Source of the DNA: Lachnospiraceae bacterium UBA4631
GTDB lineage: Bacteria > Bacillota > Clostridia > Lachnospirales > Lachnospiraceae
Reading direction: 5' to 3'
Assembly: GCA_002406015.1 (NCBI GenBank)
Contig: DHMX01000023.1
Coordinates: 238,233-302,232 of the forward strand
Length of the DNA: 64,000 bases
Shown here: positions 1-64,000 of the stretch, in pieces
Position numbering within the stretch: position 1 is the stretch's first letter
Layout of the letters: each line of letters begins with the position of its first letter
Notes under the pieces: model-generated
Told to the model about the DNA's origin: nothing
Seen by the model: only the letters and a program-made list of their open reading frames with translations
Database searches by the model: none
Position numbers and translations under genes: made by a program

Positions 1-244
1 TATCAATCTCACTTTCCTTTATGTCACAGTAGGGAACTGTTTCACGCAATACAGAATTATCTTGAATATCACTAATGCGAACCATCTTTATTCGTCTGTT
101 TTCCTGTGCTGGGGCATTGTATCCATACTGAATAGATTCTGACAATGTTCCCCAACGTACCCATTCCCAACTCTCCGGTATCTCAAACGGTACTTCATCT
201 GCTATACATACCGGTTCGTTTTTGCCGACCTTCTCATAAGGCAA
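1..244 (-). CDS. Partial type I restriction-modification specificity subunit (HsdS-like target-recognition domain) fragment; continues past the left window edge
   Basis: Reverse-strand translation reads LPYEKVGKNEPVCIADEVPFEIPESWEWVRWGTLSESIQYGYNAPAQENRRIKMVRISDIQ. The P-E-x-W-E-W-V-x-x-G motif is typical of the start of an HsdS TRD. There is no ATG, only a TTG at 244 just after an in-frame TAA, so this may be a truncated or silent hsdS segment. Confidence 0.45.
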   Translation of the reverse strand, partial: MPYEKVGKNEPVCIADEVPFEIPESWEWVRWGTLSESIQYGYNAPAQENRRIKMVRISDIQDNSVLRETVPYCDIKESEID

Positions 245-604
245 ATTATGAATTCTATATTTGAATGATATTTGTTATAATACTTGAGGCGAGTCAAAAA
301 GTGGAGCACCTTTTAGAAAGTGACTCCCAAAAGTGACGCACCTATATAAATATTAGGGGTTTTAGGGGATGTTCCTCCCTAACAGGATGCATTTTGGCGT
401 GGATATAAAAAATGTGTATCTTGCAGAAGACACCATGAGAAATCTATAAAAGAAATTAGCTGATAACAAGTTCCGGGGATATGTGAGCGGAATTTTTTTG
501 AATCAAAAATATCGACTTTTCCTTAGCGTAGCTGTATCATCAAGAAAAGAATTATTGGAATTATTCTGATGGGATGCAGAAACGACTAAGGAAGGAGGAA
601 AGCT

Positions 605-799
605 TTGAATAAGAAATTTGAATGCTATTGCACATTTCTTGCGGAGATGATGGAAAAGTACGGTTTAGAGGTTTTGCGTGATATAGCTGCAGACCTACAG
701 TACGATTCGAAAACTTGGTGTGATGATGCAGAAGGAAAAAGATTTTGGTATGAGGCTTATGTGAAGCGATTTATGGGACGATTTAAGAAAGCGGCATAA
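605..799 (+). CDS. Small hypothetical protein (64 aa)
   Basis: ORF preceded by GGAAGGAGGAA (590-600) and followed by a strong terminator at 892-934. No recognisable domain. Confidence 0.35.
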   Translation: MNKKFECYCTFLAEMMEKYGLEVLRDIAADLQYDSKTWCDDAEGKRFWYEAYVKRFMGRFKKAA

Positions 800-891
800 G
801 GAATGCCGGCATCTTGCGAAAGTGGGATGTATACATACGATAGAGCGTTCAAAAAAATGTAAATGGAATATAATGATAATAATTTGAGTTT

Positions 892-934
892 ACCTCGGTG
901 AAAAGCGAATTTTCACCGAGGTTCATTGTTTTTT
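892..934 (+). terminator. Rho-independent terminator
   Basis: Perfect 13-bp stem ACCTCGGTGAAAA (892-904) / TTTTCACCGAGGT (910-922), followed by TCATTGTTTTTT. Confidence 0.6.
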
Positions 935-983
935 ATGTAAATTAGTTATTGACCGTAAGAGATAAAAACCATATAATAAATTT

Positions 984-1235
984 ATGCAATGCATAAAGAG
1001 GTGGACTATGGAAGCAAGAGAAGAATTAAGAAAATTAAGAGAAAATACTGGAATGAATAGAAAAGAATTTTGTGAGTACTTTGAAATTCCTTACATGACA
1101 GAAACAGACTGGGAATTAGGAAATAGAAGAGTTCCACAGTATCTTTTGCAGTTGATGGCATATAAGATTCAAATGGAGAAGTTGTCTGATAAAAGAATCG
1201 AGGATGACAAGGAAGATAATACAGCCGGTAAGTAA
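984..1235 (+). CDS. XRE-family helix-turn-helix transcriptional regulator (small)
   Basis: LRKLRENTGMNRKEFCEYFEIPYMTETDWELGNRRVPQYLLQLM resembles an HTH_3/Cro-C1 type domain. The true start may be the ATG at 1008 (MEAREEL). Confidence 0.5.
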   Translation: MQCIKRWTMEAREELRKLRENTGMNRKEFCEYFEIPYMTETDWELGNRRVPQYLLQLMAYKIQMEKLSDKRIEDDKEDNTAGK

Positions 1236-1244
1236 TGCAATAGT

Positions 1245-1271
1245 AATTGTGCAACAGCCTGTTGCACAATT
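1245..1271. repeat. 27-nt perfect palindrome AATTGTGCAAC-AGCCT-GTTGCACAATT between the XRE gene and the yhcG-like RBS
   Basis: Read directly: 11-bp arms and a 5-nt centre. The arms are identical to the second copy at 1634-1660. Confidence 0.9.
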
Positions 1272-1286
1272 TGTAGGAGGTTATTT

Positions 1287-2363
1287 ATGGATAAGGGAAA
1301 GCATATGGGAAAAGATAAAGAGGGAGTTATTTTTAAGGTGGCTCCTAATTTATCTGAAATGAGTGATGGTTATTTGGAATTTATAAATGAAATAAAAGAG
1401 AAGATTAAAAAGCAGAGAGTGACTATTGTTTTAAATGCTAACTCAAGTATGATTTGTCTGTATTGGAATATTGGTAAAGCGATACTTGACAAGCAGGAAA
1501 AGGAAGGATGGGGAGCAAAGGTTATTGACCGTTTGGCACAAGACCTAAAGGAGGCTTTTCCTGATATGTCGGGTTTTTCGGCTAGAAATATCAAATATAT
1601 GCGTAAGTTTGCAGAGTGTTGGCCGGACTATGAAATTGTGCAACAGGTTGTTGCACAATTACCATGGAGAACAAATTTAAAATTAATTGACAAGATAGAT
1701 AGTCAAGAAGGCAGATTGTGGTACGCAACTAAGGCAATTGAGAATGGATGGAGCAGTACAATCTTAGAATTGCAGATAGAATCTTGCCTTATGGAGAGAA
1801 CGGGGAAAAGCATAAACAATTTTCCAACAGCATTGCCACCGTTAGAATCTGATATGGCTAATCAGATATTTAAAGATCCATATCTTTTCGACTTTTTAGG
1901 GACGGATATTCCTAGAAGAGAGGCAGAAGTAGAACAGCAATTGATTGAGCATATACAAAAGTTTTTGCTTGAGTTGGGGCAGGGATTTGCATTTGTCGGA
2001 AGGCAAGTGCATTTAGAAGTAGGAGGACAGGACTTTTATTTAGACTTGTTATTTTATCATTTGAAATTGCGTTGCTATGTTGTTATTGAGTTGAAGGCGT
2101 GTGATTTTGAACCGGGATTTGTTAGTCAACTTAATATGTATCAGAATGCTGTAAATGATATTATGCGTCATTCGGATGATAAGCCAACTATAGGATTATT
2201 ACTGGTAAAAGGAAAAAATAAGACGGTTGTGGAATATTCTCTTGCTGGTTATCAGAATCCAATCGGCGTAGCAGAATGGAAAAATCAGATGGTAAGTGCT
2301 TTGCCGGAAGAATTAAAGAGCAGTTTGCCGTCGATTGAGGAAATTGAAAAAGAATTAGAATAA
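1287..2363 (+). CDS. YhcG-family PD-(D/E)XK nuclease domain protein (DUF1016)
   Basis: IVQQVVAQLPWRTNLKLIDK...WYATKAIENGWSSTILELQIES...FAFVGRQVHLEVGGQDFYLDLLFYHLKLRCYVVIELK matches the conserved YhcG/DUF1016 layout, including the C-terminal D...ELK nuclease core. Alternative start at 1302. Confidence 0.85.
   Translation: MDKGKHMGKDKEGVIFKVAPNLSEMSDGYLEFINEIKEKIKKQRVTIVLNANSSMICLYWNIGKAILDKQEKEGWGAKVIDRLAQDLKEAFPDMSGFSARNIKYMRKFAECWPDYEIVQQVVAQLPWRTNLKLIDKIDSQEGRLWYATKAIENGWSSTILELQIESCLMERTGKSINNFPTALPPLESDMANQIFKDPYLFDFLGTDIPRREAEVEQQLIEHIQKFLLELGQGFAFVGRQVHLEVGGQDFYLDLLFYHLKLRCYVVIELKACDFEPGFVSQLNMYQNAVNDIMRHSDDKPTIGLLLVKGKNKTVVEYSLAGYQNPIGVAEWKNQMVSALPEELKSSLPSIEEIEKELE
1634..1660. repeat. 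Second copy of the 27-nt palindrome (AATTGTGCAAC-AGGTT-GTTGCACAATT), inside the yhcG-like CDS
   Basis: Read directly. It encodes EIVQQVVAQL, and only the 5-nt centre differs from copy 1. Confidence 0.9.
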
Positions 2364-2404
2364 GTAATGTATAAATTAGTACTAATAACGAAAGGTATTG
2401 GATT

Positions 2405-2704
2405 ATGGCAAAGATTGAAACGGCATTTAGCTTGGAAATTAATGATTTTGTGGATGCAATAGAAGCCAACGAATTGTGGATGGAAGGAATATTAAAGGAT
2501 AAAAAGGCATTTATTTGTGTCGGAGAAAACTGTTATGCAGGAATTACATGTAAGAATATGGATACATTTGTGTCTGATAGAAAGAGGATTCCTCATTTTA
2601 TAATGTCTCAACATGAAAATATGCATAGTGATTCGTGTGAAGTATTTAGAGAGTTTTTAGAAAAAGATATAAACAGGAATAATACAAAAAAAAGAGAGAC
2701 ATAA
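2405..2704 (+). CDS. Hypothetical Cys/His-rich protein; probable 5' part of a gene split by a frameshift at an A8 run
   Basis: ORF with RBS-like AAAGG upstream. It contains CVGENCYAGITC...H...H..C (possible zinc ribbon). It ends 31 nt before the next ORF, whose frame is already open across the A8 run (2686-2693). Confidence 0.45.
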   Translation: MAKIETAFSLEINDFVDAIEANELWMEGILKDKKAFICVGENCYAGITCKNMDTFVSDRKRIPHFIMSQHENMHSDSCEVFREFLEKDINRNNTKKRET

Positions 2705-2735
2705 AGAAAAAGTAGGTAAAGAAATATGCTTTCAT

Positions 2736-3350
2736 ATGACACGACCTGAAAGGCATAAAATCATAGAGCATATACTACCGATGGGTCAAGCAAATAATTT
2801 TACTGAAATAAAGAAACAAATGAGAAGAAAACGGGATGATTCCCAAGAAAGAAAAACCAATTACTATTGTTTGAATTCGTTGGTTTGTTCATTTGTTAAT
2901 GCTTTAAGAAATGGAACCTTGTTTAAAGATGAAGTAACGGTAGAGTTTAAGAAAAATCAGTTTTATACATATAAATTGGGGTATTTGTTTAAAAGGATAG
3001 GGAGACAAAATGAAATTACAGATACGGACAAGTATCTATATGTTTATTTTGGCAAGGGGAAAGTATTTCAGAAGGAAAATGGCGGTTACAGTATAGTGTT
3101 CAGTGAGGCATTTAATGGTTCGACAAAGAAAGTAAAATGTGTATTAAGTGGCAATCTGATAGATGACTGTGGACATGGTAAAGCTAATAAGCTAAACATA
3201 TTGAATTCAGCTATTGGAAAAGAAAAATTTATATATATTTTTGCCACTAAAAACATAAGCGAAAAATACAATACTGTATATTTAAATGTGAAAAACCTAG
3301 ATTGTGTCGCGGTATCTGATATAGATATTGATGAAACAGATACTGAATAG
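2736..3350 (+). CDS. Hypothetical protein; probable 3' part of the same split gene
   Basis: No convincing RBS before ATG 2736. The reading frame is open back to 2673. No recognisable domain. Confidence 0.45.
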   Translation: MTRPERHKIIEHILPMGQANNFTEIKKQMRRKRDDSQERKTNYYCLNSLVCSFVNALRNGTLFKDEVTVEFKKNQFYTYKLGYLFKRIGRQNEITDTDKYLYVYFGKGKVFQKENGGYSIVFSEAFNGSTKKVKCVLSGNLIDDCGHGKANKLNILNSAIGKEKFIYIFATKNISEKYNTVYLNVKNLDCVAVSDIDIDETDTE

Positions 3351-3525
3351 AACAGATGAATGGGCAGTTGTTTTGACTACCTTTTTCTTCTTGGAATGAA
3401 GTTGGAACAGTTGTATAATTTTGTCGGGACAACATAAAAGTAATATTTTAGATAGACAATAGAAAGGTTGTGATTTCAAGAAAAATCAACTCAAATGCTA
3501 CACCTACACCCGTGCATCCACCTCC

Positions 3526-3738
3526 ATGCAGGTAGATGGATACAACTTAGATGTGCAGAAAGATAAATTTATCGTGTTGGATTATGGAACTGCTGATGAA
3601 AGAGTTTTCTTATGCGGGGCTTCATCAAAGGATGCAGGGGCTAGAATAACCAGTATTGTTGAAGATTATGGAACAGCCAAATACAACTCTGTTATTGCAG
3701 CATTATTGAAAAATTCACCTTTAGTATTACCAAAATAG
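3526..3738 (+). CDS. Hypothetical 70-aa ORF, possibly a C-terminal gene remnant
   Basis: No RBS seen and no domain recognised. It lies in a region with other decayed genes. Confidence 0.2.
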   Translation: MQVDGYNLDVQKDKFIVLDYGTADERVFLCGASSKDAGARITSIVEDYGTAKYNSVIAALLKNSPLVLPK

Positions 3739-3963
3739 GAGTGTGAGATAATTGATATAGGAAAAGTGACTTTTTTTAACATGGGTTCTGAATTAGATAG
3801 GATACAGTAAGGAAGGTATATGATAGACATTATCCTGTAAATATGTTAGTTTAAAAGAATAAGGCTGGTGCTCGGCTAAATAATATATATTGCCGTAAAC
3901 GTTGCACATAATGATAAAATCGGTGCATATTTTGCAGGTTGAACAGGAAAGAGAAAATAAATA

Positions 3964-5001
3964 ATGGGAATGTTAGTTCTATACTGGGTAATTATGTTTG
4001 TGACATATTTCTCGGCATCAAAGTTGAGATTATATCGTGATAAATTGACATTTCTTCCACATATTACTATGGGAATTGTATATGTCATTGTTTTGCTTAT
4101 GGGCTTGGGAATGGGTGCAAATAAGGAAGTTATAAATAACCTTGGAAGTATCGGCATTCGGGCATTTATCATTACAGTATTTTGTGTGGCTGGCAGTATG
4201 ATGGCTGTCTTTATTGTTCGTAAAATAATGGGGATGAACAGATTCGGAGATTTGAATAATACTCATAATAAAGAATTTGAAAGTGGAACTCATGGGGAAA
4301 AAGCTGACAACAAAAGTCATAATCTCCGAGGACTCAAAAGTACCCTTACGATTTTAGGATTGGTGACTGTTGGTAGCATCATTGGTATTGTTGTAATCCA
4401 AAGACAGCCGAATAACATTCTAAAAGAATTTGACAGGGTCAATAGTTCTATGATGACGGTATTGCTCTGTATCATGGTGGCATTTGTTGGGTTTGACCTC
4501 GGTTTGTCCGGAAAGGTTGCAGAGTGCTTAAAGGTAATTGGTATCCGGGCTTTTGTATTTCCGATAGCAGCAATAGTAGGCTCATTAGCAATGGGTGCTA
4601 TATCAGGATGCTGGCTCGGATTTTCTATCAGAGAGAGTTTGGCAATTAGTGCTGGATTTGGCTGGTATACCTATGCACCTGCGGTAATTGCAAGTGCCGG
4701 TGCTGAATATGCCGTGGCAAGTGCTGTGGCATTTATGTATAACATGATTCGGGAAACGGCATCTATTGTATTGCTTCCGGTATTTGCAAAACATTTTGGC
4801 TATTTGGAAGTGATAGCAATGCCCGGAATATCCTCAATGGATATTTGCTTGCCGATTATTGAAAGCTCCTGCCGGCAGGATACAGTTGTTTACGCTTTTC
4901 TTACAGGTTTTTATTATGAATATAGTCACATCGGTAGGTGTACCGTTTATTATGGGCATGTAATATACAGGGAGGATAAAAACGGAGCAGATTTGGATTG
5001 A
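3964..5001 (+). CDS. LysO-family (DUF340, YbjE-like) basic amino-acid exporter; 3' end apparently frameshifted
   Basis: Multi-TM protein. SAGFGWYTYAPAVI...PGISSMDICLPIIE...AFLTGF parallels E. coli YbjE (ASGFGWYSLSG...GATSMDFTLPVLQ...HGFILSLLVPILIAFF). After TGF the expected hydrophobic tail (IMNIVTSVGVPFIMGM, stop at 4961-4963) is in another frame. Confidence 0.7.
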   Translation: MGMLVLYWVIMFVTYFSASKLRLYRDKLTFLPHITMGIVYVIVLLMGLGMGANKEVINNLGSIGIRAFIITVFCVAGSMMAVFIVRKIMGMNRFGDLNNTHNKEFESGTHGEKADNKSHNLRGLKSTLTILGLVTVGSIIGIVVIQRQPNNILKEFDRVNSSMMTVLLCIMVAFVGFDLGLSGKVAECLKVIGIRAFVFPIAAIVGSLAMGAISGCWLGFSIRESLAISAGFGWYTYAPAVIASAGAEYAVASAVAFMYNMIRETASIVLLPVFAKHFGYLEVIAMPGISSMDICLPIIESSCRQDTVVYAFLTGFYYEYSHIGRCTVYYGHVIYREDKNGADLD

Positions 5002-5002
5002 T

Positions 5003-5356
5003 ATGTATAATGCTGCAAAGGAAGTATTGAGACCCCGTGTTATTTCTGAAATGATGGAGGCTGCTGTTGAATCTGTTTCCGGTAAAATCTATGTGGGGGA
5101 GTGTTGATGGTTCATGCACACTTGGAATTGTGCTGAGCGGAACGCAATCTTCAATATGATTACCAACGGTGAAAATGCAATTAGAAGGGTCGTTGCTGTA
5201 AATTGGGATGGAAAGGTTCTTGCACCATGCGGAGCTTGCCGTGAATTAATGCCCCAGCTTATGCCAAAAACTTATAAGAACATTGAAGTTATGATGGATT
5301 TTAATAACGAAAAAATCGTGACACTTGATGAATTAACCCTTGCATGGTGGATATAA
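5003..5356 (+). pseudogene. Cytidine/blasticidin-S deaminase-like gene interrupted by an in-frame TGA (5105-5107)
   Basis: MYNAAKEVL...SGKIYVGEC*WFMHTWNCAERNAIF...APCGACRELMPQL carries the CAE and PCGxCR zinc motifs of the CDA fold. The stop sits between the N-terminal part and the CAE motif. Confidence 0.6.
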
Positions 5357-5391
5357 CTGTATGTTGAAATGTAGTCAGGAGGCAAACCACA

Positions 5392-5832
5392 ATGATTAGA
5401 GAAGCCAACACCAATGATTTAGACGAAATCTTACAACTGTATTTGTATCTTCATGAGACAACAATTCCGGAAGCTTCCGAGCAGTTAAAAAATACATGGA
5501 ACAATATCATAAATGATGCCAATCATCATCTTATTGTTTGCGAAATTGACGGTAAGATTGTGGCATCCTGCGTATGCGTAATTATTCCTAACCTTACAAG
5601 AAATGTTCGCCCATATGCATTTGTAGAAAATGTAGTGACACATGGAGCATATCGGGAGAAAGGCTATGCAACCGCTTGCCTGAACTATGCGAAACAGCTT
5701 GCAGAGAAGCAGCATTGCTATAAAATGATGCTGCTTACCGGGTCAAAAGAGGAAAGTACATTAAATTTCTATCAAAATGCCGGATATAACAGTACAGATA
5801 AAACTGCATTTATACAATGGCTTGATATGTAA
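5392..5832 (+). CDS. GNAT-family N-acetyltransferase
   Basis: 146 aa. MIREANTNDLDEILQLY... and ENVVTHGAYREKGYATACLNYAKQLA (acetyl-CoA binding R/Q-x-x-G-x-G/A-like segment) are typical of GNAT. RBS AGGAGG upstream. Confidence 0.85.
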   Translation: MIREANTNDLDEILQLYLYLHETTIPEASEQLKNTWNNIINDANHHLIVCEIDGKIVASCVCVIIPNLTRNVRPYAFVENVVTHGAYREKGYATACLNYAKQLAEKQHCYKMMLLTGSKEESTLNFYQNAGYNSTDKTAFIQWLDM

Positions 5833-5978
5833 GAGACAGAGTACAAATAAATCTACTCCTATAAATTATAATAAAAACACAATACAAGACTTCTTATAGG
5901 GGTTATTGACTTTGCAGATTTCAAATGCTAAAATAAGCTTGCTTGTCAGAGGACTTGCAATCAAATAAGATTGTTGAA

Positions 5979-6050
5979 GTGGGATAAGACCATTTAGGGC
6001 TTTATCCCACTTTTGTTATAAAGCGGGATAAAGCTGAAAAAGCTTTATCC
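5979..6050 (+). promoter_or_regulatory. Two related hairpins upstream of the MATE gene (terminator-like, then an RBS-proximal hairpin); possible attenuator
   Basis: Hairpin 1: GTGGGATAA (5979-5987) / TTATCCCAC (6002-6010) followed by TTTT. Hairpin 2: GGATAAAGC (6026-6034) / GCTTTATCC (6042-6050). The 3' arm of hairpin 1 can alternatively pair with the 5' arm of hairpin 2. Confidence 0.4.
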
Positions 6051-6073
6051 TGTTTCAGTTATGGAGGTATTCT

Positions 6074-7396
6074 ATGAACGCAAAAACAAAATCCTTGTTT
6101 GGTTACATCTTTCCGGCATTAGGTGGTTTGTTTGTAACCTATCTTTACAACGTTGTTGACGGTATTTTTGTTGGGCAGGGCATTGGTTCTGCTGCATTAG
6201 GAGCTGTCAACATTGCAGTTCCGTTTATCACCTTTGTTGTGGCAATTGCAGCGATGCTGCCTATGGGCGGAGCAACGGTGGTCGCAATCAGAAAGGGACG
6301 AGGAGATAAAGAAGGGGCAAATCATGCATTTATGACCGCCTTTTCTCTGACCGTCCTGTTATCGGTTCTTTTAATGCTTGGGGGAATGGTATTTTCACAA
6401 CAGATTGTTAATGTAAGCGGAGCGAAAGACCTGAGTATGGAAATGCAGAAAATGTCCGCAGATTATTTGTTCTATTACTCTGCATTTTCGATTCCGATGC
6501 TTATGAGTACCTGTCTGTCGGTATTTGTTCGAAATGATGGCTCTCCAGTACTTGCCTTTGTGGGTATGTGTGTGGGTGCAGTAACAAATATCTTTTTAGA
6601 TTGGCTTTTCATCTTTCCGCTTAATATGGGTGTCATTGGTGCTGCGATTGCATCCGGGTTAGGGCAAGTTCTTTCTGTTCTGGTGCTGTTGTCCCATTTT
6701 GTGTTCAAAAAAGGTGAGCTGCGTATAATTCCGTTCAAAATTGACATTTCACTGATAACTAAGATTTGTAAGCGTGGTGTGCCGGAAGCGGTAACGCAGC
6801 TTACAACACCGGTTACCGCACTTTGCTATAATCTCATGCTGGCGAATTTAATCGGAGATATTGGCATATCGACATTCAGTGTATTAAACTTCATTTATTC
6901 TCTTGCAAACGCTATTTTTTCCGGTGTAGCACAAGGGCTGCAGCCGCTATGGGGGCAGTGCTACGGAAAGCAGAATACAGATGAAATGAAATGGTATTTC
7001 CGTAGCGGTATTATCATCAATAGTATTTTGTCAGTGCTGGTTTATGCCGGTCTGTACTTCTTCGATGTGCCGGTTATCCGCATTTTCAACCAAGAAGCAG
7101 AACTGGTACAGACAGCAACAGCAGCTTTGCCACTATTCAGCTTATCCTTTATCCCGATGGCTATAAATCTTATTTATACAGCATACCTTTTTTCTACAAA
7201 GAGAACAGGAGCGGCAGATATAATAGCCATCAGCAGAGGAGTTGTAGTAAAAGCAATTGCTATCTTTATCATTCCCAGCCTGTTTGGAGTTGATGCCATT
7301 TGGATTGCCCCATTTGTTGCGGAAGTTATTACACTTGTACTTGCAATCTTACTAAGTAAAACCAATCCGATTATAAATCAATCGTCAAAGCAATAA
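6074..7396 (+). CDS. MATE-family efflux transporter
   Basis: 440 aa, about 12 TM segments. The N-terminal IFPALGGLFVTYLYNVVDGIFVGQGIGSAALGAVNIAVP is characteristic of MATE/NorM-type pumps. Confidence 0.9.
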   Translation: MNAKTKSLFGYIFPALGGLFVTYLYNVVDGIFVGQGIGSAALGAVNIAVPFITFVVAIAAMLPMGGATVVAIRKGRGDKEGANHAFMTAFSLTVLLSVLLMLGGMVFSQQIVNVSGAKDLSMEMQKMSADYLFYYSAFSIPMLMSTCLSVFVRNDGSPVLAFVGMCVGAVTNIFLDWLFIFPLNMGVIGAAIASGLGQVLSVLVLLSHFVFKKGELRIIPFKIDISLITKICKRGVPEAVTQLTTPVTALCYNLMLANLIGDIGISTFSVLNFIYSLANAIFSGVAQGLQPLWGQCYGKQNTDEMKWYFRSGIIINSILSVLVYAGLYFFDVPVIRIFNQEAELVQTATAALPLFSLSFIPMAINLIYTAYLFSTKRTGAADIIAISRGVVVKAIAIFIIPSLFGVDAIWIAPFVAEVITLVLAILLSKTNPIINQSSKQ

Positions 7397-7406
7397 TTTC
7401 CTGTGC

Positions 7407-8384
7407 TTATTTATACATGTTAGTGGACAGATATTTCATTCCGTTATCCGCAAGAATTGCAACAATGGTTTTTCCTTCATTTTCCGGGCGGAGAGCAAGC
7501 TGCTTAGCCGCTGTTAACGCAGCCGCAGCAGAGGCACCCAGTAAAATACCATCGGATTGTGCGACCTCTCTGGCAGTAGCATAGCTATCCGCACCGGTTA
7601 CGTCGATGACCTCATCGTATTTAAAATTCCGTCTTACCACAAATGGATGCCGGCATCCCTCCGGTGTATCAAATCTTACAACACCGTCAATGGTATCCAC
7701 GTTATCACCGGGGCCGGACAGGGAATCCGGAGTCGGCTGAACTCCAACAATTTTAACCCCTTCAATATGTTCTTGCAGGTAAGTACCGATTCCTGCCAAG
7801 GTTCCGGCAGTACCGGCTAACATGACTGCAATATCAATTTTTCCGTCAGTATCGGCAACCAGCTCCGGTCCGGTGGTTTTGTAATGTGCCTGCGGATTTG
7901 CTTCATTTACCAGCTGTCCCATGTAGAAATATCCCTTTTCTTCTGCATACTTTGCAACCGCCGCCATAATCTTTACCACATCAAAGCCGTATTGTGCCAT
8001 AATCTCCTGTATGCCCGGAATTTCATCCAGGCCTCTCAAATCACAGCCATACGCTCTCATAATCTGTGTACGCTCCGGTGTGCATCCCGGCTCTTGATAT
8101 ATGATGGATTTATAGCCTCTTGCTGCACAAAAAGCAGCCAAAGCAATTCCGGTATTTCCGCTTGTGGTCTCTACAATGGTATCTCCCGGCTTTAGCAGAC
8201 CATCCCGTTCTGCCGCTTCAATCATTCCGAGAACCGCTCTGTCCTTTACACTTCCGGTAGGATTAAAATATTCCAGCTTCCCCAGAATCGTTGCTTTCAA
8301 GTCATTCTGTTTCTCAAAATTAACTAATTCCACTAACGGAGTCTTTCCAACAAGCTCCGTAATACTCTTATAAATATTAGCCAT
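7407..8384 (-). CDS. PLP-dependent cysteine synthase-family enzyme (CysK/CysM/CBS fold)
   Basis: GKTPLVEL...KLEYFNPTGSVKDRAVLGMIEAAERDGLLKPGDTIVETTSGNTGIALA...AGTAGTLAGIG shows the PLP lysine (SVKDR), Asn loop (TSGNTG) and Gly-rich phosphate loop. Confidence 0.85.
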   Translation of the reverse strand: MANIYKSITELVGKTPLVELVNFEKQNDLKATILGKLEYFNPTGSVKDRAVLGMIEAAERDGLLKPGDTIVETTSGNTGIALAAFCAARGYKSIIYQEPGCTPERTQIMRAYGCDLRGLDEIPGIQEIMAQYGFDVVKIMAAVAKYAEEKGYFYMGQLVNEANPQAHYKTTGPELVADTDGKIDIAVMLAGTAGTLAGIGTYLQEHIEGVKIVGVQPTPDSLSGPGDNVDTIDGVVRFDTPEGCRHPFVVRRNFKYDEVIDVTGADSYATAREVAQSDGILLGASAAAALTAAKQLALRPENEGKTIVAILADNGMKYLSTNMYK

Positions 8385-8447
8385 TGTTCATTCATCCTCT
8401 CTGTTTATCCATAAATATCTGTATATATCTGTGTGATTTCAGTTACA

Positions 8448-9242
8448 TCATCCGCATGACAAACCACCGTCCACAACAATAGAAGCCCCATTAATGAATT
8501 TTGCTTCGTCACTTGCCAGAAATAAAACCGCTCTTGAAATATCCGTTACCTCACCGCTTACGATGTGAGGGTCAAGGGATGCCAGAATGCGTTCTCTGCC
8601 AAATTCACTTTCCTCATAAAATGTACTGGACATATGCGTTTTGATTACACCCGGACATACCATATTGCTTCGGATTCCCTTGTGCATATATGCCCATGCC
8701 GTATGCTCACACAACCCGACAAGACCATGCTTTGCAACCGTATAGGCAACACTGGAACGCCCGCTTTTCAGTCCGGCAACCGATGCAATGGTAACGATAT
8801 TTCCGCCGCTTTCCTGTTCAAGCATCCGCTTAACCGCTTCCCGTATGGCGTACATCGGTCCGGTAAGGTCAACTGCAAGGATACGTTCCCAATCCTCATT
8901 TTCTGTTTCCGTAATCGGCTCGCTTCGTCCGGCAATTCCGGCATTATTTACCAGAATATCGATTTTTCCGGTCTTCTGTACGGCAAGCTCTATCATTTTT
9001 TCATTGGTTTCCTGCTTAGAAACATCTCCCACAAATGGAAGAAAACGAGAAACCAGTTCTTCATCATAATTTTGTTTGAGTTCAGCCTGATATGCCTTCA
9101 AAGTTGCCGCATTGATTTCTACGGCAACAACCGTCGCACCTGCCTTCAGAAAATCAAGTGTAATCTGTTTCCCCATTCCGGCACCGGCACCTGTCACAAC
9201 AACGCTTTTATGTTCAAATTGTAATATATGCTCTGTACTCAT
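8448..9242 (-). CDS. SDR-family oxidoreductase (classical short-chain dehydrogenase/reductase)
   Basis: VVVTGAGAGMGKQ cofactor motif, NNAG, and YTVAKHG (YxxxK catalytic motif). RBS GGGAGG 6 nt upstream. It lies 18 nt after the LanC-like stop. Confidence 0.9.
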   Translation of the reverse strand: MSTEHILQFEHKSVVVTGAGAGMGKQITLDFLKAGATVVAVEINAATLKAYQAELKQNYDEELVSRFLPFVGDVSKQETNEKMIELAVQKTGKIDILVNNAGIAGRSEPITETENEDWERILAVDLTGPMYAIREAVKRMLEQESGGNIVTIASVAGLKSGRSSVAYTVAKHGLVGLCEHTAWAYMHKGIRSNMVCPGVIKTHMSSTFYEESEFGRERILASLDPHIVSGEVTDISRAVLFLASDEAKFINGASIVVDGGLSCG

Positions 9243-9260
9243 ATGACACCTCCCATGTTG

Positions 9261-10622
9261 TTAGTTGTTCTGCTTTGTATCCAAAAATTCAAAAATCGGT
9301 GAGATTTTTGTTCCGGTCAATGCTCCATACAAGGTAAGCAATGCACTGGCGGCACCGGCACTTCCCATATACAGTCCGATGTGGGCATCTACATTCCATG
9401 GGATAACTCTGGTCCATGCATTGTACCATCTGGTTCCTTCGTTATTCTTATATGCATCGCCAACCAGCTTGTCGGCAACCCCGACTGCCGTTTTTTTGTA
9501 GTCCTCTTTTCCGGTTAATTGAATACCATCCACAAAGTGTAATAAAACACCGGCAGAACCGCAGCAAATACAATCATTCCAATATCCCGGTGAGCGTTTA
9601 TAGGTAACGCCTGCGGCTCTAAGGGCATTTGAAAGCCGTTCATAGAATTGTAAGTATTTTTTCTCCTTTGTTGCCTTGTATAGCTCCTTGGCAACAATTC
9701 CGTCTCCGGCAGGTCCGTGGCAGATGCTTAAATAGAAGACATCAAAGGTATCACTGCTGTCCGGCAAATACAGATACGGTACAATAGATGCATCCTCCGT
9801 ATTAATTGCGATATTAATAAGAAAATCAAAGCCTCTTTTGGCAATATCCAAATATTTCACATCACCGGTTGCCTCATAATATTTTGTCAGCAGATACACG
9901 ATTCCGGCAGTTCCATGGGCAAAATTAGGAAGAATGCCGCCTTCTGGAAGCTCTGGAAAATAATCATGAATATCAAAGAACTTCCAATAAGAAGTGCCGT
10001 CCGGAAGGTCTGTTTGAAATGTCAGAATATAATCCAGTAGCTGCTTTGCATAGCTTATGTACTTTGTATCGCCTGTGATGCCGGAAAGGTACAACCAGTA
10101 TGCTGCCGTACTTCCGTCACCCATGTAGTCGACAAATCCATCCCAATGAAGAAATCCGTTTTCCTTGACTGCTTTCTCATAGGCTATATCTGCAACCTTA
10201 ATTGCATAATCCCGATATTTGGCTTCTCCGGTTTTTTCAAATAATGCCTCTGCAAAAAAGCCTTCTCCGGTAATGCCGCCGTGGATTCCTGGTTTCACTC
10301 CAAGGTCATCATGAAATGAGTCCAGCAGATATTCCGCAGCCTGAACCGCTTCCTCAAAATACTTCTTTTCTCCGGTTGCTTCAAATAACTGTAAATAAAA
10401 ATATCCGACACCCGCAGCTCCGGAATAGATACTCCGGTCTGTCATTTTCTGAGCCAGCTCATCACCGTCTCCTTGTCCGGCACCACTGCTTATTTTCCAG
10501 CTTTTTCCGACCGACTTTTTTACTTCATATGCCTGTAACCATTTTGCAACATCAATTGCAACCTTCAAATAATCCTCCGGGGTATTTTGTTTATAAATAC
10601 TGATTAATTTATGCTCTGCCAT
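9261..10622 (-). CDS. Stand-alone LanC-like (lanthionine synthetase C-like) protein
   Basis: Repeated Gx(A/H)G barrel motifs: SGAAGVGYFY, NFAHGTAGIVY, SICHGPAGDG, CICCGSAGVL, YMGSAGAA. The start is placed at the second ATG (MAEHK), 9 nt after AAAGGAG; the track ORF starts at 10631. Confidence 0.7.
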   Translation of the reverse strand: MAEHKLISIYKQNTPEDYLKVAIDVAKWLQAYEVKKSVGKSWKISSGAGQGDGDELAQKMTDRSIYSGAAGVGYFYLQLFEATGEKKYFEEAVQAAEYLLDSFHDDLGVKPGIHGGITGEGFFAEALFEKTGEAKYRDYAIKVADIAYEKAVKENGFLHWDGFVDYMGDGSTAAYWLYLSGITGDTKYISYAKQLLDYILTFQTDLPDGTSYWKFFDIHDYFPELPEGGILPNFAHGTAGIVYLLTKYYEATGDVKYLDIAKRGFDFLINIAINTEDASIVPYLYLPDSSDTFDVFYLSICHGPAGDGIVAKELYKATKEKKYLQFYERLSNALRAAGVTYKRSPGYWNDCICCGSAGVLLHFVDGIQLTGKEDYKKTAVGVADKLVGDAYKNNEGTRWYNAWTRVIPWNVDAHIGLYMGSAGAASALLTLYGALTGTKISPIFEFLDTKQNN

Positions 10623-10797
10623 TTCACACATCTCCTTTTGTAAACGCTAACTTTATAACCTTGTTTTCATACTGAATTAATAGGGATTTGACTTGAAATC
10701 AGTATACAACCATGCATTTATTTTGTATAATCAATATATCCGATAGCGGATTATAGGAAAAAACTATAGCAGCCAGTATCAAAAGGAGGGGCATATT

Positions 10798-11853
10798 ATG
10801 GCAAAACGAAAAACGTTACCAAAGGACTTTGAACAATTAGTAAAGACTGGAAATGAACCGGACATTAAAAAAGTATTTGATAAATGTGACATTAATGCAT
10901 ACGGAGGGTATAACAAGGGAAATGCGTTTGAGTTTCTTATATCCGAAAGTATGATGCGATGGCTTTTGGAGCAGGGAGCAGACATTAATTATGTGGACAC
11001 ATATGGTTATACACCTTTGTTGTATCATGCAGGACACAAATATGCAGAAGAACAGGCAATTCAGTTGGTGAAACTCAATGCAGATATTTCAGCAACAGAG
11101 GTCTGGAATCATGAAACCGTTTTACATAGAGCTGTGTCTACAGGAAGTCTGAATCTGGTAAAGTGTCTTTTAGAGGCTGGAGCAGATGTGGGTGTAACGG
11201 ATGCAAATGGAAATACTCCGCTGGAATGTGCATTTCGAAATGCAATGACATTTGACTTGATTAAGTTGGAACCGGTTACGGTTTATTTGTTGTCACAGGG
11301 AATACCGGTAACAGAAAAATTACAGGGCTATATGCAGAAGGTTGCAGAGGATATTGAGTTTAGAAGAAAAGACCTGAATCCGGAAAATATAGAGGAACTG
11401 GATTGTGTAATGAAGCATTTATATGAGCTTTTGCATGTGAAACCGGTTCCGAGGCGGACATTGTTTGACGGAACAAGTGAAATTGAGATTCACGCAAAGA
11501 GCTGGCAGAAGCAACACAGTGAATTATGGAATTTGCTGGTGCCAGGCTCCGGTCATGCCGGAACCGTACAGGGAGAAGTTATACGAATTTCCGGAAAACT
11601 GGGGTATGAGCTGTTAGATAACGGAGGCATTAACTGGGATGCCGATTATGAAGAGTTAGCAAATGCGTTGTATAAGTATGTCTGCATGGGAACACCATTA
11701 TCATCCGATGAAGAGGAAGAGGTCCGCCACATAATTAAAATCATAAAAAATGCAGATGAAGATACCATAAATCGATTGACAGAGTTATCCGTAAAATGGG
11801 TGACGCTGAACCGAACTCCGATTAAAATCACGAAGGTAAATTACAGCAGATAA
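10798..11853 (+). CDS. Ankyrin-repeat protein
   Basis: GYTPLLYHAG...VLHRAVSTGSLNLVKCLLEAGADVGVTDANGNTPLECAF matches the ANK consensus (TPLH.A...G....V..LL..GAD.N..D..G.TPL). Confidence 0.8.
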   Translation: MAKRKTLPKDFEQLVKTGNEPDIKKVFDKCDINAYGGYNKGNAFEFLISESMMRWLLEQGADINYVDTYGYTPLLYHAGHKYAEEQAIQLVKLNADISATEVWNHETVLHRAVSTGSLNLVKCLLEAGADVGVTDANGNTPLECAFRNAMTFDLIKLEPVTVYLLSQGIPVTEKLQGYMQKVAEDIEFRRKDLNPENIEELDCVMKHLYELLHVKPVPRRTLFDGTSEIEIHAKSWQKQHSELWNLLVPGSGHAGTVQGEVIRISGKLGYELLDNGGINWDADYEELANALYKYVCMGTPLSSDEEEEVRHIIKIIKNADEDTINRLTELSVKWVTLNRTPIKITKVNYSR

Positions 11854-12000
11854 GTGTTAGAAGAGGGTATAATGTAACCAGAATGTAGCTATCAAGAATG
11901 TAAGGAAAACGTAAGAAATGTGATGCAGTTTTGATGCCGGTTTGTTACAATTCGGATGAATACTTTTGATACCTTGAAATCATAAGCAGGGGTGTGAAAA

Positions 12001-12825
12001 ATGGGAAGAAAAAGAACGCATTTTATCAGTCAATTACATAAAGATATAGAAGAAAAATGGATGGCAGAGCTGATAGCGGGTGTTTTGATTATTCTGTTGG
12101 TGGTTGCCTCCTTTTTAAACGGTCATGCGGGCTGGGAGTCTATGTGTCCCATTGTCGTTGTAAACGGTTGTGAGGTGCAGACACCGGAGGAGCGTCTGTT
12201 GACAGAGCTGAATCTGGCGGTAGACAGTTACATAAATGTCGGACAAATGATTAAAACGGCACCGTACTATACGAATGAAACCGCCTTGGCTACGGTAATG
12301 CAGTATGATGCGGTAATTGAGGCAGCAGCGGAAAAATATGGAGTCGATAAAGCCATGGTACAGTCTGTGCTGTTTCAGGAGCTTCGGTTCTATGGAATGG
12401 AGGACCCGGTAGCAGATTTGTATGTGCGTGCCTCTTATCAGTACGGACATCGGCAGGAGGAGCATGGAAAACCGCAGAATATGTCACTTTGCCGGCTGGA
12501 TTCTTCAACCGGTATGGGACAGGTGTTTGCAAAGACCGCAATAAAGGCACATAACTGGAAATACAATACAGCTTACAATCCGGATAATTGGGAGGATTTG
12601 GAATTGTTCTGGATGTATTTGCAGGAGGAGGAACAAAATATAGATACGGTAGCATTGGTATTGGCACATACCATGAGTGAACAGGAGGTCAGCGGGGAGC
12701 TGTCATTGGCGGAAACCGAGGCAGTGATGGCAAGATATAACGGTACGGGAGTCTGGGCGGCAAAATACGGTCAGGTTACGATACAGTATTATCAGGCATT
12801 TGTGGAATATAATCAAATGGATTGA
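12001..12825 (+). CDS. Membrane-anchored protein with a possible lytic transglycosylase (SLT-like) domain
   Basis: N-terminal TM helix. AAAEKYGVDKAMVQSVLFQELRF...SSTGMGQVFAKTAIKAHN loosely resembles the SLT E-S...GLMQ pattern. Weak call. Confidence 0.35.
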   Translation: MGRKRTHFISQLHKDIEEKWMAELIAGVLIILLVVASFLNGHAGWESMCPIVVVNGCEVQTPEERLLTELNLAVDSYINVGQMIKTAPYYTNETALATVMQYDAVIEAAAEKYGVDKAMVQSVLFQELRFYGMEDPVADLYVRASYQYGHRQEEHGKPQNMSLCRLDSSTGMGQVFAKTAIKAHNWKYNTAYNPDNWEDLELFWMYLQEEEQNIDTVALVLAHTMSEQEVSGELSLAETEAVMARYNGTGVWAAKYGQVTIQYYQAFVEYNQMD

Positions 12826-12879
12826 CGAAAGCACAAAATTCGATTATGATTAACGTTAGCGTTTTACAGGAGAAATAAC

Positions 12880-14253
12880 ATGAATAATCGAAATGAAATT
12901 TATAAGAAGGCTCTGCTTCTTGCAGTTCCTATGATGGTTCAGAACGGAATTACGAATGCGGTAAGTCTGGTCGATAACCTGATGGTAGGCAGATTGGGAA
13001 CAGAGAGTATGACGGCTGTCTCCATTGTGGGACAGTTGATTTTTGTTTTTAACTTAGCTATATTTGGTGGACTTTCCGGACCCGGAATTTATGGAGCACA
13101 GTATTACGGACAAGGAAATATAAAAGGCTTCCAGAATATTTTCCGTTTAAAGTTCTGGATATGCCTGCTGTGTACGCTGGTGGGAATGCTTATCTTTATA
13201 TTTGGCGGTACATCCCTAATCGGCTTATATCTGCATGGAACAACCGGAGATATTAATCCGGACGCAACCTTGCAATATGGTTTGGAATACCTTCATATCA
13301 TGTTAATCGGATTGCTCCCGTTTGCAGTTACGCAGATATATGCGAGCAGCCTCCGGGAAACAGGAGAGAGCTTTAAGCCAATGGTTGCCGGCATTATATC
13401 GGTGCTGGTGGACGTGGTCTTTAACTATTTTCTGATATATGGAACCTTTGGCTTCCCAAGACTGGAGGTTCGGGGGGCGGCAATTGCAACGGTACTTGCC
13501 AGATTTGTAGAAATGTCGGTTGTTGTAATATGGTCGCATGCAAAAAGAAAGGAACACACATTTTTAAAAGGTATTTACCGGACACTATGGGTGCCGCTGC
13601 ATGAAATGCAGGTGGTAATCCGAAAGGGAATCCCTATTTTCTTAAACGAATTTTTATGGGCAGGCGGCATGGCGGCATTAACCCAGTGCTATTCCATTCG
13701 CGGACTTCAGATAGTTGCGGGACTGAATATATCAAATGCAATCTGTAATCTTTTAAATGTGGTATTTGTAGCCATGGGAAATGCAGTCGGTATCATTATC
13801 GGGCAATATCTGGGAGCGTCAAAGTTTGATGAGGCAAAGAAAAACTCCATGCGGCTGATGTGGTTTACCGGTGCGATGTGTCTGTTGCTGACAGGGATTT
13901 TAGTTCTATGTGCAAAAGGCTTTCCACTTCTGTATGATACAACAGCAGAGGTTCAGAATCTCGGACGATGGTTCATTGTAATTACGGCATTGTTTTTCCC
14001 GTTGCAGGGATTCTTAAATGTACTGTATTTTACATTACGCTCCGGCGGAAAAACCGGAATCACGTTTTTGTTTGACAGCGTATTTACATGGGTGATACCG
14101 GTGCCGATGGCATTTCTGTTATCATCCTTTACGGCACTGCCGATTCTGGGCGTGTATGCAATTGTGCAGAGTGCAGATATGATTAAGGTAATTGTTGGAT
14201 ACATTCTGGTAAAGAAGGGTGTCTGGATTACGAATCTGGTAGATGCAGAATAG
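12880..14253 (+). CDS. MATE-family efflux transporter (second copy)
   Basis: 457 aa polytopic protein. ALLLAVPMMVQNGITNAVSLVDNLMVGRLGTESMTAVSIVGQ is a typical MATE N-terminus. Confidence 0.9.
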   Translation: MNNRNEIYKKALLLAVPMMVQNGITNAVSLVDNLMVGRLGTESMTAVSIVGQLIFVFNLAIFGGLSGPGIYGAQYYGQGNIKGFQNIFRLKFWICLLCTLVGMLIFIFGGTSLIGLYLHGTTGDINPDATLQYGLEYLHIMLIGLLPFAVTQIYASSLRETGESFKPMVAGIISVLVDVVFNYFLIYGTFGFPRLEVRGAAIATVLARFVEMSVVVIWSHAKRKEHTFLKGIYRTLWVPLHEMQVVIRKGIPIFLNEFLWAGGMAALTQCYSIRGLQIVAGLNISNAICNLLNVVFVAMGNAVGIIIGQYLGASKFDEAKKNSMRLMWFTGAMCLLLTGILVLCAKGFPLLYDTTAEVQNLGRWFIVITALFFPLQGFLNVLYFTLRSGGKTGITFLFDSVFTWVIPVPMAFLLSSFTALPILGVYAIVQSADMIKVIVGYILVKKGVWITNLVDAE

Positions 14254-14375
14254 ATAAATAATATAGAAACAATAGCAATCGTAAAAATCAAGATAAGCTA
14301 TAGTAAAAATCTATAGCAGGTCATAGGTATAACGTATTTTTCAAATTCCTAGTAAAACAGTATAATATATCCGAG

Positions 14376-15098
14376 GTGATGAAATTGAAACAGATATTAT
14401 GCTTTGGAGATTCAAATACATATGGTTATATTCCGGAGAGTGGAAAACGGTATCCTTGGGGAGTCCGTTGGACCAGTTTGCTGAATGAAAAATTAGGCGT
14501 TGACAAATATCATATTATAGAAGAAGGACTGTGCGGAAGAACGACAGTGTATGAGGACGCAGTTCGGGAAAACCGCAACGGAAGTAAACTGTTTCCGGCT
14601 GTGTTAGAGACAGCAGGAGCCACAGATTTGATTATTCTGATGCTGGGAACTAATGACTGCAAGCAGGTATACCACGCTTCTGCAAAGGAAATTGGGGAAG
14701 GAATCCGTACATTGCTCCGGCAGGCACATAGATACGCAGAGCATACACCGGTTTTGCTGGTGTCACCGATTCATTTGGGAAGCCGGGTATGGGAAGACGG
14801 CTATGACCCGGAATTTTCGAAGGAATCGGTTCAGGTATCCAAAGAGCTGGAAGCCGTATATCAGGGCATTGCAAAGGAAGAGGGTGCGTATTTTCTGGCA
14901 GCATCCCGGTATGCACACGCCAGTTCCGTAGACGAGGAGCATTTAAATGAAGCCGGACACCGCTTGCTGGCAGATGCGATTTATAGTAAAGTAATAGATA
15001 TATTGCAGCCGGATTTGACAATCTGCCGGCTGTGGGAATATCTGGAGGAAATACAGGATGAAGAACGACAGGAGAAAAGAAGGCGAAAAGTGGTATAA
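14376..15098 (+). CDS. SGNH/GDSL-family hydrolase
   Basis: ILCFGDSNTYGY (block I, catalytic Ser), GTNDC (block III) and a DEEHLNEAGH-type block V. The likely true start is TTG 14385, 8 nt after GAGG. Confidence 0.85.
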   Translation: MMKLKQILCFGDSNTYGYIPESGKRYPWGVRWTSLLNEKLGVDKYHIIEEGLCGRTTVYEDAVRENRNGSKLFPAVLETAGATDLIILMLGTNDCKQVYHASAKEIGEGIRTLLRQAHRYAEHTPVLLVSPIHLGSRVWEDGYDPEFSKESVQVSKELEAVYQGIAKEEGAYFLAASRYAHASSVDEEHLNEAGHRLLADAIYSKVIDILQPDLTICRLWEYLEEIQDEERQEKRRRKVV

Positions 15099-15810
15099 GG
15101 AGCCGACCATTCGAATTGCGTTGCAAAAGGCACTGCCGATTATGGGAAGTTATTTCTTTGTCAGCATGGCATATGGTCTGGTGATGCAGGAGGCAGGATT
15201 TTCGTGGCTTTGGTCCTTTCTAATCAGCCTGACGATATATACAGGTGCGTATCAATTTGTACTGGTTACACTGTTGAGTACGGGAGCTTCTGTGGTAACC
15301 ATTGCTCTGACTGCACTGCTGATGAACAGCAGGCAGTTTTTTTATGGTCTCACCTTTGTGGAGGATTTTCGGACAATGGGGAAGCGGTATCCGTACATGG
15401 TAGCTACGATGACGGATGAAACCTATGCTGTAAATTGTGCAATGCTGGCAACCACGGGAGCATTATCGGAGGATAATCGGAAAACGATTATGTTCTATGT
15501 AGCTGTATTTTGTAAAAGCTCCTGGTTAATCGGTTCGGTTCTCGGCGGAATTGCAGGACAATTGGTGCCGGTACAATTAGAAGGAATTGATTTTTGCATG
15601 ACGGCATTATTTGTAACGATATTAATTGACCAGTGGAAAGCAAGCCGGATTCATTTGCCGGCAATACTGGGGGCTGGCTGTGGAATTGGTCTGTTGCTGC
15701 TGGTAGGAGCGGACCGGTTTATGCTTCCTGCACTTTTACTGGTAGCCGGATTGTTGTTATTGTTTGAATCCAGAATAAAAAAAGCAGAGGGAGGAAATGC
15801 ACATGAATGA
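15058..15810 (+). CDS. azlC: AzlC-family branched-chain amino acid exporter subunit
   Basis: ALPIMGSYFFVSMAYGLVMQEAGFSWLWSFLISLTIYTGAYQFV is typical of AzlC. It overlaps the upstream gene by 41 nt and the azlD-like gene by 14 nt. Confidence 0.8.
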   Translation: MKNDRRKEGEKWYKEPTIRIALQKALPIMGSYFFVSMAYGLVMQEAGFSWLWSFLISLTIYTGAYQFVLVTLLSTGASVVTIALTALLMNSRQFFYGLTFVEDFRTMGKRYPYMVATMTDETYAVNCAMLATTGALSEDNRKTIMFYVAVFCKSSWLIGSVLGGIAGQLVPVQLEGIDFCMTALFVTILIDQWKASRIHLPAILGAGCGIGLLLLVGADRFMLPALLLVAGLLLLFESRIKKAEGGNAHE

Positions 15811-16123
15811 AAAAATGTGTCTGGTCGGAATCCTGGCGGCTGCGTTATGTACATTGCTGATGCGGGCATTACCGTTTACCCTGCTTGGAAAGAAGAAAGA
15901 GATACCCCCTAAGATTCAATATCTGGGACGAATACTGCCACCTGCAATCATGGCGGTATTGGTAATCTATTGCCTGCGGGATGTAACCACAGACCTAATG
16001 GGAAACGGAATCCGGGAGCTGGCGGCAGTCGGTGTCTGTGTCGGTGTGCATCTATGGAAAAAGAATACATTAATCAGTATTTTTGCCAGCACAGCCGTAT
16101 ATATGCTGTTAAAACTTTTCTAA
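15797..16123 (+). CDS. azlD: AzlD-family branched-chain amino acid transport protein
   Basis: 108-aa hydrophobic protein immediately downstream of, and overlapping, azlC. Confidence 0.7.
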   Translation: MHMNEKMCLVGILAAALCTLLMRALPFTLLGKKKEIPPKIQYLGRILPPAIMAVLVIYCLRDVTTDLMGNGIRELAAVGVCVGVHLWKKNTLISIFASTAVYMLLKLF

Positions 16124-16148
16124 TATATAGGAAGAGGGAGACAAAAAA

Positions 16149-17054
16149 ATGCAGTACGATGATTTGACAAAATGTACCCGCTGCCCCAGAGCCTGCGGTG
16201 TGAACCGAAGTGAGGGCAGGGCAGGGGTCTGCGGAGTGACGGGAACAACCATATATCTTGCAAGGGCGGCACTTCATATGTGGGAGGAGCCTTGCATAAC
16301 AGGAAACACAGGCTCCGGCACTGTGTTCTTTTCCGGTTGCCCGCTTCGCTGCATTTATTGTCAGAATTACGAAATCGCACAAGGAGAAACCGGAAAGGCT
16401 GTCACATGGGAGCGGCTGGCAGAAATATTTCTGGAATTACAGGAAAAGAAAGCGGAAAATATCAATCTGGTAACTCCTACGCATTATACACCGGAGATTA
16501 TTCAGGCAGTTACCCTTGCCAGAAAGCAGGGACTTTATCTGCCGATTGTATATAATTGCAGCGGCTATGAAGCTGTGGATATGCTTCGCAGGCTGGAAGG
16601 AATCGTGGATATTTATTTGACAGACTTTAAGTATATGGAACCGGAACTGGCAAAAATGTATTCCAATGCGGGCGATTATCCCGAAGTTGCCAAAGAAGCC
16701 TTGCGGGAAATGGTGAGACAGCAGGAAGCACCCGTTTTTTCAGCAGATGGCAGGCTGAAAAGCGGTGTGGTGGTTCGACATTTACTGCTTCCGAATCATG
16801 TTAAAAATGCAAAGGCTGTAGTGAAATATGTATATGAAACCTATGGTAATCAGGTGTATATAAGTCTGTTGAATCAATATACACCGCTGCCGCAGGTGGC
16901 AGATATTCCGGAACTGAATCGGAGGGTTACAAAACGGGAATATGAAAGGCTCGTTTCCTATGCATTGAATCTGGGCTTAGAGCAGGGCTTCATTCAGGAG
17001 GGGGATGTTGCAAAAGAAAGCTTTATTCCGTCATTTAAAAATGAAGGACTATAG
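16149..17054 (+). CDS. Radical SAM protein, PflX-like (COG1313, PFL-activase homolog)
   Basis: CPRACGVNR...GVCG N-terminal Cys cluster plus the CPLRCIYCQN radical-SAM CxxxCxxC motif. Confidence 0.85.
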   Translation: MQYDDLTKCTRCPRACGVNRSEGRAGVCGVTGTTIYLARAALHMWEEPCITGNTGSGTVFFSGCPLRCIYCQNYEIAQGETGKAVTWERLAEIFLELQEKKAENINLVTPTHYTPEIIQAVTLARKQGLYLPIVYNCSGYEAVDMLRRLEGIVDIYLTDFKYMEPELAKMYSNAGDYPEVAKEALREMVRQQEAPVFSADGRLKSGVVVRHLLLPNHVKNAKAVVKYVYETYGNQVYISLLNQYTPLPQVADIPELNRRVTKREYERLVSYALNLGLEQGFIQEGDVAKESFIPSFKNEGL

Positions 17055-17237
17055 TAAGATTTTAAATCTGTTTTGGTGAAATTTTCGTCAGGTTATGACT
17101 TGAAAAAGAAAAAACATTTAGTGAGCTTGTGAAAATGCCTAACGGGAACGGAAAAATAAATTAAAAAGAAGAAAAAGTGCTGAAAATCTATAAAATAATT
17201 CTAAAATTGAAAAAATCTGACCAAAAGTCATTTCTGA

Positions 17238-17266
17238 TTGACAAGTAAATCTTTGGGGATTAAAAT
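17238..17266 (+). promoter_or_regulatory. Candidate sigma-A promoter of the atp operon
   Basis: TTGACA (17238-17243), a 17-nt spacer, then TAAAAT (17261-17266), about 50 nt upstream of atpB. Confidence 0.45.
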
Positions 17267-17312
17267 GCAAGCAAATTTAATAAATAGAGGTTATACAGTG
17301 AGTTAAAAGGAA

Positions 17313-18008
17313 GTGAAGCAGATGGATGCTCTTGTAGAGAGACTGATGGAAGAGCTGAACTGTGAAACTGTATTTACCATTCCGGTTTTTGGCGGAATCC
17401 CGGTATCGGAAGCGGTTGTAGTCACTTGGATTATTATGCTGGTGGTTATCGTATGCTGTAAGATTTTTGTACGGAACTTAAGCGTAGAGCATCCGAAGCA
17501 TGGACAGTTATTGTTAGAGTCGGCTGTGAGCTGGTTTTACAATTTCTTCTACGATATTTTAGGAGAGCGGGGAAAGGTATATATCCCTTACCTGATGTCT
17601 GTGGGAATCTACATAGCAATCGCAAATCTGATTGGAATCTTGGGATTTAAGCCGCCAACAAAGGATGTTAATGTTACGGCAACTCTGGCAATCATGAGTA
17701 TTCTTTTAATCGAAATCTCCGGAATCCGGCAAAAGGGTACGAAGGGATGGATTAAGAGCTTTGCAGAACCGATGCCTGTGATTTTACCGATTAACATTCT
17801 GGAAATCTTCATAAAACCGTTATCGCTATGTATGCGGTTGTTTGGTAATGTGTTAGGTTCTTTTGTCATCATGGAGCTTTTGAAAATTGTAGTGCCGCCG
17901 GTTATTCCGGCAGTATTTAGTTGCTATTTCGACATCTTTGACGGATTGATACAGGCATATGTGTTTGTATTTTTAACAGCATTATTTGTCAAAGAAGCAA
18001 CCGATTAA
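17313..18008 (+). CDS. atpB: F0F1 ATP synthase subunit a
   Basis: Polytopic protein. LSLCMRLFGNVLGSFVIMEL contains the conserved Arg of subunit a. First gene of the atp cluster. Confidence 0.9.
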   Translation: MKQMDALVERLMEELNCETVFTIPVFGGIPVSEAVVVTWIIMLVVIVCCKIFVRNLSVEHPKHGQLLLESAVSWFYNFFYDILGERGKVYIPYLMSVGIYIAIANLIGILGFKPPTKDVNVTATLAIMSILLIEISGIRQKGTKGWIKSFAEPMPVILPINILEIFIKPLSLCMRLFGNVLGSFVIMELLKIVVPPVIPAVFSCYFDIFDGLIQAYVFVFLTALFVKEATD

Positions 18009-18034
18009 TTCGGTAGAAACAGGAAGGAGAATGA

Positions 18035-18268
<234 letters not shown>

Positions 18269-18320
18269 GAGCAAAATAAGAATGAGAATAGAATGTTAGA
18301 GATAAAGGTTGGTGGTAAAT

Positions 18321-18773
18321 ATGCTGAGCTTAGAACCATGGACATTGTTCTGGACAGTCTTAAATGTACTGGTATTATTCTTTGCACTCAAGCATTTTCT
18401 GATTAAACCGGTGATGGGTGTTATCCAGAAGCGGGAGGATATGATTTCACAGCAATTTGCGGATGCAAAGGAAACACAGACGCAGGCAGATAAAATGAAG
18501 CAGGAGTATGAAGAACAGCTTACTACCGCACAGACGCAGGCAGCAGATATTATTATGCAGGCAAGAGAACGGGCAGAGGAAGAACATGCTCAGACAATTG
18601 CCAAGACACAGGCGGAAGCTGATAAGATGTTAGAAAAGGCAAAGACAGATATTCGACAGGAGCAGGAGCAGGCAAAGGCAGAACTGCAGTCTCAGATTGC
18701 AGATATAGCAATGCTGGCAGCCAGAAAGATAATTAAGACAGGTGAGGTATATGACACAAGCGGCAATGAATAA
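18321..18773 (+). CDS. atpF: F0F1 ATP synthase subunit b
   Basis: N-terminal TM helix followed by a long charged helix (AQTQAADIIMQARERAEEEH...). The start is placed at ATG 18321, 5 nt after GGTGG; the track ORF starts at TTG 18309. Confidence 0.85.
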   Translation: MLSLEPWTLFWTVLNVLVLFFALKHFLIKPVMGVIQKREDMISQQFADAKETQTQADKMKQEYEEQLTTAQTQAADIIMQARERAEEEHAQTIAKTQAEADKMLEKAKTDIRQEQEQAKAELQSQIADIAMLAARKIIKTGEVYDTSGNE

Positions 18774-19266
18774 TGGAATTGTGCTGTATGAGCTGAAGCT
18801 GGAGCGGGAAACGGTAGAAGCCTCATTAGAGGTGTTGACACAGATGTCGAAGTTAATTTCCGTTTTAAGCAGTCCTATCATTTCTGAACAGGAAAAGGAA
18901 CAGCTCTTAAACCGAATCGGCTCCGAAATGCAGATGCCGGAGAAATTAATTATATTTCTGAAGGTTATGTGCAGACATAACATGGTGGAGGAGCTGCCGG
19001 ATATTTATACATATTATAAGCAATACTGGGATGAACAGCACAAGGTGAAGCGGGTATGCTGTATATTTGCTTCGGAACCGTCTGAAAAGCAGATGCAGGA
19101 AATTAAAGATTTCCTGAATACCAGATATGAAGGTTATACATTAGTCTATCAGACACAGATAAAGCCGGAGCTTCTGGGCGGAGTTATTCTTCGGGTAGAG
19201 CATGAGGAATACGATTGGAGCTATGAAGGACGATTAGCCCAGATGGAGCAGGCAATCAGGGCGTAA
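18742..19266 (+). CDS. atpH: F0F1 ATP synthase subunit delta (OSCP)
   Basis: Position between atpF and atpA. The C-terminal [22 protein letters not shown] is typical of delta subunits. Confidence 0.8.
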
Positions 19267-19286
19267 CCGGATTCGATAAGAAAGAG

Positions 19287-20804
19287 GTGAAAACGGTGGG
19301 TGCAATCAGTGCAACAGATATTATATCAATTATAAAAAGTGAAATAGACCGATTTGACTGGAATCAGGAAAGTCAGGACACCGGAGAGGTCATCTGGGTA
19401 GGTGACGGAATTGCTACAATTTATGGAATTGACCATGCTATGTATGGCGAAATTGTAGTGTTTGAAAACGGTGTGAAGGGCATGGTACAGGACATCCGTA
19501 AGAATGAGATTGGCTGCATTTTGTTTGGACATGATACCGGAATTAAGGAAGGAACCAAGGTATGCAGAACCAAGAAAAAGGCAGGGGTTCCGGTAGGTCC
19601 CGCATATATAGGAAGAGTCATTAATGCATTAGGAGAACCGATAGACGGAAAAGGTGAGATTCCGGCAGAGGATTATCGTCCGATTGAGGAGGAGGCTCCC
19701 GGAATTGTAGACCGAAAGTCTGTAAGCACTCCGCTTGAAACCGGTATTTTATCCATTGACGCAATGTTCCCGATTGGAAGAGGACAGCGTGAATTAATTA
19801 TCGGAGACCGACAGACCGGTAAGACCTCCATTGCAACCGATACCATTATTAACCAGAAGGGGAAAGATGTTATCTGTATCTATGTTGCGATTGGACAGAA
19901 GGCATCTACGGTGGCAAAGATTGTATCAACTTTGCAGAAGCATGAAGCAATGGATTATTCCATCGTATTATCCTCTACAGCCAGCGATGCATCCTCTCTG
20001 CAATATATTGCACCTTATGCGGGAACGGCATTGGCAGAATATTTTATGTATCAGGGTAAGGATGTATTAATTGTATATGATGACCTGAGTAAGCATGCAG
20101 TTGCATATCGTGCAATTTCTCTGCTGTTAGAGCGTTCACCGGGACGGGAAGCATATCCGGGTGATGTATTCTATCTGCATTCCAGATTGTTAGAGCGTTC
20201 CAGCCGCTTAAGTGATGCGTTAGGCGGAGGCTCCATTACGGCATTGCCGATTATTGAGACACAGGCAGGTGACTTGTCCGCATACATTCCTACGAATGTA
20301 ATTTCCATTACAGACGGACAGATTTTCTTGGAAAGCAACCTGTTCTTTGCCGGTATGCGTCCTGCGGTAAATGTTGGTTTGTCGGTATCTCGTGTAGGTG
20401 GTGCTGCACAGACAAAGGCAATGAAGAAAGCAGCAGGCAGCATCCGAATTGACTTGGCACAATTCCGGGAATTGGAGGTATTTACGCAGTTTGCATCCGA
20501 TTTGGATGATATGACAAAGAAGCAGTTACAGCATGGAAATGCATTAATGGAACTGTTAAAGCAGCCATTATGTCATCCGTTATCCTTGTCAGAAAAAGTA
20601 ATTACCTTGTATCTGGCAAATCAGGGATATTTTGACAGTGTTGAAAAATCAAAGATAAAAGAATATCAGATGAACCTGTTGCAGGAATTTGACCTGCATG
20701 CACCGGAAATCTGTAAGGAAATCGAAGAACAGAAGGAATTAACGGATGAGTTAATGAAGAAGATTACGGAAACCGCTGAGAGCTATCGTCAGCAGAATCC
20801 GTAA
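19287..20804 (+). CDS. atpA: F0F1 ATP synthase subunit alpha
   Basis: [12 protein letters not shown]-loop and strong overall alpha-subunit similarity. The true start may be GTG 19296, 8 nt after AAGAAAGAGG. Confidence 0.95.
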
Positions 20805-20834
20805 GGATTGCAGCATGGAAGGAAGTGTAGAGTC

Positions 20835-23125
<2,291 letters not shown>

Positions 23126-23158
23126 TAATTTTTATAAAGGAAAGGTAGGGAAACGAGA

Positions 23159-23581
23159 ATGGGAGTATATCATTTACGAGTTATAGCCGCAGACAAAGAA
23201 TTTTATAATGGAAAATGCGAATCCTTGATTATCCCTGCCTTTGACGGACAAAAGGAGATTCTGGCTCACCATGAGGATATGGTAATTGCCGTAGATGACG
23301 GTGAGATGCGATATAAGCCGGAGGGCAGTACGGAATGGGTACGTGCAGTGGTCGGCAAGGGCTTCGTGCAAATCGTAAATAATCGTGTAATACTGCTGGT
23401 AGAAACCGTAGAACGTCCGGAGGATATAGATATTGCGAGAGCAGAGGCAGCCAAGGCAAGGGCAGAGGAACGGATGCGGCAGAAGCAAAGCATTCAGGAA
23501 TATTATCATTCCAGTGCATCGCTGGCAAGAGCCATGGCAAGACTAAAGGCAGCCGGCAAGGAAACCAGTATTAATTTGTGA
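23159..23581 (+). CDS. atpC: F0F1 ATP synthase subunit epsilon
   Basis: Last gene of the atp cluster. A beta-sandwich N-terminal part plus a helical AEAAKARAEERM C-terminus. Confidence 0.9.
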   Translation: MGVYHLRVIAADKEFYNGKCESLIIPAFDGQKEILAHHEDMVIAVDDGEMRYKPEGSTEWVRAVVGKGFVQIVNNRVILLVETVERPEDIDIARAEAAKARAEERMRQKQSIQEYYHSSASLARAMARLKAAGKETSINL

Positions 23582-23647
23582 TGAAAGATTAATTTTACAA
23601 GATAATTTGAAGTTTCTTTATTTTGTAGGATATAACCAATAAAGGAA

Positions 23648-23691
23648 AAAGGTGATGACGGTCTTAAAAGGGAACGGACATTACCTTTTTT
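23648..23691 (+). terminator. Rho-independent terminator of the atp operon
   Basis: AAAGGTGATG (23648-23657) pairs with CATTACCTTT (23679-23688, one G-U pair), followed by a T run. Confidence 0.6.
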
Positions 23692-23947
23692 CATTTTGGT
23701 CTTTTTCTCGAATTTTTTGAATTGGTAAAAGGTTTCTTATACTAACTATGGCTACCAATTATGACTGCTAACTATAATTACTAGCTATGACTGCTTGGCA
23801 TGACTACCAGTCACGCCTACTAGTCAAAAACATAGAAACATGTTACTATGATAAGAAATACATGGAAATAGTAAGAACAAACAGCGGATAAAAACAGTCA
23901 ACGAAAATAAAGCATAGAAACAGATACAGCAAAGGAGAGAAACATAC

Positions 23948-25150
23948 ATGGGACAGGCAATCGTAACACTGAAAAAAGGAGGTGGCCGGTCATTAAAGGC
24001 GGGCGGACCTTGGATATATGATAATGAAATCGAAAGCATTTTAGGAGATTGTTCAGACGGAGATATTGTTTTAGTGCATGATTTTGACGGCTATCCAATG
24101 GGACGTGGATTTCTGAATCGTAAATCAAAGCTGACTGTCCGCATGATGAGCCGGGATAAGGATACAGAGATTGATGAAGCATTTATCCGTATGCGGGTAA
24201 GAAATGCATGGGAATATCGAAAGAAAACAGTGGATACCGGAAGTTGTAGAGTGATTTTCGGTGAAGCCGATTTTTTACCGGGCATAGTTGTGGATAAATT
24301 CTCGGATGTACTGGTGGTACAATCCTTAGCCTTGGGAATTGACCGGTTTAAAATGCTTATCTTAGAAACCCTGAAAGAGGTTATGGCAGAGGATGGGATT
24401 TCCATTCGGGGCATCTATGAGCGGAGTGATGCCAAGGTAAGAGAGCAGGAGGGAATGGAACGATACAAGGGCTTTATCGGTGAGCCATTTGATACAAAGG
24501 TTGAAATTGTGGAAAATGATGTACATTATCTGGTAGATGTAAAGGACGGACAAAAGACCGGATTTTTCTTAGACCAGAAATACAACCGGAAAGCAATCTG
24601 GAAGCTGTGTCCGGGTGCAAAGGTATTGGATTGCTTTACACATACCGGGTCATTTGCGTTAAACGCAGGAATGGCAGGAGCCGCCAGTGTGTTAGGTGTG
24701 GATGCTTCTGAACTGGCTGTAAATCAGGCAAGAGAAAATGCTGTCTTAAATCATCTGGAAAATACTGTGAAATTTCAGTGCGAGGATGTATTTGAATTAC
24801 TACCGGAGCTGGAACGGCGAGGAGAGCTGTTCGATGTTGTAATTCTGGACCCTCCGGCATTTACGAAGTCAAGAAACTCCATTAAAAATGCCGTAAAAGG
24901 ATATAGGGAAATTAATCTGCGGGCAATGAAGCTGGTAAAAGACGGTGGCTTTCTGGCAACCTGTTCCTGTTCTCATTTTATGGACTATGAGCTGTTTACA
25001 CAGACCATCGGTCAGGCGGCAAGAAATGTGCATAAGCGGCTGCGGCAGGTGGAATATCGGACACAGGCACCTGACCACCCGATTCTGTGGGCAGCAGAGG
25101 ATTCTTATTATCTGAAGTTCTATATTTTTCAGGTGGTGGATGAAAAATAG
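23948..25150 (+). CDS. rlmI: Class I SAM-dependent rRNA (cytosine-C5) methyltransferase, RlmI/YwbD-like (PUA + MTase)
   Basis: N-terminal PUA-like LKKGGGRSLKAGGPWIYDNEI, SAM motif VLDCFTHTGSFAL, DPPAF, and SCS near the C-terminus. Confidence 0.8.
   Translation: MGQAIVTLKKGGGRSLKAGGPWIYDNEIESILGDCSDGDIVLVHDFDGYPMGRGFLNRKSKLTVRMMSRDKDTEIDEAFIRMRVRNAWEYRKKTVDTGSCRVIFGEADFLPGIVVDKFSDVLVVQSLALGIDRFKMLILETLKEVMAEDGISIRGIYERSDAKVREQEGMERYKGFIGEPFDTKVEIVENDVHYLVDVKDGQKTGFFLDQKYNRKAIWKLCPGAKVLDCFTHTGSFALNAGMAGAASVLGVDASELAVNQARENAVLNHLENTVKFQCEDVFELLPELERRGELFDVVILDPPAFTKSRNSIKNAVKGYREINLRAMKLVKDGGFLATCSCSHFMDYELFTQTIGQAARNVHKRLRQVEYRTQAPDHPILWAAEDSYYLKFYIFQVVDEK
25115..25146 (+). repeat. Direct repeat copy 1 (32 bp, last 10 codons of rlmI)
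   Basis: AAGTTCTATATTTTTCAGGTGGTGGATGAAAA is identical to 26885-26916. Confidence 0.95.
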
Positions 25151-26884
25151 TAAGCTTATGGGGAAAACGGTATGTTCTATACTGAAGAAAAGTTAAATGT
25201 CTGGTCACCTTTTTGGCAAAAGTGGTTAATAATATTGAAAAAAGATATATAAGGAAAGTATAATATTTTGAAGAAAAGCACATGGTATTAAAAGCAGATA
25301 TTGAAGAAAAGCACATTTGTGATATAATGAAATGAAATCACGATATAATGAAGCAAAATCACTTGCTTGCAAAGGTGATTTTGTGAAATACATGGAGTGA
25401 GCAATGCTTACGATATAATGAGCGTAAAAGAGTCAGAGGAGCATATTGGGAGGCAGAAATGTATTTTAAAAGAAAAGCATATGACAAACTGTTAGAATGG
25501 AAAAATCTATATTCAGATAAATATGCTGTGTTGTTAGAGGGAGCCAGACGAGTTGGCAAATCAACGATAGCGGAGAATTTTGCAAAGAATGAGTATAAAT
25601 CATATATATTGATTGATTTTTCGAAAACAACAAGTAATATATTGGAATGCTTTGATGATATAGGAAATTTAAATATCTTTTTTCTTAGGTTACAGGCAGA
25701 AACAGGAATAACATTATATGAACATGATTCCCTTATTATTTTTGACGAAGTCCAACTATTTCCTAAAGCAAGACAGGCTATCAAACATCTTGTGTTTGAT
25801 GGCAGATACAGTTATTTGGAAACCGGTTCACTTATATCAATAAAGAAAAACGTGAAAGATATTTTAATTCCATCAGAGGAAATGAGGATACAGGTATATC
25901 CTATGGATTATCAGGAATTTTGTGATGCAACGGGTAGTAACTATGAACTTTTACGTGAGATTTATAATTGTGAAACAGCTATTGGGCAGGCAACGAATCG
26001 TAAATTAATGCGGGATTTGAGAATATATATGGCAGTAGGAGGAATGCCGCAGGCAGTAGAAGCCTATGTCAATGGAAAGAATTTTTCAGAAATTGATATG
26101 AGTAAAAGACAGATTATTTCGTTATACGAAGAGGATTTTAAGAAAATTGACGATTCTGGAAGGATTTCGGCATTGTATCATTCTGTACCGGCTCAGCTTG
26201 CAAGAGATACAAGAAAATATCGTATTACAACAGCAATTGGAAAGAAAAATAATACAAAAGCAGAAGAATTGTTGTATGAATTGATTGATTCAAAAACAGT
26301 TTTACCATGTTACAATTCTACAAATCCAAGGGTCAGTCTGACAAATACAAAAGATTTTAACAGTTATAAATTATATCTTTCTGATACGGGTTTGTTTGTT
26401 ACACTATTGTTTATTGATCGTCCGGTAACGGAAAATGATATATATGCGAAGCTGCTTTCTGATAAATTACCTGCCAATCTAGGTTATTTATATGAGAATC
26501 TTGTAGCACAGATGATTGCTGCATCTGGAAGAGAATTGTTTTATCATACATGGGAAAAGAATGGAAGTACACATTATTATGAAGTTGATTTTTTAATATC
26601 AGAAGGAAGCAAGATAAATGCATTTGAGGTCAAGTCTTCCGGAACAGGAAAACACGAGTCAATAAAGGAATTTTCCAAAAAATTTTCTCAAAATGTGAAT
26701 AAGGTATATTTAATATCACAAAAGGATGTAGGAAGAGAGGAACATTTATTGTTGAAGCCATTTTATTTTATGCCGTTTCTGATTTGATAAATTATTATAT
26801 TTATAATTACGGGGCTTCTTTTATATAAAAAATATTGGAATAAGTCTAAAAATCATTTTATTGAAAGAGTATAATTCAATACAT
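25147..26884 (+). mobile_element. About 1.74-kb insertion bounded by the 32-bp duplication of the rlmI 3' end; cargo is a DUF4143 AAA ATPase, with no recombinase inside
   Basis: Identical 32-bp direct repeats at both ends. Both copies end in GAT GAA AAx + stop (DEK*), as expected for an element integrated at the 3' end of a gene that restores the coding end. Confidence 0.45.
25459..26787 (+). CDS. AAA-family ATPase with DUF4143 C-terminal domain (COG1373-type)
   Basis: LLEGARRVGKSTIAENFAK Walker A, IIFDEVQLFP Walker B, and a C-terminal YHTWEKNGSTHYYEVDFLI...FEVKSS restriction-endonuclease-like DUF4143 signature. Confidence 0.85.
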   Translation: MYFKRKAYDKLLEWKNLYSDKYAVLLEGARRVGKSTIAENFAKNEYKSYILIDFSKTTSNILECFDDIGNLNIFFLRLQAETGITLYEHDSLIIFDEVQLFPKARQAIKHLVFDGRYSYLETGSLISIKKNVKDILIPSEEMRIQVYPMDYQEFCDATGSNYELLREIYNCETAIGQATNRKLMRDLRIYMAVGGMPQAVEAYVNGKNFSEIDMSKRQIISLYEEDFKKIDDSGRISALYHSVPAQLARDTRKYRITTAIGKKNNTKAEELLYELIDSKTVLPCYNSTNPRVSLTNTKDFNSYKLYLSDTGLFVTLLFIDRPVTENDIYAKLLSDKLPANLGYLYENLVAQMIAASGRELFYHTWEKNGSTHYYEVDFLISEGSKINAFEVKSSGTGKHESIKEFSKKFSQNVNKVYLISQKDVGREEHLLLKPFYFMPFLI

Positions 26885-26916
26885 AAGTTCTATATTTTTC
26901 AGGTGGTGGATGAAAA
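26885..26916 (+). repeat. Direct repeat copy 2 (orphan copy of the rlmI 3' end)
   Basis: Identical to 25115-25146, followed by GTAA (stop). Confidence 0.95.
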
Positions 26917-27505
26917 GTAAGAACCGGAGAGTATCGCAAAATATCACAAAACCGTGATTCGAAATGTTAAGAAAAACAACTTACAAAAAGTTACAAATAT
27001 ATACGGAATGACTACGGTTTGGCTACGATATTGAGACTTTTTTGAAATGCAGACTATGATATTATTATCATGGAAGTAATGAACAGAGAGTAATCGAGAA
27101 AATTTGGTTGCTCTTTTTTATTGTGAAGGAGCTTACATGTGCTATAATAAAACAAATTAACAAATCGGAATTTGTGGAGAGATTTCCTTGTAGTCTGCCG
27201 GGATTTCTTCGGTTCCGTCCAGATGGTAATTTCATAATACACTCTGTTTGCTATCATTTTCGTGCTGATCTGGAGTGCTTTTCCTGCGGACTGGAGTTGC
27301 ATAGCGGTACTTGCAATACTTCAAATCAATAAATATCGCAGCAACTTATCAAAACAGATGATTTCCATGATGAAATGGTACGGTCTATAGCAGTGCACAC
27401 AAAACTAAAAACTTATGAGGAAACCTTAGGAGGATGAAAAATGTAAAGTGTGCAGATTGCTGCAAGTGAAATATGGGTTAGAAGTCATAATGAAAGGTGG
27501 TATAG

Positions 27506-28021
27506 ATGATAGATATTGGTGCACTAATTAATCAGCAGAATAAAGTTCAGAATACTGCTGTCATATCTCTTTGTGGCAAGCTTGAAGCATATATAGGAAA
27601 TTATTTTTTGTCAGGGTGCGGGATTCCCGATAATGAAGTGGAAACATTATATTACGATGCTTCAATAGATCGAGATGATTGCGTGGAACTAGTCGGAAAA
27701 AATATCGTGGCATATTATATTGCAGATGAAAGTATTGGTTTTGTAAAAAAACAAATTGCAGAAAAGCTTAAAAAAGAAACAGAAGAGTATGGTATTACAT
27801 ATATAGAAGTGGATGATTTCTATCAGGAGTTGTTATGCATAGATGTGGAAAATGTTCCAGAATGTCTTAAGAATATTATCTGGATAGATGACGACTTTAT
27901 GTCCGATGAAAATATTCCATTTGATTTTGAAGCATTTGAGTTGATTGACAGCAGAGTTAATTATTTGAATCCAAAACACTTTTCGGTTTCACAGCTGATA
28001 AATGCCTTATACTATGAGTAG
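27506..28021 (+). CDS. Hypothetical acidic protein (171 aa)
   Basis: ORF with RBS AAAGGTGG upstream. No domain recognised. Confidence 0.4.
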   Translation: MIDIGALINQQNKVQNTAVISLCGKLEAYIGNYFLSGCGIPDNEVETLYYDASIDRDDCVELVGKNIVAYYIADESIGFVKKQIAEKLKKETEEYGITYIEVDDFYQELLCIDVENVPECLKNIIWIDDDFMSDENIPFDFEAFELIDSRVNYLNPKHFSVSQLINALYYE

Positions 28022-28034
28022 TTTGAAACTCTGA

Positions 28035-28166
28035 AAACGCCGCTCCATTTTACAGGAACTGCTGGGTACATGTTCACCGATGACTGGCATTGAGCCGGAT
28101 TTTCACTGTGATTATGGTTTTAACATCCATATCTACGGTTTTGCTGTATGGAAGAAAAGATTTTGA
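28035..28166 (+). pseudogene. Internal fragment of a maltose/galactoside O-acetyltransferase-type (hexapeptide-repeat) gene
   Basis: The frame reads KRRSILQELLGTCSPMTGIEPDFHCDYGFNIHIYGFA. The (E/P)P-F-x-CDYG-x-NI-x-I-G segment is the conserved Maa/LacA core. There is no start codon and no remainder of the protein. Confidence 0.45.
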
Positions 28167-28170
28167 AAAC

Positions 28171-28413
28171 ATGACACACAGAAGGTATGAGTATATAAAA
28201 GGTCTAAATGGTCATAGTGAAATTGCACTCTATGTTGATACTTTTGAAGAAGTGGATATGGCATACAACAATGCTATAAAAAATGGTGCAACATCTGTAT
28301 TAGAACCAGAGCTTGAACCGTGGGGACAAAGAACTTGCTATATCGCCGACCCAGAAGGTAACCTGATTGAGATTGGTTCTTGGAATAAGTCATACGAGAA
28401 AAAAGATTTATAA
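28171..28413 (+). pseudogene. Truncated VOC/glyoxalase-bleomycin-resistance family gene (C-terminal half only)
   Basis: HSEIALYVDTFEEVDMAYNNAIKNGATSVLEPELEPWGQRTCYIADPEGNLIEIGSW is a single beta-alpha-beta-beta-beta VOC module. The track ORF (28090) starts inside the acetyltransferase fragment. Confidence 0.5.
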
Positions 28414-28790
28414 ATTCCAGTTTATAGGGATGATAGAATAATCATTTGGGTATGAAAAGGTGCAAAGGTAGCTTTGCTACGAAAAATAAATCTGTAAAGA
28501 AATCAGCAAGGGCAAAGGAATCGAGAAATCGGTTCCTTTTAAAGTAGCTTGTTGCCTGAAAATATTATCTGAAATAGTATAGAAAAAGAATAGTAAATGC
28601 GTTAAACTTATGGAGATAGAATACATACATTTTTTCATGAGTTTTTTTATTGGAGGAAAACAAGTGGGAAAGACAAATAAAGGAAAAGAACTGGGAAGTG
28701 CTATATTTTATAGGAGCTGGAAGAAAAGTAAGAATTGAGAAATGGTGAAAATGCTTTTTGGAAGAAGAAATATTAAATGGAGGACAGCAG

Positions 28791-29210
28791 ATGAAGAAAA
28801 GTATGAAAGTGGTTTTGATAATAATAGGAGTGCTTGTGGCATTGGTGCTTCTTGGATATTTTAGTATCTGGCGGCCGCTCCGCCACTATGGGGATACACA
28901 TACGTGGGCAACCATTCATGTTGATGCAAGTTGGTATGATGCAGACAACGATATTGTCAAGGATGAAAGCAGCGAAGACAAGGAATATCTTAAGGACGAA
29001 CAAATAGATGCCTTTTTGTGTTACTTGGAAATTGACAAAATCACATCGGATGGAGATGTGACCTTTCATGTGTCAGACGGAAAAACATTGCTTGATGAAA
29101 ATGGAAATGAGATTACCTCAGATACCATTTCATTAAAAGAGAAAAAGAAATATTTTGTTGGGGAAGACCAGTATTTTGTTATACAGGTAGTGTCAAATCG
29201 ATACCAATAA
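28791..29210 (+). CDS. Membrane-anchored hypothetical protein
   Basis: MKKSMKVVLIIIGVLVALVLLGYF signal-anchor, RBS GGAGG upstream. No domain recognised. Confidence 0.45.
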   Translation: MKKSMKVVLIIIGVLVALVLLGYFSIWRPLRHYGDTHTWATIHVDASWYDADNDIVKDESSEDKEYLKDEQIDAFLCYLEIDKITSDGDVTFHVSDGKTLLDENGNEITSDTISLKEKKKYFVGEDQYFVIQVVSNRYQ

Positions 29211-29249
29211 ATAAATCGATAAATTGTAATTTCATCAGGGAGGAATAGG

Positions 29250-30236
29250 ATGGAAAAGAAAATAGCGTTACTAATTGATGCGGAAAATACCAGTGTAAAG
29301 TATCTGGACAGTATATTTATGGAGCTTCGAAATTACGGAACCGTTACCTACAAGCGTATGTATGGGGATTTTACCTCTAAGACCTTAAGTGAATGGAATC
29401 ATCGGGCATTGTCTTACGCTGTAGTTCCGATTCAGCAGCCGCGGTATTCAACGGCAAAGAACGCAGCCGACATTATGCTGGTAATTGATGCAATGGATAT
29501 TATGTATGCGAAAAATGTGGACATTTTCTGTATCGTATCATCAGACAGTGATTTTACCCGGCTTGTGAACCGCCTTTGTGACGGTGGCATGGAAGTAATC
29601 GGTATGGGAAAGAGTGATGCGTCTAAGACACTGAAAGCGGCATGTACCATTTTTAAGAATCTGGAAATTATCTACGGAGATTCCGACGATATAGCAGAGG
29701 TTGAACACAAAAATGCCAACGGAACCGCCCATAAAGCAGCCGATATTGAAAAGAACATTGTACCGCTGTCTGAGATTAAAAAGAGTATGATTGAAATTGT
29801 GCGGGAAAATGAAAATCAGGGAAATCGTACAGGACTGGGAGGTTTAAAGAGCAGTATTCAACGTCTGTATAAAGATTTTGATGAACGAAATTATGGTTAT
29901 AGTTCCATGACGAAGCTGGTAAGTAATTTGAATGATTTCGTTGTGACACAGGAGCGAAGCACCGTCTATGTATCATTAAACAGTGCAGAGGTAAACGAAA
30001 AGACAGTCGAGGGCTTCATTCGCGAAACGGTACGGAAGGGTTCCATGGATTTAGGACGTTTAGGACAGAAGATACATACAGAATTTCCGGATTTCGATGT
30101 AAAGAGCTATGGCTATTCGCAGCTTGGAACCTTTGTGCAGAGTATTGACGGAATGGTGGTAGAACAAAACAAGGCAGGAACCGGTAAATGTGCCAGATTA
30201 GAAGGCGAAAAGGGGTTCGTAAAAGGAAAAAGTTGA
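29250..30236 (+). CDS. NYN-domain (LabA-like) protein with two OST-HTH/LOTUS domains
   Basis: KIALLIDAENTS...ADIMLVIDAMD...FCIVSSDSDFTRLVNRL (NYN nuclease-fold motifs), followed by two YGYSxxxxxV segments (OST-HTH). Confidence 0.8.
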   Translation: MEKKIALLIDAENTSVKYLDSIFMELRNYGTVTYKRMYGDFTSKTLSEWNHRALSYAVVPIQQPRYSTAKNAADIMLVIDAMDIMYAKNVDIFCIVSSDSDFTRLVNRLCDGGMEVIGMGKSDASKTLKAACTIFKNLEIIYGDSDDIAEVEHKNANGTAHKAADIEKNIVPLSEIKKSMIEIVRENENQGNRTGLGGLKSSIQRLYKDFDERNYGYSSMTKLVSNLNDFVVTQERSTVYVSLNSAEVNEKTVEGFIRETVRKGSMDLGRLGQKIHTEFPDFDVKSYGYSQLGTFVQSIDGMVVEQNKAGTGKCARLEGEKGFVKGKS

Positions 30237-30348
30237 CGTAGCACAATCAAACGTAGTATTATAGTATATAATTCCAAGTGACAAAGTAGGAATAAAATTA
30301 AATGCAGAAACGAAAATAATGAAATATAAACGGAAATAGAAGGAGTAA

Positions 30349-30789
30349 ATGAACATGAAGATTTCTACAAAGGGAAGATATGCACTACGATTAATGATTG
30401 ACATAGCAATGCATGAAGGAGCAGACCCGGTTCGCATTAAGGATATTTCTAAGCGGCAGGAAGTATCGGAAAAGTATTTAGAGCAAATAATAGCGGTATT
30501 AAATAAAGCCGGTTATGTAAAGAGTATTCGGGGACCGAAGGGCGGCTATCTTCTGGCAAAGAAACCGAAGGACTATACCGCCGGTATGATACTGCGGTTA
30601 ACAGAGGGCAGTATGGCACCGGTCAGTTGTCTGGAATTTGAAGAAAATGACTGCCCGAGACAGGAGCAGTGTGCCACACTGGAATTATGGAAGCGGCTGG
30701 ATACAGCGATAAAGGATGTAGTAGATTCCGTTACGCTGGAGGACTTAGTAGAGTGGCAAAAGGGAAAGGCTGACTTCTATTCAATTTAA
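30349..30789 (+). CDS. Rrf2-family transcriptional regulator
   Basis: MKISTKGRYALRLMIDIA...ISKRQEVSEKYLEQIIAVLNKAGYVKSIRGPKGGYLLAK is canonical Rrf2. Three Cys (C-x7-C-x5-C-like) could bind an Fe-S cluster. Confidence 0.9.
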   Translation: MNMKISTKGRYALRLMIDIAMHEGADPVRIKDISKRQEVSEKYLEQIIAVLNKAGYVKSIRGPKGGYLLAKKPKDYTAGMILRLTEGSMAPVSCLEFEENDCPRQEQCATLELWKRLDTAIKDVVDSVTLEDLVEWQKGKADFYSI

Positions 30790-30849
30790 TACATACCATT
30801 TCTGCCTCCTGCATACACTGTAAAAACAAGCATTCAGAGGTTTGTATCA

Positions 30850-31107
30850 GTGAGAGATTATATAGAGCAGAGGGCACTGGAAATCGGAGAATACATCGTC
30901 AAAGAAGGTGCAACCGTTCGGCAGACAGCGAAGAAATTTGGAGTCAGTAAGTCTACGGTACATAAAGACATTACAGAACGTTTAATCCAGATTAATCCCC
31001 CATTGGCAGCAAGGGCGAGAGTTGTCTTGGATGTCAACAAATCTGAGCGGCACATCCGAGGTGGAATGGCAACCAAAGAGAAATATCTGCATCAGCACAT
31101 GATTTGA
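30850..31107 (+). CDS. spoIIID: Sporulation transcriptional regulator SpoIIID
   Basis: RDYIEQRALEIGEYIVKEGATVRQTAKKFGVSKSTVHKDITERL...HIRGGMATKEKY closely parallels B. subtilis SpoIIID. GTG start. Confidence 0.9.
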   Translation: MRDYIEQRALEIGEYIVKEGATVRQTAKKFGVSKSTVHKDITERLIQINPPLAARARVVLDVNKSERHIRGGMATKEKYLHQHMI

Positions 31108-31120
31108 AATCAAATGAAAC

Positions 31121-31216
31121 CGGAAACCGTCAGTTCAAGGTCATTATCGGACTTTTGAACTGGCGGTTTCTGTTTATCGTATACTACAAGCTGTTGATTC
31201 TACAGCAGAACAGTTA
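31121..31216 (+). repeat. Copy 1 of a ~96-nt intergenic element (terminator hairpin plus conserved tail)
   Basis: Hairpin AAACCGTCAGTTCAA / TTGAACTGGCGGTTT followed by CTGTTTATCG and TACTACAAGCTGTTGATTCTACAGCAGAACAGTTA. About 90 percent identical to 31945-32041 by manual alignment. Confidence 0.85.
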
Positions 31217-31290
31217 TTGCATTATAGATTTGTATGATTTTACATTATATGATACACTTGATGAAATGAGTGTATTAAGGGGGCATAGAA

Positions 31291-31944
31291 ATGGGGATAC
31301 AAAATGATTTTGATTGCGAAGACAATCCGAATTTAACCGAAAAAGAAGAACCTAAAAAAAGAAAAATCAGTTTATTTACTATAATATTCCTTTTCTTAGT
31401 GGTTGCATTGTTTTTCTGGGCAATTTGGAATGCATTTTTAAGTTCTTTTGTTCCCAGACATAGAACCTTATTCGGAAGCTATGATAATTTCCGGAACAAG
31501 GCAGAAAACTCAGGATTGTCTTTGGAATTGCCGAAGACGGCATCCGATACAGAATATTATTGGGGTATTCATTGGTTTATTGAAGAGGCCGGATATGGAA
31601 CAGCGTTATCGGATGAAGATTATGAAAGCGTGAAATTGGAGACCATAAAGAGTTATCAGGAAACGTATGAAGGAACTGCAGGAGTAACATTATATGTATA
31701 TTCCGAGTCCGATGAAAAAGAGTGGGTTCAGGAAGAATGGTTAGAAAAATACAATATTGAAGAAACGGAAGAACTTTTAGGGAAGGATGAAGCAATAGAA
31801 GATTACTATGTTTTGGCATTTAGATATACGGATAGTGACCGCATTACCTATACTAACTGTATGCTTTGTAATGATTCTTCAAAAAGAATTATAGAAATAA
31901 GCTGTATAGACCGAAATGCAAGCGTAAGAAATGATAAACCCTAA
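31291..31944 (+). CDS. Membrane-anchored hypothetical protein (217 aa)
   Basis: N-terminal TM helix (ISLFTIIFLFLVVALFFWAIWNAFL). No domain recognised. It is flanked on both sides by the ~96-nt repeat. Confidence 0.5.
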   Translation: MGIQNDFDCEDNPNLTEKEEPKKRKISLFTIIFLFLVVALFFWAIWNAFLSSFVPRHRTLFGSYDNFRNKAENSGLSLELPKTASDTEYYWGIHWFIEEAGYGTALSDEDYESVKLETIKSYQETYEGTAGVTLYVYSESDEKEWVQEEWLEKYNIEETEELLGKDEAIEDYYVLAFRYTDSDRITYTNCMLCNDSSKRIIEISCIDRNASVRNDKP

Positions 31945-32041
31945 CGGAAACCGCCGGTTCAAAGACCCTTATCAGACCTTTGAACCGGCGGTTTCTGTTT
32001 ATCGCTTACTACAAGCTGTTGCTTCTACAGCAGAACAGTTA
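31945..32041 (+). repeat. Copy 2 of the ~96-nt intergenic element
   Basis: Hairpin AAACCGCCGGTTCAA / TTGAACCGGCGGTTT (perfect), with the same tail as copy 1. An A-to-G change in the 5' arm is compensated by T-to-C in the 3' arm relative to copy 1. Confidence 0.85.
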
Positions 32042-32128
32042 AAAGAATCTTGATGTTTGATAAATAAGTGGGTAAAATATTATTAGTATTATGGGTATTA
32101 ATAATGTGTTTGTATATGAGGTGAAATC

Positions 32129-33505
32129 TTGAATTTAGGAATAGAAACTGAAACACTGGAATTTAAAAAGTCTACAGGTGAGCTTAAAGAAGCAATGCAT
32201 TCTATTTGTGCGATTTTAAATAAACATCAACATGGAGAATTATATTTTGGAGTAAAACCGGATGGTACGCCAATTGGACAAATTGTAACGGAAGAATCTT
32301 TGCGAGAAGTTAGCCAAAAGATTAAAAATTTTATAGAACCTAAAATCTATCCCGCTATTAATAAGGTAGTTATTGATGGAAAAGAGTGTATTCATGTTAA
32401 ATTTGAGGGAAATCAAGTCCCATATTTTGCATATGGTGTAGCTAGAATACGAGTTGCAGATGAAGATTTGGTGATGTCACCGGAACAGATTACCGATTTG
32501 TTGTTAAGGAGTGGAAAAGAAGGTAATCGTTGGGAAAGTCTGGTTTCGAATAAATCAATTGAAGATGTTGATGAGGAACTATTAAGGAAATATACAACTC
32601 ATGCTCATGAAGTAGGAAGAATTGCAATTTCTTATACTGATAAAAAGACAGTTTTAAACCAATTGGAGTTAGTGGAAGGGGATGCTTTGTTAAATGCCGG
32701 AAAGGCATTGTTTAGCGACGATATTGTACAAGATGTTCAGATGGCAATATTTGCAACAAATGAACGATTGACATTTAATGATATACAACGTCATCATGGA
32801 CCTGTATTGAAACTTGTGGATATAGCAGAAAATTATATTAGGAGTAATATTCATTGGAGAGTAGAATTTACAGGAGAGTTGCAACGCACAGAAATACCAG
32901 AAATTCCGATAGATGCAATTCGAGAGGCTTTGTTAAATTCATTCTGTCATAAGGATTATGCTTCAGGGCAGAGTAACGAAGTGGCAATTTATAAGGACCG
33001 CGTGGAAATCTATAATCCGGGGGCTTTTCCCGAAGGCTATAATCCACAAGATTTTATAGATAAGGCAGAAAGACCAATTCGTAGAAATCCTAGGATTGCA
33101 AGAATTTTATATTATTCCAAAGATATAGAAAGCTTTGGCACAGGATTAAAGCGTATTGCTGATGCGTGTGATACAGCCGGGGTCAGGTATGAATTTAAAA
33201 AATTAAAATCTGGTTTTGTAGTCTGTTTCTATCGAATGCCAGATAGTAGTATCAGTGAAGAAAAAGCAGAAAAAAGTACGGGAAAAGTACGGGAAAAGTA
33301 CGGGAAAAGTACGGGAAATCTGAATGCTTCCCAGAAAAAAATTATTGATTTCTTACAAGAAAATGCTCACATAACAAACAAGGATGTTCAGACATTGTTA
33401 GGAGTAAAAGAATCCAGAGCATTAAAGATTTTGAGGAGCTTAGTGGAAATTGGTATTTTAGAGAAATGTGGTAAGTCAAGGAGCAGTTTTTATGTTTTGA
33501 AGTAA
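32129..33505 (+). CDS. Schlafen/AlbA_2-domain protein with HATPase_c_4-like region and C-terminal winged HTH (putative DNA-binding ATP-binding protein)
   Basis: ETETLEFKKSTGELKEAMHSICAILNKHQHGELYFGVKPDGTPIG (AlbA_2), RNPRIARILYYSKDIESFGTGLKRI (RecG-C/HATPase_c_4-like), and the C-terminal IIDFLQENAHITNKDVQTLLGVKESRALKILRSLVEIGILEK. Confidence 0.75.
   Translation: MNLGIETETLEFKKSTGELKEAMHSICAILNKHQHGELYFGVKPDGTPIGQIVTEESLREVSQKIKNFIEPKIYPAINKVVIDGKECIHVKFEGNQVPYFAYGVARIRVADEDLVMSPEQITDLLLRSGKEGNRWESLVSNKSIEDVDEELLRKYTTHAHEVGRIAISYTDKKTVLNQLELVEGDALLNAGKALFSDDIVQDVQMAIFATNERLTFNDIQRHHGPVLKLVDIAENYIRSNIHWRVEFTGELQRTEIPEIPIDAIREALLNSFCHKDYASGQSNEVAIYKDRVEIYNPGAFPEGYNPQDFIDKAERPIRRNPRIARILYYSKDIESFGTGLKRIADACDTAGVRYEFKKLKSGFVVCFYRMPDSSISEEKAEKSTGKVREKYGKSTGNLNASQKKIIDFLQENAHITNKDVQTLLGVKESRALKILRSLVEIGILEKCGKSRSSFYVLK
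33272..33318 (+). repeat. Tandem 11-nt repeat (GTACGGGAAAA) x4 inside the CDS
   Basis: GTACGGG starts at 33276, 33287, 33298 and 33309. Because 11 is not a multiple of 3, the peptide reads STGK-VREK-YGKS-TGN. Confidence 0.9.
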
Positions 33506-33716
33506 GAATAGTAACTACATGTATTTCATACACCTTCACACAAAACTATGAAAAATACAGGATGAATTTTACAAACCTGCTATATACTGCGGGGCATAAA
33601 ACATAGCACCAGAATATAAATGCTATGTAGAACAGGGAGAACGATATGACGTTACTGGATCAGATATATCAAGGCGATGGGGAACGTGTACGGACAATTA
33701 CATTATAATAGGAATC

Positions 33717-33950
33717 GTGTTGGTGATAGAAGCCATTGTTATATCAAGCTATGTGATACCGAATCCATCGGGAGGATTGGGTATCAACTATACACTTACG
33801 GATAGCGGTTGGACAGTATTGATATGGAAAATCGGTATAGTTATCTTCATTGCTGTAGCCGCGATAGTGATTATGAAACAGCAAAAAATGTTGAAAGAGG
33901 CGATATATGCCAGATTATTTGAATCTGCTACATCGTCTTTTTTTGTGTGA
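33717..33950 (+). CDS. Small hydrophobic hypothetical protein (77 aa)
   Basis: GTG-start ORF with two predicted TM helices. Weak coding evidence. Confidence 0.2.
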   Translation: MLVIEAIVISSYVIPNPSGGLGINYTLTDSGWTVLIWKIGIVIFIAVAAIVIMKQQKMLKEAIYARLFESATSSFFV

Positions 33951-34095
33951 CCTGCAGTGGCAGACAATTGAAGTTTGCAAAAGTATCCTTGCTATTTGTT
34001 GATTACGTTATTCCTGCTATATGGGATAATATATATGCCTGATAAGTTGTATTCCTGCTTTATATTGAAAGGTGAGAATATAAAGGAGGTTTCAT

Positions 34096-34710
34096 ATGAA
34101 GAAATACGGATATGTACGCGTGTCATCGAAAGATCAGAATTTAAATCGACAGTTGGATGCATTATATGAGGTGGGAGTAGAATCAAAAAATGTATATATT
34201 GATAAGCTGTCGGGGAAAGACTTTAACCGACCGAACTATAAGAGACTGGTATCCAGACTTCAGGAAGGTGATATTGTTGTAATCATGAGTATAGACAGAT
34301 TAGGGAGAAACTATGATGAGATTCTGGAACAGTGGAGGCTGTTGACAAAAGAACGACGAGTCAATATAGAGGTAGTTGATATGCCACTATTAAATACGAA
34401 TTATGAGCGGGAGGGATTGACAAGTGTTTTTATTTCCGATTTGGTTTTACAGATATTAGCATATGTTGCGGAAACGGAACGCTCATTTATAAGGCAGAGA
34501 CAGGCGGAAGGAATAGCAGCAGCTAAGGCTAGGGGAGTGAAGTTCGGGGTACAAAGACGGCAAATGCCGGAGGAGTTTGAAAAATATTTTCGACTATGGA
34601 AGGATAAAAAGATTACTGTTCGGAAAGCGGCAGAAAAATTAGGAATTGGTTATTCTACATTTTACAGGCGATGTAGGGAATTGCAAGAAAGTGATGAGAA
34701 AGTGTTGTGA
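34096..34710 (+). CDS. Small serine recombinase (resolvase/invertase family)
   Basis: MKKYGYVRVSSKDQNLNRQLDAL...IVVIMSIDRLGRN... carries the catalytic Ser in the YxRVSxxxQ motif plus a C-terminal HTH (ITVRKAAEKLGIGYSTFYR). RBS AAGGAGG upstream. Confidence 0.9.
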   Translation: MKKYGYVRVSSKDQNLNRQLDALYEVGVESKNVYIDKLSGKDFNRPNYKRLVSRLQEGDIVVIMSIDRLGRNYDEILEQWRLLTKERRVNIEVVDMPLLNTNYEREGLTSVFISDLVLQILAYVAETERSFIRQRQAEGIAAAKARGVKFGVQRRQMPEEFEKYFRLWKDKKITVRKAAEKLGIGYSTFYRRCRELQESDEKVL

Positions 34711-34748
34711 AAAGTAGACAATGTGAAACATCTAATATGTTATGAAAC

Positions 34749-34784
34749 AAGCTCGTAAATCAAATGATTTATAGAGCTTTTTTT
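34749..34784 (+). terminator. Rho-independent terminator after the recombinase gene
   Basis: AAGCTC (34749-34754) / GAGCTT (34774-34779) with inner TAAATCA/TGATTTA pairing, followed by a T7 run. Confidence 0.55.
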
Positions 34785-34934
34785 ATTATATAACATGTGT
34801 TTCGAAAAGTCTACTTTTGGAAAATTACAATTTCAGATAGCTTGGGGTTGTCTGTGAAAGATGGATAAAGGAGGGAAAAGAGAAAAAGGAGTATCCATTG
34901 TAAATCAATAGAGAAATAAGGGAGGAACAAAGAG

Positions 34935-35471
34935 ATGAAAACAGAAATATGGAGTCGCAAGTATGTGGATGATGATTTGATGCGGATAGGTGCAACGAAT
35001 TTTATGAATAACCTATATGAGTTTTTGGGCATATATCAGAAATACTTAATGGATGATGCTGCCGGGAGAGAGTTTGAAAAGTACTATAGGGATTATCGCA
35101 ATATAACAGAATATCATTTCGTTAATAAGGGTGTTCAGTTTGTAAGAGGTCTGCTAAAGAATAAGGAAATCGAGGTTTCAAATAGAAATATTAAAAGGCT
35201 GGGGCGAACCTATAAGGGCTTTCCGGTTGTATTGACCATGTATGCAGATGAAGTGATAACAAGTATTCTGGAATATATAGATGATAATGAGATGTTGAAA
35301 GCGGTATATCTGCATCAAGTGGTTTGGAGTAATAATTCAGAGCAGAACTTGACTTTTCAATATAAGTTGTTAAGAAGGACTGTGCGAGGAAGTGAACCGG
35401 GGGCTCCGTGTGCAAGGTTAATGGATAATATTAATGCTGTAAAATGGGAGGAGAAAAATGTATTTTTATAA
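34935..35471 (+). CDS. Hypothetical protein (178 aa)
   Basis: RBS AGGGAGG upstream. It overlaps the next ORF by 14 nt. No domain recognised. AT-rich. Confidence 0.45.
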   Translation: MKTEIWSRKYVDDDLMRIGATNFMNNLYEFLGIYQKYLMDDAAGREFEKYYRDYRNITEYHFVNKGVQFVRGLLKNKEIEVSNRNIKRLGRTYKGFPVVLTMYADEVITSILEYIDDNEMLKAVYLHQVVWSNNSEQNLTFQYKLLRRTVRGSEPGAPCARLMDNINAVKWEEKNVFL

Positions 35472-36162
35472 GATGTCAAATTCGAATATCTTAGCTGATT
35501 CATGCATTAAGAAGTATTTGAAAAAGGCAAATGACAATATAGAACAAATGAAGGAGAATTTTGCCAATGCGGTATTTAGTGCAATGGCAAGTGTTCTTAT
35601 TGGAATAGAGATGTGGGATCGACTTGATAATTTCAATATAATCTTAAGGGTTCTCATTGTTCTTGTAGCATTACTGGTGTCATATTTTATTATTACAGTG
35701 GCTGTGATAAAACTGACGGCTGTAATTGAGTGGATGTGTAGAATTAAAGGGGAAAAAAAAGACAACGAAACGGCAGATGATATAAAAGAACGATTTAATA
35801 CGGAGATTATGACAGAAGCAGTTATGGGAATCAGCTTGTCCCAGCAAATTATAAATCAGCCGCAAACACCATACAAACAGAATTTGAATCAGATATACAT
35901 ATACCAATGCCTATATTACTTTAATAGAATGATGGATGATACGCAAATAGAAATGAATAGGTGTGATAGAGAATTTTTTATAGAAGAGGTTGGTCAGGGA
36001 AGATTTAGTTCTATGTGCGAGGCGGTGCTAAATCAACTGGGAGAGCTGAAAAAGGCAGTAGAAAAGCAATCGTTTAATAATAAAACAGATATAAATAAAA
36101 TGCTTGATGATATTATTACTGATTTAGAAAGCTGGGAAGATAATGGAAGTAAGAGCAAATGA
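35458..36162 (+). CDS. Hypothetical membrane protein (234 aa, 2 TM helices)
   Basis: Hydrophobic segments AVFSAMASVLIGI and ILRVLIVLVALLVSYFIITVAVI. An ATGA overlap with the next gene suggests translational coupling. Confidence 0.45.
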   Translation: MYFYKMSNSNILADSCIKKYLKKANDNIEQMKENFANAVFSAMASVLIGIEMWDRLDNFNIILRVLIVLVALLVSYFIITVAVIKLTAVIEWMCRIKGEKKDNETADDIKERFNTEIMTEAVMGISLSQQIINQPQTPYKQNLNQIYIYQCLYYFNRMMDDTQIEMNRCDREFFIEEVGQGRFSSMCEAVLNQLGELKKAVEKQSFNNKTDINKMLDDIITDLESWEDNGSKSK

Positions 36163-37130
36163 GTGTACGAAGTGAGAGCATGGATGAGAATAACGAAACA
36201 GTTATTTTGCAACCGTTAAAGAGTGTCGAGAGTTATTCTGCATCTAAAAAACAACAGTATTATACAAATATACATGAAGTGTGTACAAACCGTAAACTTA
36301 AAAGACAGACAACACCTTTGATTGTAAATACTATTTCGAGGATTGTACCTATACTGCATAGGTTTGATTTTGAAATAAGGGGAAGTGAAAACCTACCCAA
36401 AGATGATGTTGCAGTTTTTATTTGCAATCATTCTAATTCCCATGATGGCTTTCTGGTTCAGGAACTCTTTGCACGATTGAAAAGACCGGTTACTTCATTA
36501 GTAGCATGGGATGGGTTAAATATCTTTACGAGATATATTATAAGGCTTACGAATGCCACATTTATAAAAAGGGATGATAAAAAGTCTAAAGAAAGCGGTA
36601 TTTTAGATTTCTGCACGAAGATTTTAGACGGAAAGAATGGCTTTGTATTTGGGGAAGGTACATGGAATCTTCACCCGATATTACCGATGCAAAGGCTTAG
36701 AGCTGGTGCAACCGAGGTTGCCTTAATTACAGAAAAGGTAATCGTTCCAACAATCTTTGAATATGTGGAAGTAACAGGTGAGTGTAAAAAAGAAAACGAA
36801 CTATACAGTAAATGTATAATCGTTTTTGGCGAGCCGGTTAAAGTTAGTGCTTCAGAGAGTATATTTGAACAAACCCATGTTATTCAGCAGAAAATGGAGG
36901 AAATGCGTAAAGCTATATGGCAGGAAATCGGAGTAAACAGGAATTCCATCCAAGACATCAATCAGAAGGTGTATTTGAATCATGTGTATTTGAAAAAGTT
37001 TAAAGCTATAGGTTATACCTTTGATTCTGAATATGAAAGCCGGTATTTGTTTTATAAGGGTGGGAAGAATGAAAATGAGTATTACATAAACGGACAGGGA
37101 GAGTTTGTGCCGGGAAATACGAAGAAGTAA
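36159..37130 (+). CDS. PlsC/LPLAT-family acyltransferase (1-acyl-sn-glycerol-3-phosphate acyltransferase-like)
   Basis: FICNHSNSHDGF (HX4D catalytic motif) and FVFGEGTWN (EGT motif) at the spacing usual for the family. Confidence 0.65.
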   Translation: MSVRSESMDENNETVILQPLKSVESYSASKKQQYYTNIHEVCTNRKLKRQTTPLIVNTISRIVPILHRFDFEIRGSENLPKDDVAVFICNHSNSHDGFLVQELFARLKRPVTSLVAWDGLNIFTRYIIRLTNATFIKRDDKKSKESGILDFCTKILDGKNGFVFGEGTWNLHPILPMQRLRAGATEVALITEKVIVPTIFEYVEVTGECKKENELYSKCIIVFGEPVKVSASESIFEQTHVIQQKMEEMRKAIWQEIGVNRNSIQDINQKVYLNHVYLKKFKAIGYTFDSEYESRYLFYKGGKNENEYYINGQGEFVPGNTKK

Positions 37131-37173
37131 GGTTGTTTCAATATGAAAATTATAAATAAAAGATGAAAGGAAA

Positions 37174-38085
37174 ATGATGATGGGTGTCGAAAATGCAATA
37201 GATTTAATAAAGAATCTTACTGATATATCTTGTCAAGAAATGAAAAAGAATGAACCTACATATGATTTCTTTATTGAAATGGTTAAAGACGGAGATTTGA
37301 GTGAGGATAAATTAACAAAACTGGCGTTAATTGCGAATAAGGAAAAGATATGCAAAGAAATTAAGAATTGTTTAAAAATAGAGAAGAAAAAAAGAGAAAT
37401 ACTATTTTGCAATAATATAAATCTGCCGGAAATACAGAAAGTAGATTCATATTTGGACGATTGGCGTTCATATTTTGATAGATTATGTTCTATAGTGTCG
37501 GACGAGGCTATGCAGGATATTTGGGCAAGAATTTTAGTAAAAGAAACATTACAACCGGGAAGCATAAGTAAGGTGATGCTAAATACATTTTCATTGCTAG
37601 ATAACGCATCAGCAAAAAGTTTTGAAAAACTATGTGCAGTAACATTTAAAATGAATCAGGGAGATGATGAAAGAGAGATACCTTTAATAATATATGATGA
37701 CATATTATGTGAAATAATTCATGAATCGTTGGATAGTCTTTCAGAAGAACAAAAAGAAAAAATGTATGCATATGAGAAATATATACCTACACAAAAGGAA
37801 ATAGAATATTTAGCAGAATTAAATTTAATTAAAACAAGTGAAGATCATATGGAGTGCGATATTTATTCTATTGAAGAGATGAACTTGGTATTTGAAGTAG
37901 GAGATAAAAAAATTGAATATAAAGCACCATATGATTCAAATGAAAATCGGTATTTCGTATGTGTAGGTCAAGTCTTTTTTACTCAAACGGGATTAGCATT
38001 ATACAATTCAATAGCTAAAAATAATATGAAATATGAGTATTTGTATGATGTGTTAAAGATATATATAGAATACAGAAATGAATAA
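37174..38085 (+). CDS. Hypothetical protein (303 aa; faint resemblance to DUF2806-type proteins)
   Basis: Only a weak recollection that the MQDIWARILVKE...S...L..L segment is DUF2806-like. No catalytic motif recognised. Confidence 0.35.
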   Translation: MMMGVENAIDLIKNLTDISCQEMKKNEPTYDFFIEMVKDGDLSEDKLTKLALIANKEKICKEIKNCLKIEKKKREILFCNNINLPEIQKVDSYLDDWRSYFDRLCSIVSDEAMQDIWARILVKETLQPGSISKVMLNTFSLLDNASAKSFEKLCAVTFKMNQGDDEREIPLIIYDDILCEIIHESLDSLSEEQKEKMYAYEKYIPTQKEIEYLAELNLIKTSEDHMECDIYSIEEMNLVFEVGDKKIEYKAPYDSNENRYFVCVGQVFFTQTGLALYNSIAKNNMKYEYLYDVLKIYIEYRNE

Positions 38086-38098
38086 GGAGGAAATGAAA

Positions 38099-38257
38099 AT
38101 GGTTGATGAAAATGATTTAAGAGAGTATGAAGAGTGGGTTAATGAAGCAACTTCTAAATCAGAATTGAAAGAGATATTGCAAGATATAAGAAATGATATT
38201 TTAGATGATGGTGATGATAATGAGGGAGGCAGGGTTAAGACTCTAATGAAAAAATGA
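38099..38257 (+). CDS. Small acidic hypothetical protein (52 aa)
   Basis: ATG 8 nt after AAGGAGG. MVDENDLREYEEWVNEATSKSELKEILQDIRNDILDDGDDNEGGRVKTLMKK. Below the ORF-track cutoff, and has no DSL-type carrier motif. Confidence 0.3.
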   Translation: MVDENDLREYEEWVNEATSKSELKEILQDIRNDILDDGDDNEGGRVKTLMKK

Positions 38258-38283
38258 TCTGAGATACAAGGGAGGACATAACT

Positions 38284-39993
38284 ATGATTTCACAGACAGG
38301 TTATCCATCTGTAGACAAGCCTTGGTTGAAATATTACAGCGAGGAAGCAATCCATACACCGCTTCCGGAAAAAACATTATATGGGTATCTGTATGAAAAT
38401 AATCGGAATAATATGGAATCAGTTGCTTTGAATTATTATGGAAAAAGAATTAGCAATAAAGATTTTTTTGAGCATATAAAAGAGACCGCTGATGCATTTG
38501 CAGCAATAGGAATTAAAAAGGGAGATATGGTTACTATATTATCACTTATAACTCCGGAAACTATTTATTGCATATATGCATTAAATTACATAGGTGCAAT
38601 TGCTAACATGGGATATTTGTCTTTATCTGATGATGAAATTGTTCATATGGTTGAAAAGACTAATTCGAAAATAACAATTGTACTTGATGTTGCAGCAGAA
38701 AAGGTTATGCACGTCCAGAAGAGATTAACATCAGAACTGACGATTATTCTTCCGCTAGAATCGAGTATGCCATGGTTGATGAAGGCTATTGTGAAGTTGA
38801 AGAAAAAGAAATTTCCGAATGACGGAAAACAGGTACTAACATATATTTCATTTGTAAAAAAATATGCAGGGCAGAAACAGGCAGTAGAAGTACAGTGGAA
38901 AGAAGACCAATCGGCAGTTTTGGTTTATACCAGTGGCACAACCGGAGAGCCCAAAGGAGTTGTTCTGACAAATGACAATATTAATGCAGTTGCATTTCAA
39001 TATAAGTATTTAGGATTGAAATTTAACAAAGGGGAAACAATCCTTACATTCATGCCGCCATTTTTGGCAATTGGGTTTAGTTTGAATGTGCATATGCCAT
39101 TATCATTAGGGCTTGAAGAAGTTATAAATCCCAATCCGGATCCTGATGTATTGACAAGGTTTTATAAAAAATATAGACCAAATCATTTCATAGCTGCTCC
39201 AACTAACATTTTGCAAATAATAGAGGCTATGCATGGAAAAACAATGTGTAATTGCATCACATTGGCAGGTGGCGGAGAATCTATGACACCTCAACAGGAA
39301 GAAACGGTAAATAAATATCTTGCGGAACATGGTTCAAATGCAAAATATAGTACGGGTTACGGAATGACAGAATTTGCTGCAACAGTCACAGTAGGACTTA
39401 ACGCCGTATATCGTGAAAATACACTGGGAATTCCATTATGTAAGACAATCGTAAAAGTTGTGGATACGGAAAATGGAAAAGAATTGCCATATGACGAAGT
39501 AGGTGAGTTGTGCTTTCATACGCCAAGTCAGATGAAGGAGTATTATCTTAATCCTAAGGAAACCGCTGAGACGGTTATTCAGCATGAAGATGGCATGAAA
39601 TGGATTAGGACGGGTGATTTAGGCTGGGTTGACAGAGATGGATTTGTCCATTTTAAAGGCCGTATGAAACGTATTTACATGACACAAGGAGAGGATGGAA
39701 CATTATACAAAGTATTTCCTGCAAGAACAGAAAAGGTTCTTATGGAAATCGAAAATGTAAAAAAGTGTGCAGTAACTGTAAGAATGGAAGGAAAGCTTGT
39801 AAAGGAACAGATAGCTTATCTTGTGCTGAATAAAGGGGCAGAAAAAGAAAAGATATTAGAGAAGGTAAAAGCACACTGTAAAAAATCCCTTCCTTCACAT
39901 TCTGTTCCTGCGAAATATGTACTACTGGAAGAAATTCCACTTACCCAAAGTGGGAAGACAGATTATAAGACATTGGAAAGAATGACAAAATAA
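38284..39993 (+). CDS. ANL-superfamily adenylate-forming enzyme (acyl-CoA synthetase / acyl-AMP ligase), paralog 1, intact
   Basis: VLVYTSGTTGEPKGVVLTN (A3 motif), GYGMTE, TGDLGWVDRDGF, and the C-terminal catalytic Lys in QSGKTDYKTL. The N-terminus is MISQTGYPSVDKPWLKYY. Confidence 0.9.
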   Translation: MISQTGYPSVDKPWLKYYSEEAIHTPLPEKTLYGYLYENNRNNMESVALNYYGKRISNKDFFEHIKETADAFAAIGIKKGDMVTILSLITPETIYCIYALNYIGAIANMGYLSLSDDEIVHMVEKTNSKITIVLDVAAEKVMHVQKRLTSELTIILPLESSMPWLMKAIVKLKKKKFPNDGKQVLTYISFVKKYAGQKQAVEVQWKEDQSAVLVYTSGTTGEPKGVVLTNDNINAVAFQYKYLGLKFNKGETILTFMPPFLAIGFSLNVHMPLSLGLEEVINPNPDPDVLTRFYKKYRPNHFIAAPTNILQIIEAMHGKTMCNCITLAGGGESMTPQQEETVNKYLAEHGSNAKYSTGYGMTEFAATVTVGLNAVYRENTLGIPLCKTIVKVVDTENGKELPYDEVGELCFHTPSQMKEYYLNPKETAETVIQHEDGMKWIRTGDLGWVDRDGFVHFKGRMKRIYMTQGEDGTLYKVFPARTEKVLMEIENVKKCAVTVRMEGKLVKEQIAYLVLNKGAEKEKILEKVKAHCKKSLPSHSVPAKYVLLEEIPLTQSGKTDYKTLERMTK

Positions 39994-40018
39994 GATTGAC
40001 AAAGGAGGAGGAAAAAAT

Positions 40019-41774
<1,756 letters not shown>

Positions 41775-41978
41775 AAATACTGAAAAGAAAACAAATGAAA
41801 CTCTGCGACGGAAGACATTGAAACCATGTTGAATGTCTGACCAAGAAAACGAACGAAGGGCGAGAATATGAGGCAGTTGTGAAATCCTTGAGTGGTTTAT
41901 GACTAAAGAAAAATGTCCTGAAAAATTTAAGACAATATTTTTATAAAAAGATAGATTGACAAAGGAGGAGAGAAAACT

Positions 41979-43712
<1,734 letters not shown>

Positions 43713-43713
<1 letters not shown>

Positions 43714-44678
43714 TGCGTGACAATCATATACAAAGAGGTTTATCATATATGGATGTGAAACTTCCGGATGATTATATACCTCCGAGAAAAATCAATAATT
43801 TGTATGGAGATGACTTGCTCTTTTATTTGAAATACAGTCGCATAAATTTCGAAAAAAGAAGCAAAGAAAAGAAAAATACGAATCGGGATCAAAGATGGCA
43901 TCCAGTTATGAGACTTGTATTTAAATTATCGAGAATGCTTTCAGGCATCAAAGTAGTTAAAATCAATGACAAACTTCCTGTGATTCCGCCTGACAGGCAT
44001 GTGATATACACGTTATCACATGTTGGCAAGGATGATCAGGCTGTGTTTAATGAGATAAGAACAAAACATTACTCGGTAGTATCAGGTGACTATGAAAGCC
44101 TGTATAATAACGTGGAGGGTTTATTTACAAAAGCAAATGGGGTACTTTTCTTTGATATGAATTCGAAAGAGGAACGGAGGACGATTGTTAACCGGGTAGC
44201 CGAGCGATTATCTGAGGATGATATATTATGCAGCATGGAGGGGGCATGGAATATATCCCCCAATTGTCTGGTATATGGTATCTTTCCCGGAATGATAAAA
44301 GCGGCATTGATGAGTAATGCAGTTATTATTCCGGTTGGAATCGAGAGATTTAATGCTAAATTATATTCCTTGAATGTTTCCGAGAATTATTTTGATCCCA
44401 TAGAAGAGAGAAAGAAGTTTTCAGAAGAAAAAGAGTTTATGGAATGGAGCAGGGATTATATCAGGCAAGAGCTGGCGAGTCTTAAATATAATACCTATTT
44501 TGATAAAAGGATTATAAAAGAAATAACCTGCCAAAGAAGCGAAATCGGAGATTTTGACGAATATTATACATGGTTTGTAAATGATATTTTAAAGGACTGG
44601 ACGTTTACAGAAGAAGATATTAACCGTAAAAGATACAGAGATCCGTTAGAACCGGAATTGGTATTAGGTAAGAGATAA
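43713..44678 (+). CDS. Second PlsC/LPLAT-like acyltransferase (divergent)
   Basis: YTLSHVGKDDQAVF (HX4D) and CSMEGAWNISPN (EG motif). The start overlaps the paralog 3 stop (TAATG). Confidence 0.55.
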
Positions 44679-45488
44679 TCATAACTCCGAACTATCCGGA
44701 CCGAAGGTTCGCTGAAAGCGTTGGCTTAATACATCCATTTCCATATACGCATTATAAAAGTTCTCAATTAACTGACAGGCAACCGGAACAGCCCCCTGCA
44801 TTCGCCGTTGCAGCTCCTGATTGCTGTCGGCACATCCCGTTCGTGGCTGGTCGGGCATAAGAAGCCCATGCATCTGCTTATAATTTCCGGTTATCCTTAA
44901 TATCAGCAAAAGCAGCTTACGTCTGGCAGGTATAGCAGCCTGTAAGAGCCGGTTGTAGTAAATCATAGACTTTAACGCCCATTCCACCTGCTTTGGCTTT
45001 ACGCGTGGAAAGAAGCGGGCAATTATCGTACAGTCAACCGTCTGCGGAAGAATGTGGGAAGTAAGACAATACCGGATGGGGTCCCGCTCATGCTCCTCCA
45101 GAAGCATACGGTCAAATTCCGTTTCCAGCTCCGTATGTGTCAGGTCACTGTGGCGGATTTTATATTCAATATAACCATGACATTCGCTGTCCAGTGCAAA
45201 ATGACAGATAAAGCCGAACATATAGGCAAGCCCCGCCTCCGGGTCGGACATATCCCGCAGAGCGGCTAAGCCCTTTCGAAAAAAAGTTCTGGCATTCTTG
45301 CCATGTAATTGATACCCCTGCCGATTAACGGGATTCGGAAAAAACGGATGATAATAAAAAAGAATATCGGGACCATGCAGCCCCACATAATACAAATCCA
45401 AATGATTACATAGAATCGTCTGCAATTCGTCAGGAAGTACAGCAAAAACCTCCCGCCCGAAGCTTTTATGTGCATAAGTTGATGGCAT
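44679..45488 (-). CDS. Zinc-dependent phospholipase C-family (Zn_dep_PLPC-like) protein
   Basis: MPSTYAHKSFGREV...GLHGPDILFY...FICHFALDSECHGYI shows His/Asp metal-ligand spacing like the PLC alpha-toxin N-domain family. The start is placed at 45488, after AAAGGAG; the 80-codon upstream extension in the track ORF has no support. Confidence 0.5.
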   Translation of the reverse strand: MPSTYAHKSFGREVFAVLPDELQTILCNHLDLYYVGLHGPDILFYYHPFFPNPVNRQGYQLHGKNARTFFRKGLAALRDMSDPEAGLAYMFGFICHFALDSECHGYIEYKIRHSDLTHTELETEFDRMLLEEHERDPIRYCLTSHILPQTVDCTIIARFFPRVKPKQVEWALKSMIYYNRLLQAAIPARRKLLLLILRITGNYKQMHGLLMPDQPRTGCADSNQELQRRMQGAVPVACQLIENFYNAYMEMDVLSQRFQRTFGPDSSEL

Positions 45489-45680
45489 AGTGTTTACTCC
45501 TTTCATAATAAATACAGAGCCTAGCAATAGTGTATCCATTTTTACAAGAGTGATACTATCACCGCTATGTAAAGAAATGATAAACGATAAGAAAAATCTG
45601 AGAAAAGCCGTATGAGCAGTTGTTGCAAAATACTTCCTGTGGTATGATAGTACCATATGATTTGGAAGGAGTATTGAGAT

Positions 45681-47240
45681 TTGGCAGAAGCATATATTAT
45701 GATAAATGACATTATGGAAGAGCATCATGCCCGGATGCAGAATCTCAAGAAATACTATCCGTTCTTTGTATTAAATGAGACTACCTTTACCCAGTATAAA
45801 GAAGGAAAATATGCATATCTGGATATGGGATATATAACAATGGCAAGTCTGCGGTTCCTGATTCATGAGAACCAGTTCAATGAACAGGCAGTAACCTATG
45901 AACAATACGAAGCCTTTTTGTCAGAGCTGTTACAGCGGGACTTTGACTTGCAGGAGGAGCCGGATGAGGAAGCCGAGCTGTTAGATTACATATTCGATAA
46001 ATTAAAAAATGACGGAAAGCCATTTGAATTTAAGTTCTTTGACCCGGAGGATAAGAAACGAAAGACTGCAAGAGTACGTTTGATTGAAAGCGAGCTGCGG
46101 GATGGAGTGGTAGAGTACCGGATTACTGCGGAAGGAATTGAATTTTATCTGGATACAAAAGAGGTAAAAGAAGAAAGCAATATCAGCGTTCAGCAGTTGC
46201 TTCTGGAAAAAATGATAAACGCTAAGAACTTCAAGGGTGGTATCGAGGTTGTCCGCCGCATTAACAGCGAAGTAAAGAAGCTGGTGCTGCAAAAGGAAAC
46301 CGTAGTAGAGCTGTTAAGCCGGGATGTGTTCCAAGGGGCAAAGGCATGTGAAGAATATATGCATACCGTTGGACGATGGTTTGAAGAAGAACAGAAGCTA
46401 TTTGCAAAAAATAAGGCATTAATCGAGCAGACATTAAGTATGGCAACCTCCGAGACAGCAGGACAAACCGCAACAAGCAGCTTCTACAAATCTTTGGAGG
46501 AGATTCACCAACTGGAAACAGAACTGAAAAAGACTATCTACCAGCATGGAGAGTTAATACAGGAGACAACAGAACTGCAAGGAATTGCCGACCAGATGAT
46601 TCATCAGGCAAAGCTAAAGAAGCTTCGGAATGTCTTTGATTTTCAGGGAATGTTAGCAAAGCTTAAAGAACAGGATGAGCCGGAAAAGCTGCAATACCTG
46701 TTAGCACCGTTTTTTGCACCGAAGATTGAAAAGACCTTTGCCGTAAAAAATATAGATAATCTCTTGAATTACAAAACCGATGCAGGCGAGGTCGGAGAAA
46801 CTGTCGTGCGGGAAACGGCAGATTTGGAATTCCGGTATGAGGACGAACAGGAGGAACAGCGGATTGCACATAACTTTGGCAGGATGTTTTACGAGCTGTT
46901 GGACCAGTTACAGAAAAAGCATACCATTGAATTAAAGGAATTGAGTGCAATTCTGGAGATAAAATACGGAGATACCTTCTTAAGAAACGGAGATTTTTAT
47001 TCATTTCTGGTACACATTGCACAGAAGCAGCAGTATTCGATACAGGGGCTTTATGAGAAGCCGGAGACATTTTTGGAAAATCTGGTGATTGAAGCTTTAA
47101 CAGAATCAGAAAAAGAACGATTTTGGACAATGAAGTTTTCTCTCCGCTTTTTAGAGCAGGAGGAGATACCGATTCAACAGGAAACCGCAGAATTTAACAT
47201 CACCAACATGGTGTTTGAACTAGAAGAAACGAGAGGATAA
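45681..47240 (+). CDS. Unknown 519-aa protein; first gene of the SMC-like triad (positionally MukF/JetA-like, i.e. candidate kleisin)
   Basis: TTG start 9 nt after GGAAGGAG. Helical and charged. No family recognised by eye; the assignment rests on gene order and size only. Confidence 0.4.
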   Translation: MAEAYIMINDIMEEHHARMQNLKKYYPFFVLNETTFTQYKEGKYAYLDMGYITMASLRFLIHENQFNEQAVTYEQYEAFLSELLQRDFDLQEEPDEEAELLDYIFDKLKNDGKPFEFKFFDPEDKKRKTARVRLIESELRDGVVEYRITAEGIEFYLDTKEVKEESNISVQQLLLEKMINAKNFKGGIEVVRRINSEVKKLVLQKETVVELLSRDVFQGAKACEEYMHTVGRWFEEEQKLFAKNKALIEQTLSMATSETAGQTATSSFYKSLEEIHQLETELKKTIYQHGELIQETTELQGIADQMIHQAKLKKLRNVFDFQGMLAKLKEQDEPEKLQYLLAPFFAPKIEKTFAVKNIDNLLNYKTDAGEVGETVVRETADLEFRYEDEQEEQRIAHNFGRMFYELLDQLQKKHTIELKELSAILEIKYGDTFLRNGDFYSFLVHIAQKQQYSIQGLYEKPETFLENLVIEALTESEKERFWTMKFSLRFLEQEEIPIQQETAEFNITNMVFELEETRG

Positions 47241-47245
47241 ATAGT

Positions 47246-47968
47246 ATGGATAGTCGCAATATGGATAAGGCATTAGAGCTATATGCCAAGCTTACAATGG
47301 GAGAAGAGGTTCGACGCTCCCATTCGGAAAATGGCAGTCTGTATGAAGAATACTATCAGAATGCAGAGGTCTATGAGATTCTGAATCAGATTTTGAAAAA
47401 ATTAAATCTGAATATTTATGAATACCATGAGGCTTTGTATCTTTGTGCCGGAGAGGGCAACCGGGTGTTCGGATATACCAACGAGGAGTTGAAGCGGATG
47501 CTGGGGCTTCGTAACAACCGAGAACTTTATATGGCGTATTATATTATGTATCAGATATTGCTGTGCTTTTATCAGGATTCTGCCTCCTATCAATATCGGG
47601 AATATGTCCGCTTAGAAGAAATTATAAAAGAAGTTACGGTGTCACTGGCTACGATAACCGGTGACCTTAGTATCTATGCAATGGAAGATATAGAGGAAAA
47701 CAGCTTCAAGAGCATTGCTCTGCTCTGGGAGGAGCTTCCGACTGTGACAGGAGAGGAACGTGAGCAGCTCCGGGCATCGCGGGCATCGCAAATGGGCTTT
47801 GCCAAGCTGGTCTGTAACTTCCTGATTACACAACGATTGTTTACCGAGGTTCATGAGCGATATTATCCGACAGACCGCCTGAAGGCACTTGCGGAGCAGT
47901 ATTTTGAAGAATATCGGGGACGGATATACGAACTGCTGGAAAGAGGTGAGACAGATGCCGAGCATTAA
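47246..47968 (+). CDS. Unknown 240-aa protein; second gene of the triad (positionally MukE/JetB-like)
   Basis: Starts 5 nt after the previous stop and overlaps the next gene by 14 nt. The assignment rests on gene order and size only. Confidence 0.4.
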   Translation: MDSRNMDKALELYAKLTMGEEVRRSHSENGSLYEEYYQNAEVYEILNQILKKLNLNIYEYHEALYLCAGEGNRVFGYTNEELKRMLGLRNNRELYMAYYIMYQILLCFYQDSASYQYREYVRLEEIIKEVTVSLATITGDLSIYAMEDIEENSFKSIALLWEELPTVTGEEREQLRASRASQMGFAKLVCNFLITQRLFTEVHERYYPTDRLKALAEQYFEEYRGRIYELLERGETDAEH

Positions 47969-50900
47969 TCGAATCAGGGTAAATAACGTAAAATATAATT
48001 TCGGAACCCAGCAATATGATGATTTTACCATGCGGATGTATGGAAGAAATACACTGTATGACTTGGCAAACGGTGGTGGCAAGAGTGTGTTAATGCTGCT
48101 TTTGTTACAGAACATGATACCGAATTGTACCTTGGATGATAAGCAGCCGATTGAAAAGCTGTTTCGTGCAGGCTGCGGTAATACCACGATTCATTCCCTG
48201 ATTGAATGGAAGCTGGATGCACCCGAACAGCATGAGGGCTACCGGTATATGACAACCGGCTTTTGTGCCAGAAAGGCAAAGGACTCACCGGACGAGGAAG
48301 AAGGCGGCAGGGAAATAGCAGCAATTGAGTATTTTAATTACTGCATTTTTTATCGTGACTATAATGCAAATGATATAGTAAACCTTCCGCTGGTAAAGGA
48401 CGGAGAGCGGACAACATTTACAGGCTGGAAAAATTACTTAAAGGAGCTGGGAAGACGGGACTTAAAGCTTGAGGTTCATGTCTTTGAACGAAAGGGCGAG
48501 TATCAGCGGTTCATCAGTCAGTATGGTCTGTATGAAAGCCATTGGGAAATAATCCGCGGCATTAATAAAACAGAGGGTCATGTGCGGACCTATTTTGAAT
48601 CCAACTATAAGACCGCAAGAAAAGTAGTTGAGGATTTGCTGATTGAAGAAATTATTGAAAAGGCATATCTGGTAAAGATTAATCAGAATGACAGTGCCGA
48701 CAATATGGCACATACACTGGTAGAAATTAAGGACAAGCTGGTAGAGCTGGCGAAGAAAAAGCGGGAAATCGCAGACTATGACCGGCAGACGGAATTGCTG
48801 CACGTATTAGAGGCTAGGGTATCCGCATTTTTAGAGCTGTATGAGAAGCAGGAAAAGCAACGTGCCAATATCGCAGATGTCTGCGTGACCGGAGCGACCA
48901 TTGCCCAGAACAGCGAGCAGAAAATGAAGGAGCTGGAGCAGCAGCGGGAGGAACAGCAAAAGCAGGTAGATACCCTACAGCGGAAGCAGGAAGCCTTAAA
49001 GATTAAAAAGGATGCATTGCGTCTGGAGGAATTAAATCAGGAAATAGAACGTCTGGTGAAGCAGATAGAGCAGGAGGAAGCATCGGTTGCTGCCTGTCAG
49101 CAGGAATTGAACCGGAAGGAAAGCGTAAATGAATATCTGGAATATTGCCGGGATAAGGAACAAAAGGAAGAACATGAAGCCATGATAACGGCATCCATGC
49201 AAAAAAACGGCAACCAGTTGGAAGAGCTGCAGGCATTAAGCCGGGAGAAAAAACGCAGGGATGATTTGGCGGTACAGGAATTAAGACAGACCTTACAGGA
49301 GGTTTCTCAGGCACAGGATGAGGCACAAAAGAAGAAGGATACCGCAGAGAATCTGGAACGCGAGGCAGCAATTGCGGCAGCAGTAGCTGCACATGATTGT
49401 GAACAGATAGAACAGCAGTATCAAAAAGACATGGAAGAAATGCAGGAGCTACGCAAGCAGTTGGTAGTAGAATCCTTTCAGGCACCGGAGGTGGTGCTTG
49501 AGGAGCAGGAGGCTGTCTATGCAAAACGGCAGGAAGCCCTTCAGAATCTGGAGGAGGAGCTTACCGGGCTTCAGAATGCATATTATGCAGAGCAGCAGCA
49601 TACCGAACAACTGCAACAGCAGGTGGAAGCAGGTGAACAGGCATATGCCAAGCTTCAGGAGCAGGGACAGCAGTATCGGCAGCAGGCAGACACCTTCCGC
49701 AAGATGTTAGATATTTACGGAGGCGGAACGGAAAATAAATCAACCGAATGGATGACAAATCAGGACATTACCGGACTGATTCAGAATATACATGAACGGT
49801 ATCTTACAAATGTTGCTTTGATTTCTGCCAGAAAAGAGCAGTTAGAGCAGAGCAAGAAGCGAATGAAGCAGCTACAGGAGGGAAGACTGATTGCCCCAAC
49901 CGCAGCGGCAGAGAAGGTAAAATACTATATAGAAAGCCGGCATGGAATGGATGCCGTCTTTGGAATGGAGTATCTGGCAGTCCAACCGATAGAAGTGCGG
50001 CAGCAATTACTTGCATCCCATCCGTTGCTTCCGTATGGATTATTAGTGGAGAATTTTGAAGCATTGGATATGGATTCCAAGCTAAGAAGCTTAAATCTCG
50101 GAGATGAGTTTCTTCCTATATATAATATGTCTATGTTAAAGGCTTGTTCTACCGAGAGTGAAAATGACTGCGTAATGTATCTGCAAAGAGGAAAGCAGGT
50201 ATTTCTGGCAGAGGAGAAGTTAGAGCAGGAGAAGCAGCGGCAGCAGGAGGAATTAGATGAATTGGCAGCCGAGGTACAACGATTAGAAGAAATGAGTAAC
50301 ACCTATCTGGAGGACAGTAATTTTGTTGCCGGGCTGCAGGGAATTGCAATTCTGGATGTAGAGCAGCAGACGCTGGATAGTAAGGAACAATTAAGAACTC
50401 TGCAGGAACAGTTGGAAGAAAGCCGGAAGGAAGCAGCACGCTTGCAACAGAAGCTTCAGGAAGCCAGACAGGAAATCAAAGAGCAGCAGGCTTGGATTTG
50501 CAGCTTCTTAGAGCAACGCGGTATTCTGCGTGCAGTAATTACCTGTAGTATAAGGCTGACAAAAGAGGAAGAACAGCTACGGGCTGCAAAGGCAGAGCAG
50601 GAGCGGGTACAGACCTTACAGGAGCAGTATCGGCAGGAGCTGCACCAATGGAGTGTGAAGCTGACGGACAGCACCAGACACCGTATCAGTCTGCAAGAAG
50701 AATTGGATAGCCGGCTGACGCTCTGGAATCAATATTATAAGGAATACTATACCGAGGAGAAAACCGGTGCGTTTGGATTCGATACCTTGTCCGAAGAAGA
50801 ATTGGATACCCGGTTCAAAGCCGTAAAGGCAGTATTTGAAAAGGATACGGTAGTATTAGAGGATAAAAAGCGGCTGATAGCAACCCTGCAGGCAGCCATG

Positions 50901-52403
50901 GATAAATCCCTGCGAACGATTCGTAAGCGGGGAAGCCGGATAGAGGAGCTGGAGCAGTTAAAGAAGGAGCATCGGCTATATCCGGCAGAGGAGCATGACT
51001 TGGAAGCCCTGAGTACAGAACTGTCAAGACTTGCTTTGGTAGTAGATACCATGAAGGCACATTTAGAGGGTCGCAGACAGAAGGCAAACCGTCTGGAGGG
51101 AAGCATCGAGCAGGCGGAACGAACCTTAGCGGAGAGATTCGGTACATACGAAGAAATAGACATTTCCAAGGAAGAACTGGAACGGGTTATGCAGGAGGGA
51201 GAGCAGAAATTAGCACACCTCAAGCAGTTAAGCCAGACCGCAGAGCGGGAATATCAGCAATATAGCCGGGAATATACGGTTATGCTGGACTTATATAAGG
51301 ACGTAAAGAGGATAGTAGAAACAAATAACATCCGCTTGCAGGATGCAAAGGTATTGTTGACCGGCAAGGAGCAGCTGCGGGAGGTCTTTGAAGCCAGTCT
51401 GCTGACATATGATAAAAGCACCAAGGCATTAGAGCGTGCAAAGAATGAATTACAGAGATATAAGGCACAGACCTCACAGGCATTAACGGAAATGCAGGCA
51501 TATGAATTATCCCATACCATCAGTAATGATGTGGTGGTTCCGGATAATTATGGTGAGGCAAAGCAGCTTCGGGATAGCCTGGATGCCATGATTCATGTGA
51601 TAGCCTTAGAAAAGGAGCGGGTAGAGCAGGGAATTACCGATATGCAGTTTATTAAGGCGAATTTTGAGAAGCAGTGTGTACAGCGTTGTCAGGATGTGAA
51701 AAATGAACTGGAAAAGCTTCCGAAATTATCCCGCATCCTGTTAGACGGAGAGCCGATACAGATGGTAGGACTGACGATTCCGTATGTGAAGGAGGAATAT
51801 ATTTCACAGAGAATGTCAGACTATATAGATGATATTGTGGAGAAGTCCGACCAGTTAAAGAATCCGAATGAACGCATGAAATATATCCGTACACGTCTGG
51901 AATTAAAGCGGTTATTCAGTGTAATCGTTACCGATATGAATAATATTAAGCTGACCTTATATAAACGGGAACGGATGAAGGAGCAGAGCCGGTATCTGCG
52001 TTACGAAGAGGCGGTTGGAAGTACCGGACAATCACAGGGTATTTACATTCAGTTTTTGGTGTCCATTATTAATTATATTTCCGGTATTTATGCACCAAAC
52101 GGCGAAAATGAAAAATTAACGAAGACCATATTTATTGATAATCCGTTTGGAGCTGCGAAGGATGTATATATCTGGGAGCCGATTTTTGCATTGCTGAAGC
52201 TGAATCATGTGCAGCTCATTGTGCCTGCCCGTGGAGCGACTCCTGCAATTACCGCACGTTTTGATGTGAATTATATATTAGGGCAGCAGATGGTAGGAAA
52301 GCGGCAGCAGACCGTAGTGGTAGATTACCGTAGTCAGGTAGAACAGGAAGAGCTGGAATACCGGAATCTGGAATATGAACAGGTGAGCTTTGATTTTATT
52401 TAG
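47955..52403 (+). CDS. SMC/MukB/JetC-like ABC ATPase with very long coiled coil (1482 aa)
   Basis: N-terminal head with P-loop LANGGGKS. Two roughly 350-480-residue Q/E/K/L/R-rich heptad-like arms are separated by a non-coiled hinge-like segment (about 49880-50210). The C-terminal head has STGQSQG (signature-like) and TIFIDNPFGAAKD (Walker B/D-loop-like). Confidence 0.75.
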   Translation: MPSINRIRVNNVKYNFGTQQYDDFTMRMYGRNTLYDLANGGGKSVLMLLLLQNMIPNCTLDDKQPIEKLFRAGCGNTTIHSLIEWKLDAPEQHEGYRYMTTGFCARKAKDSPDEEEGGREIAAIEYFNYCIFYRDYNANDIVNLPLVKDGERTTFTGWKNYLKELGRRDLKLEVHVFERKGEYQRFISQYGLYESHWEIIRGINKTEGHVRTYFESNYKTARKVVEDLLIEEIIEKAYLVKINQNDSADNMAHTLVEIKDKLVELAKKKREIADYDRQTELLHVLEARVSAFLELYEKQEKQRANIADVCVTGATIAQNSEQKMKELEQQREEQQKQVDTLQRKQEALKIKKDALRLEELNQEIERLVKQIEQEEASVAACQQELNRKESVNEYLEYCRDKEQKEEHEAMITASMQKNGNQLEELQALSREKKRRDDLAVQELRQTLQEVSQAQDEAQKKKDTAENLEREAAIAAAVAAHDCEQIEQQYQKDMEEMQELRKQLVVESFQAPEVVLEEQEAVYAKRQEALQNLEEELTGLQNAYYAEQQHTEQLQQQVEAGEQAYAKLQEQGQQYRQQADTFRKMLDIYGGGTENKSTEWMTNQDITGLIQNIHERYLTNVALISARKEQLEQSKKRMKQLQEGRLIAPTAAAEKVKYYIESRHGMDAVFGMEYLAVQPIEVRQQLLASHPLLPYGLLVENFEALDMDSKLRSLNLGDEFLPIYNMSMLKACSTESENDCVMYLQRGKQVFLAEEKLEQEKQRQQEELDELAAEVQRLEEMSNTYLEDSNFVAGLQGIAILDVEQQTLDSKEQLRTLQEQLEESRKEAARLQQKLQEARQEIKEQQAWICSFLEQRGILRAVITCSIRLTKEEEQLRAAKAEQERVQTLQEQYRQELHQWSVKLTDSTRHRISLQEELDSRLTLWNQYYKEYYTEEKTGAFGFDTLSEEELDTRFKAVKAVFEKDTVVLEDKKRLIATLQAAMDKSLRTIRKRGSRIEELEQLKKEHRLYPAEEHDLEALSTELSRLALVVDTMKAHLEGRRQKANRLEGSIEQAERTLAERFGTYEEIDISKEELERVMQEGEQKLAHLKQLSQTAEREYQQYSREYTVMLDLYKDVKRIVETNNIRLQDAKVLLTGKEQLREVFEASLLTYDKSTKALERAKNELQRYKAQTSQALTEMQAYELSHTISNDVVVPDNYGEAKQLRDSLDAMIHVIALEKERVEQGITDMQFIKANFEKQCVQRCQDVKNELEKLPKLSRILLDGEPIQMVGLTIPYVKEEYISQRMSDYIDDIVEKSDQLKNPNERMKYIRTRLELKRLFSVIVTDMNNIKLTLYKRERMKEQSRYLRYEEAVGSTGQSQGIYIQFLVSIINYISGIYAPNGENEKLTKTIFIDNPFGAAKDVYIWEPIFALLKLNHVQLIVPARGATPAITARFDVNYILGQQMVGKRQQTVVVDYRSQVEQEELEYRNLEYEQVSFDFI

Positions 52404-52418
52404 AAGAAGGTGATACTT

Positions 52419-52922
52419 GTGGGAAAGAACAAGGAAAAAGAGAAAGACATTAAAACCAATGCAATGCGGATATTGGACAAAAACAAAATTCCTTATACGG
52501 TACACACCTATGAATGTGAAGAATTTATTGACGGTGTCCATATTGCGGATATGCTGCAGCAACCGTATGAAATCAGCTTTAAGACTCTGGTGGCAGTCGG
52601 AAAAAGCGGAGAATATTATGTGTTTGCCATTCCGGTAGACAAGGAGCTTGACATGAAAAAGGCGGCAAAGGCAGTAGGAGAAAAATCCGTAGAATTAATT
52701 CATGTGAAAGATATACAGTCTGTCACCGGCTATATCCGGGGCGGCTGTACTCCGATTGGAATGAAGAAAAATTATAAGACGGTATTGCATGAGAGCATTG
52801 TTCGGTATGACAGCGTGATTATCAGCGGCGGAAGACTTGGCTCCCAGATTCAGATACAACCGGAGAATCTGATAAAGGTAACGCATGCCAAGGTGGAAGA
52901 TATTCTTATGCAACCGGAATAA
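52419..52922 (+). CDS. ybaK: Cys-tRNA(Pro)/Cys-tRNA(Cys) deacylase YbaK
   Basis: KTNAMRILDKNKIPYTVHTYE parallels the E. coli YbaK N-terminus; GYIRGGCTPIGMKK is the conserved GG-x-SPxG-like loop. GTG 52419 lies 8 nt after AGAAGAAGG. Confidence 0.85.
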   Translation: MGKNKEKEKDIKTNAMRILDKNKIPYTVHTYECEEFIDGVHIADMLQQPYEISFKTLVAVGKSGEYYVFAIPVDKELDMKKAAKAVGEKSVELIHVKDIQSVTGYIRGGCTPIGMKKNYKTVLHESIVRYDSVIISGGRLGSQIQIQPENLIKVTHAKVEDILMQPE

Positions 52923-52967
52923 AGACCGTTTAGCATTTTATATCGGCTGCTCCGGGGATTGTCGGCA

Positions 52968-53831
52968 TCAGGATGCCTGACGTTCACCGGAAGCACCCTG
53001 ACACAGTTCGGCATTATTCCTTGCAAAGATTAAGAAATGTCTTGGGGTAATGCCGGTATACTGCTTAAATTCCCGCTGGAAATGAGCCTGATCTGAGTAT
53101 CCAAGCTCGGACATATAATCGCATAAAGACAGCATCGGCTGCTGCAAAATGGAATCAATTACGTTCTGGAAACGTACAATCCGGGCAAAGGTTTTTGGCG
53201 TGATTCCCATGGAATCCTGAAAAATGCGGGAAATATGCCGCTCGGAATAATGTAATTCCTCTGCCAGCTCATGAATCCGGACATTTCCCTGCGTAGAATT
53301 AATTTCACTTAATATGTACCCGGTGAGAGGATTGACCTCTGATATATGAATATAAGAATCCATATAGGCATGAAACAGATTCATTTTCTCATTCAGGGAA
53401 GAAGACTGCTCCAGCTTCTGAAAGAAAATCTCCAGAGTATCTTCCATTTCTTCAAAAAACAGTTCTTGATTTGTAATGTCCCGCAAGGTCAGATTGTGAT
53501 AAGAAATAAACATACCCGGCTTTAACCGCACACCGAAATAGCGGGCGTTCTTAATGCGGTGGATACGCTTTACTTCAATACTCGAACCCAGAATCTCCAT
53601 GTGGCTTCCGTATTTGTCCAGAACAAATAAAATATCGGTACATCCATTCGGAATATAGGTAATTCCGGCTTTGGAGGAATCATCATTATTTGTTTGAAAT
53701 TCGTAAAAGAGTGCCTGATACGGCTCTGTCTGCATGATTTCACGAAAGCTCTGTACAGATTCGTAGAAAAATGGCTGATGCATGATAAAATGGCTGTCAT
53801 GTTCATAGTTAAGGTTCTTCATAATACTCAC
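52968..53831 (-). CDS. AraC-family transcriptional regulator
   Basis: The C-terminal double HTH (IHELAEELHYSERHISRIFQDSMGITPKTFARIVRF...LGYSDQAHFQREFKQYTGITPRHF) is canonical AraC/XylS. Confidence 0.85.
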   Translation of the reverse strand: MSIMKNLNYEHDSHFIMHQPFFYESVQSFREIMQTEPYQALFYEFQTNNDDSSKAGITYIPNGCTDILFVLDKYGSHMEILGSSIEVKRIHRIKNARYFGVRLKPGMFISYHNLTLRDITNQELFFEEMEDTLEIFFQKLEQSSSLNEKMNLFHAYMDSYIHISEVNPLTGYILSEINSTQGNVRIHELAEELHYSERHISRIFQDSMGITPKTFARIVRFQNVIDSILQQPMLSLCDYMSELGYSDQAHFQREFKQYTGITPRHFLIFARNNAELCQGASGERQAS

Positions 53832-54111
53832 ACTCCAATCTTAAAAACCAAGACCTAAAGCATATAACAAAACAGAAAACAAAAAAACAGACAAGAGAAT
53901 CATACTGACTTCTTTGTCTGTTACTTATAAACAAATAATACACGCATCAATTTTAGAAGTCAACAATTTTTTTCAAAAATCACAATGTCCATTTTTTTCA
54001 AGAAAAAAGAATCAAACGTTGTTAAACTCAACCACATCAAACGCGATGGGTTAAGATTTAGCCAAGGGCTGAACCCCTCGCGAAGAAATTATGAGTAAGG
54101 AGTGAGTGCGT

Positions 54112-55866
54112 ATGGAACTTAGCGAAGAAATTTTGAGTACCATTGTCGACAGTGCCACAAGCAACATCTTAACAGGTGTCTGGTTCTTGATGGGTGCCGC
54201 ATTGGTATTCTGGATGCAGGCAGGATTTGCCATGGTGGAGGCAGGCTTTACCAGAGCGAAGAATGCCGGAAACATTATCATGAAGAACCTGATGGACTTC
54301 TGTATCGGTACAGTTGTATTTATCTTCATCGGCTACAGCTTATTGTGTGGAGAAGACATCGGAGGCTTTATAGGTAAGCCGACCTTAAATATCTTTTCCG
54401 ATTATGCGAACTTTGATTGGCCGGCATTTGTATTTAACTTAGTATTCTGTGCCACAGCCGCTACGATTGTATCCGGTGCCATGGCAGAACGTACCAAGTT
54501 CGTATCCTATTGTATTTATTCGGCTGTTATTTCAGCAGTTGTTTACCCGATTGAAACCCACTGGGTATGGGGCGGTGGCTGGTTAGCTCAGATGGGCTAT
54601 CATGACTTTGCCGGTTCTTCCGTTATCCATATGGTTGGTGGTTTAACTGCATTGATTGGTGCAGCTTTATTAGGACCACGTATCGGTAAGTTTGTTAAGA
54701 AGGACGGAAAGGTTACGAAAGTAAATGCATTTCCTGGACATAACCTTGTAATCGGTGCATTAGGTGTATTTATCCTCTGGTTTGGCTGGTATGGCTTTAA
54801 CGGTGCCGCAGCAGTTACCACAGACCAGTTGGCAAGTATCTTCTTAACCACAACAATTGCACCGGCAGTTGCAACTGTAGTATGTATGTTATTTACCTGG
54901 ATTAAATATGGTAAGCCGGATGTATCTATGAGTTTGAATGCATCTCTGGCAGGTCTGGTAGCAATCACTGCACCTTGTGATATAACAGATGCAGCAGGCT
55001 CCGCAATCATTGGTGCTGTATCCGGATTGTTAGTCGTATTCGGTGTTTGGTTCTTAGATAACGTATTACATGTAGATGACCCGGTTGGTGCCGTAGCAGT
55101 TCATTTCTTTAATGGTCTGTGGGGTACAATTGCAGTTGGTTTGTTTGCTACACCAACCGCACCGGAATCTACTTATACCGGTCTGTTCTATGGCGGTGGC
55201 TTCAAGCTGTTAGGTATCCAGTTATTAGGTATCGCAGCAATTCTGGCTTGGACAGCCGTAACAATGACAATTACCTTCCTGATTATTAAGGCAACCATCG
55301 GACTTCGTGTTACAGAGGAAGAGGAAATCGAAGGTCTGGATATTAAGGAACATGGTCTTCCATCTGCATACGCAGGCTTCTCTATCATGGATGCAAATGC
55401 AAATATGACAGAAGTAAATGAAAACACAGACCTTGGCGAGGACGATTATGTTAAGGCTTCCGATGCTCAGAAGAACGCAGCAGTGAAGGTAGTAAAGGCT
55501 CCGATAGAAAGTGACATTAATAAAGTTGTTATCATTGCAAAGCTTTCTCGGTATGACCGCCTGAAGAAGGCATTGAATGACCTTGGTGTTACCGGCATGA
55601 CGGTTACACAGGTTATGGGCTGTGGTATCCAGAAGGGTGCCGGAGAGAAATATCGTGGTGTTGAAATGGATGCCACCTTACTTCCGAAGATTAAGGTTGA
55701 AGTAGTAGTCAGCAAGATACCGGTAGACAATGTAGTAGAAGCAGCGAAGAAGGCTCTGTACACAGGACATATCGGTGATGGTAAAATCTTTGTATACGCT
55801 GTAAATCGTGTCGTTAAGGTACGGACAGGTGAAGAAGATATAGCTGCATTACAGGATGTAGAATAA
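54112..55866 (+). CDS. amt: Ammonium transporter (Amt) fused to a C-terminal P-II (GlnB/GlnK) domain
   Basis: Amt core (FWMQAGFAMVEAGF, HMVGG, WFGWYGFNG, AVHFFNGLWGT). After a ~60-residue linker comes a full P-II domain: KVVIIAKLSRYDRLKKALNDLGVTGMTVTQVMGCGIQKG..KYRGVEM...KIEVVV...TGHIGDGKIFV. Confidence 0.9.
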   Translation: MELSEEILSTIVDSATSNILTGVWFLMGAALVFWMQAGFAMVEAGFTRAKNAGNIIMKNLMDFCIGTVVFIFIGYSLLCGEDIGGFIGKPTLNIFSDYANFDWPAFVFNLVFCATAATIVSGAMAERTKFVSYCIYSAVISAVVYPIETHWVWGGGWLAQMGYHDFAGSSVIHMVGGLTALIGAALLGPRIGKFVKKDGKVTKVNAFPGHNLVIGALGVFILWFGWYGFNGAAAVTTDQLASIFLTTTIAPAVATVVCMLFTWIKYGKPDVSMSLNASLAGLVAITAPCDITDAAGSAIIGAVSGLLVVFGVWFLDNVLHVDDPVGAVAVHFFNGLWGTIAVGLFATPTAPESTYTGLFYGGGFKLLGIQLLGIAAILAWTAVTMTITFLIIKATIGLRVTEEEEIEGLDIKEHGLPSAYAGFSIMDANANMTEVNENTDLGEDDYVKASDAQKNAAVKVVKAPIESDINKVVIIAKLSRYDRLKKALNDLGVTGMTVTQVMGCGIQKGAGEKYRGVEMDATLLPKIKVEVVVSKIPVDNVVEAAKKALYTGHIGDGKIFVYAVNRVVKVRTGEEDIAALQDVE

Positions 55867-55891
55867 GCAAAAAGAAGAAAGAAGTTATAAT

Positions 55892-55937
55892 ACGCACACG
55901 GCTCCCATCGATGTATTCGGTGGGAGTTTGTGCGTTT
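55892..55937 (+). terminator. Rho-independent terminator after amt
   Basis: ACGCACA...CTCCCA / TGGGAG...TGTGCGT nested stem followed by TTT. Confidence 0.5.
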
Positions 55938-56024
55938 AAATTAAATGAAAAACAAGAAATGTATATACAATTTGTACAAATAGAAATAAAAATGAAAATA
56001 AATAAAAAATATTTCAAAAATGCA

Positions 56025-56053
56025 TTGACAAATCGAATGTACTCCTATATAAT
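56025..56053 (+). promoter_or_regulatory. Perfect consensus sigma-A promoter
   Basis: TTGACA (56025-56030), exactly 17 nt, then TATAAT (56048-56053), preceded by an A-rich UP-like tract. Confidence 0.6.
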
Positions 56054-56059
56054 CAAATC

Positions 56060-56487
56060 ATAGCTAAAGCAAAGATAAGCAAACGACCATTAAATAAATC
56101 GTAAAGGAGGAGATACCCTTGGACACATAACTAACATTCAGTCAATCATGAATCGAACTTATGGAATAGAATCCACACAGAATGCCTTAAAATATATTCA
56201 AAGAAAAAAGTCCACATAGAACGTACCTGTCGTACGAAAGAAGAAACAGGACACTGGGTAGTTAATACATAAGGTTGAACGGATTGGCTTACAAGACCAC
56301 TTATCCTTTCCAAAGCAAAGAGCAGATGTTAAATCGGAACTTTATAGTTGAAAAGCTGATGAGTAATGGCAAGTGTGGGAAAGTAATTATCGAGGAAGGT
56401 TTCTCAAAAAATCTCAAAGGGAGATAACAAATGAATAACGAATACTAGAGGAAGTGTCTTTCAATAAAAGAAAACACTTCCTCTTTT
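56060..56487 (+). ncRNA. Candidate ~430-nt non-coding transcript or long leader, bounded by the consensus promoter and a strong terminator
   Basis: No ORF of 60 codons or more on either strand. Only mini-ORFs are present (23, 22 and 5 codons). It ends in an 11-bp-stem terminator. No known RNA family recognised. Confidence 0.3.
56447..56487 (+). terminator. Rho-independent terminator
   Basis: AGAGGAAGTGT (56447-56457) / ACACTTCCTCT (56474-56484), a perfect 11-bp stem, followed by TTTT. Confidence 0.7.
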
Positions 56488-56581
56488 CATGATTATATCG
56501 TAAAATAATGATAGTGCCAAAAGCGGATAAAACGAGATGCAAGAAGCAATTATACAAAATCGGATGCAGGAGGGAATAGTT

Positions 56582-57460
56582 ATGGCATTACATACATTAC
56601 AGAGCAGGGCTTTGCGATTGACAATCAATGATGCGGGAGCGGAGCTGTGGGGAATTGAAGATATTTTGACAGGACGGCAGTATTTGTGGCATGGAGATTC
56701 TGCATATTGGGGAAGACGCTCACCGGTATTGTTCCCATTTGTCGGAAGTCTGAAGAATAAAGAATATCAGTATCAGGGAAAATCCTATGCTATGACGCAG
56801 CATGGCTTTGCAAGAGATATGGTGTTTGAAATGACGGAGCATACCGTGGATACCATATGGTTTGCATTGCAGGCAGATGAGACAACATTGGAAAAGTATC
56901 CATTCCGGTTCCGGTTAGAGGTAGGTTATCAAATAGACTATAAGACAATTCGTGTTATGTGGAGAGTAAAAAATCTGGATACCAAAACCATGTTCTTTTC
57001 TATCGGAGGACATCCGGCATTTATGTGTCCGATAGACGAAGCGGATAAACAGAGCAATTGCTATCTGGTATTTGATACCAAGCAGCCGTTATATTATAGC
57101 AAGCTAAGCAAAAATGGCTTGGTTGAATCTGAGAACCATGAGCTGCAGACCAAGAGCGGTTTCTTAAAAATACAGGAGCATCTGTTTGATGAGGATGCAT
57201 TGGTGATTGAAAAGACACAGGCACATAAGGTATCACTGGCAGGACCTGACAAAAGACCGTATTTAACCGTAGAGTTTGATGCACCGTTATTCGGCTTGTG
57301 GTCGCCGGCAGGCAAGCACGCACCATTTGTCTGTATCGAACCATGGTATGGACGCTGTGACAAGGAAAGCTTTGACGGAATGCTTGCAGACCGGGAATAT
57401 GGAAATGAGCTTCGTGCAGGTAAGGAATTTGAGGCTTCCTATACCATAACTGTGCAGTAG
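56582..57460 (+). CDS. Aldose 1-epimerase family protein (LacX/YihR-like mutarotase fold)
   Basis: LWHGDSAYWGRRSPVLFPFVGSLKNKEYQYQGKSYAMTQHGFARD...GGHPAF...IEPW are family hallmarks. ATG 56582 lies 7 nt after AGGAGGG. Confidence 0.8.
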   Translation: MALHTLQSRALRLTINDAGAELWGIEDILTGRQYLWHGDSAYWGRRSPVLFPFVGSLKNKEYQYQGKSYAMTQHGFARDMVFEMTEHTVDTIWFALQADETTLEKYPFRFRLEVGYQIDYKTIRVMWRVKNLDTKTMFFSIGGHPAFMCPIDEADKQSNCYLVFDTKQPLYYSKLSKNGLVESENHELQTKSGFLKIQEHLFDEDALVIEKTQAHKVSLAGPDKRPYLTVEFDAPLFGLWSPAGKHAPFVCIEPWYGRCDKESFDGMLADREYGNELRAGKEFEASYTITVQ

Positions 57461-57577
57461 ATAAGACGGGAATCCATAATTAATAGGATAACAGGATAGT
57501 ATAACAAGATAGTACAAAAGGGTAATATAACAGGATAACAGACAGAACGATAAACAGAATAACTTGACGGTTGGGAG

Positions 57578-57606
57578 TTGACAGTCTGAACCGCAAGGAC
57601 TACAAT
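57578..57606 (+). promoter_or_regulatory. Candidate sigma-A promoter of ilvE
   Basis: TTGACA (57578-57583), 17 nt, then TACAAT (57601-57606). Confidence 0.45.
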
Positions 57607-57679
57607 AGAGCAAATGAAATCGTGCAGTGAGTAGGAGAGCTGAAACGGTTTTCAAAAGATAGAGAAAGGTGTGAAGGAT

Positions 57680-58705
57680 ATGGAAAAGAAGAACATCGAT
57701 TGGGCAAGTCTCGGATTTGGTTATGTAAAGACAGATAAGAGATTTGTATCTACATTTCAGGATGGAGCATGGGATGCAGGTCAATTGATTGAGGATGACA
57801 TGATAACTATGAGTGAATGTGCAGGTGTATTACAGTATGCACAGACCGTATTTGAGGGCTTAAAGGCATACACAACCGAGGATGGACATATTGTCTGCTT
57901 CCGTCCGGATTTGAACGCAGAACGTCTTGCACAGTCTGCTGCTAGATTGGAAATGCCGGTATTCCCGGAGGACAAATTCGTTGAGGCAGTTGTAGAGACC
58001 GTTAAAGCAAATGCCGGTTATGTTCCGCCATATGGTTCAGGAGCAACCTTATACATTCGTCCATATATGTTCGGTATTAACCCGGTTATCGGTGTAAAGC
58101 CGGCAGATGTATACCAGTTCCGTATTTTCACAACTCCGGTTGGGCCATATTTCAAGGGTGGTGCAAAGCCGATTACAATCAGAATCAGTGATTTTGACCG
58201 GGCAGCTCCGCATGGAACCGGTAATATCAAGGCAGGTCTGAATTACGCCATGAGTCTTCATGCAATTGTAACAGCACATAAAGAGGGCTATGATGAGAAT
58301 ATGTATTTGGACCCGGCAAGCAGAACCAAGGTTGAGGAGACCGGTGGTGCGAACTTCATCTTTGTAACCAAGGATAACAAGGTAGTTACACCGAAGTCTG
58401 GCAGCATTCTTCCGTCTATCACCAGACGTTCTCTGATGGTAGTTGCAAAGGAATACCTTGGCTTAGAGGTAGAGGAACGCGAGATTTACAAGGATGAATT
58501 AAAGGATTTCGCAGAATGTGGTTTGTGCGGTACAGCCGCAGTTATCTCCCCGGTTGGTAAGATTGTAGACCATGGTGAGGAAATCTGTCTGCCAAGCGGT
58601 ATGGAAGAAATGGGACCTACAACCAAGAAATTATATGATACCTTAACCGGTATTCAGATGGGTCGTCTGGAAGCACCAAAGGGCTGGATTAAGGTGATTG
58701 AATAA
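57680..58705 (+). CDS. ilvE: Branched-chain amino acid aminotransferase
   Basis: IDWASLGFGYVKTD...VFEGLKAY...LYIRP...GNIKAGLNYA...EETGGANFF-type motifs of class IV aminotransferases (type II BCAT). Confidence 0.9.
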   Translation: MEKKNIDWASLGFGYVKTDKRFVSTFQDGAWDAGQLIEDDMITMSECAGVLQYAQTVFEGLKAYTTEDGHIVCFRPDLNAERLAQSAARLEMPVFPEDKFVEAVVETVKANAGYVPPYGSGATLYIRPYMFGINPVIGVKPADVYQFRIFTTPVGPYFKGGAKPITIRISDFDRAAPHGTGNIKAGLNYAMSLHAIVTAHKEGYDENMYLDPASRTKVEETGGANFIFVTKDNKVVTPKSGSILPSITRRSLMVVAKEYLGLEVEEREIYKDELKDFAECGLCGTAAVISPVGKIVDHGEEICLPSGMEEMGPTTKKLYDTLTGIQMGRLEAPKGWIKVIE

Positions 58706-58858
58706 CAAGACAGTAACAGAAGACATATATATAAATCAAAGGATTTGAATAAATCAGACAGCAAGGGAACTGTGTAAGAATAACAGTTCCCTTATCTATT
58801 GATTTACCTTGAAAAATATGCTATATTAGCACTGTTTTTGAAAAGGAGGAAATGGGAA

Positions 58859-60241
58859 ATGCGTGAAATAATGTCTGCTGCTGAGTTGGGCAATACACTT
58901 CCGCTCTGGAGTTGTATTCCATTCGCAGGTATGCTGTTGAGTATAGCTATCATTCCGTTGATTCGTCCGGAGTGGTGGGAGAAACGAAAGGCATGGGTGG
59001 TTGTCTTCTGGTCCCTGTTGTTCTTGATTCCGTTTGCTTTGGCATATGGTATGGGAACTGCATCGGAACGATTCTTAGAAAGTATGGTAGGAGATTACCT
59101 TACCTTTATCGTATTATTATTTGGTTTGTTCTGTGTAACCGGTAATATTTCGCTGAAAGGTGATATTAAGGGAACACCGTTGACCAATGTGATACTGCTT
59201 CTGATTTCGGCACTGCTTTCCAGTTGGATTGGAACTACCGGAGCCAGTATGCTGATGATTCGTCCGGTTATTCGGGCAAATAAGTACCGGATGCATAAGA
59301 CACAGGTGGCAGTATTCTTTATCTTTTTAGTTTCCAATATAGGCGGTTGCTTAACCCCAATTGGTGACCCACCGTTATTAATGGGCTTTATGAGAGGCGT
59401 TCCGTTCTTCTGGAGTCTTTCTCTGGCACCGGTTATGCTTTTGAACTTCATACTATTATTAATCATGTTCTTTATAATAGATATGATTTTCTATAAAAAG
59501 GATGAAAAAATGGGTATGAAATATACCGTTAAGAAAGAAGATAAGCAGCCGTTAAAGCTGTGTGGAGCACATAACATTTTATTCCTGTTAATGATTATCG
59601 GCGGTGTTATCTTAAGCGGTATCTTACCGGGTATGCCGATGTTCCAGAATGCAGAAGGAGAGGTTTTGGGCTTGCATATCTTTGGTGAGGTTAGCCTGAC
59701 TGTACCGACAATTATTGAGATTGTAATTATTTTGCTGGCAGCATTTTTATCCTTAAAGACCACGAAGAAAGAGGTTCGGGAAGAGAATCATTTTAGTTGG
59801 GATGCAATAGAGGAGGTAGCAATTCTGTTCGTTGGTATCTTCATTACTATGATTCCGGCATTGCTGATTCTGAAGGCAAAGGGTAGTGAGCTGGGCTTAG
59901 ACGCTCCATGGCAGATGTTCTGGGCAACCGGTGCGTTATCCTCATTCCTTGATAATACACCAACCTATCTGGTATTTATGACAACTGCCGGAACCTTGGG
60001 TGCAACAAGCGGTATTTCAACCGTTGCAGGTATGATAAGCCAGCAGATGTTAATGGCAATTTCCTGTGGTGCGGTATTCATGGGAGCCAATACTTATATC
60101 GGAAATGCACCAAACCTGATGGTAAAATCAATTGCAGAAGAAAATGGAATGAAGATGCCATCCTTCTTCGGCTATATGGGCTGGTCGCTTTCTTGTCTGA
60201 TTCCGGTATTTATCGTAGATATGCTGGTATTCTTCTTATAA
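58859..60241 (+). CDS. ArsB/NhaD-superfamily ion transporter (annotated in relatives as sodium:proton antiporter)
   Basis: 461-aa polytopic protein. FLDNTPTYLVF and GANTYIGNAPNLMVK motifs are typical of this permease family. ATG 58859 lies 9 nt after AAGGAGG. Confidence 0.65.
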   Translation: MREIMSAAELGNTLPLWSCIPFAGMLLSIAIIPLIRPEWWEKRKAWVVVFWSLLFLIPFALAYGMGTASERFLESMVGDYLTFIVLLFGLFCVTGNISLKGDIKGTPLTNVILLLISALLSSWIGTTGASMLMIRPVIRANKYRMHKTQVAVFFIFLVSNIGGCLTPIGDPPLLMGFMRGVPFFWSLSLAPVMLLNFILLLIMFFIIDMIFYKKDEKMGMKYTVKKEDKQPLKLCGAHNILFLLMIIGGVILSGILPGMPMFQNAEGEVLGLHIFGEVSLTVPTIIEIVIILLAAFLSLKTTKKEVREENHFSWDAIEEVAILFVGIFITMIPALLILKAKGSELGLDAPWQMFWATGALSSFLDNTPTYLVFMTTAGTLGATSGISTVAGMISQQMLMAISCGAVFMGANTYIGNAPNLMVKSIAEENGMKMPSFFGYMGWSLSCLIPVFIVDMLVFFL

Positions 60242-60258
60242 GATGTAACAGAACATAT

Positions 60259-60301
60259 AAATGGCAGGTATTGCATGAAATATGCATTGCCTGCCATTTT
60301 T
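60259..60301. terminator. Bidirectional terminator between convergent genes
   Basis: AATGGCAGGTATTGCAT / ATGCATTGCCTGCCATT (17-bp arms, 2 mismatches), flanked by A and T runs. Confidence 0.6.
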
Positions 60302-60353
60302 GATAAAGTCTATTGCTTTTTGAATCTGGTTGGAAACGGATAGAAATAGAATC

Positions 60354-60959
60354 TTATAAATATGTCTCGTAATAATGCACCAGAATGTCCGCACACCGCT
60401 CCAAGCCAAGATGGGAACTGTTTAAGGTAATATCATACATATCCGGATTTCCCCATTCCCGCTTTGTAAAATATTGATAGTATTTTCTACGTTTATCATC
60501 AATTTTACGAATCAGGGAAGCCGCTTGGAACTTTGTCAACTGGTCTGTTGTCATTTCACGTTTGATTCGCATACTTTTCGGTGCTGTAATGTAGACATTT
60601 ACCATGCTGACATTCGCATTACGAAGGATATAGTCCGCACATCGACCAACAATTACACAGTCTTCCTTCTTGGTTATTTCCCGAATCAAATCCCGTTGAA
60701 GCTGGAACAGAACTTCATTAGCCGGACGCCCCTTTTCTACCTTGTCATTGCCCTCGTAAATCAATCTGTAAAAAGCAGGATTCGTTGCTTTTTCGTCAGC
60801 ATCATGTAAGACAGAGGATGAAATTCCACCGTATTCCATAGCCAGTTGAATCAAATTTTTGTCGTAATAATTAATACCGAGCTTCTTGGCTGCAATCTCT
60901 CCAACGATATGCCCGCCGCTTCCGCAATCGCGGCTGATACAGATAACCTTATGTCCCAT
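60354..60959 (-). CDS. Cytidylate kinase-like family protein (AAA_28/CMK-like)
   Basis: ICISRDCGSGGHIVG P-loop-like N-terminus. Size and layout match the cytidylate kinase-like family common in Clostridia. Confidence 0.7.
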   Translation of the reverse strand: MGHKVICISRDCGSGGHIVGEIAAKKLGINYYDKNLIQLAMEYGGISSSVLHDADEKATNPAFYRLIYEGNDKVEKGRPANEVLFQLQRDLIREITKKEDCVIVGRCADYILRNANVSMVNVYITAPKSMRIKREMTTDQLTKFQAASLIRKIDDKRRKYYQYFTKREWGNPDMYDITLNSSHLGLERCADILVHYYETYL

Positions 60960-61215
60960 AATAACTCCTCCTTGTTAATTGATATGTGATAACAAGAAAC
61001 CATTTTGCTATAAATAGCAATGGTTTCTTTTGAAAGTTGCATTCATGCTTATGCGTTCATTATACCACAATTAATTCAAAAAATATACGGATAAAACGAA
61101 AAGAAAATGTAAGAAAGTAGGGGAAATCCGTTGAATTTATAGGTTGAGAAGACTATAATCAATTATGTATGTAATTATCACATAATGACAGAATGGTGGA
61201 TTTGGGAGAATAGAT

Positions 61216-64000
61216 ATGAGTAAAAAGCTAGTGGATTTACAGGATTTTGTAAAAGAAATAGCAAGGCTTTACGGAGAGCGGGATGCATATCGTTATCTGG
61301 TTGATGATGTAGTTATGCATAAGACTTATCTGGAATTAAAGCGGGATGTGGTTGCGGCTGCGTCTTGGATGCATAAGCAGGGCTGGCAGCGGAAGCATAT
61401 CGGCATTCTGGGCGGTTCCAGTTATTCATGGATTGTAGCATTTCTGGGAATTGAAATCAGTGATAATATTGTAATTCCACTGGATAATATGTTGCCGAAG
61501 CAGGAATTGTCAGAGCTGTTTAAAATGGGAGATATTGAGGTATTGTTTATCTCAAAGGAATTTCAGCCGATGGCACAGTCTATATTAGAGGGGGATAATC
61601 CGATTACAACCGTAATCTGCTTTGAAGATGCCATCTGGAAAACCATGCTGCAGACCAGACCTGTAGAGCTTCCTTCTGTGAATCCGGAGGTTTGTTCGGA
61701 GATTTTGTTCACCTCCGGCACAACCGGCATCAGTAAGGGCGTAGAGCTTAGCCAGAAAAATATAGTAAGTAATATTAATGACATCCGCCGCATGGATTTT
61801 GCACAAAATGTAAAGGGCGACCCTATCGTAATGTCGGTATTGCCGATTTATCATACATTTGAATTGACAGTGGATAATCTTGGAGTCTTGTACTGCGGTG
61901 CAACCGTCTGTATCAATGACAAGCTGGAAAATATAGTGGCAAATATGCAGCGGTTTCGCCCGGCGGTCATTTTAATTGTGCCGACTATTGCAGAAGTATT
62001 TTATAAGAAAATTATGGAAAGCATGGAGAGCGGAAAAAATAAGCGAAAGGCAGCATTTGCAAAAAAATGTAACCGGACCTTGGGAAAAATGAAGATTGAT
62101 GCCAGACGTACCTTGTATAAGAGTGTACTGGCAAAGCTGGGCGGTAATCTGACGAATATCGTAGTAGGCGGTGCGGCATTAAGGCCGGAAATCGGAGAAG
62201 CGTTTGAAGAGTTTGGAATACATATGTATCAAGGCTACGGCTTAACTGAATGTGCACCTCTGGTAGCAGCAAACTATCCGGATAATAATAAATACGGCTC
62301 TGTAGGGCAGCCGGTATCCTATATGAAGGTAAAGATTGTAGACCAGGAAATTCTGGTAAAGGGTGACGGTGTTATGCGGGGCTACTACAAGAATCCGCAG
62401 GCAACCGCAGAGGCAATTCAGGATGGCTGGTTCCATACCGGTGATTTGGGGTATCAGGACGGAGATGGGTATCTCTATATAACCGGGCGTTCTAAGAACC
62501 TGATTATTCTGGATAACGGTAAGAATATATATCCGGAGGAATTAGAGGGCTATATCATGAAGGTTCCGGGTGTTAAGGATGTCATGGTATATGACGATAA
62601 CGGCAAAATCAGTGCCTTGGTGCTTCCGACACGTCCGGGAGACAATGCATTGGCAAAGGAAATTAAGCAGGGAATCCGAAAGATAAATGAAAATCTTCCG
62701 GCATACAAGAGAATTACCGGCTTGGATTACCGGGCACAGGAATTTCCAAAGACAACGACACTTAAGATTAAACGTGCCGAGGTCATGGAGTGGTTAAAGG
62801 AAAACCGCAAGAAAAAGGCGGTAGCCTATGTTGCTCCGGAGACTGCCGAACAGAAGCGGATTGTGCTTGCTTTCGAGCAGGCATTGGGAAAGCGGAATAT
62901 CGGAATCTGTGATGATTTCTTTGAATTGGGTGGTGACAGCCTTGCAGCACTGGAGGCAGCAACGGTTATCGGCATACAGGCACAGGATATTTATGAGCAT
63001 CCGACGGTGGAGCAGTTAGAGCAGGCAATGCTGATGTGCGAGCAGGCAGCGTCACAGGAGGAATATGTAGATGTAAATGCTCTGATTCGCAATAACAGTA
63101 ATTTGTTTTATCCGGTAGAGCCGGATTACATATTGCTGACAGGAGCAACCGGCTTCTTAGGAGCCCATGTGTTAAGGGAGCTGGAACGGCGGCAGTTAAA
63201 TGTAGTATGTCTGGTTCGAAATGAAGAACGCCTGCGTCCGGCATTAAAGAATTACTTCCCGAAGGAATACGAAGAATTTACATATAAGGTCATAAAGGGA
63301 GATATTGAAACCCCACATTTTGGATTGACCGAAGAAGAATATAACAAGTTAGCGTCCAGAGTTAATATGGTGATTCACACAGCGGCAAACGTGCATCATG
63401 CCGGACACTATGCGGATTTGGAGCGGACAAATGTAATCGGAACTCAGAATGTGATAGATTTCTGTAAGGATGCAGATGCGGTCTTGCAGTATACCTCTAC
63501 CGCCAGTGTAAATGGAGCCGGAACGGTTATGCAGAGCAATCCCGAAGCAACCTTTGATGAATTTAATCTGGACATTGGACAGAACTATATACAGAATGTA
63601 TACATTCATTCTAAGTTCAAAGCAGAGGAGCGTGTACTTCTGGCAAGGGCAGACGGTTTAAAAGCAAATATTTTCCGGATTGGAAATCTGACATGGAGAA
63701 TGAAGGACGGAAAATTCCAGAAAAATGCACAGGAAAACGGCTTTTTGCATCGCTGCAGAGGACTGTTCAAAATGGGTATGTACAGTCAGGAGTTAGCCGC
63801 TTATCCGATTGATTTTACGGCAGTAGACGAATGTGCGGATGCCTATGTACGGCTGGCAATGCATAATTATGTAAACAACATTTATAACCTATATAATCCG
63901 AATGTGGTATATCTTGAGAACCTGTGTAACAAGATGTGGATGAAGGTGAAGCGGGTGCCGAGAGAGGTATTTGAAAAGCATCTGAAGGAACGGATACAGG
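61216..64000 (+). CDS. NRPS-like A-T-R protein: acyl-AMP ligase domain, carrier (PCP/ACP) domain and thioester reductase domain; truncated by the window edge
   Basis: ILFTSGTTGISKGVELSQKN (A3), QGYGLTE, HTGDLGYQDGDGY; FFELGGDSLAALEA (phosphopantetheine Ser); LLTGATGFLGAHVLREL Rossmann fold and the later YIHSKFKAE (YxxxK) of TIGR01746-type reductases. It is not in the ORF track because no stop codon is reached. Confidence 0.85.
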   Translation, partial: MSKKLVDLQDFVKEIARLYGERDAYRYLVDDVVMHKTYLELKRDVVAAASWMHKQGWQRKHIGILGGSSYSWIVAFLGIEISDNIVIPLDNMLPKQELSELFKMGDIEVLFISKEFQPMAQSILEGDNPITTVICFEDAIWKTMLQTRPVELPSVNPEVCSEILFTSGTTGISKGVELSQKNIVSNINDIRRMDFAQNVKGDPIVMSVLPIYHTFELTVDNLGVLYCGATVCINDKLENIVANMQRFRPAVILIVPTIAEVFYKKIMESMESGKNKRKAAFAKKCNRTLGKMKIDARRTLYKSVLAKLGGNLTNIVVGGAALRPEIGEAFEEFGIHMYQGYGLTECAPLVAANYPDNNKYGSVGQPVSYMKVKIVDQEILVKGDGVMRGYYKNPQATAEAIQDGWFHTGDLGYQDGDGYLYITGRSKNLIILDNGKNIYPEELEGYIMKVPGVKDVMVYDDNGKISALVLPTRPGDNALAKEIKQGIRKINENLPAYKRITGLDYRAQEFPKTTTLKIKRAEVMEWLKENRKKKAVAYVAPETAEQKRIVLAFEQALGKRNIGICDDFFELGGDSLAALEAATVIGIQAQDIYEHPTVEQLEQAMLMCEQAASQEEYVDVNALIRNNSNLFYPVEPDYILLTGATGFLGAHVLRELERRQLNVVCLVRNEERLRPALKNYFPKEYEEFTYKVIKGDIETPHFGLTEEEYNKLASRVNMVIHTAANVHHAGHYADLERTNVIGTQNVIDFCKDADAVLQYTSTASVNGAGTVMQSNPEATFDEFNLDIGQNYIQNVYIHSKFKAEERVLLARADGLKANIFRIGNLTWRMKDGKFQKNAQENGFLHRCRGLFKMGMYSQELAAYPIDFTAVDECADAYVRLAMHNYVNNIYNLYNPNVVYLENLCNKMWMKVKRVPREVFEKHLKERIQ

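What the first reader, a model, noticed from the sequence alone, without database searches (positions are those of the whole stretch)
7407..10622. Operon pairing a stand-alone LanC-like protein with an SDR and a CysK-family PLP enzyme; no lanthipeptide precursor or dehydratase nearby
**Seen in sequence**
- Three co-directional genes with 18-nt and 63-nt gaps, each with its own RBS.
- The LanC-like protein has the AHG, CHG and C-C-G (CICCGSAG) motifs. The third zinc-ligand pair appears to be Cys-Cys rather than the usual Cys-His.
- No LanB/LanM/LanKC-type dehydratase gene, short precursor ORF or ABC exporter is visible within about 5 kb.

**Established knowledge**
- LanC and LanCL proteins catalyse thiol addition to dehydroalanine-type acceptors.
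- CysK/CBS-fold PLP enzymes generate an aminoacrylate intermediate. In Fusobacterium, a CysK-family enzyme makes free L-lanthionine from cysteine.

**Inference**
- The operon may make or process a free thioether amino acid (lanthionine-like) or a small-molecule thiol adduct, rather than a ribosomal lanthipeptide.
- The SDR would supply a redox step.
Basis: partly seen in the sequence, partly recalled or inferred. Interest (0 to 1): 0.6.

Follow-up and report, generated by a model that had tools for sequence, protein, structure and literature searches.

The report
LanC-like/CysK-like methionine-regulon sulfur module
A zinc "lanthionine-cyclase-like" protein, a dehydrogenase and a divergent cysteine-synthase-like enzyme form a conserved operon in gut and rumen Lachnospiraceae. 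It sits behind a methionine-regulon control site and has no antibiotic-peptide genes, so it probably marks an undescribed sulfur amino-acid pathway.

Summary
Three co-directional minus-strand genes encode:
- a LanC-fold protein (9261-10622);
- an NAD-type SDR (8448-9242);
- a CysK-fold PLP enzyme (7407-8384).

**Not a lanthipeptide locus.** I found no dehydratase, precursor ORF or peptide exporter in the window or in about 45 related loci. Searches of the whole genome for LanB and LanM domains were also empty, but their controls were silent.

**The LanC/CysK-like pair is the conserved core.**
- In 35 of 35 informative Lachnospiraceae loci the two genes lie within two genes of each other on one strand.
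- Gene order varies between loci.
- The two proteins diversify together (Mantel r = 0.82).
- The SDR is present in about a third of loci.

**New here: a control site.** A 17-bp palindrome, TATAG-N7-CTATA, lies about 110-120 nt upstream of the operon. It resembles the streptococcal MetR/MtaR "MET box". It is conserved upstream of the pair in about 30 of 42 loci. In this genome the same motif also precedes the cystathionine-lyase/PatB, MetY and MetNIQ genes.

**Most likely function.** This is a small-molecule thiol/thioether module of the methionine/homocysteine regulon. Its substrates are unknown.

**Main rival.** The LanC-like protein could be a regulatory partner of the PLP enzyme, like LanCL1 with CBS in mammals.

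I found no paper describing this pairing.

The parts
9261..10622 (-). Stand-alone LanC-like zinc protein, 453 aa from ATG 10622. The ORF lister starts it at 10631, and residue numbers in this report use that 456-aa numbering. Predicted metal ligands are C304, C356 and C357, with C354 giving a CxCCG motif. H239 sits in FAHG.
   Evidence: PF05147 89 bits. LanM cyclase-domain model 106 bits. AF2 pLDDT 91, with top PDB folds all LanC/LanCL/LanM/LanL. Conserved cysteines. RBS spacing.
8448..9242 (-). Classical short-chain dehydrogenase/reductase. It has TGAGAGMG, NNAG and the S154-Y167-K171 residues. An acidic residue at the end of strand beta-2 suggests NAD(H) preference. Orthologues accompany the pair in about a third of loci.
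   Evidence: adh_short_C2 192 bits. No NCBIfam model reaches its cut-off. Orthologue alignment. Nearest solved structures are generic SDRs. Synteny.
7407..8384 (-). Divergent CysK/beta-substituted-alanine-synthase-fold PLP enzyme. It keeps K47, the TSGNTG loop, Q157, GTAGT and S285. It has a 12-residue insert and remodelled active-site entrance loops: QEPGCTPER replaces MPETMSVER, and DTIDGVVRF replaces HKIQGIGAGF.
   Evidence: PALP 220 bits. cysKM model 265 bits, below its 344 cut-off. Alignment against the genome's other CysK paralogues. AF2 pLDDT 89, with top folds OASS, beta-cyanoalanine synthase and S-methylcysteine synthase.
10752..10768 (.). MET-box-like palindrome. It reads TATAGTTTTTTCCTATA on the operon strand. 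Its centre is about 66 nt upstream of the inferred transcription start. It is a probable LysR (MetR/MtaR-type) activator site.
   Evidence: 13 of 16 specified positions match the streptococcal MET box TATAGTTTnAAACTATA (PMC2627894). It is one of only 9 strict sites in the 2.59-Mb genome; others precede CGL-PatB, MetY and MetN. It is conserved 28-175 nt upstream of the LanC/SDR/PALP block in 28 related loci, against 0.3 expected.
10701..10729 (-). Promoter-like hexamers, TATACA-17 nt-TATACT, for the operon.
   Evidence: Consensus scan, 9 of 12 matches. This is a pattern match only. Aligned upstream regions of relatives show the same -10-like element.
10738..10751 (.). Second short palindrome, ATCCGCTATCGGAT, between the MET-box-like site and the promoter. 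Its role is unknown.
   Evidence: Read directly from the sequence and listed as a hairpin. It is not conserved in relatives.

Best explanation
The operon is a conserved small-molecule sulfur module of the methionine/homocysteine regulon of Lachnospiraceae. It is not a lanthipeptide system.

**Shown**
- The fold and ligand residues of each of the three proteins.
- An obligate, co-diversifying LanC/CysK-like gene pair.
- A shared MET-box-like operator with methionine uptake and transsulfuration genes.

**Inferred mechanism**
- When methionine is limiting, a MetR-like LysR activator switches the operon on.
- The CysK-like enzyme forms a PLP-aminoacrylate from O-acetylserine, serine or cysteine. 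It then makes or exchanges a C-S bond with sulfide, cysteine, homocysteine or another thiol.
- The LanC-like protein uses its Zn(Cys)3 site to bind a free thiol or thioether as a thiolate. It catalyses a reversible Michael-type addition or elimination on the substrate or product of the PLP enzyme.
- Where present, the NAD-dependent SDR makes or removes the carbonyl that activates that chemistry.

**Net role**
The module moves sulfur into, or recycles it within, the cysteine/homocysteine/methionine pool.
For: **Identity of the proteins**
- LanC fold with invariant C304, C356 and C357.
- The CysK-like enzyme keeps all PLP catalytic residues but has altered entrance loops. It is one of five CysK-fold paralogues in the genome, so it is a specialised copy.

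**Linkage of the pair**
- In 35 of 35 distinct loci with enough flanking sequence, LanC lies within two genes of the PLP gene on the same strand. In 31 of 35 it is adjacent.
- Gaps range from -53 to 155 nt, with 4-nt ATGA overlaps in L011 and L064.
- Gene order is shuffled: LanC-SDR-PALP, SDR-LanC-PALP, LanC-PALP-SDR, PALP-LanC.
- Canonical CysK genes have no LanC beside them (L053, L054).
- The three LanC clades map onto the PALP clades; Mantel r = 0.82, with 0 of 2000 permutations as high.

**Sulfur context**
- PatB-family C-S lyase (445 bits, above its cut-off), a cystathionine gamma-lyase/synthase-family gene, MetY, LysR, Rrf2 and IscS/IscU recur next to the pair in all three clades.

**Regulation**
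- The MET-box-like palindrome lies upstream of the block in about 30 of 42 loci.
- In this genome it also lies upstream of CGL-PatB, MetY and MetNIQ.
- The consensus matches the published MetR/MtaR site.

**No peptide machinery**.
Against: - No substrate is identified and nothing here shows catalysis by the LanC-like protein.
- The general-acid histidine (H239) is kept only in clade A. Clades B and C have FE[YF]G at that position.
- The LanC partner evolves much faster than the PLP enzyme: 28% against 66% identity between clades. That would also fit an accessory or regulatory subunit.
- In this genome the operon sits apart from the main sulfur island on contig C15.
- The MET-box assignment rests on sequence resemblance and genomic position only; no binding data exist.
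- One lineage (L006/L007) carries a broken PLP gene beside intact LanC and SDR genes.
- A fourth LanC type in the same genus has no PLP gene beside it.
Confidence: 0.5

Rival explanations
1. The LanC-like protein is a non-catalytic or thiol-sensing partner that binds and tunes the CysK-like enzyme. This would be the bacterial counterpart of mammalian LanCL1 binding and inhibiting cystathionine beta-synthase in a glutathione-dependent way.
For: - The gene pair is obligate and adjacent, with translational coupling in some loci.
- The two proteins co-diversify.
- The LanC partner evolves fast and loses the catalytic-type histidine in two clades, while the metal cysteines stay.
- The LanCL1-CBS interaction is reported in the literature (Zhong et al. 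2012, as cited in PMC5247676).
- CysK enzymes are known to be regulated through protein partners such as CysE and CymR (my own knowledge).
Against: - No interaction data exist, and a complex prediction was not possible with these tools.
- No LanC-PALP fusion of about 780 aa appears among the 120 listed of 140 homologues.
- The frequent NAD-dependent SDR is easier to explain as a pathway step.
- L006/L007 keep LanC and SDR with a broken PLP gene.
- Conserved non-ligand residues (R408, W163, W351, W402 and several Tyr) suggest a conserved substrate pocket.
Confidence: 0.22
2. This is LanCL-type damage control. The LanC-like protein adds a low-molecular-weight thiol, such as cysteine made by the paired enzyme, to dehydroalanine or dehydrobutyrine residues in damaged proteins or peptides, or to other cellular electrophiles. 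The SDR and a neighbouring MATE pump then process or export the adducts.
For: - The closest solved folds include LanCL1 bound to GSH and a Dhb peptide.
- MATE efflux genes flank the operon here and lie near it in L009.
- A distant Granulicella homologue lies next to gamma-glutamyltranspeptidase and C-S lyase genes.
Against: - Control by a methionine-limitation-type operator fits sulfur acquisition better than thiol consumption.
- MATE genes are not conserved neighbours.
- The tight pairing with one particular divergent CysK paralogue is not explained.
Confidence: 0.08
3. This is an orphan lanthipeptide or other RiPP cyclase whose dehydratase and precursor are encoded elsewhere.
For: It belongs to the LanC family and has the CCG motif typical of promiscuous LanM cyclase domains.
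Against: - No LanB or LanM domain was found in the whole genome. The searches' controls were silent, so this is weak evidence.
- There is no conserved short ORF or Cys/Ser/Thr-rich peptide upstream in 45 loci.
- No protease or ABC exporter is present.
- The conserved partner is a PLP enzyme, and the conserved operator is shared with methionine genes.
Confidence: 0.03
4. It is a misnamed (alpha/alpha)6-barrel carbohydrate enzyme of GH88 or GH127 type. A public record names one homologue a GH88 protein.
For: - Secondary Pfam hits to GH88 (51 bits), GH76 and GH127.
- One NCBI record names a 66%-identical homologue 'glycoside hydrolase family 88 protein'.
- GH127 uses a Cys3-Glu zinc site with adjacent cysteines (my own knowledge).
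Against: - LANC_like is the best Pfam hit.
- Fold search ranks LanC/LanCL/LanM first (TM 0.6-0.7) and GH76/GH88 lower (0.45-0.5). No GH127 structure appears in the top 50.
- No carbohydrate-utilisation genes are conserved nearby.
Confidence: 0.02

Closest known systems
Eukaryotic LanCL1/LanCL2 (stand-alone LanC-like proteins; glutathione addition to dehydroamino acids; LanCL1-CBS interaction)
   Same: - Stand-alone LanC fold with no peptide-dehydratase partner, among the best structural matches.
- A functional link to a fold-type-II PLP enzyme of the CysK/CBS family. In mammals this is a reported protein interaction (PMC5247676). Here it is an operon pairing.
   Different: - About 18% identity.
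- The metal site is Cys-Cys-Cys (CxCCG), not Cys-Cys-His.
- The hosts are strict anaerobes, which as far as I know do not make glutathione.
- The pairing is genetic and sits under a methionine-type operator.
- An SDR often accompanies it.
Lanthipeptide cyclases: NisC/MadC (class I) and the cyclase domains of LanM (ProcM 'CCG' type) and LanL (CuvL)
   Same: - Same fold and the same positions of the metal ligands.
- The CCG variant is known in ProcM/SyncM-type LanM and is visible in CuvL.
   Different: - No dehydratase, kinase/lyase domain, leader or core peptide, protease or exporter anywhere near.
- NCBIfam scores are far below the LanM/LanL/LanKC cut-offs.
- There is an extra conserved cysteine, C354.
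- The acid/base histidine is not conserved across the family.
CysK/beta-substituted alanine synthase family (O-acetylserine sulfhydrylase, CysM, MccA/CBS-type cystathionine synthases, Fusobacterium lanthionine synthase, S-methylcysteine and beta-cyanoalanine synthases)
   Same: - Same fold, PLP lysine, Asn loop, phosphate loop and pyridine-N serine.
- 35-39% identity to solved OASS structures.
   Different: - Scores fall below every NCBIfam equivalog cut-off.
- It has a 12-residue insert and rebuilt entrance loops.
- It forms its own clade, which always travels with a LanC-like gene.
- Its nucleophile and leaving group are unknown.
MtaR/MetR MET-box regulon of streptococci (LysR-type activation of methionine transport and synthesis genes)
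   Same: - A 17-bp palindrome with TATAG...CTATA arms and an A/T-rich centre, at an activator-like position.
- It precedes metNIQ-type transporter, MetY and transsulfuration genes.
- LysR genes lie next to many of these loci.
   Different: - Different bacterial class (Clostridia).
- The local consensus is TATAGCTTTTA[C/G]CTATA.
- The regulator is not identified experimentally.
- LanC-like and CysK-like genes are not, to my knowledge, members of the streptococcal regulon.

Membership tests
LanC / LanC-like superfamily (PF05147) | Double (alpha/alpha) toroid fold of LanC | tested here: met
   AF2 model with pLDDT 91 and pTM 0.92. Top Foldseek PDB hits are MadC, LanCL2, LanCL1, CuvL, LicM2 and NisC. 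PF05147 scores 89 bits against a cut-off of 23.
LanC / LanC-like superfamily (PF05147) | Three zinc ligands at the conserved positions (Cys, Cys, His or Cys) | tested here: met
   C304, C356 and C357 are invariant in 40 homologues and at least 95% conserved in the 48 pair-linked LanC sequences. They align with the FCQG and QCCG motifs of CuvL. This is the Cys3 'CCG' variant. Metal content itself cannot be tested here.
LanC / LanC-like superfamily (PF05147) | Conserved active-site histidine (GxAHG; general acid/base) | tested here: inconclusive
   It is present in this protein (H239, FAHGTAG) and in clade A. Clades B and C, which are also linked to the PLP enzyme, have FE[YF]G instead.
Lanthipeptide cyclase system (classes I-IV) | A partner dehydratase (LanB, LanM, or LanKC/LanL kinase-lyase) and a precursor peptide gene | tested here: not met
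   None in the window's flanks. No PF04738 or PF13575 hit in the whole genome, with the caveat that the controls were silent. None in about 45 related loci, and no conserved short ORF upstream.
O-acetylserine sulfhydrylase CysK/CysM (TIGR01139, TIGR01138, TIGR01136) | PLP lysine, TSGNTG Asn loop, Gly-rich phosphate loop, Ser at the pyridine N | tested here: met
   K47, T74-G79, G191-T195 (GTAGT) and S285 are invariant in the clade. The fold matches OASS structures with TM about 0.8.
O-acetylserine sulfhydrylase CysK/CysM (TIGR01139, TIGR01138, TIGR01136) | Score above the curated family cut-off, and canonical substrate-entrance loops (MPxxMS, KIQGIGAGF) | tested here: not met
   cysKM scores 265 against 344, cysK 243 against 351, and CysM 225 against 394. 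The loops are replaced by QEPGCTPER and DTIDGVVRF, and there is a 12-residue insert.
Classical SDR | TGxxxGxG, NNAG and the Ser-Tyr-Lys catalytic residues | tested here: met
   adh_short_C2 scores 192 bits. T17-G24, N99-G102, S154, Y167 and K171 are invariant in 14 orthologues. An acidic residue at the end of beta-2 points to NAD preference.
MetR/MtaR-type MET-box regulon | A 17-bp palindrome of MET-box type upstream of the operon and of methionine genes in the same genome | tested here: met
   There are 9 strict sites in the genome. Five lie upstream of operons: LanC, GDSL-AzlCD, CGL-PatB, MetY and MetNIQ. Twenty-nine of 43 relaxed hits in 678 kb of related loci lie 28-175 nt upstream of the LanC/SDR/PALP block, against 0.3 expected.
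MetR/MtaR-type MET-box regulon | Binding by a LysR regulator and induction on methionine limitation | not testable with these tools
   The runs found were stored as assembled contigs only and give no usable expression information. A LysR gene lies next to CGL-PatB in this genome and next to the pair in 10 loci.
GH88 / GH127 glycoside hydrolases | Best sequence and fold match to the GH family | tested here: not met
   GH88 scores 51 bits and GH127 28 bits, against 89 bits for LANC_like. In the fold search GH76/GH88 reach TM 0.45-0.5, against 0.6-0.7 for LanC proteins.

The most novel reading that the evidence does not exclude
The partnership between a LanC-like protein and a CysK/CBS-fold enzyme may be ancient and conserved from anaerobic bacteria to mammals. 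On this reading, the reported LanCL1-CBS interaction is the remnant of an operon-encoded two-protein unit. The original job of stand-alone LanC-like proteins would then be zinc-thiolate chemistry, or sensing, on free cysteine, homocysteine or thioether amino acids within methionine/cysteine metabolism. Peptide cyclisation would be a later specialisation.
Probability: 0.18. Interest if true: 0.85.

Novelty: new variant of a known kind. Interest (0 to 1): 0.68.

Why it matters
**An open question becomes testable.** What stand-alone LanC-like proteins do is not settled. For LanCL1 in mammals, glutathione transfer, CBS regulation and lanthionine-ketimine binding have all been proposed. Most bacterial stand-alone copies have no assigned function. 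Here the protein is locked to one specialised cysteine-synthase-like enzyme, behind a methionine-type operator, in culturable gut and rumen commensals. That gives a simple bacterial system with two or three soluble proteins and defined sulfur sources for testing LanC-like chemistry on small molecules.

**Relevance to gut sulfur metabolism.** It may also reveal an unrecognised route of sulfur amino-acid acquisition or recycling in Lachnospiraceae. That bears on H2S, methanethiol and methionine economy in the gut and rumen.

**Annotation.** Public names for this family are unreliable. Examples are 'lantibiotic modifying enzyme' and 'glycoside hydrolase family 88 protein'.

Tried and rejected
- **Riboswitch or T-box control.** No Rfam match at E <= 0.1 in window 1-20000. 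Among eight related loci the only hit is a T-box in L017. Its specifier is UGG (Trp), and it belongs to an upstream ABC transporter; the MET-box-like site lies after that transporter.
- **Cys-rich leader mini-ORF.** No conserved Cys-rich or precursor-like short ORF lies upstream in 45 Lachnospiraceae loci.
- **SDR + LanC as a substitute for a missing S-ribosylhomocysteine or SAH cleavage enzyme.** LuxS and a MetH-type gene are present and only SAH hydrolase is absent, so there is no gap to fill.
- **Natural LanC-PALP fusions.** None of about 780 aa among the 120 listed of 140 homologues. The one chimeric 334-aa ORF (P0085) looks like a deletion or an assembly artefact.
- **Expression evidence from public runs.** The holders are stored as assembled contigs only. 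They show a conserved 3.4-kb block with variable flanks but nothing about transcription.
- **Conserved non-sulfur neighbours.** Ankyrin, radical SAM and MATE genes near several loci are not homologous between loci.
- **Literature.** Seven searches found no paper on a LanC-like/CysK-like pairing.
- **The palindrome ATCCGCTATCGGAT.** It is not conserved in relatives.

Full report
**1. What is there**

Window positions 7407-10631 hold three co-directional minus-strand ORFs, with gaps of 18 and 63 nt.
- Each ORF has its own Shine-Dalgarno sequence.
- No intrinsic terminator stands out inside the block.
- The first gene most likely starts at ATG 10622. AAGGAG lies 9 nt upstream of that codon, and the 97%-identical homologue is 453 aa.

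Pfam assigns the three genes as follows.

| Gene | Family | Score |
|---|---|---|
| 9261-10622 | LANC_like | 89 bits |
| 8448-9242 | classical SDR | 192 bits |
| 7407-8384 | PALP fold | 220 bits |

The flanks are unrelated:
- a convergent MATE pump (6074-7396);
- a divergent ankyrin-repeat gene (10798-11853);
- no LanB, LanM or LanKC gene, no protease and no ABC exporter.

**2. The three proteins**

*LanC-like protein.*
- The AF2 model has pLDDT 91. It matches MadC, LanCL2, LanCL1, CuvL, LicM2 and NisC ahead of any glycoside hydrolase. The GH88 name that one public record gives a homologue is therefore a misnomer.
- C304, C356 and C357 are invariant (numbering from the 10631 ORF).
- The third ligand is Cys, not His. 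This is the 'CCG' variant known from ProcM-type LanM (PMC10027976), and it is visible in the alignment to CuvL.
- A fourth cysteine, C354 (giving CxCCG), is conserved in the pair-linked clades. So are R408 and several Trp and Tyr residues.
- The FAHG histidine is kept only in clade A.

*PLP enzyme.*
- It keeps the catalytic lysine, the Asn loop, the phosphate loop and the serine at the pyridine nitrogen.
- It scores below every CysK, CysM and CBS cut-off.
- It has a 12-residue insert and rebuilt entrance loops compared with the canonical CysK copies of the same genome.
- Its model matches OASS and other beta-substituted-alanine synthases.

*SDR.*
- It is a generic classical SDR with an NAD-type acidic residue at the end of strand beta-2.
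- Its nearest solved relatives are uninformative. They do include ElxO and hydroxypropyl-CoM dehydrogenases.

**3. Conservation**

I collected related loci in three ways.
- Homologues of the LanC-like protein led to contigs in which the three genes recur in different orders: LanC-PALP-SDR, SDR-LanC-PALP, and PALP-LanC-LanC2.
- Searching species genomes with the PLP enzyme gave 40 loci, almost all labelled Lachnospiraceae: Wujia, Coprococcus, Butyrivibrio, and gut and rumen MAGs.
- I then clustered all neighbouring ORFs across these loci.

The results were:
- There are 44 distinct PLP orthologues at 50% identity or more.
- In 35 of the 35 loci with 1.5 kb or more on both sides, a LanC-like gene lies within two genes on the same strand. 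In 31 of these it is adjacent.
- The LanC and PLP genes overlap by 4 nt in L011 and L064.
- An SDR orthologue is present in 13 of the 35.
- Canonical CysK genes lack a LanC neighbour.

The LanC partner diverges fast. Where the PLP enzyme is 66% identical and the SDR 64-68%, LanC is only 27-29% identical. Even so, the three LanC clades map onto the PLP clades, with Mantel r = 0.82 and 0 of 2000 permutations as high. The two genes have therefore been inherited together for a long time.

The wider stand-alone LanC-like family is modest in size: 146 representative clusters at E <= 1e-30.

**4. Context**

Genes that recur beside the pair in all three clades:
- a PatB-family C-S lyase (445 bits, above its cut-off);
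- a cystathionine gamma-lyase/synthase-family gene;
- MetY;
- a LysR regulator, present in 10 loci;
- Rrf2 and IscS/IscU;
- in some loci, a nitrogenase-like NifHDK/NifB cluster that contains another CysK paralogue.

In this genome those sulfur genes form an island on contig C15, away from the window.

**5. Regulation (new here)**

Aligning the upstream regions revealed a conserved 17-bp palindrome. In the window it lies at 10752-10768 and reads TATAGTTTTTTCCTATA. That is about 110-120 nt before the LanC start codon and about 66 nt before the start implied by the promoter-like TATACA-17-TATACT.

It resembles the streptococcal MET box, TATAGTTTnAAACTATA, which is the site of the LysR regulator MtaR/MetR (PMC2627894). 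The match is 13 of 16 specified positions.

The strict form, TATAG-N7-CTATA, occurs nine times in the 2.59-Mb genome. Five of these lie upstream of operons:
- this operon;
- a GDSL-AzlC-AzlD-radical-SAM operon (window 14299-14315);
- CGL-PatB on C15, next to a LysR gene;
- MetY;
- a MetN-type methionine ABC importer.

In 678 kb of related loci the relaxed motif occurs 43 times.
- Twenty-nine hits lie 28-175 nt upstream of the first gene of the LanC/SDR/PALP block, where 0.3 would be expected by chance. These hits fall in all three clades.
- Most of the remaining intergenic hits precede cystathionine-lyase, MetY or PatB genes.
- In L017 the site precedes PatB-SDR-PALP-LanC.

No riboswitch or T-box serves the operon. 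I found no Cys-rich leader ORF.

**6. Interpretation**

The evidence excludes a lanthipeptide locus with high confidence. It places the LanC/CysK-like pair in a MetR-like methionine/homocysteine regulon.

The most economical mechanism is inferred, not shown:
- The PLP enzyme performs a beta-replacement or exchange on an aminoacrylate intermediate.
- The LanC-like protein uses a Zn(Cys)3 site to handle a free thiol or thioether by reversible Michael-type chemistry.
- The SDR supplies an NAD-dependent oxidation or reduction in some lineages.

Zn(Cys)3 sites with adjacent cysteines activate homocysteine in MetH and BHMT. NAD-dependent oxidation followed by elimination and Michael addition of homocysteine is how SAH hydrolase works. 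Both statements come from my own knowledge and are offered only as chemical precedent.

The main rival is a LanCL1-CBS-like regulatory complex (PMC5247676). Three observations would fit it: the fast evolution of LanC, the loss of the histidine in two clades, and the translational coupling.

Two observations caution against strict interdependence of the two genes:
- L006/L007 carry a broken PLP gene beside intact LanC and SDR genes.
- A fourth LanC type in the same genus has no PLP gene beside it.

**7. Novelty**

Seven literature searches found no description of this pairing. That is a lead, not independent evidence.

Noticed in passing
window 14299-14315 (and genes 14376-17054): A second strict MET-box-like palindrome, TATAGTAAAAATCTATA, lies 60 nt upstream of a tight four-gene operon: GDSL-type esterase, AzlC, AzlD and a 301-aa radical SAM protein resembling an activating enzyme. 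The operon may belong to the same methionine regulon. AzlCD-family proteins include amino-acid exporters.
   Followed up: partly
window 10798-11853: An ankyrin-repeat gene is transcribed divergently from the operon. Its start codon is only 29 nt from the MET-box-like site. In contigs of closely related strains, positions 10860-11871 are replaced by about 1.1 kb of other sequence, while the three-gene block is kept at about 97-98% identity.
   Followed up: partly
L006 and L007, 8395-9280: In one widely sampled lineage the CysK-like gene has an internal deletion and frameshift that removes residues of about 60-88, including the TSGNTG loop. The LanC-like and SDR genes stay intact. The close relative L022 has the intact gene.
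   Followed up: yes
own genome contig C15, about 26900-40000 (outside the window): A sulfur island carries nitrogenase-like NifK/NifD, a CysK-like paralogue, NifH-like and NifB-like genes, then canonical CysK, LysR, PatB, a cystathionine lyase/synthase gene and a second LysR. The same nitrogenase-like cluster with an embedded CysK paralogue recurs in L023, L029, L041 and L048. It recalls the nitrogenase-like methylthio-alkane reductases (my own knowledge) and was not analysed further.
   Followed up: partly
L017 69-360: A T-box leader (105 bits) whose specifier reads UGG (Trp) lies upstream of an ABC transporter. That transporter precedes the PatB-SDR-PALP-LanC operon. It is probably a tryptophan-transporter T-box unrelated to the pair.
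   Followed up: partly
protein P0085 (one Logan contig): A 334-aa ORF joins the N-terminal 90 or so residues of a CysK-like enzyme to the C-terminal 240 or so residues of a LanC-like protein. It is probably an in-frame deletion between adjacent genes or an assembly artefact, not a true fusion.
   Followed up: partly
L059-L061 (same-genus genomes G001, G002, G008): A fourth type of stand-alone LanC-like gene (26-31% identity) has no CysK-like or SDR gene nearby. It lies after HAD-hydrolase and thioesterase genes. Downstream lies an Fe-ADH-like/aminotransferase/amino-acid ABC operon, which is preceded by a GC-rich TATAGCC...GGCTATA hairpin.
   Followed up: partly
L014 (Granulicella sp.): A distant 505-aa LanC-like homologue (34% identity) in an acidobacterium sits between a gamma-glutamyltranspeptidase gene and two Cys/Met-metabolism PLP genes. 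It is another sulfur-type context for a stand-alone LanC-like protein in a different phylum.
   Followed up: no
window 5114-5356: An 80-aa ORF matches only the C-terminal half of a cytidine/dCMP deaminase zinc-binding domain (24 bits, below the cut-off). It is probably a gene fragment.
   Followed up: no
own genome C30:2749-2830 and C18:58918-58960 (outside the window): Tandem 13-nt repeats of the form TATAAT...CTATA produced false hits for the relaxed palindrome pattern. Their nature is unknown.
   Followed up: no

What the first reader, a model, noticed from the sequence alone, without database searches (positions are those of the whole stretch)
45681..52403. Three-gene MukFEB/JetABC-like SMC module without a JetD/MksG nuclease partner, in a Firmicute that should already use Smc-ScpAB
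**Seen in sequence**
- Three coupled genes of 519, 240 and 1482 codons. The A stop and B start are 5 nt apart, and B and C overlap by 14 nt (ATGCCGAGCATTAA).
- C has an SMC/ABC-type P-loop head (LANGGGKS).
- C also has two very long Q/E/K/L/R-rich arms split by a ~110-residue non-coiled hinge-like segment (LIAPTAAAEKVKYYIESRHGMDAVFGMEYLAVQPIEVRQQLLASHPLLPYGLLVENFEAL...).
- Its C-terminal head carries signature-like and Walker-B-like motifs.

**Established knowledge**
- The order and sizes match mukF-mukE-mukB (roughly 440/230/1490 aa) and jetA-jetB-jetC of Wadjet/MksBEFG.
- Wadjet anti-plasmid activity requires the Toprim nuclease JetD, normally encoded as the fourth gene.

**In this window**
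- The downstream gene is ybaK.
- The only adjacent non-core gene is the divergently transcribed Zn-PLC-like hydrolase (start 45488, about 190 bp away).

**Inference**
- One possibility is an accessory condensin-like complex with a non-defence role.
- Another is a Wadjet-like sensor that uses a different or distant effector.
- I could not recognise A or B by sequence, so they may be divergent or novel kleisin/KITE-type subunits.
- The module abuts the recombinase island, consistent with accessory status.
Basis: partly seen in the sequence, partly recalled or inferred. Interest (0 to 1): 0.8.

Follow-up and report, generated by a model that had tools for sequence, protein, structure and literature searches.

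The report
Nuclease-free type III Wadjet SMC operon
This gut Lachnospiraceae chromosome carries the three DNA-motor genes of a type III Wadjet anti-plasmid system but not its DNA-cutting fourth gene, and this trimmed version is inherited vertically across many related species, so it probably acts as a nuclease-free DNA-organising machine rather than a plasmid cutter.

Summary
Three tightly coupled genes lie at 45681-52403 (519, 240 and 1482 aa).

**What the genes are.** A and B are not novel. PADLOC models identify the three genes full-length as JetA3, JetB3 and JetC3 of type III Wadjet, and B is Pfam DUF6063. Predicted folds of A and B match MukF/JetA kleisins and JetB/MukE/Nse KITE proteins best.

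**Where JetD should be.** In seven canonical type III operons examined here, the gene order is jetD-jetA-jetB-jetC. The nuclease is therefore expected upstream of jetA, not downstream.

**JetD is absent.** No JetD was found in:
- the 64-kb window;
- six conspecific contigs;
- 80 Lachnospiraceae species loci (±10 kb);
- four more divergent relatives.

**Genomic context.**
- Neighbours are housekeeping genes.
- Synteny groups follow the JetA tree.
- dN/dS is about 0.04.
- The ATPase motifs are invariant.
- No copy was found on plasmid or phage records, or on viral contigs.

**What does not belong to the module.** The nearby recombinase island is strain-variable and separate from the module. The Zn-PLC neighbour is specific to this species.

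**Best reading.** This is a domesticated, JetD-less, type III-derived SMC complex, analogous to MksBEF. Its actual function (chromosome organisation or nuclease-free plasmid control) is inferred, not shown. An unlinked nuclease elsewhere in the genome cannot be excluded.

The parts
45489..45680 (+). Intergenic region upstream of jetA. It holds the RBS GGAAGGAG (45665-45672) and a possible extended -10 promoter (TTGTTG, 17 nt spacer, TGgTATGAT, about 45620-45651).
   Evidence: The sequence was read. The promoter is my reading of that sequence only. The consensus scan found no more promoter-like sites than in shuffled sequence.
45681..47240 (+). jetA (type III): kleisin subunit, 519 aa, TTG start.
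   Evidence: - PADLOC JetA3 model PDLC00560, E = 1.7e-216, covering residues 1-516 of the protein against positions 1-509 of a 511-position model.
- No Pfam family.
- The AF2 model (mean pLDDT 63) has Wadjet-II JetABC 9qe0_E (1e-5), MukBEF 9gm7_C (5e-5), E. coli JetABCD 8q72_E (4e-4) and MukF(1-287) 1t98_A among its best Foldseek PDB hits.
- dN/dS is 0.048 within the species.
47246..47968 (+). jetB (type III): KITE subunit with two winged-helix domains, 240 aa.
   Evidence: - PADLOC JetB3 model PDLC00571, E = 1.9e-105.
- Pfam DUF6063, E = 3.2e-50.
- The AF2 model has mean pLDDT 75.
- Its top four Foldseek PDB hits are P. aeruginosa JetABC 8dk1_F (3.8e-3, probability 0.97), MukE-MukF 3rpu_G and 3rpu_Y, and Nse1-Nse3-Nse4 7dg2_A.
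47955..52403 (+). jetC (type III): SMC-type ATPase of 1482 aa. It has an N-terminal head with Walker A LANGGGKS, long coiled-coil arms, a hinge around residues 645-720, and a C-terminal head with GSTGQSQG and IFIDNPFG.
   Evidence: - PADLOC JetC3 model PDLC00581, E = 0, 1845 bits, covering 1-1482 against 1-1473.
- Only a weak match to SMC_prok_B (22 bits against a cutoff of 567).
- The motifs are invariant in 66 orthologues.
- dN/dS is 0.037.

Best explanation
**What it is (shown).** The locus is a complete jetA-jetB-jetC operon of the type III Wadjet lineage that has no JetD Toprim nuclease.

**How long it has been there (shown or strongly supported).** It is an old, vertically inherited chromosomal locus of Lachnospiraceae. 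It is not a mobile defence cassette and not a decaying remnant.

**How it likely assembles (inferred from homology to JetABC and MukBEF).**
- JetC dimerises through its hinge.
- JetA, the kleisin, bridges the JetC head and neck and links two motor units.
- JetB, the KITE subunit, binds JetA.
- The complex uses ATP to load on and extrude DNA loops.

**What it likely does (inferred).** Without JetD it cannot carry out the extrusion-then-cleavage reaction of Wadjet. It most likely acts as a nuclease-free SMC motor. [quoted passage not shown] The less favoured alternative is that it compacts or destabilises small circular DNA without cutting it.
For: **Identity**
- Full-length PADLOC JetA3, JetB3 and JetC3 matches and Pfam DUF6063.
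- Fold matches to MukF/JetA and to JetB/MukE/Nse.
- In canonical type III operons the same DUF6063-containing triad is preceded by JetD.

**JetD absence**
- tblastn with two JetD3 seeds found nothing below E = 1.8 in the window or in 86 loci.
- No PADLOC JetD model hit any of 59 other window ORFs of at least 70 aa at E <= 0.01.
- Two home-made JetD HMMs, searched against 17,557 six-frame segments of the window and L001-L089, hit only the two positive controls (4e-124 and 2e-91); the next best hit was E = 0.09.
- The same HMMs found JetD in all six further JetD-containing loci (five full type III operons plus the L094 fragment), but not in L096-L099.
- No extra domain is present. JetA, JetB and JetC are 519, 240 and 1482 aa here, against 498-543, 235-260 and 1481-1705 aa in JetD+ operons.

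**Vertical, housekeeping context**
- 281 GTDB species genomes encode a JetA relative, and the best 80 are almost all labelled Lachnospiraceae or Clostridium-type gut or rumen MAGs; a few bins carry other names.
- 64 of those 80 loci have a complete jetABC.
- Their neighbours include fructose-bisphosphate aldolase, a radical-SAM gene, malic enzyme, aldose epimerase and MoxR (Pfam).
- Other neighbours read by eye from the sequences are MurT/GatD, ThrRS and UvrA/UvrB.
- Synteny groups coincide with clades of the JetA tree.
- The gene order within the species is identical in six independent metagenome contigs.
- No relative was found on plasmids (only distant Bacillus or Pontibacillus JetD+ systems), on phages or on viral contigs.
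- JetD+ type III operons, by contrast, sit on plasmids or next to a recombinase, TA genes or an OLD nuclease.

**Functional constraint**
- dN/dS is 0.048 for jetA and 0.037 for jetC.
- Walker A, the signature-like motif and DNPFG are invariant.

**Precedent**
Against: - No functional data exist for any type III JetABC without JetD. Types II and III are described as largely uncharacterised (bioRxiv 10.1101/2025.03.10.642339).
- Only 64 kb of this genome and ±10 kb of the relatives were searched, so an unlinked JetD or another nuclease elsewhere cannot be excluded.
- Most relatives are MAG contigs. Only the best 80 of the 281 GTDB hits were seen.
- The family is patchy rather than universal in Lachnospiraceae.
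- In some species jetA is separated from jetBC or stands alone. That is odd for an essential condensin.
- All type III JetC proteins have Asn where the Walker-B catalytic Glu normally is, so their ATPase chemistry is not understood.
- The JetA model has only moderate confidence, and TM-scores to PDB kleisins are low (about 0.2).
- The best E-value for the JetB fold match is only 3.8e-3.
Confidence: 0.55

Rival explanations
1. It is a nuclease-free defence system. JetABC still recognises small circular DNA by complete loop extrusion. Instead of cutting, it compacts, silences or mis-segregates plasmids, in the way proposed for Smc5/6 on viral or episomal DNA.
For: - It descends from an anti-plasmid lineage.
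- The review PMC10586767 describes DNA compaction by Smc5/6 as a restriction mechanism.
- The motor motifs are conserved and under purifying selection.
Against: - All four subunits, including JetD, are required for plasmid restriction by the tested Wadjet systems (PMC10586767).
- The locus shows none of the turnover or island context typical of defence genes. Synteny with housekeeping genes follows the gene tree.
Confidence: 0.22
2. It is a conventional Wadjet sensor whose effector is encoded elsewhere in the genome. The effector could be an unlinked JetD or a different nuclease recruited in trans.
For: - Only 64 kb of this genome and ±10 kb of each relative could be searched.
- A JetD-domain protein labelled Lachnospiraceae exists (P0302).
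Against: - In all seven JetD+ type III operons seen, jetD directly precedes jetA.
- The Lachnospiraceae-labelled JetD is followed by a JetA fragment of a different subfamily, scoring 11 bits against this clade's JetA HMM.
- JetABC and JetD of different Wadjet types are not interchangeable (10.1101/2025.03.10.642339).
- No conserved non-housekeeping neighbour exists in 80 species.
Confidence: 0.15
3. The divergently transcribed Zn-dependent phospholipase C-like hydrolase (44679-45488, minus strand) replaces JetD as the effector.
For: - It occupies the position upstream of jetA where JetD sits in canonical type III operons.
- It is conserved in all seven conspecific sequences, with dN/dS of 0.053.
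Against: - tblastn at E <= 1e-5 detected it in none of the 80 loci from other species.
- It is on the opposite strand.
- It has no PADLOC hit.
- In related genera, the gene immediately upstream of jetA is most often fructose-bisphosphate aldolase (12 of 59 loci).
Confidence: 0.02
4. It is an inactive remnant of a Wadjet system that lost its nuclease and is decaying.
For: - JetD is missing.
- jetA is split from jetBC, or stands alone, in some species.
Against: - The reading frames are intact in 64 of 80 species loci and in all seven conspecific copies.
- dN/dS is about 0.04.
- The ATPase motifs are invariant.
- The triad is retained down to 29-38% JetA identity.
Confidence: 0.03

Closest known systems
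Type III Wadjet (JetABCD; B. thuringiensis-type systems of Doron et al. 2018, with operon order jetD-jetA-jetB-jetC)
   Same: - The three motor subunit families are the same: PADLOC JetA3, JetB3 and JetC3, and Pfam DUF6063.
- The order jetA-jetB-jetC and the translational coupling are the same.
- The JetC hallmarks are the same: GGGK Walker A, a GS(G/T)GQ signature and DNPF at the Walker B position.
   Different: - There is no JetD.
- The proteins are at most 29% (JetA) and 28% (JetB) identical to the JetD+ operons examined.
- The context is chromosomal and housekeeping, with vertical inheritance, rather than plasmids or defence islands.
MksBEF of Pseudomonas aeruginosa (nuclease-free Muk-like condensin)
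   Same: - It is a three-subunit kleisin-KITE-SMC complex without the Toprim subunit.
[quoted passage not shown]
   Different: - MksBEF is related to type I Wadjet.
- This triad has no sequence-level match to the Pfam families of Mks/Muk or type I Jet proteins, nor to any PDB chain.
- If it is a condensin, this would be an independent loss in the type III lineage, in Gram-positive anaerobes.
[quoted passage not shown]
   Same: The gene order (kleisin, KITE, SMC) and the sizes are similar. MukF and MukE are among the best structural matches for A and B.
   Different: There is no detectable sequence similarity. The Walker B variant differs, and so does the phylum.
Smc-ScpAB
   Same: It belongs to the same SMC-kleisin-KITE architectural class.
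   Different: JetC scores 22 bits against TIGR02168, whose cutoff is 567 bits. A and B are not ScpA or ScpB.

Membership tests
Wadjet type III (JetABCD) | JetA-type kleisin subunit | tested here: met
   - PADLOC JetA3 model PDLC00560, E = 1.7e-216, full length.
- The best Foldseek PDB hits are Wadjet-II/I JetABC and MukBEF chains of kleisin length, plus MukF(1-287).
Wadjet type III (JetABCD) | JetB-type KITE subunit (DUF6063 in type III) | tested here: met
   - PADLOC JetB3, E = 1.9e-105.
- Pfam DUF6063, E = 3.2e-50.
- The top four Foldseek hits are a JetABC chain, MukE-MukF chains and an Nse1-3-4 chain; the best E-value is only 3.8e-3.
Wadjet type III (JetABCD) | JetC SMC-type ATPase with head, coiled coil, hinge, coiled coil and head | tested here: met
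   - PADLOC JetC3, E = 0, 1845 bits, end to end.
- The Walker A, signature-like and DNPF motifs are shared with seven JetD+ type III JetC proteins.
Wadjet type III (JetABCD) | JetD Toprim/CAP nuclease (JetD_C, PF09983) encoded in the operon, directly upstream of jetA in type III | tested here: not met
   - JetD was not detected by tblastn, by PADLOC or by home-made JetD HMMs run on six-frame translations.
- This holds for the window and for every relative of this subfamily examined.
- The positive controls were found, at E between 1e-61 and 1e-126.
Wadjet type III (JetABCD) | Restriction of circular plasmids by ATP-dependent cleavage | not testable with these tools
   This needs transformation or conjugation assays and biochemistry.
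Wadjet type III (JetABCD) | Sporadic, horizontally spread distribution in plasmids or defence islands | tested here: not met
   - Neighbours are housekeeping genes, and synteny is congruent with the JetA tree.
- The clade is absent from the plasmid, phage and viral collections.
MksBEF/MukBEF-type nuclease-free condensins | Kleisin-KITE-SMC operon without a Toprim subunit | tested here: met
MksBEF/MukBEF-type nuclease-free condensins | Sequence membership in the Mks/Muk families (their Pfam or PDB relatives) | tested here: not met
   - No Pfam family was found for A or C, and only DUF6063 for B.
- There was no PDB sequence match for C or for the A profile.
- The similarity is at fold level only.
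MksBEF/MukBEF-type nuclease-free condensins | Role in chromosome organisation or segregation | not testable with these tools
   This needs Hi-C, cytology and genetics in a Lachnospiraceae host.
Smc-ScpAB | Match to the SMC_prok_B equivalog (TIGR02168), with ScpA and ScpB partners | tested here: not met
   JetC scores 22.4 bits against a cutoff of 567. A and B have no ScpA or ScpB hits.
Lamassu / Rad50-SbcC type coiled-coil ABC ATPases | LmuB or SbcC/Rad50 profile match, with LmuA/LmuC or SbcD/Mre11 partners | tested here: not met
   The only trace is LmuB at E = 0.75. No such partner genes were found in the window.

The most novel reading that the evidence does not exclude
A whole lineage of type III Wadjet lost its nuclease once and early. 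JetA identities within the lineage run from 100% down to about 30%, across many Lachnospiraceae genera. The lineage was then domesticated as a chromosomal SMC motor that coexists with Smc-ScpAB. Under the proposal that MukBEF and MksBEF derive from Wadjet-like systems, this would be a further, independent case of a defence system becoming a condensin, the first in Gram-positive anaerobes and the first from the uncharacterised type III. Alternatively, it would be the first bacterial SMC system that controls plasmids without cutting them.
Probability: 0.45. Interest if true: 0.7.

Novelty: new variant of a known kind. Interest (0 to 1): 0.55.

Why it matters
**Current state of the field.** Wadjet is understood as a loop-extruding sensor (JetABC) coupled to a nuclease (JetD). 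MukBEF and MksBEF are proposed, but not shown, to be Wadjet systems that lost the nuclease. Type III has no solved structure in the PDB copy searched here and is described as largely uncharacterised.

**What this lineage offers.**
- It is a conserved, vertically inherited, JetD-less type III lineage in abundant human and animal gut bacteria.
- It is a natural experiment on what a Wadjet motor does without its effector.
- It is an independent test of the proposed defence-to-condensin route.

**Practical point.** Defence-system annotators that match single genes (JetA3, JetB3, JetC3) will flag these loci as Wadjet components. That could inflate apparent anti-plasmid defence in gut Lachnospiraceae, because these loci cannot cleave DNA by the known mechanism.

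Tried and rejected
**Leads that gave nothing**
- Sequence search of JetC and of a JetA profile against PDB chains gave no relevant hit. Type III is too divergent, so fold comparison was used instead.
- Literature searches for JetD-less Wadjet, DUF6063 and Wadjet with Lachnospiraceae found nothing relevant.
- Doron 2018, Deep 2022 and Petrushenko 2011 are not held in the library.
- The consensus promoter and terminator scan gave no enrichment over shuffles and no terminator between jetC and ybaK.

**Searches with only indirect value**
- tblastn of JetB and JetC against plasmids found only distant Bacillus and Pontibacillus type III systems. These were useful as JetD+ references, not as relatives of this clade.
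- The first PADLOC scan of the window ORFs was swamped by PDC-S02 models hitting the YhcG ORF. It was repeated without that ORF.

**Hypotheses rejected**
- The Zn-PLC gene as effector was rejected, because it is not conserved outside the species.
- The idea that the recombinase island carries jetABC was rejected, because the island is strain-variable and separate.
- A nuclease fused into JetA, JetB or JetC was rejected, because the lengths equal those of JetD+ homologues.
- A conserved extra gene next to the operon as a new effector was considered. The most frequent neighbour is a radical-SAM gene directly after jetC in 34 of 62 loci. It is confined to one clade and absent here.

**Caveat on one result**
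- The JetB dN/dS of 0 is an artefact of retrieving the conspecific loci by exact JetB identity. It is not used as evidence.

Full report
**1. Observation**

- A: 45681-47240, TTG start, 519 aa.
- B: 47246-47968, 240 aa.
- C: 47955-52403, 1482 aa from the ATG.

The coupling details also hold:
- The A stop is followed by 5 nt and then the B ATG.
- B and C overlap by ATGCCGAGCATTAA.
- A strong RBS (GGAAGGAG) lies 8 nt before the TTG of A.
- Residue 2 (Ala) is invariant among 22 homologues, which supports that start.

C carries LANGGGKS near its N-terminus, a central non-coiled segment, and C-terminal GSTGQSQG and IFIDNPFG. The upstream divergent gene (44679-45488, minus strand) is Zn_dep_PLPC. 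The downstream gene is YbaK/tRNA_edit.

**2. Identity of the three genes**

PADLOC models match all three proteins end to end:

| Protein | Model | E-value |
|---|---|---|
| A | JetA3, PDLC00560 | 1.7e-216 |
| B | JetB3, PDLC00571 | 1.9e-105 |
| C | JetC3, PDLC00581 | 0 (1845 bits) |

- B is Pfam DUF6063 (3.2e-50). A and C have no Pfam family.
- NCBIfam gives only a 22-bit trace of SMC_prok_B for C, against a cutoff of 567.
- Sequence searches against PDB chains find nothing relevant. No type III Wadjet structure is solved.

I therefore tested the fold:
- **JetA.** The AlphaFold2 model has mean pLDDT 63.
  - Its best Foldseek PDB matches are the N. vireti Wadjet-II JetABC chain 9qe0_E (1e-5), the MukBEF chain 9gm7_C (5e-5), the E. 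coli JetABCD chain 8q72_E (4e-4), a chain from MukBEF entry 7nz2, and MukF(1-287) 1t98_A.
- **JetB.** The model has mean pLDDT 75.
  - Its top four hits are the P. aeruginosa JetABC chain 8dk1_F (3.8e-3, probability 0.97), two chains of the MukE-MukF complex 3rpu, and Nse1-Nse3-Nse4 7dg2_A.
- **Caveats.** Apart from 1t98, the chain identities are inferred from chain length. TM-scores are low because these are flexible multi-domain proteins.

So A is a kleisin, B is a KITE protein and C is an SMC-type ATPase of the Muk/Jet class, specifically the type III Wadjet lineage. They are not novel families.

**3. Where JetD should be, and that it is not there**

JetD-containing type III operons were retrieved from:
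- a B. mycoides plasmid (L088);
- a Pontibacillus plasmid (L089);
- Clostridium sp. Cult2 (L090);
- four metagenomic contigs (L091-L093 and L095).

All seven have the order jetD-jetA-jetB(DUF6063)-jetC. In type III the nuclease is therefore the first gene, not the fourth. In the window that position holds the divergent Zn-PLC gene and a 192-bp spacer.

JetD was searched for in three ways:
1. tblastn with two JetD3 proteins against the window and 86 loci. Nothing scored better than E = 1.8.
2. PADLOC on the Zn-PLC protein and on 59 other window ORFs of at least 70 aa. No JetD model matched at E <= 0.01.
3. Two HMMs built from 58 and about 100 JetD homologues, searched with filters off against 17,557 six-frame segments of the window and L001-L089. 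Only the two positive controls scored (4e-124 and 2e-91); the next best was E = 0.09.

The same HMMs recovered JetD in all six later JetD-containing loci (L090-L095), at E between 1e-61 and 1e-126. JetA, JetB and JetC here have the same lengths as in JetD+ operons, so no nuclease domain is fused to them.

**4. Distribution and context**

*Within the species.* The exact JetB protein occurs on many human-gut metagenome contigs. Six places, on contigs of 225-336 kb, show the same gene order: Zn-PLC (minus strand), jetA, jetB, jetC, ybaK, AraC (minus strand), amt.

*Across species.* A GTDB scan with a JetA alignment found relatives in 281 species genomes. The best 80 are almost all labelled Lachnospiraceae or Clostridium-type gut or rumen MAGs, with a few bins carrying other names. 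Examples are Wujia, Coprococcus hominis and Clostridium sp. CAG:632.
- 64 of these loci have a complete jetA-jetB-jetC.
- tblastn at E <= 1e-5 detected the Zn-PLC gene in none of them.
- YbaK, AraC and Amt follow jetC only in the nearest clade.

*Neighbours.* Clustering all flanking ORFs gave no candidate effector. The recurrent neighbours are:
- fructose-bisphosphate aldolase, a radical-SAM protein (directly after jetC in 34 of 62 loci), malic enzyme, aldose epimerase, MoxR and a GH25 lysozyme (Pfam);
- MurT/GatD, ThrRS, UvrA/UvrB, UppP and CCA-adding enzyme, read by eye from the sequences.

*Tree and synteny.* In a neighbour-joining JetA tree rooted on JetD+ sequences, three synteny groups form separate clades:
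- FBA + AraC/Amt;
- FBA + rSAM/malic enzyme;
- epimerase/MurT + GH25.

That is the pattern expected for vertical descent at a stable chromosomal site.

*More divergent relatives.* An exhaustive HMMER search found only 305 representatives at E <= 1e-3 among 1.84 billion proteins. Four divergent relatives from that search, with JetA identities of 38, 35, 32 and 29%, are also JetD-less. They sit next to FBA, DUF218, Nudix and RecA genes.

*Mobile elements.* No relative of this clade occurs in IMG/VR viral contigs, in phage records or in PLSDB plasmids.

*Contrast with JetD+ operons.* These are on plasmids, or next to a recombinase downstream of smpB, toxin-antitoxin genes or an OLD-family nuclease. 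Their JetA is at most 29% identical to the window's. The one JetD protein labelled Lachnospiraceae (P0302) is followed by a JetA fragment of a different subfamily.

**5. Is it functional?**

- Among the window and six conspecific contigs, dN/dS is 0.048 for jetA and 0.037 for jetC, at dS of about 0.08-0.09.
- The value for jetB is uninformative, because the loci were retrieved by exact JetB identity.
- Walker A, the signature-like motif and the Walker-B-position motif are invariant in 66 orthologues.
- The Walker-B position reads D-N-P-F rather than D-E. The same is true of all seven JetD+ type III JetC proteins. It is a hallmark of type III, not a sign of decay.

**6. The island claim**

- Alignment with conspecific contigs shows that window 31176-44681 (about 13.5 kb) is present in some strains and absent from others.
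- The island contains a resolvase, a Schlafen/AlbA_2-HATPase_c_4 protein, acyltransferases, DUF2806 and three AMP-binding enzymes.
- It ends at the 3' end of the Zn-PLC gene.
- jetABC is present in strains with and without it. The module is therefore not part of the island, and its neighbourhood does not argue for accessory status.

**7. Mechanism**

*Shown:*
- the operon is a complete type III JetABC;
- no JetD is present in 64 kb;
- the same JetD-less architecture recurs in about 90 related loci;
- the genes are under purifying selection;
- the context is housekeeping and vertically inherited.

*Inferred from the family:*
- JetC dimers, closed by the JetA kleisin and decorated by JetB KITE dimers, form an ATP-driven DNA loop extruder, probably a dimer of motor units as in MukBEF and JetABC.
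- JetD is required for restriction in the tested systems, and JetD is not interchangeable even between Wadjet types. The extrusion-then-cleavage reaction therefore cannot occur here.

*Best reading and rivals:*

| Reading | Weight |
|---|---|
| Nuclease-free plasmid control | about 0.2 |
| Unlinked effector elsewhere in the genome | about 0.15 |
| Zn-PLC gene as effector | about 0.02 |
| Decaying remnant | about 0.03 |

Identity as JetD-less type III JetABC: about 0.95.

**8. Comparison, novelty and verdict**

- The locus works like, and descends from, type III Wadjet. It fails the defining JetD criterion and the mobile or defence-island criterion, so it should not be filed as a Wadjet defence system.
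- It resembles MksBEF and MukBEF in architecture and in lacking a nuclease. It is not a sequence-level member of those families.
- I found no paper describing JetD-less type III systems, DUF6063, or Wadjet-like condensins in Lachnospiraceae in the searchable library. The key subscription papers could not be read.
- I rate it a new variant of a known kind, with interest about 0.55. The concept of JetABC minus JetD giving a condensin already exists, and function here is inferred only.

*Limits:*
- Only ±10 kb around most relatives was seen.
- Most relatives are MAG contigs.
- Only the best 80 of 281 GTDB hits were examined.
- Coexistence with Smc-ScpAB was not tested.

Noticed in passing
window 31176-44681: A strain-variable island of about 13.5 kb. 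It is present in the window and in L006 and absent from L001 and L003. It carries a serine resolvase (34096-34710), a Schlafen/AlbA_2 + HATPase_c_4 + HTH protein (32129-33505), an acyltransferase, DUF2806 and three AMP-binding (acyl-CoA ligase-like) genes. It ends at the 3' end of the Zn-PLC gene and changes that gene's C-terminus (269 aa here, against 285-286 aa in strains without the island).
   Followed up: partly
window 25459-26787 and 1287-2363: Two candidate defence genes. An AAA_14/DUF4143 ATPase matches PADLOC PDC-S01 (3e-89) and is present in only some conspecific contigs. A YhcG-type PD-(D/E)XK nuclease (DUF1016_N + YhcG_C) matches PDC-S02 (6e-146).
   Followed up: partly
window 52137-52151 (JetC residues 1395-1399, DNPFG); also L088-L093 and L095: Every type III JetC examined has Asp-Asn-Pro-Phe at the Walker B position instead of the usual Asp-Glu. 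This covers 66 JetD-less and 7 JetD+ proteins. The catalytic glutamate of SMC/ABC ATPases is therefore replaced in the whole type III lineage, although published work reports that a B. thuringiensis type III system restricts plasmids.
   Followed up: partly
L029, L047, L035 (jetA ... jetB); L034, L038, L049, L075, L066, L083: In three species a three-gene ABC transporter operon is inserted between jetA and jetBC. In six species an intact jetA has no jetB or jetC within the fetched locus. Four of these six form one clade, in which DUF1877 follows jetA. Whether jetBC lies elsewhere in those genomes is unknown.
   Followed up: partly
window 52404-52922: ybaK probably starts at GTG 52419, only 15 nt after the jetC stop. 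Its RBS overlaps the end of jetC, and there is no terminator-like site between them, so ybaK is probably co-transcribed with jetABC in this species. In 34 other species a radical-SAM gene occupies that position, 17 nt after jetC in the one locus checked (L019).
   Followed up: partly
L087 (Bacillus tropicus plasmid NZ_CP085400, locus 8830-9288): A truncated DUF6063 (JetB3) gene of 152 aa sits next to a Fic-family gene, with no annotated JetA, JetC or JetD. It is apparently a degraded type III Wadjet on a plasmid.
   Followed up: no
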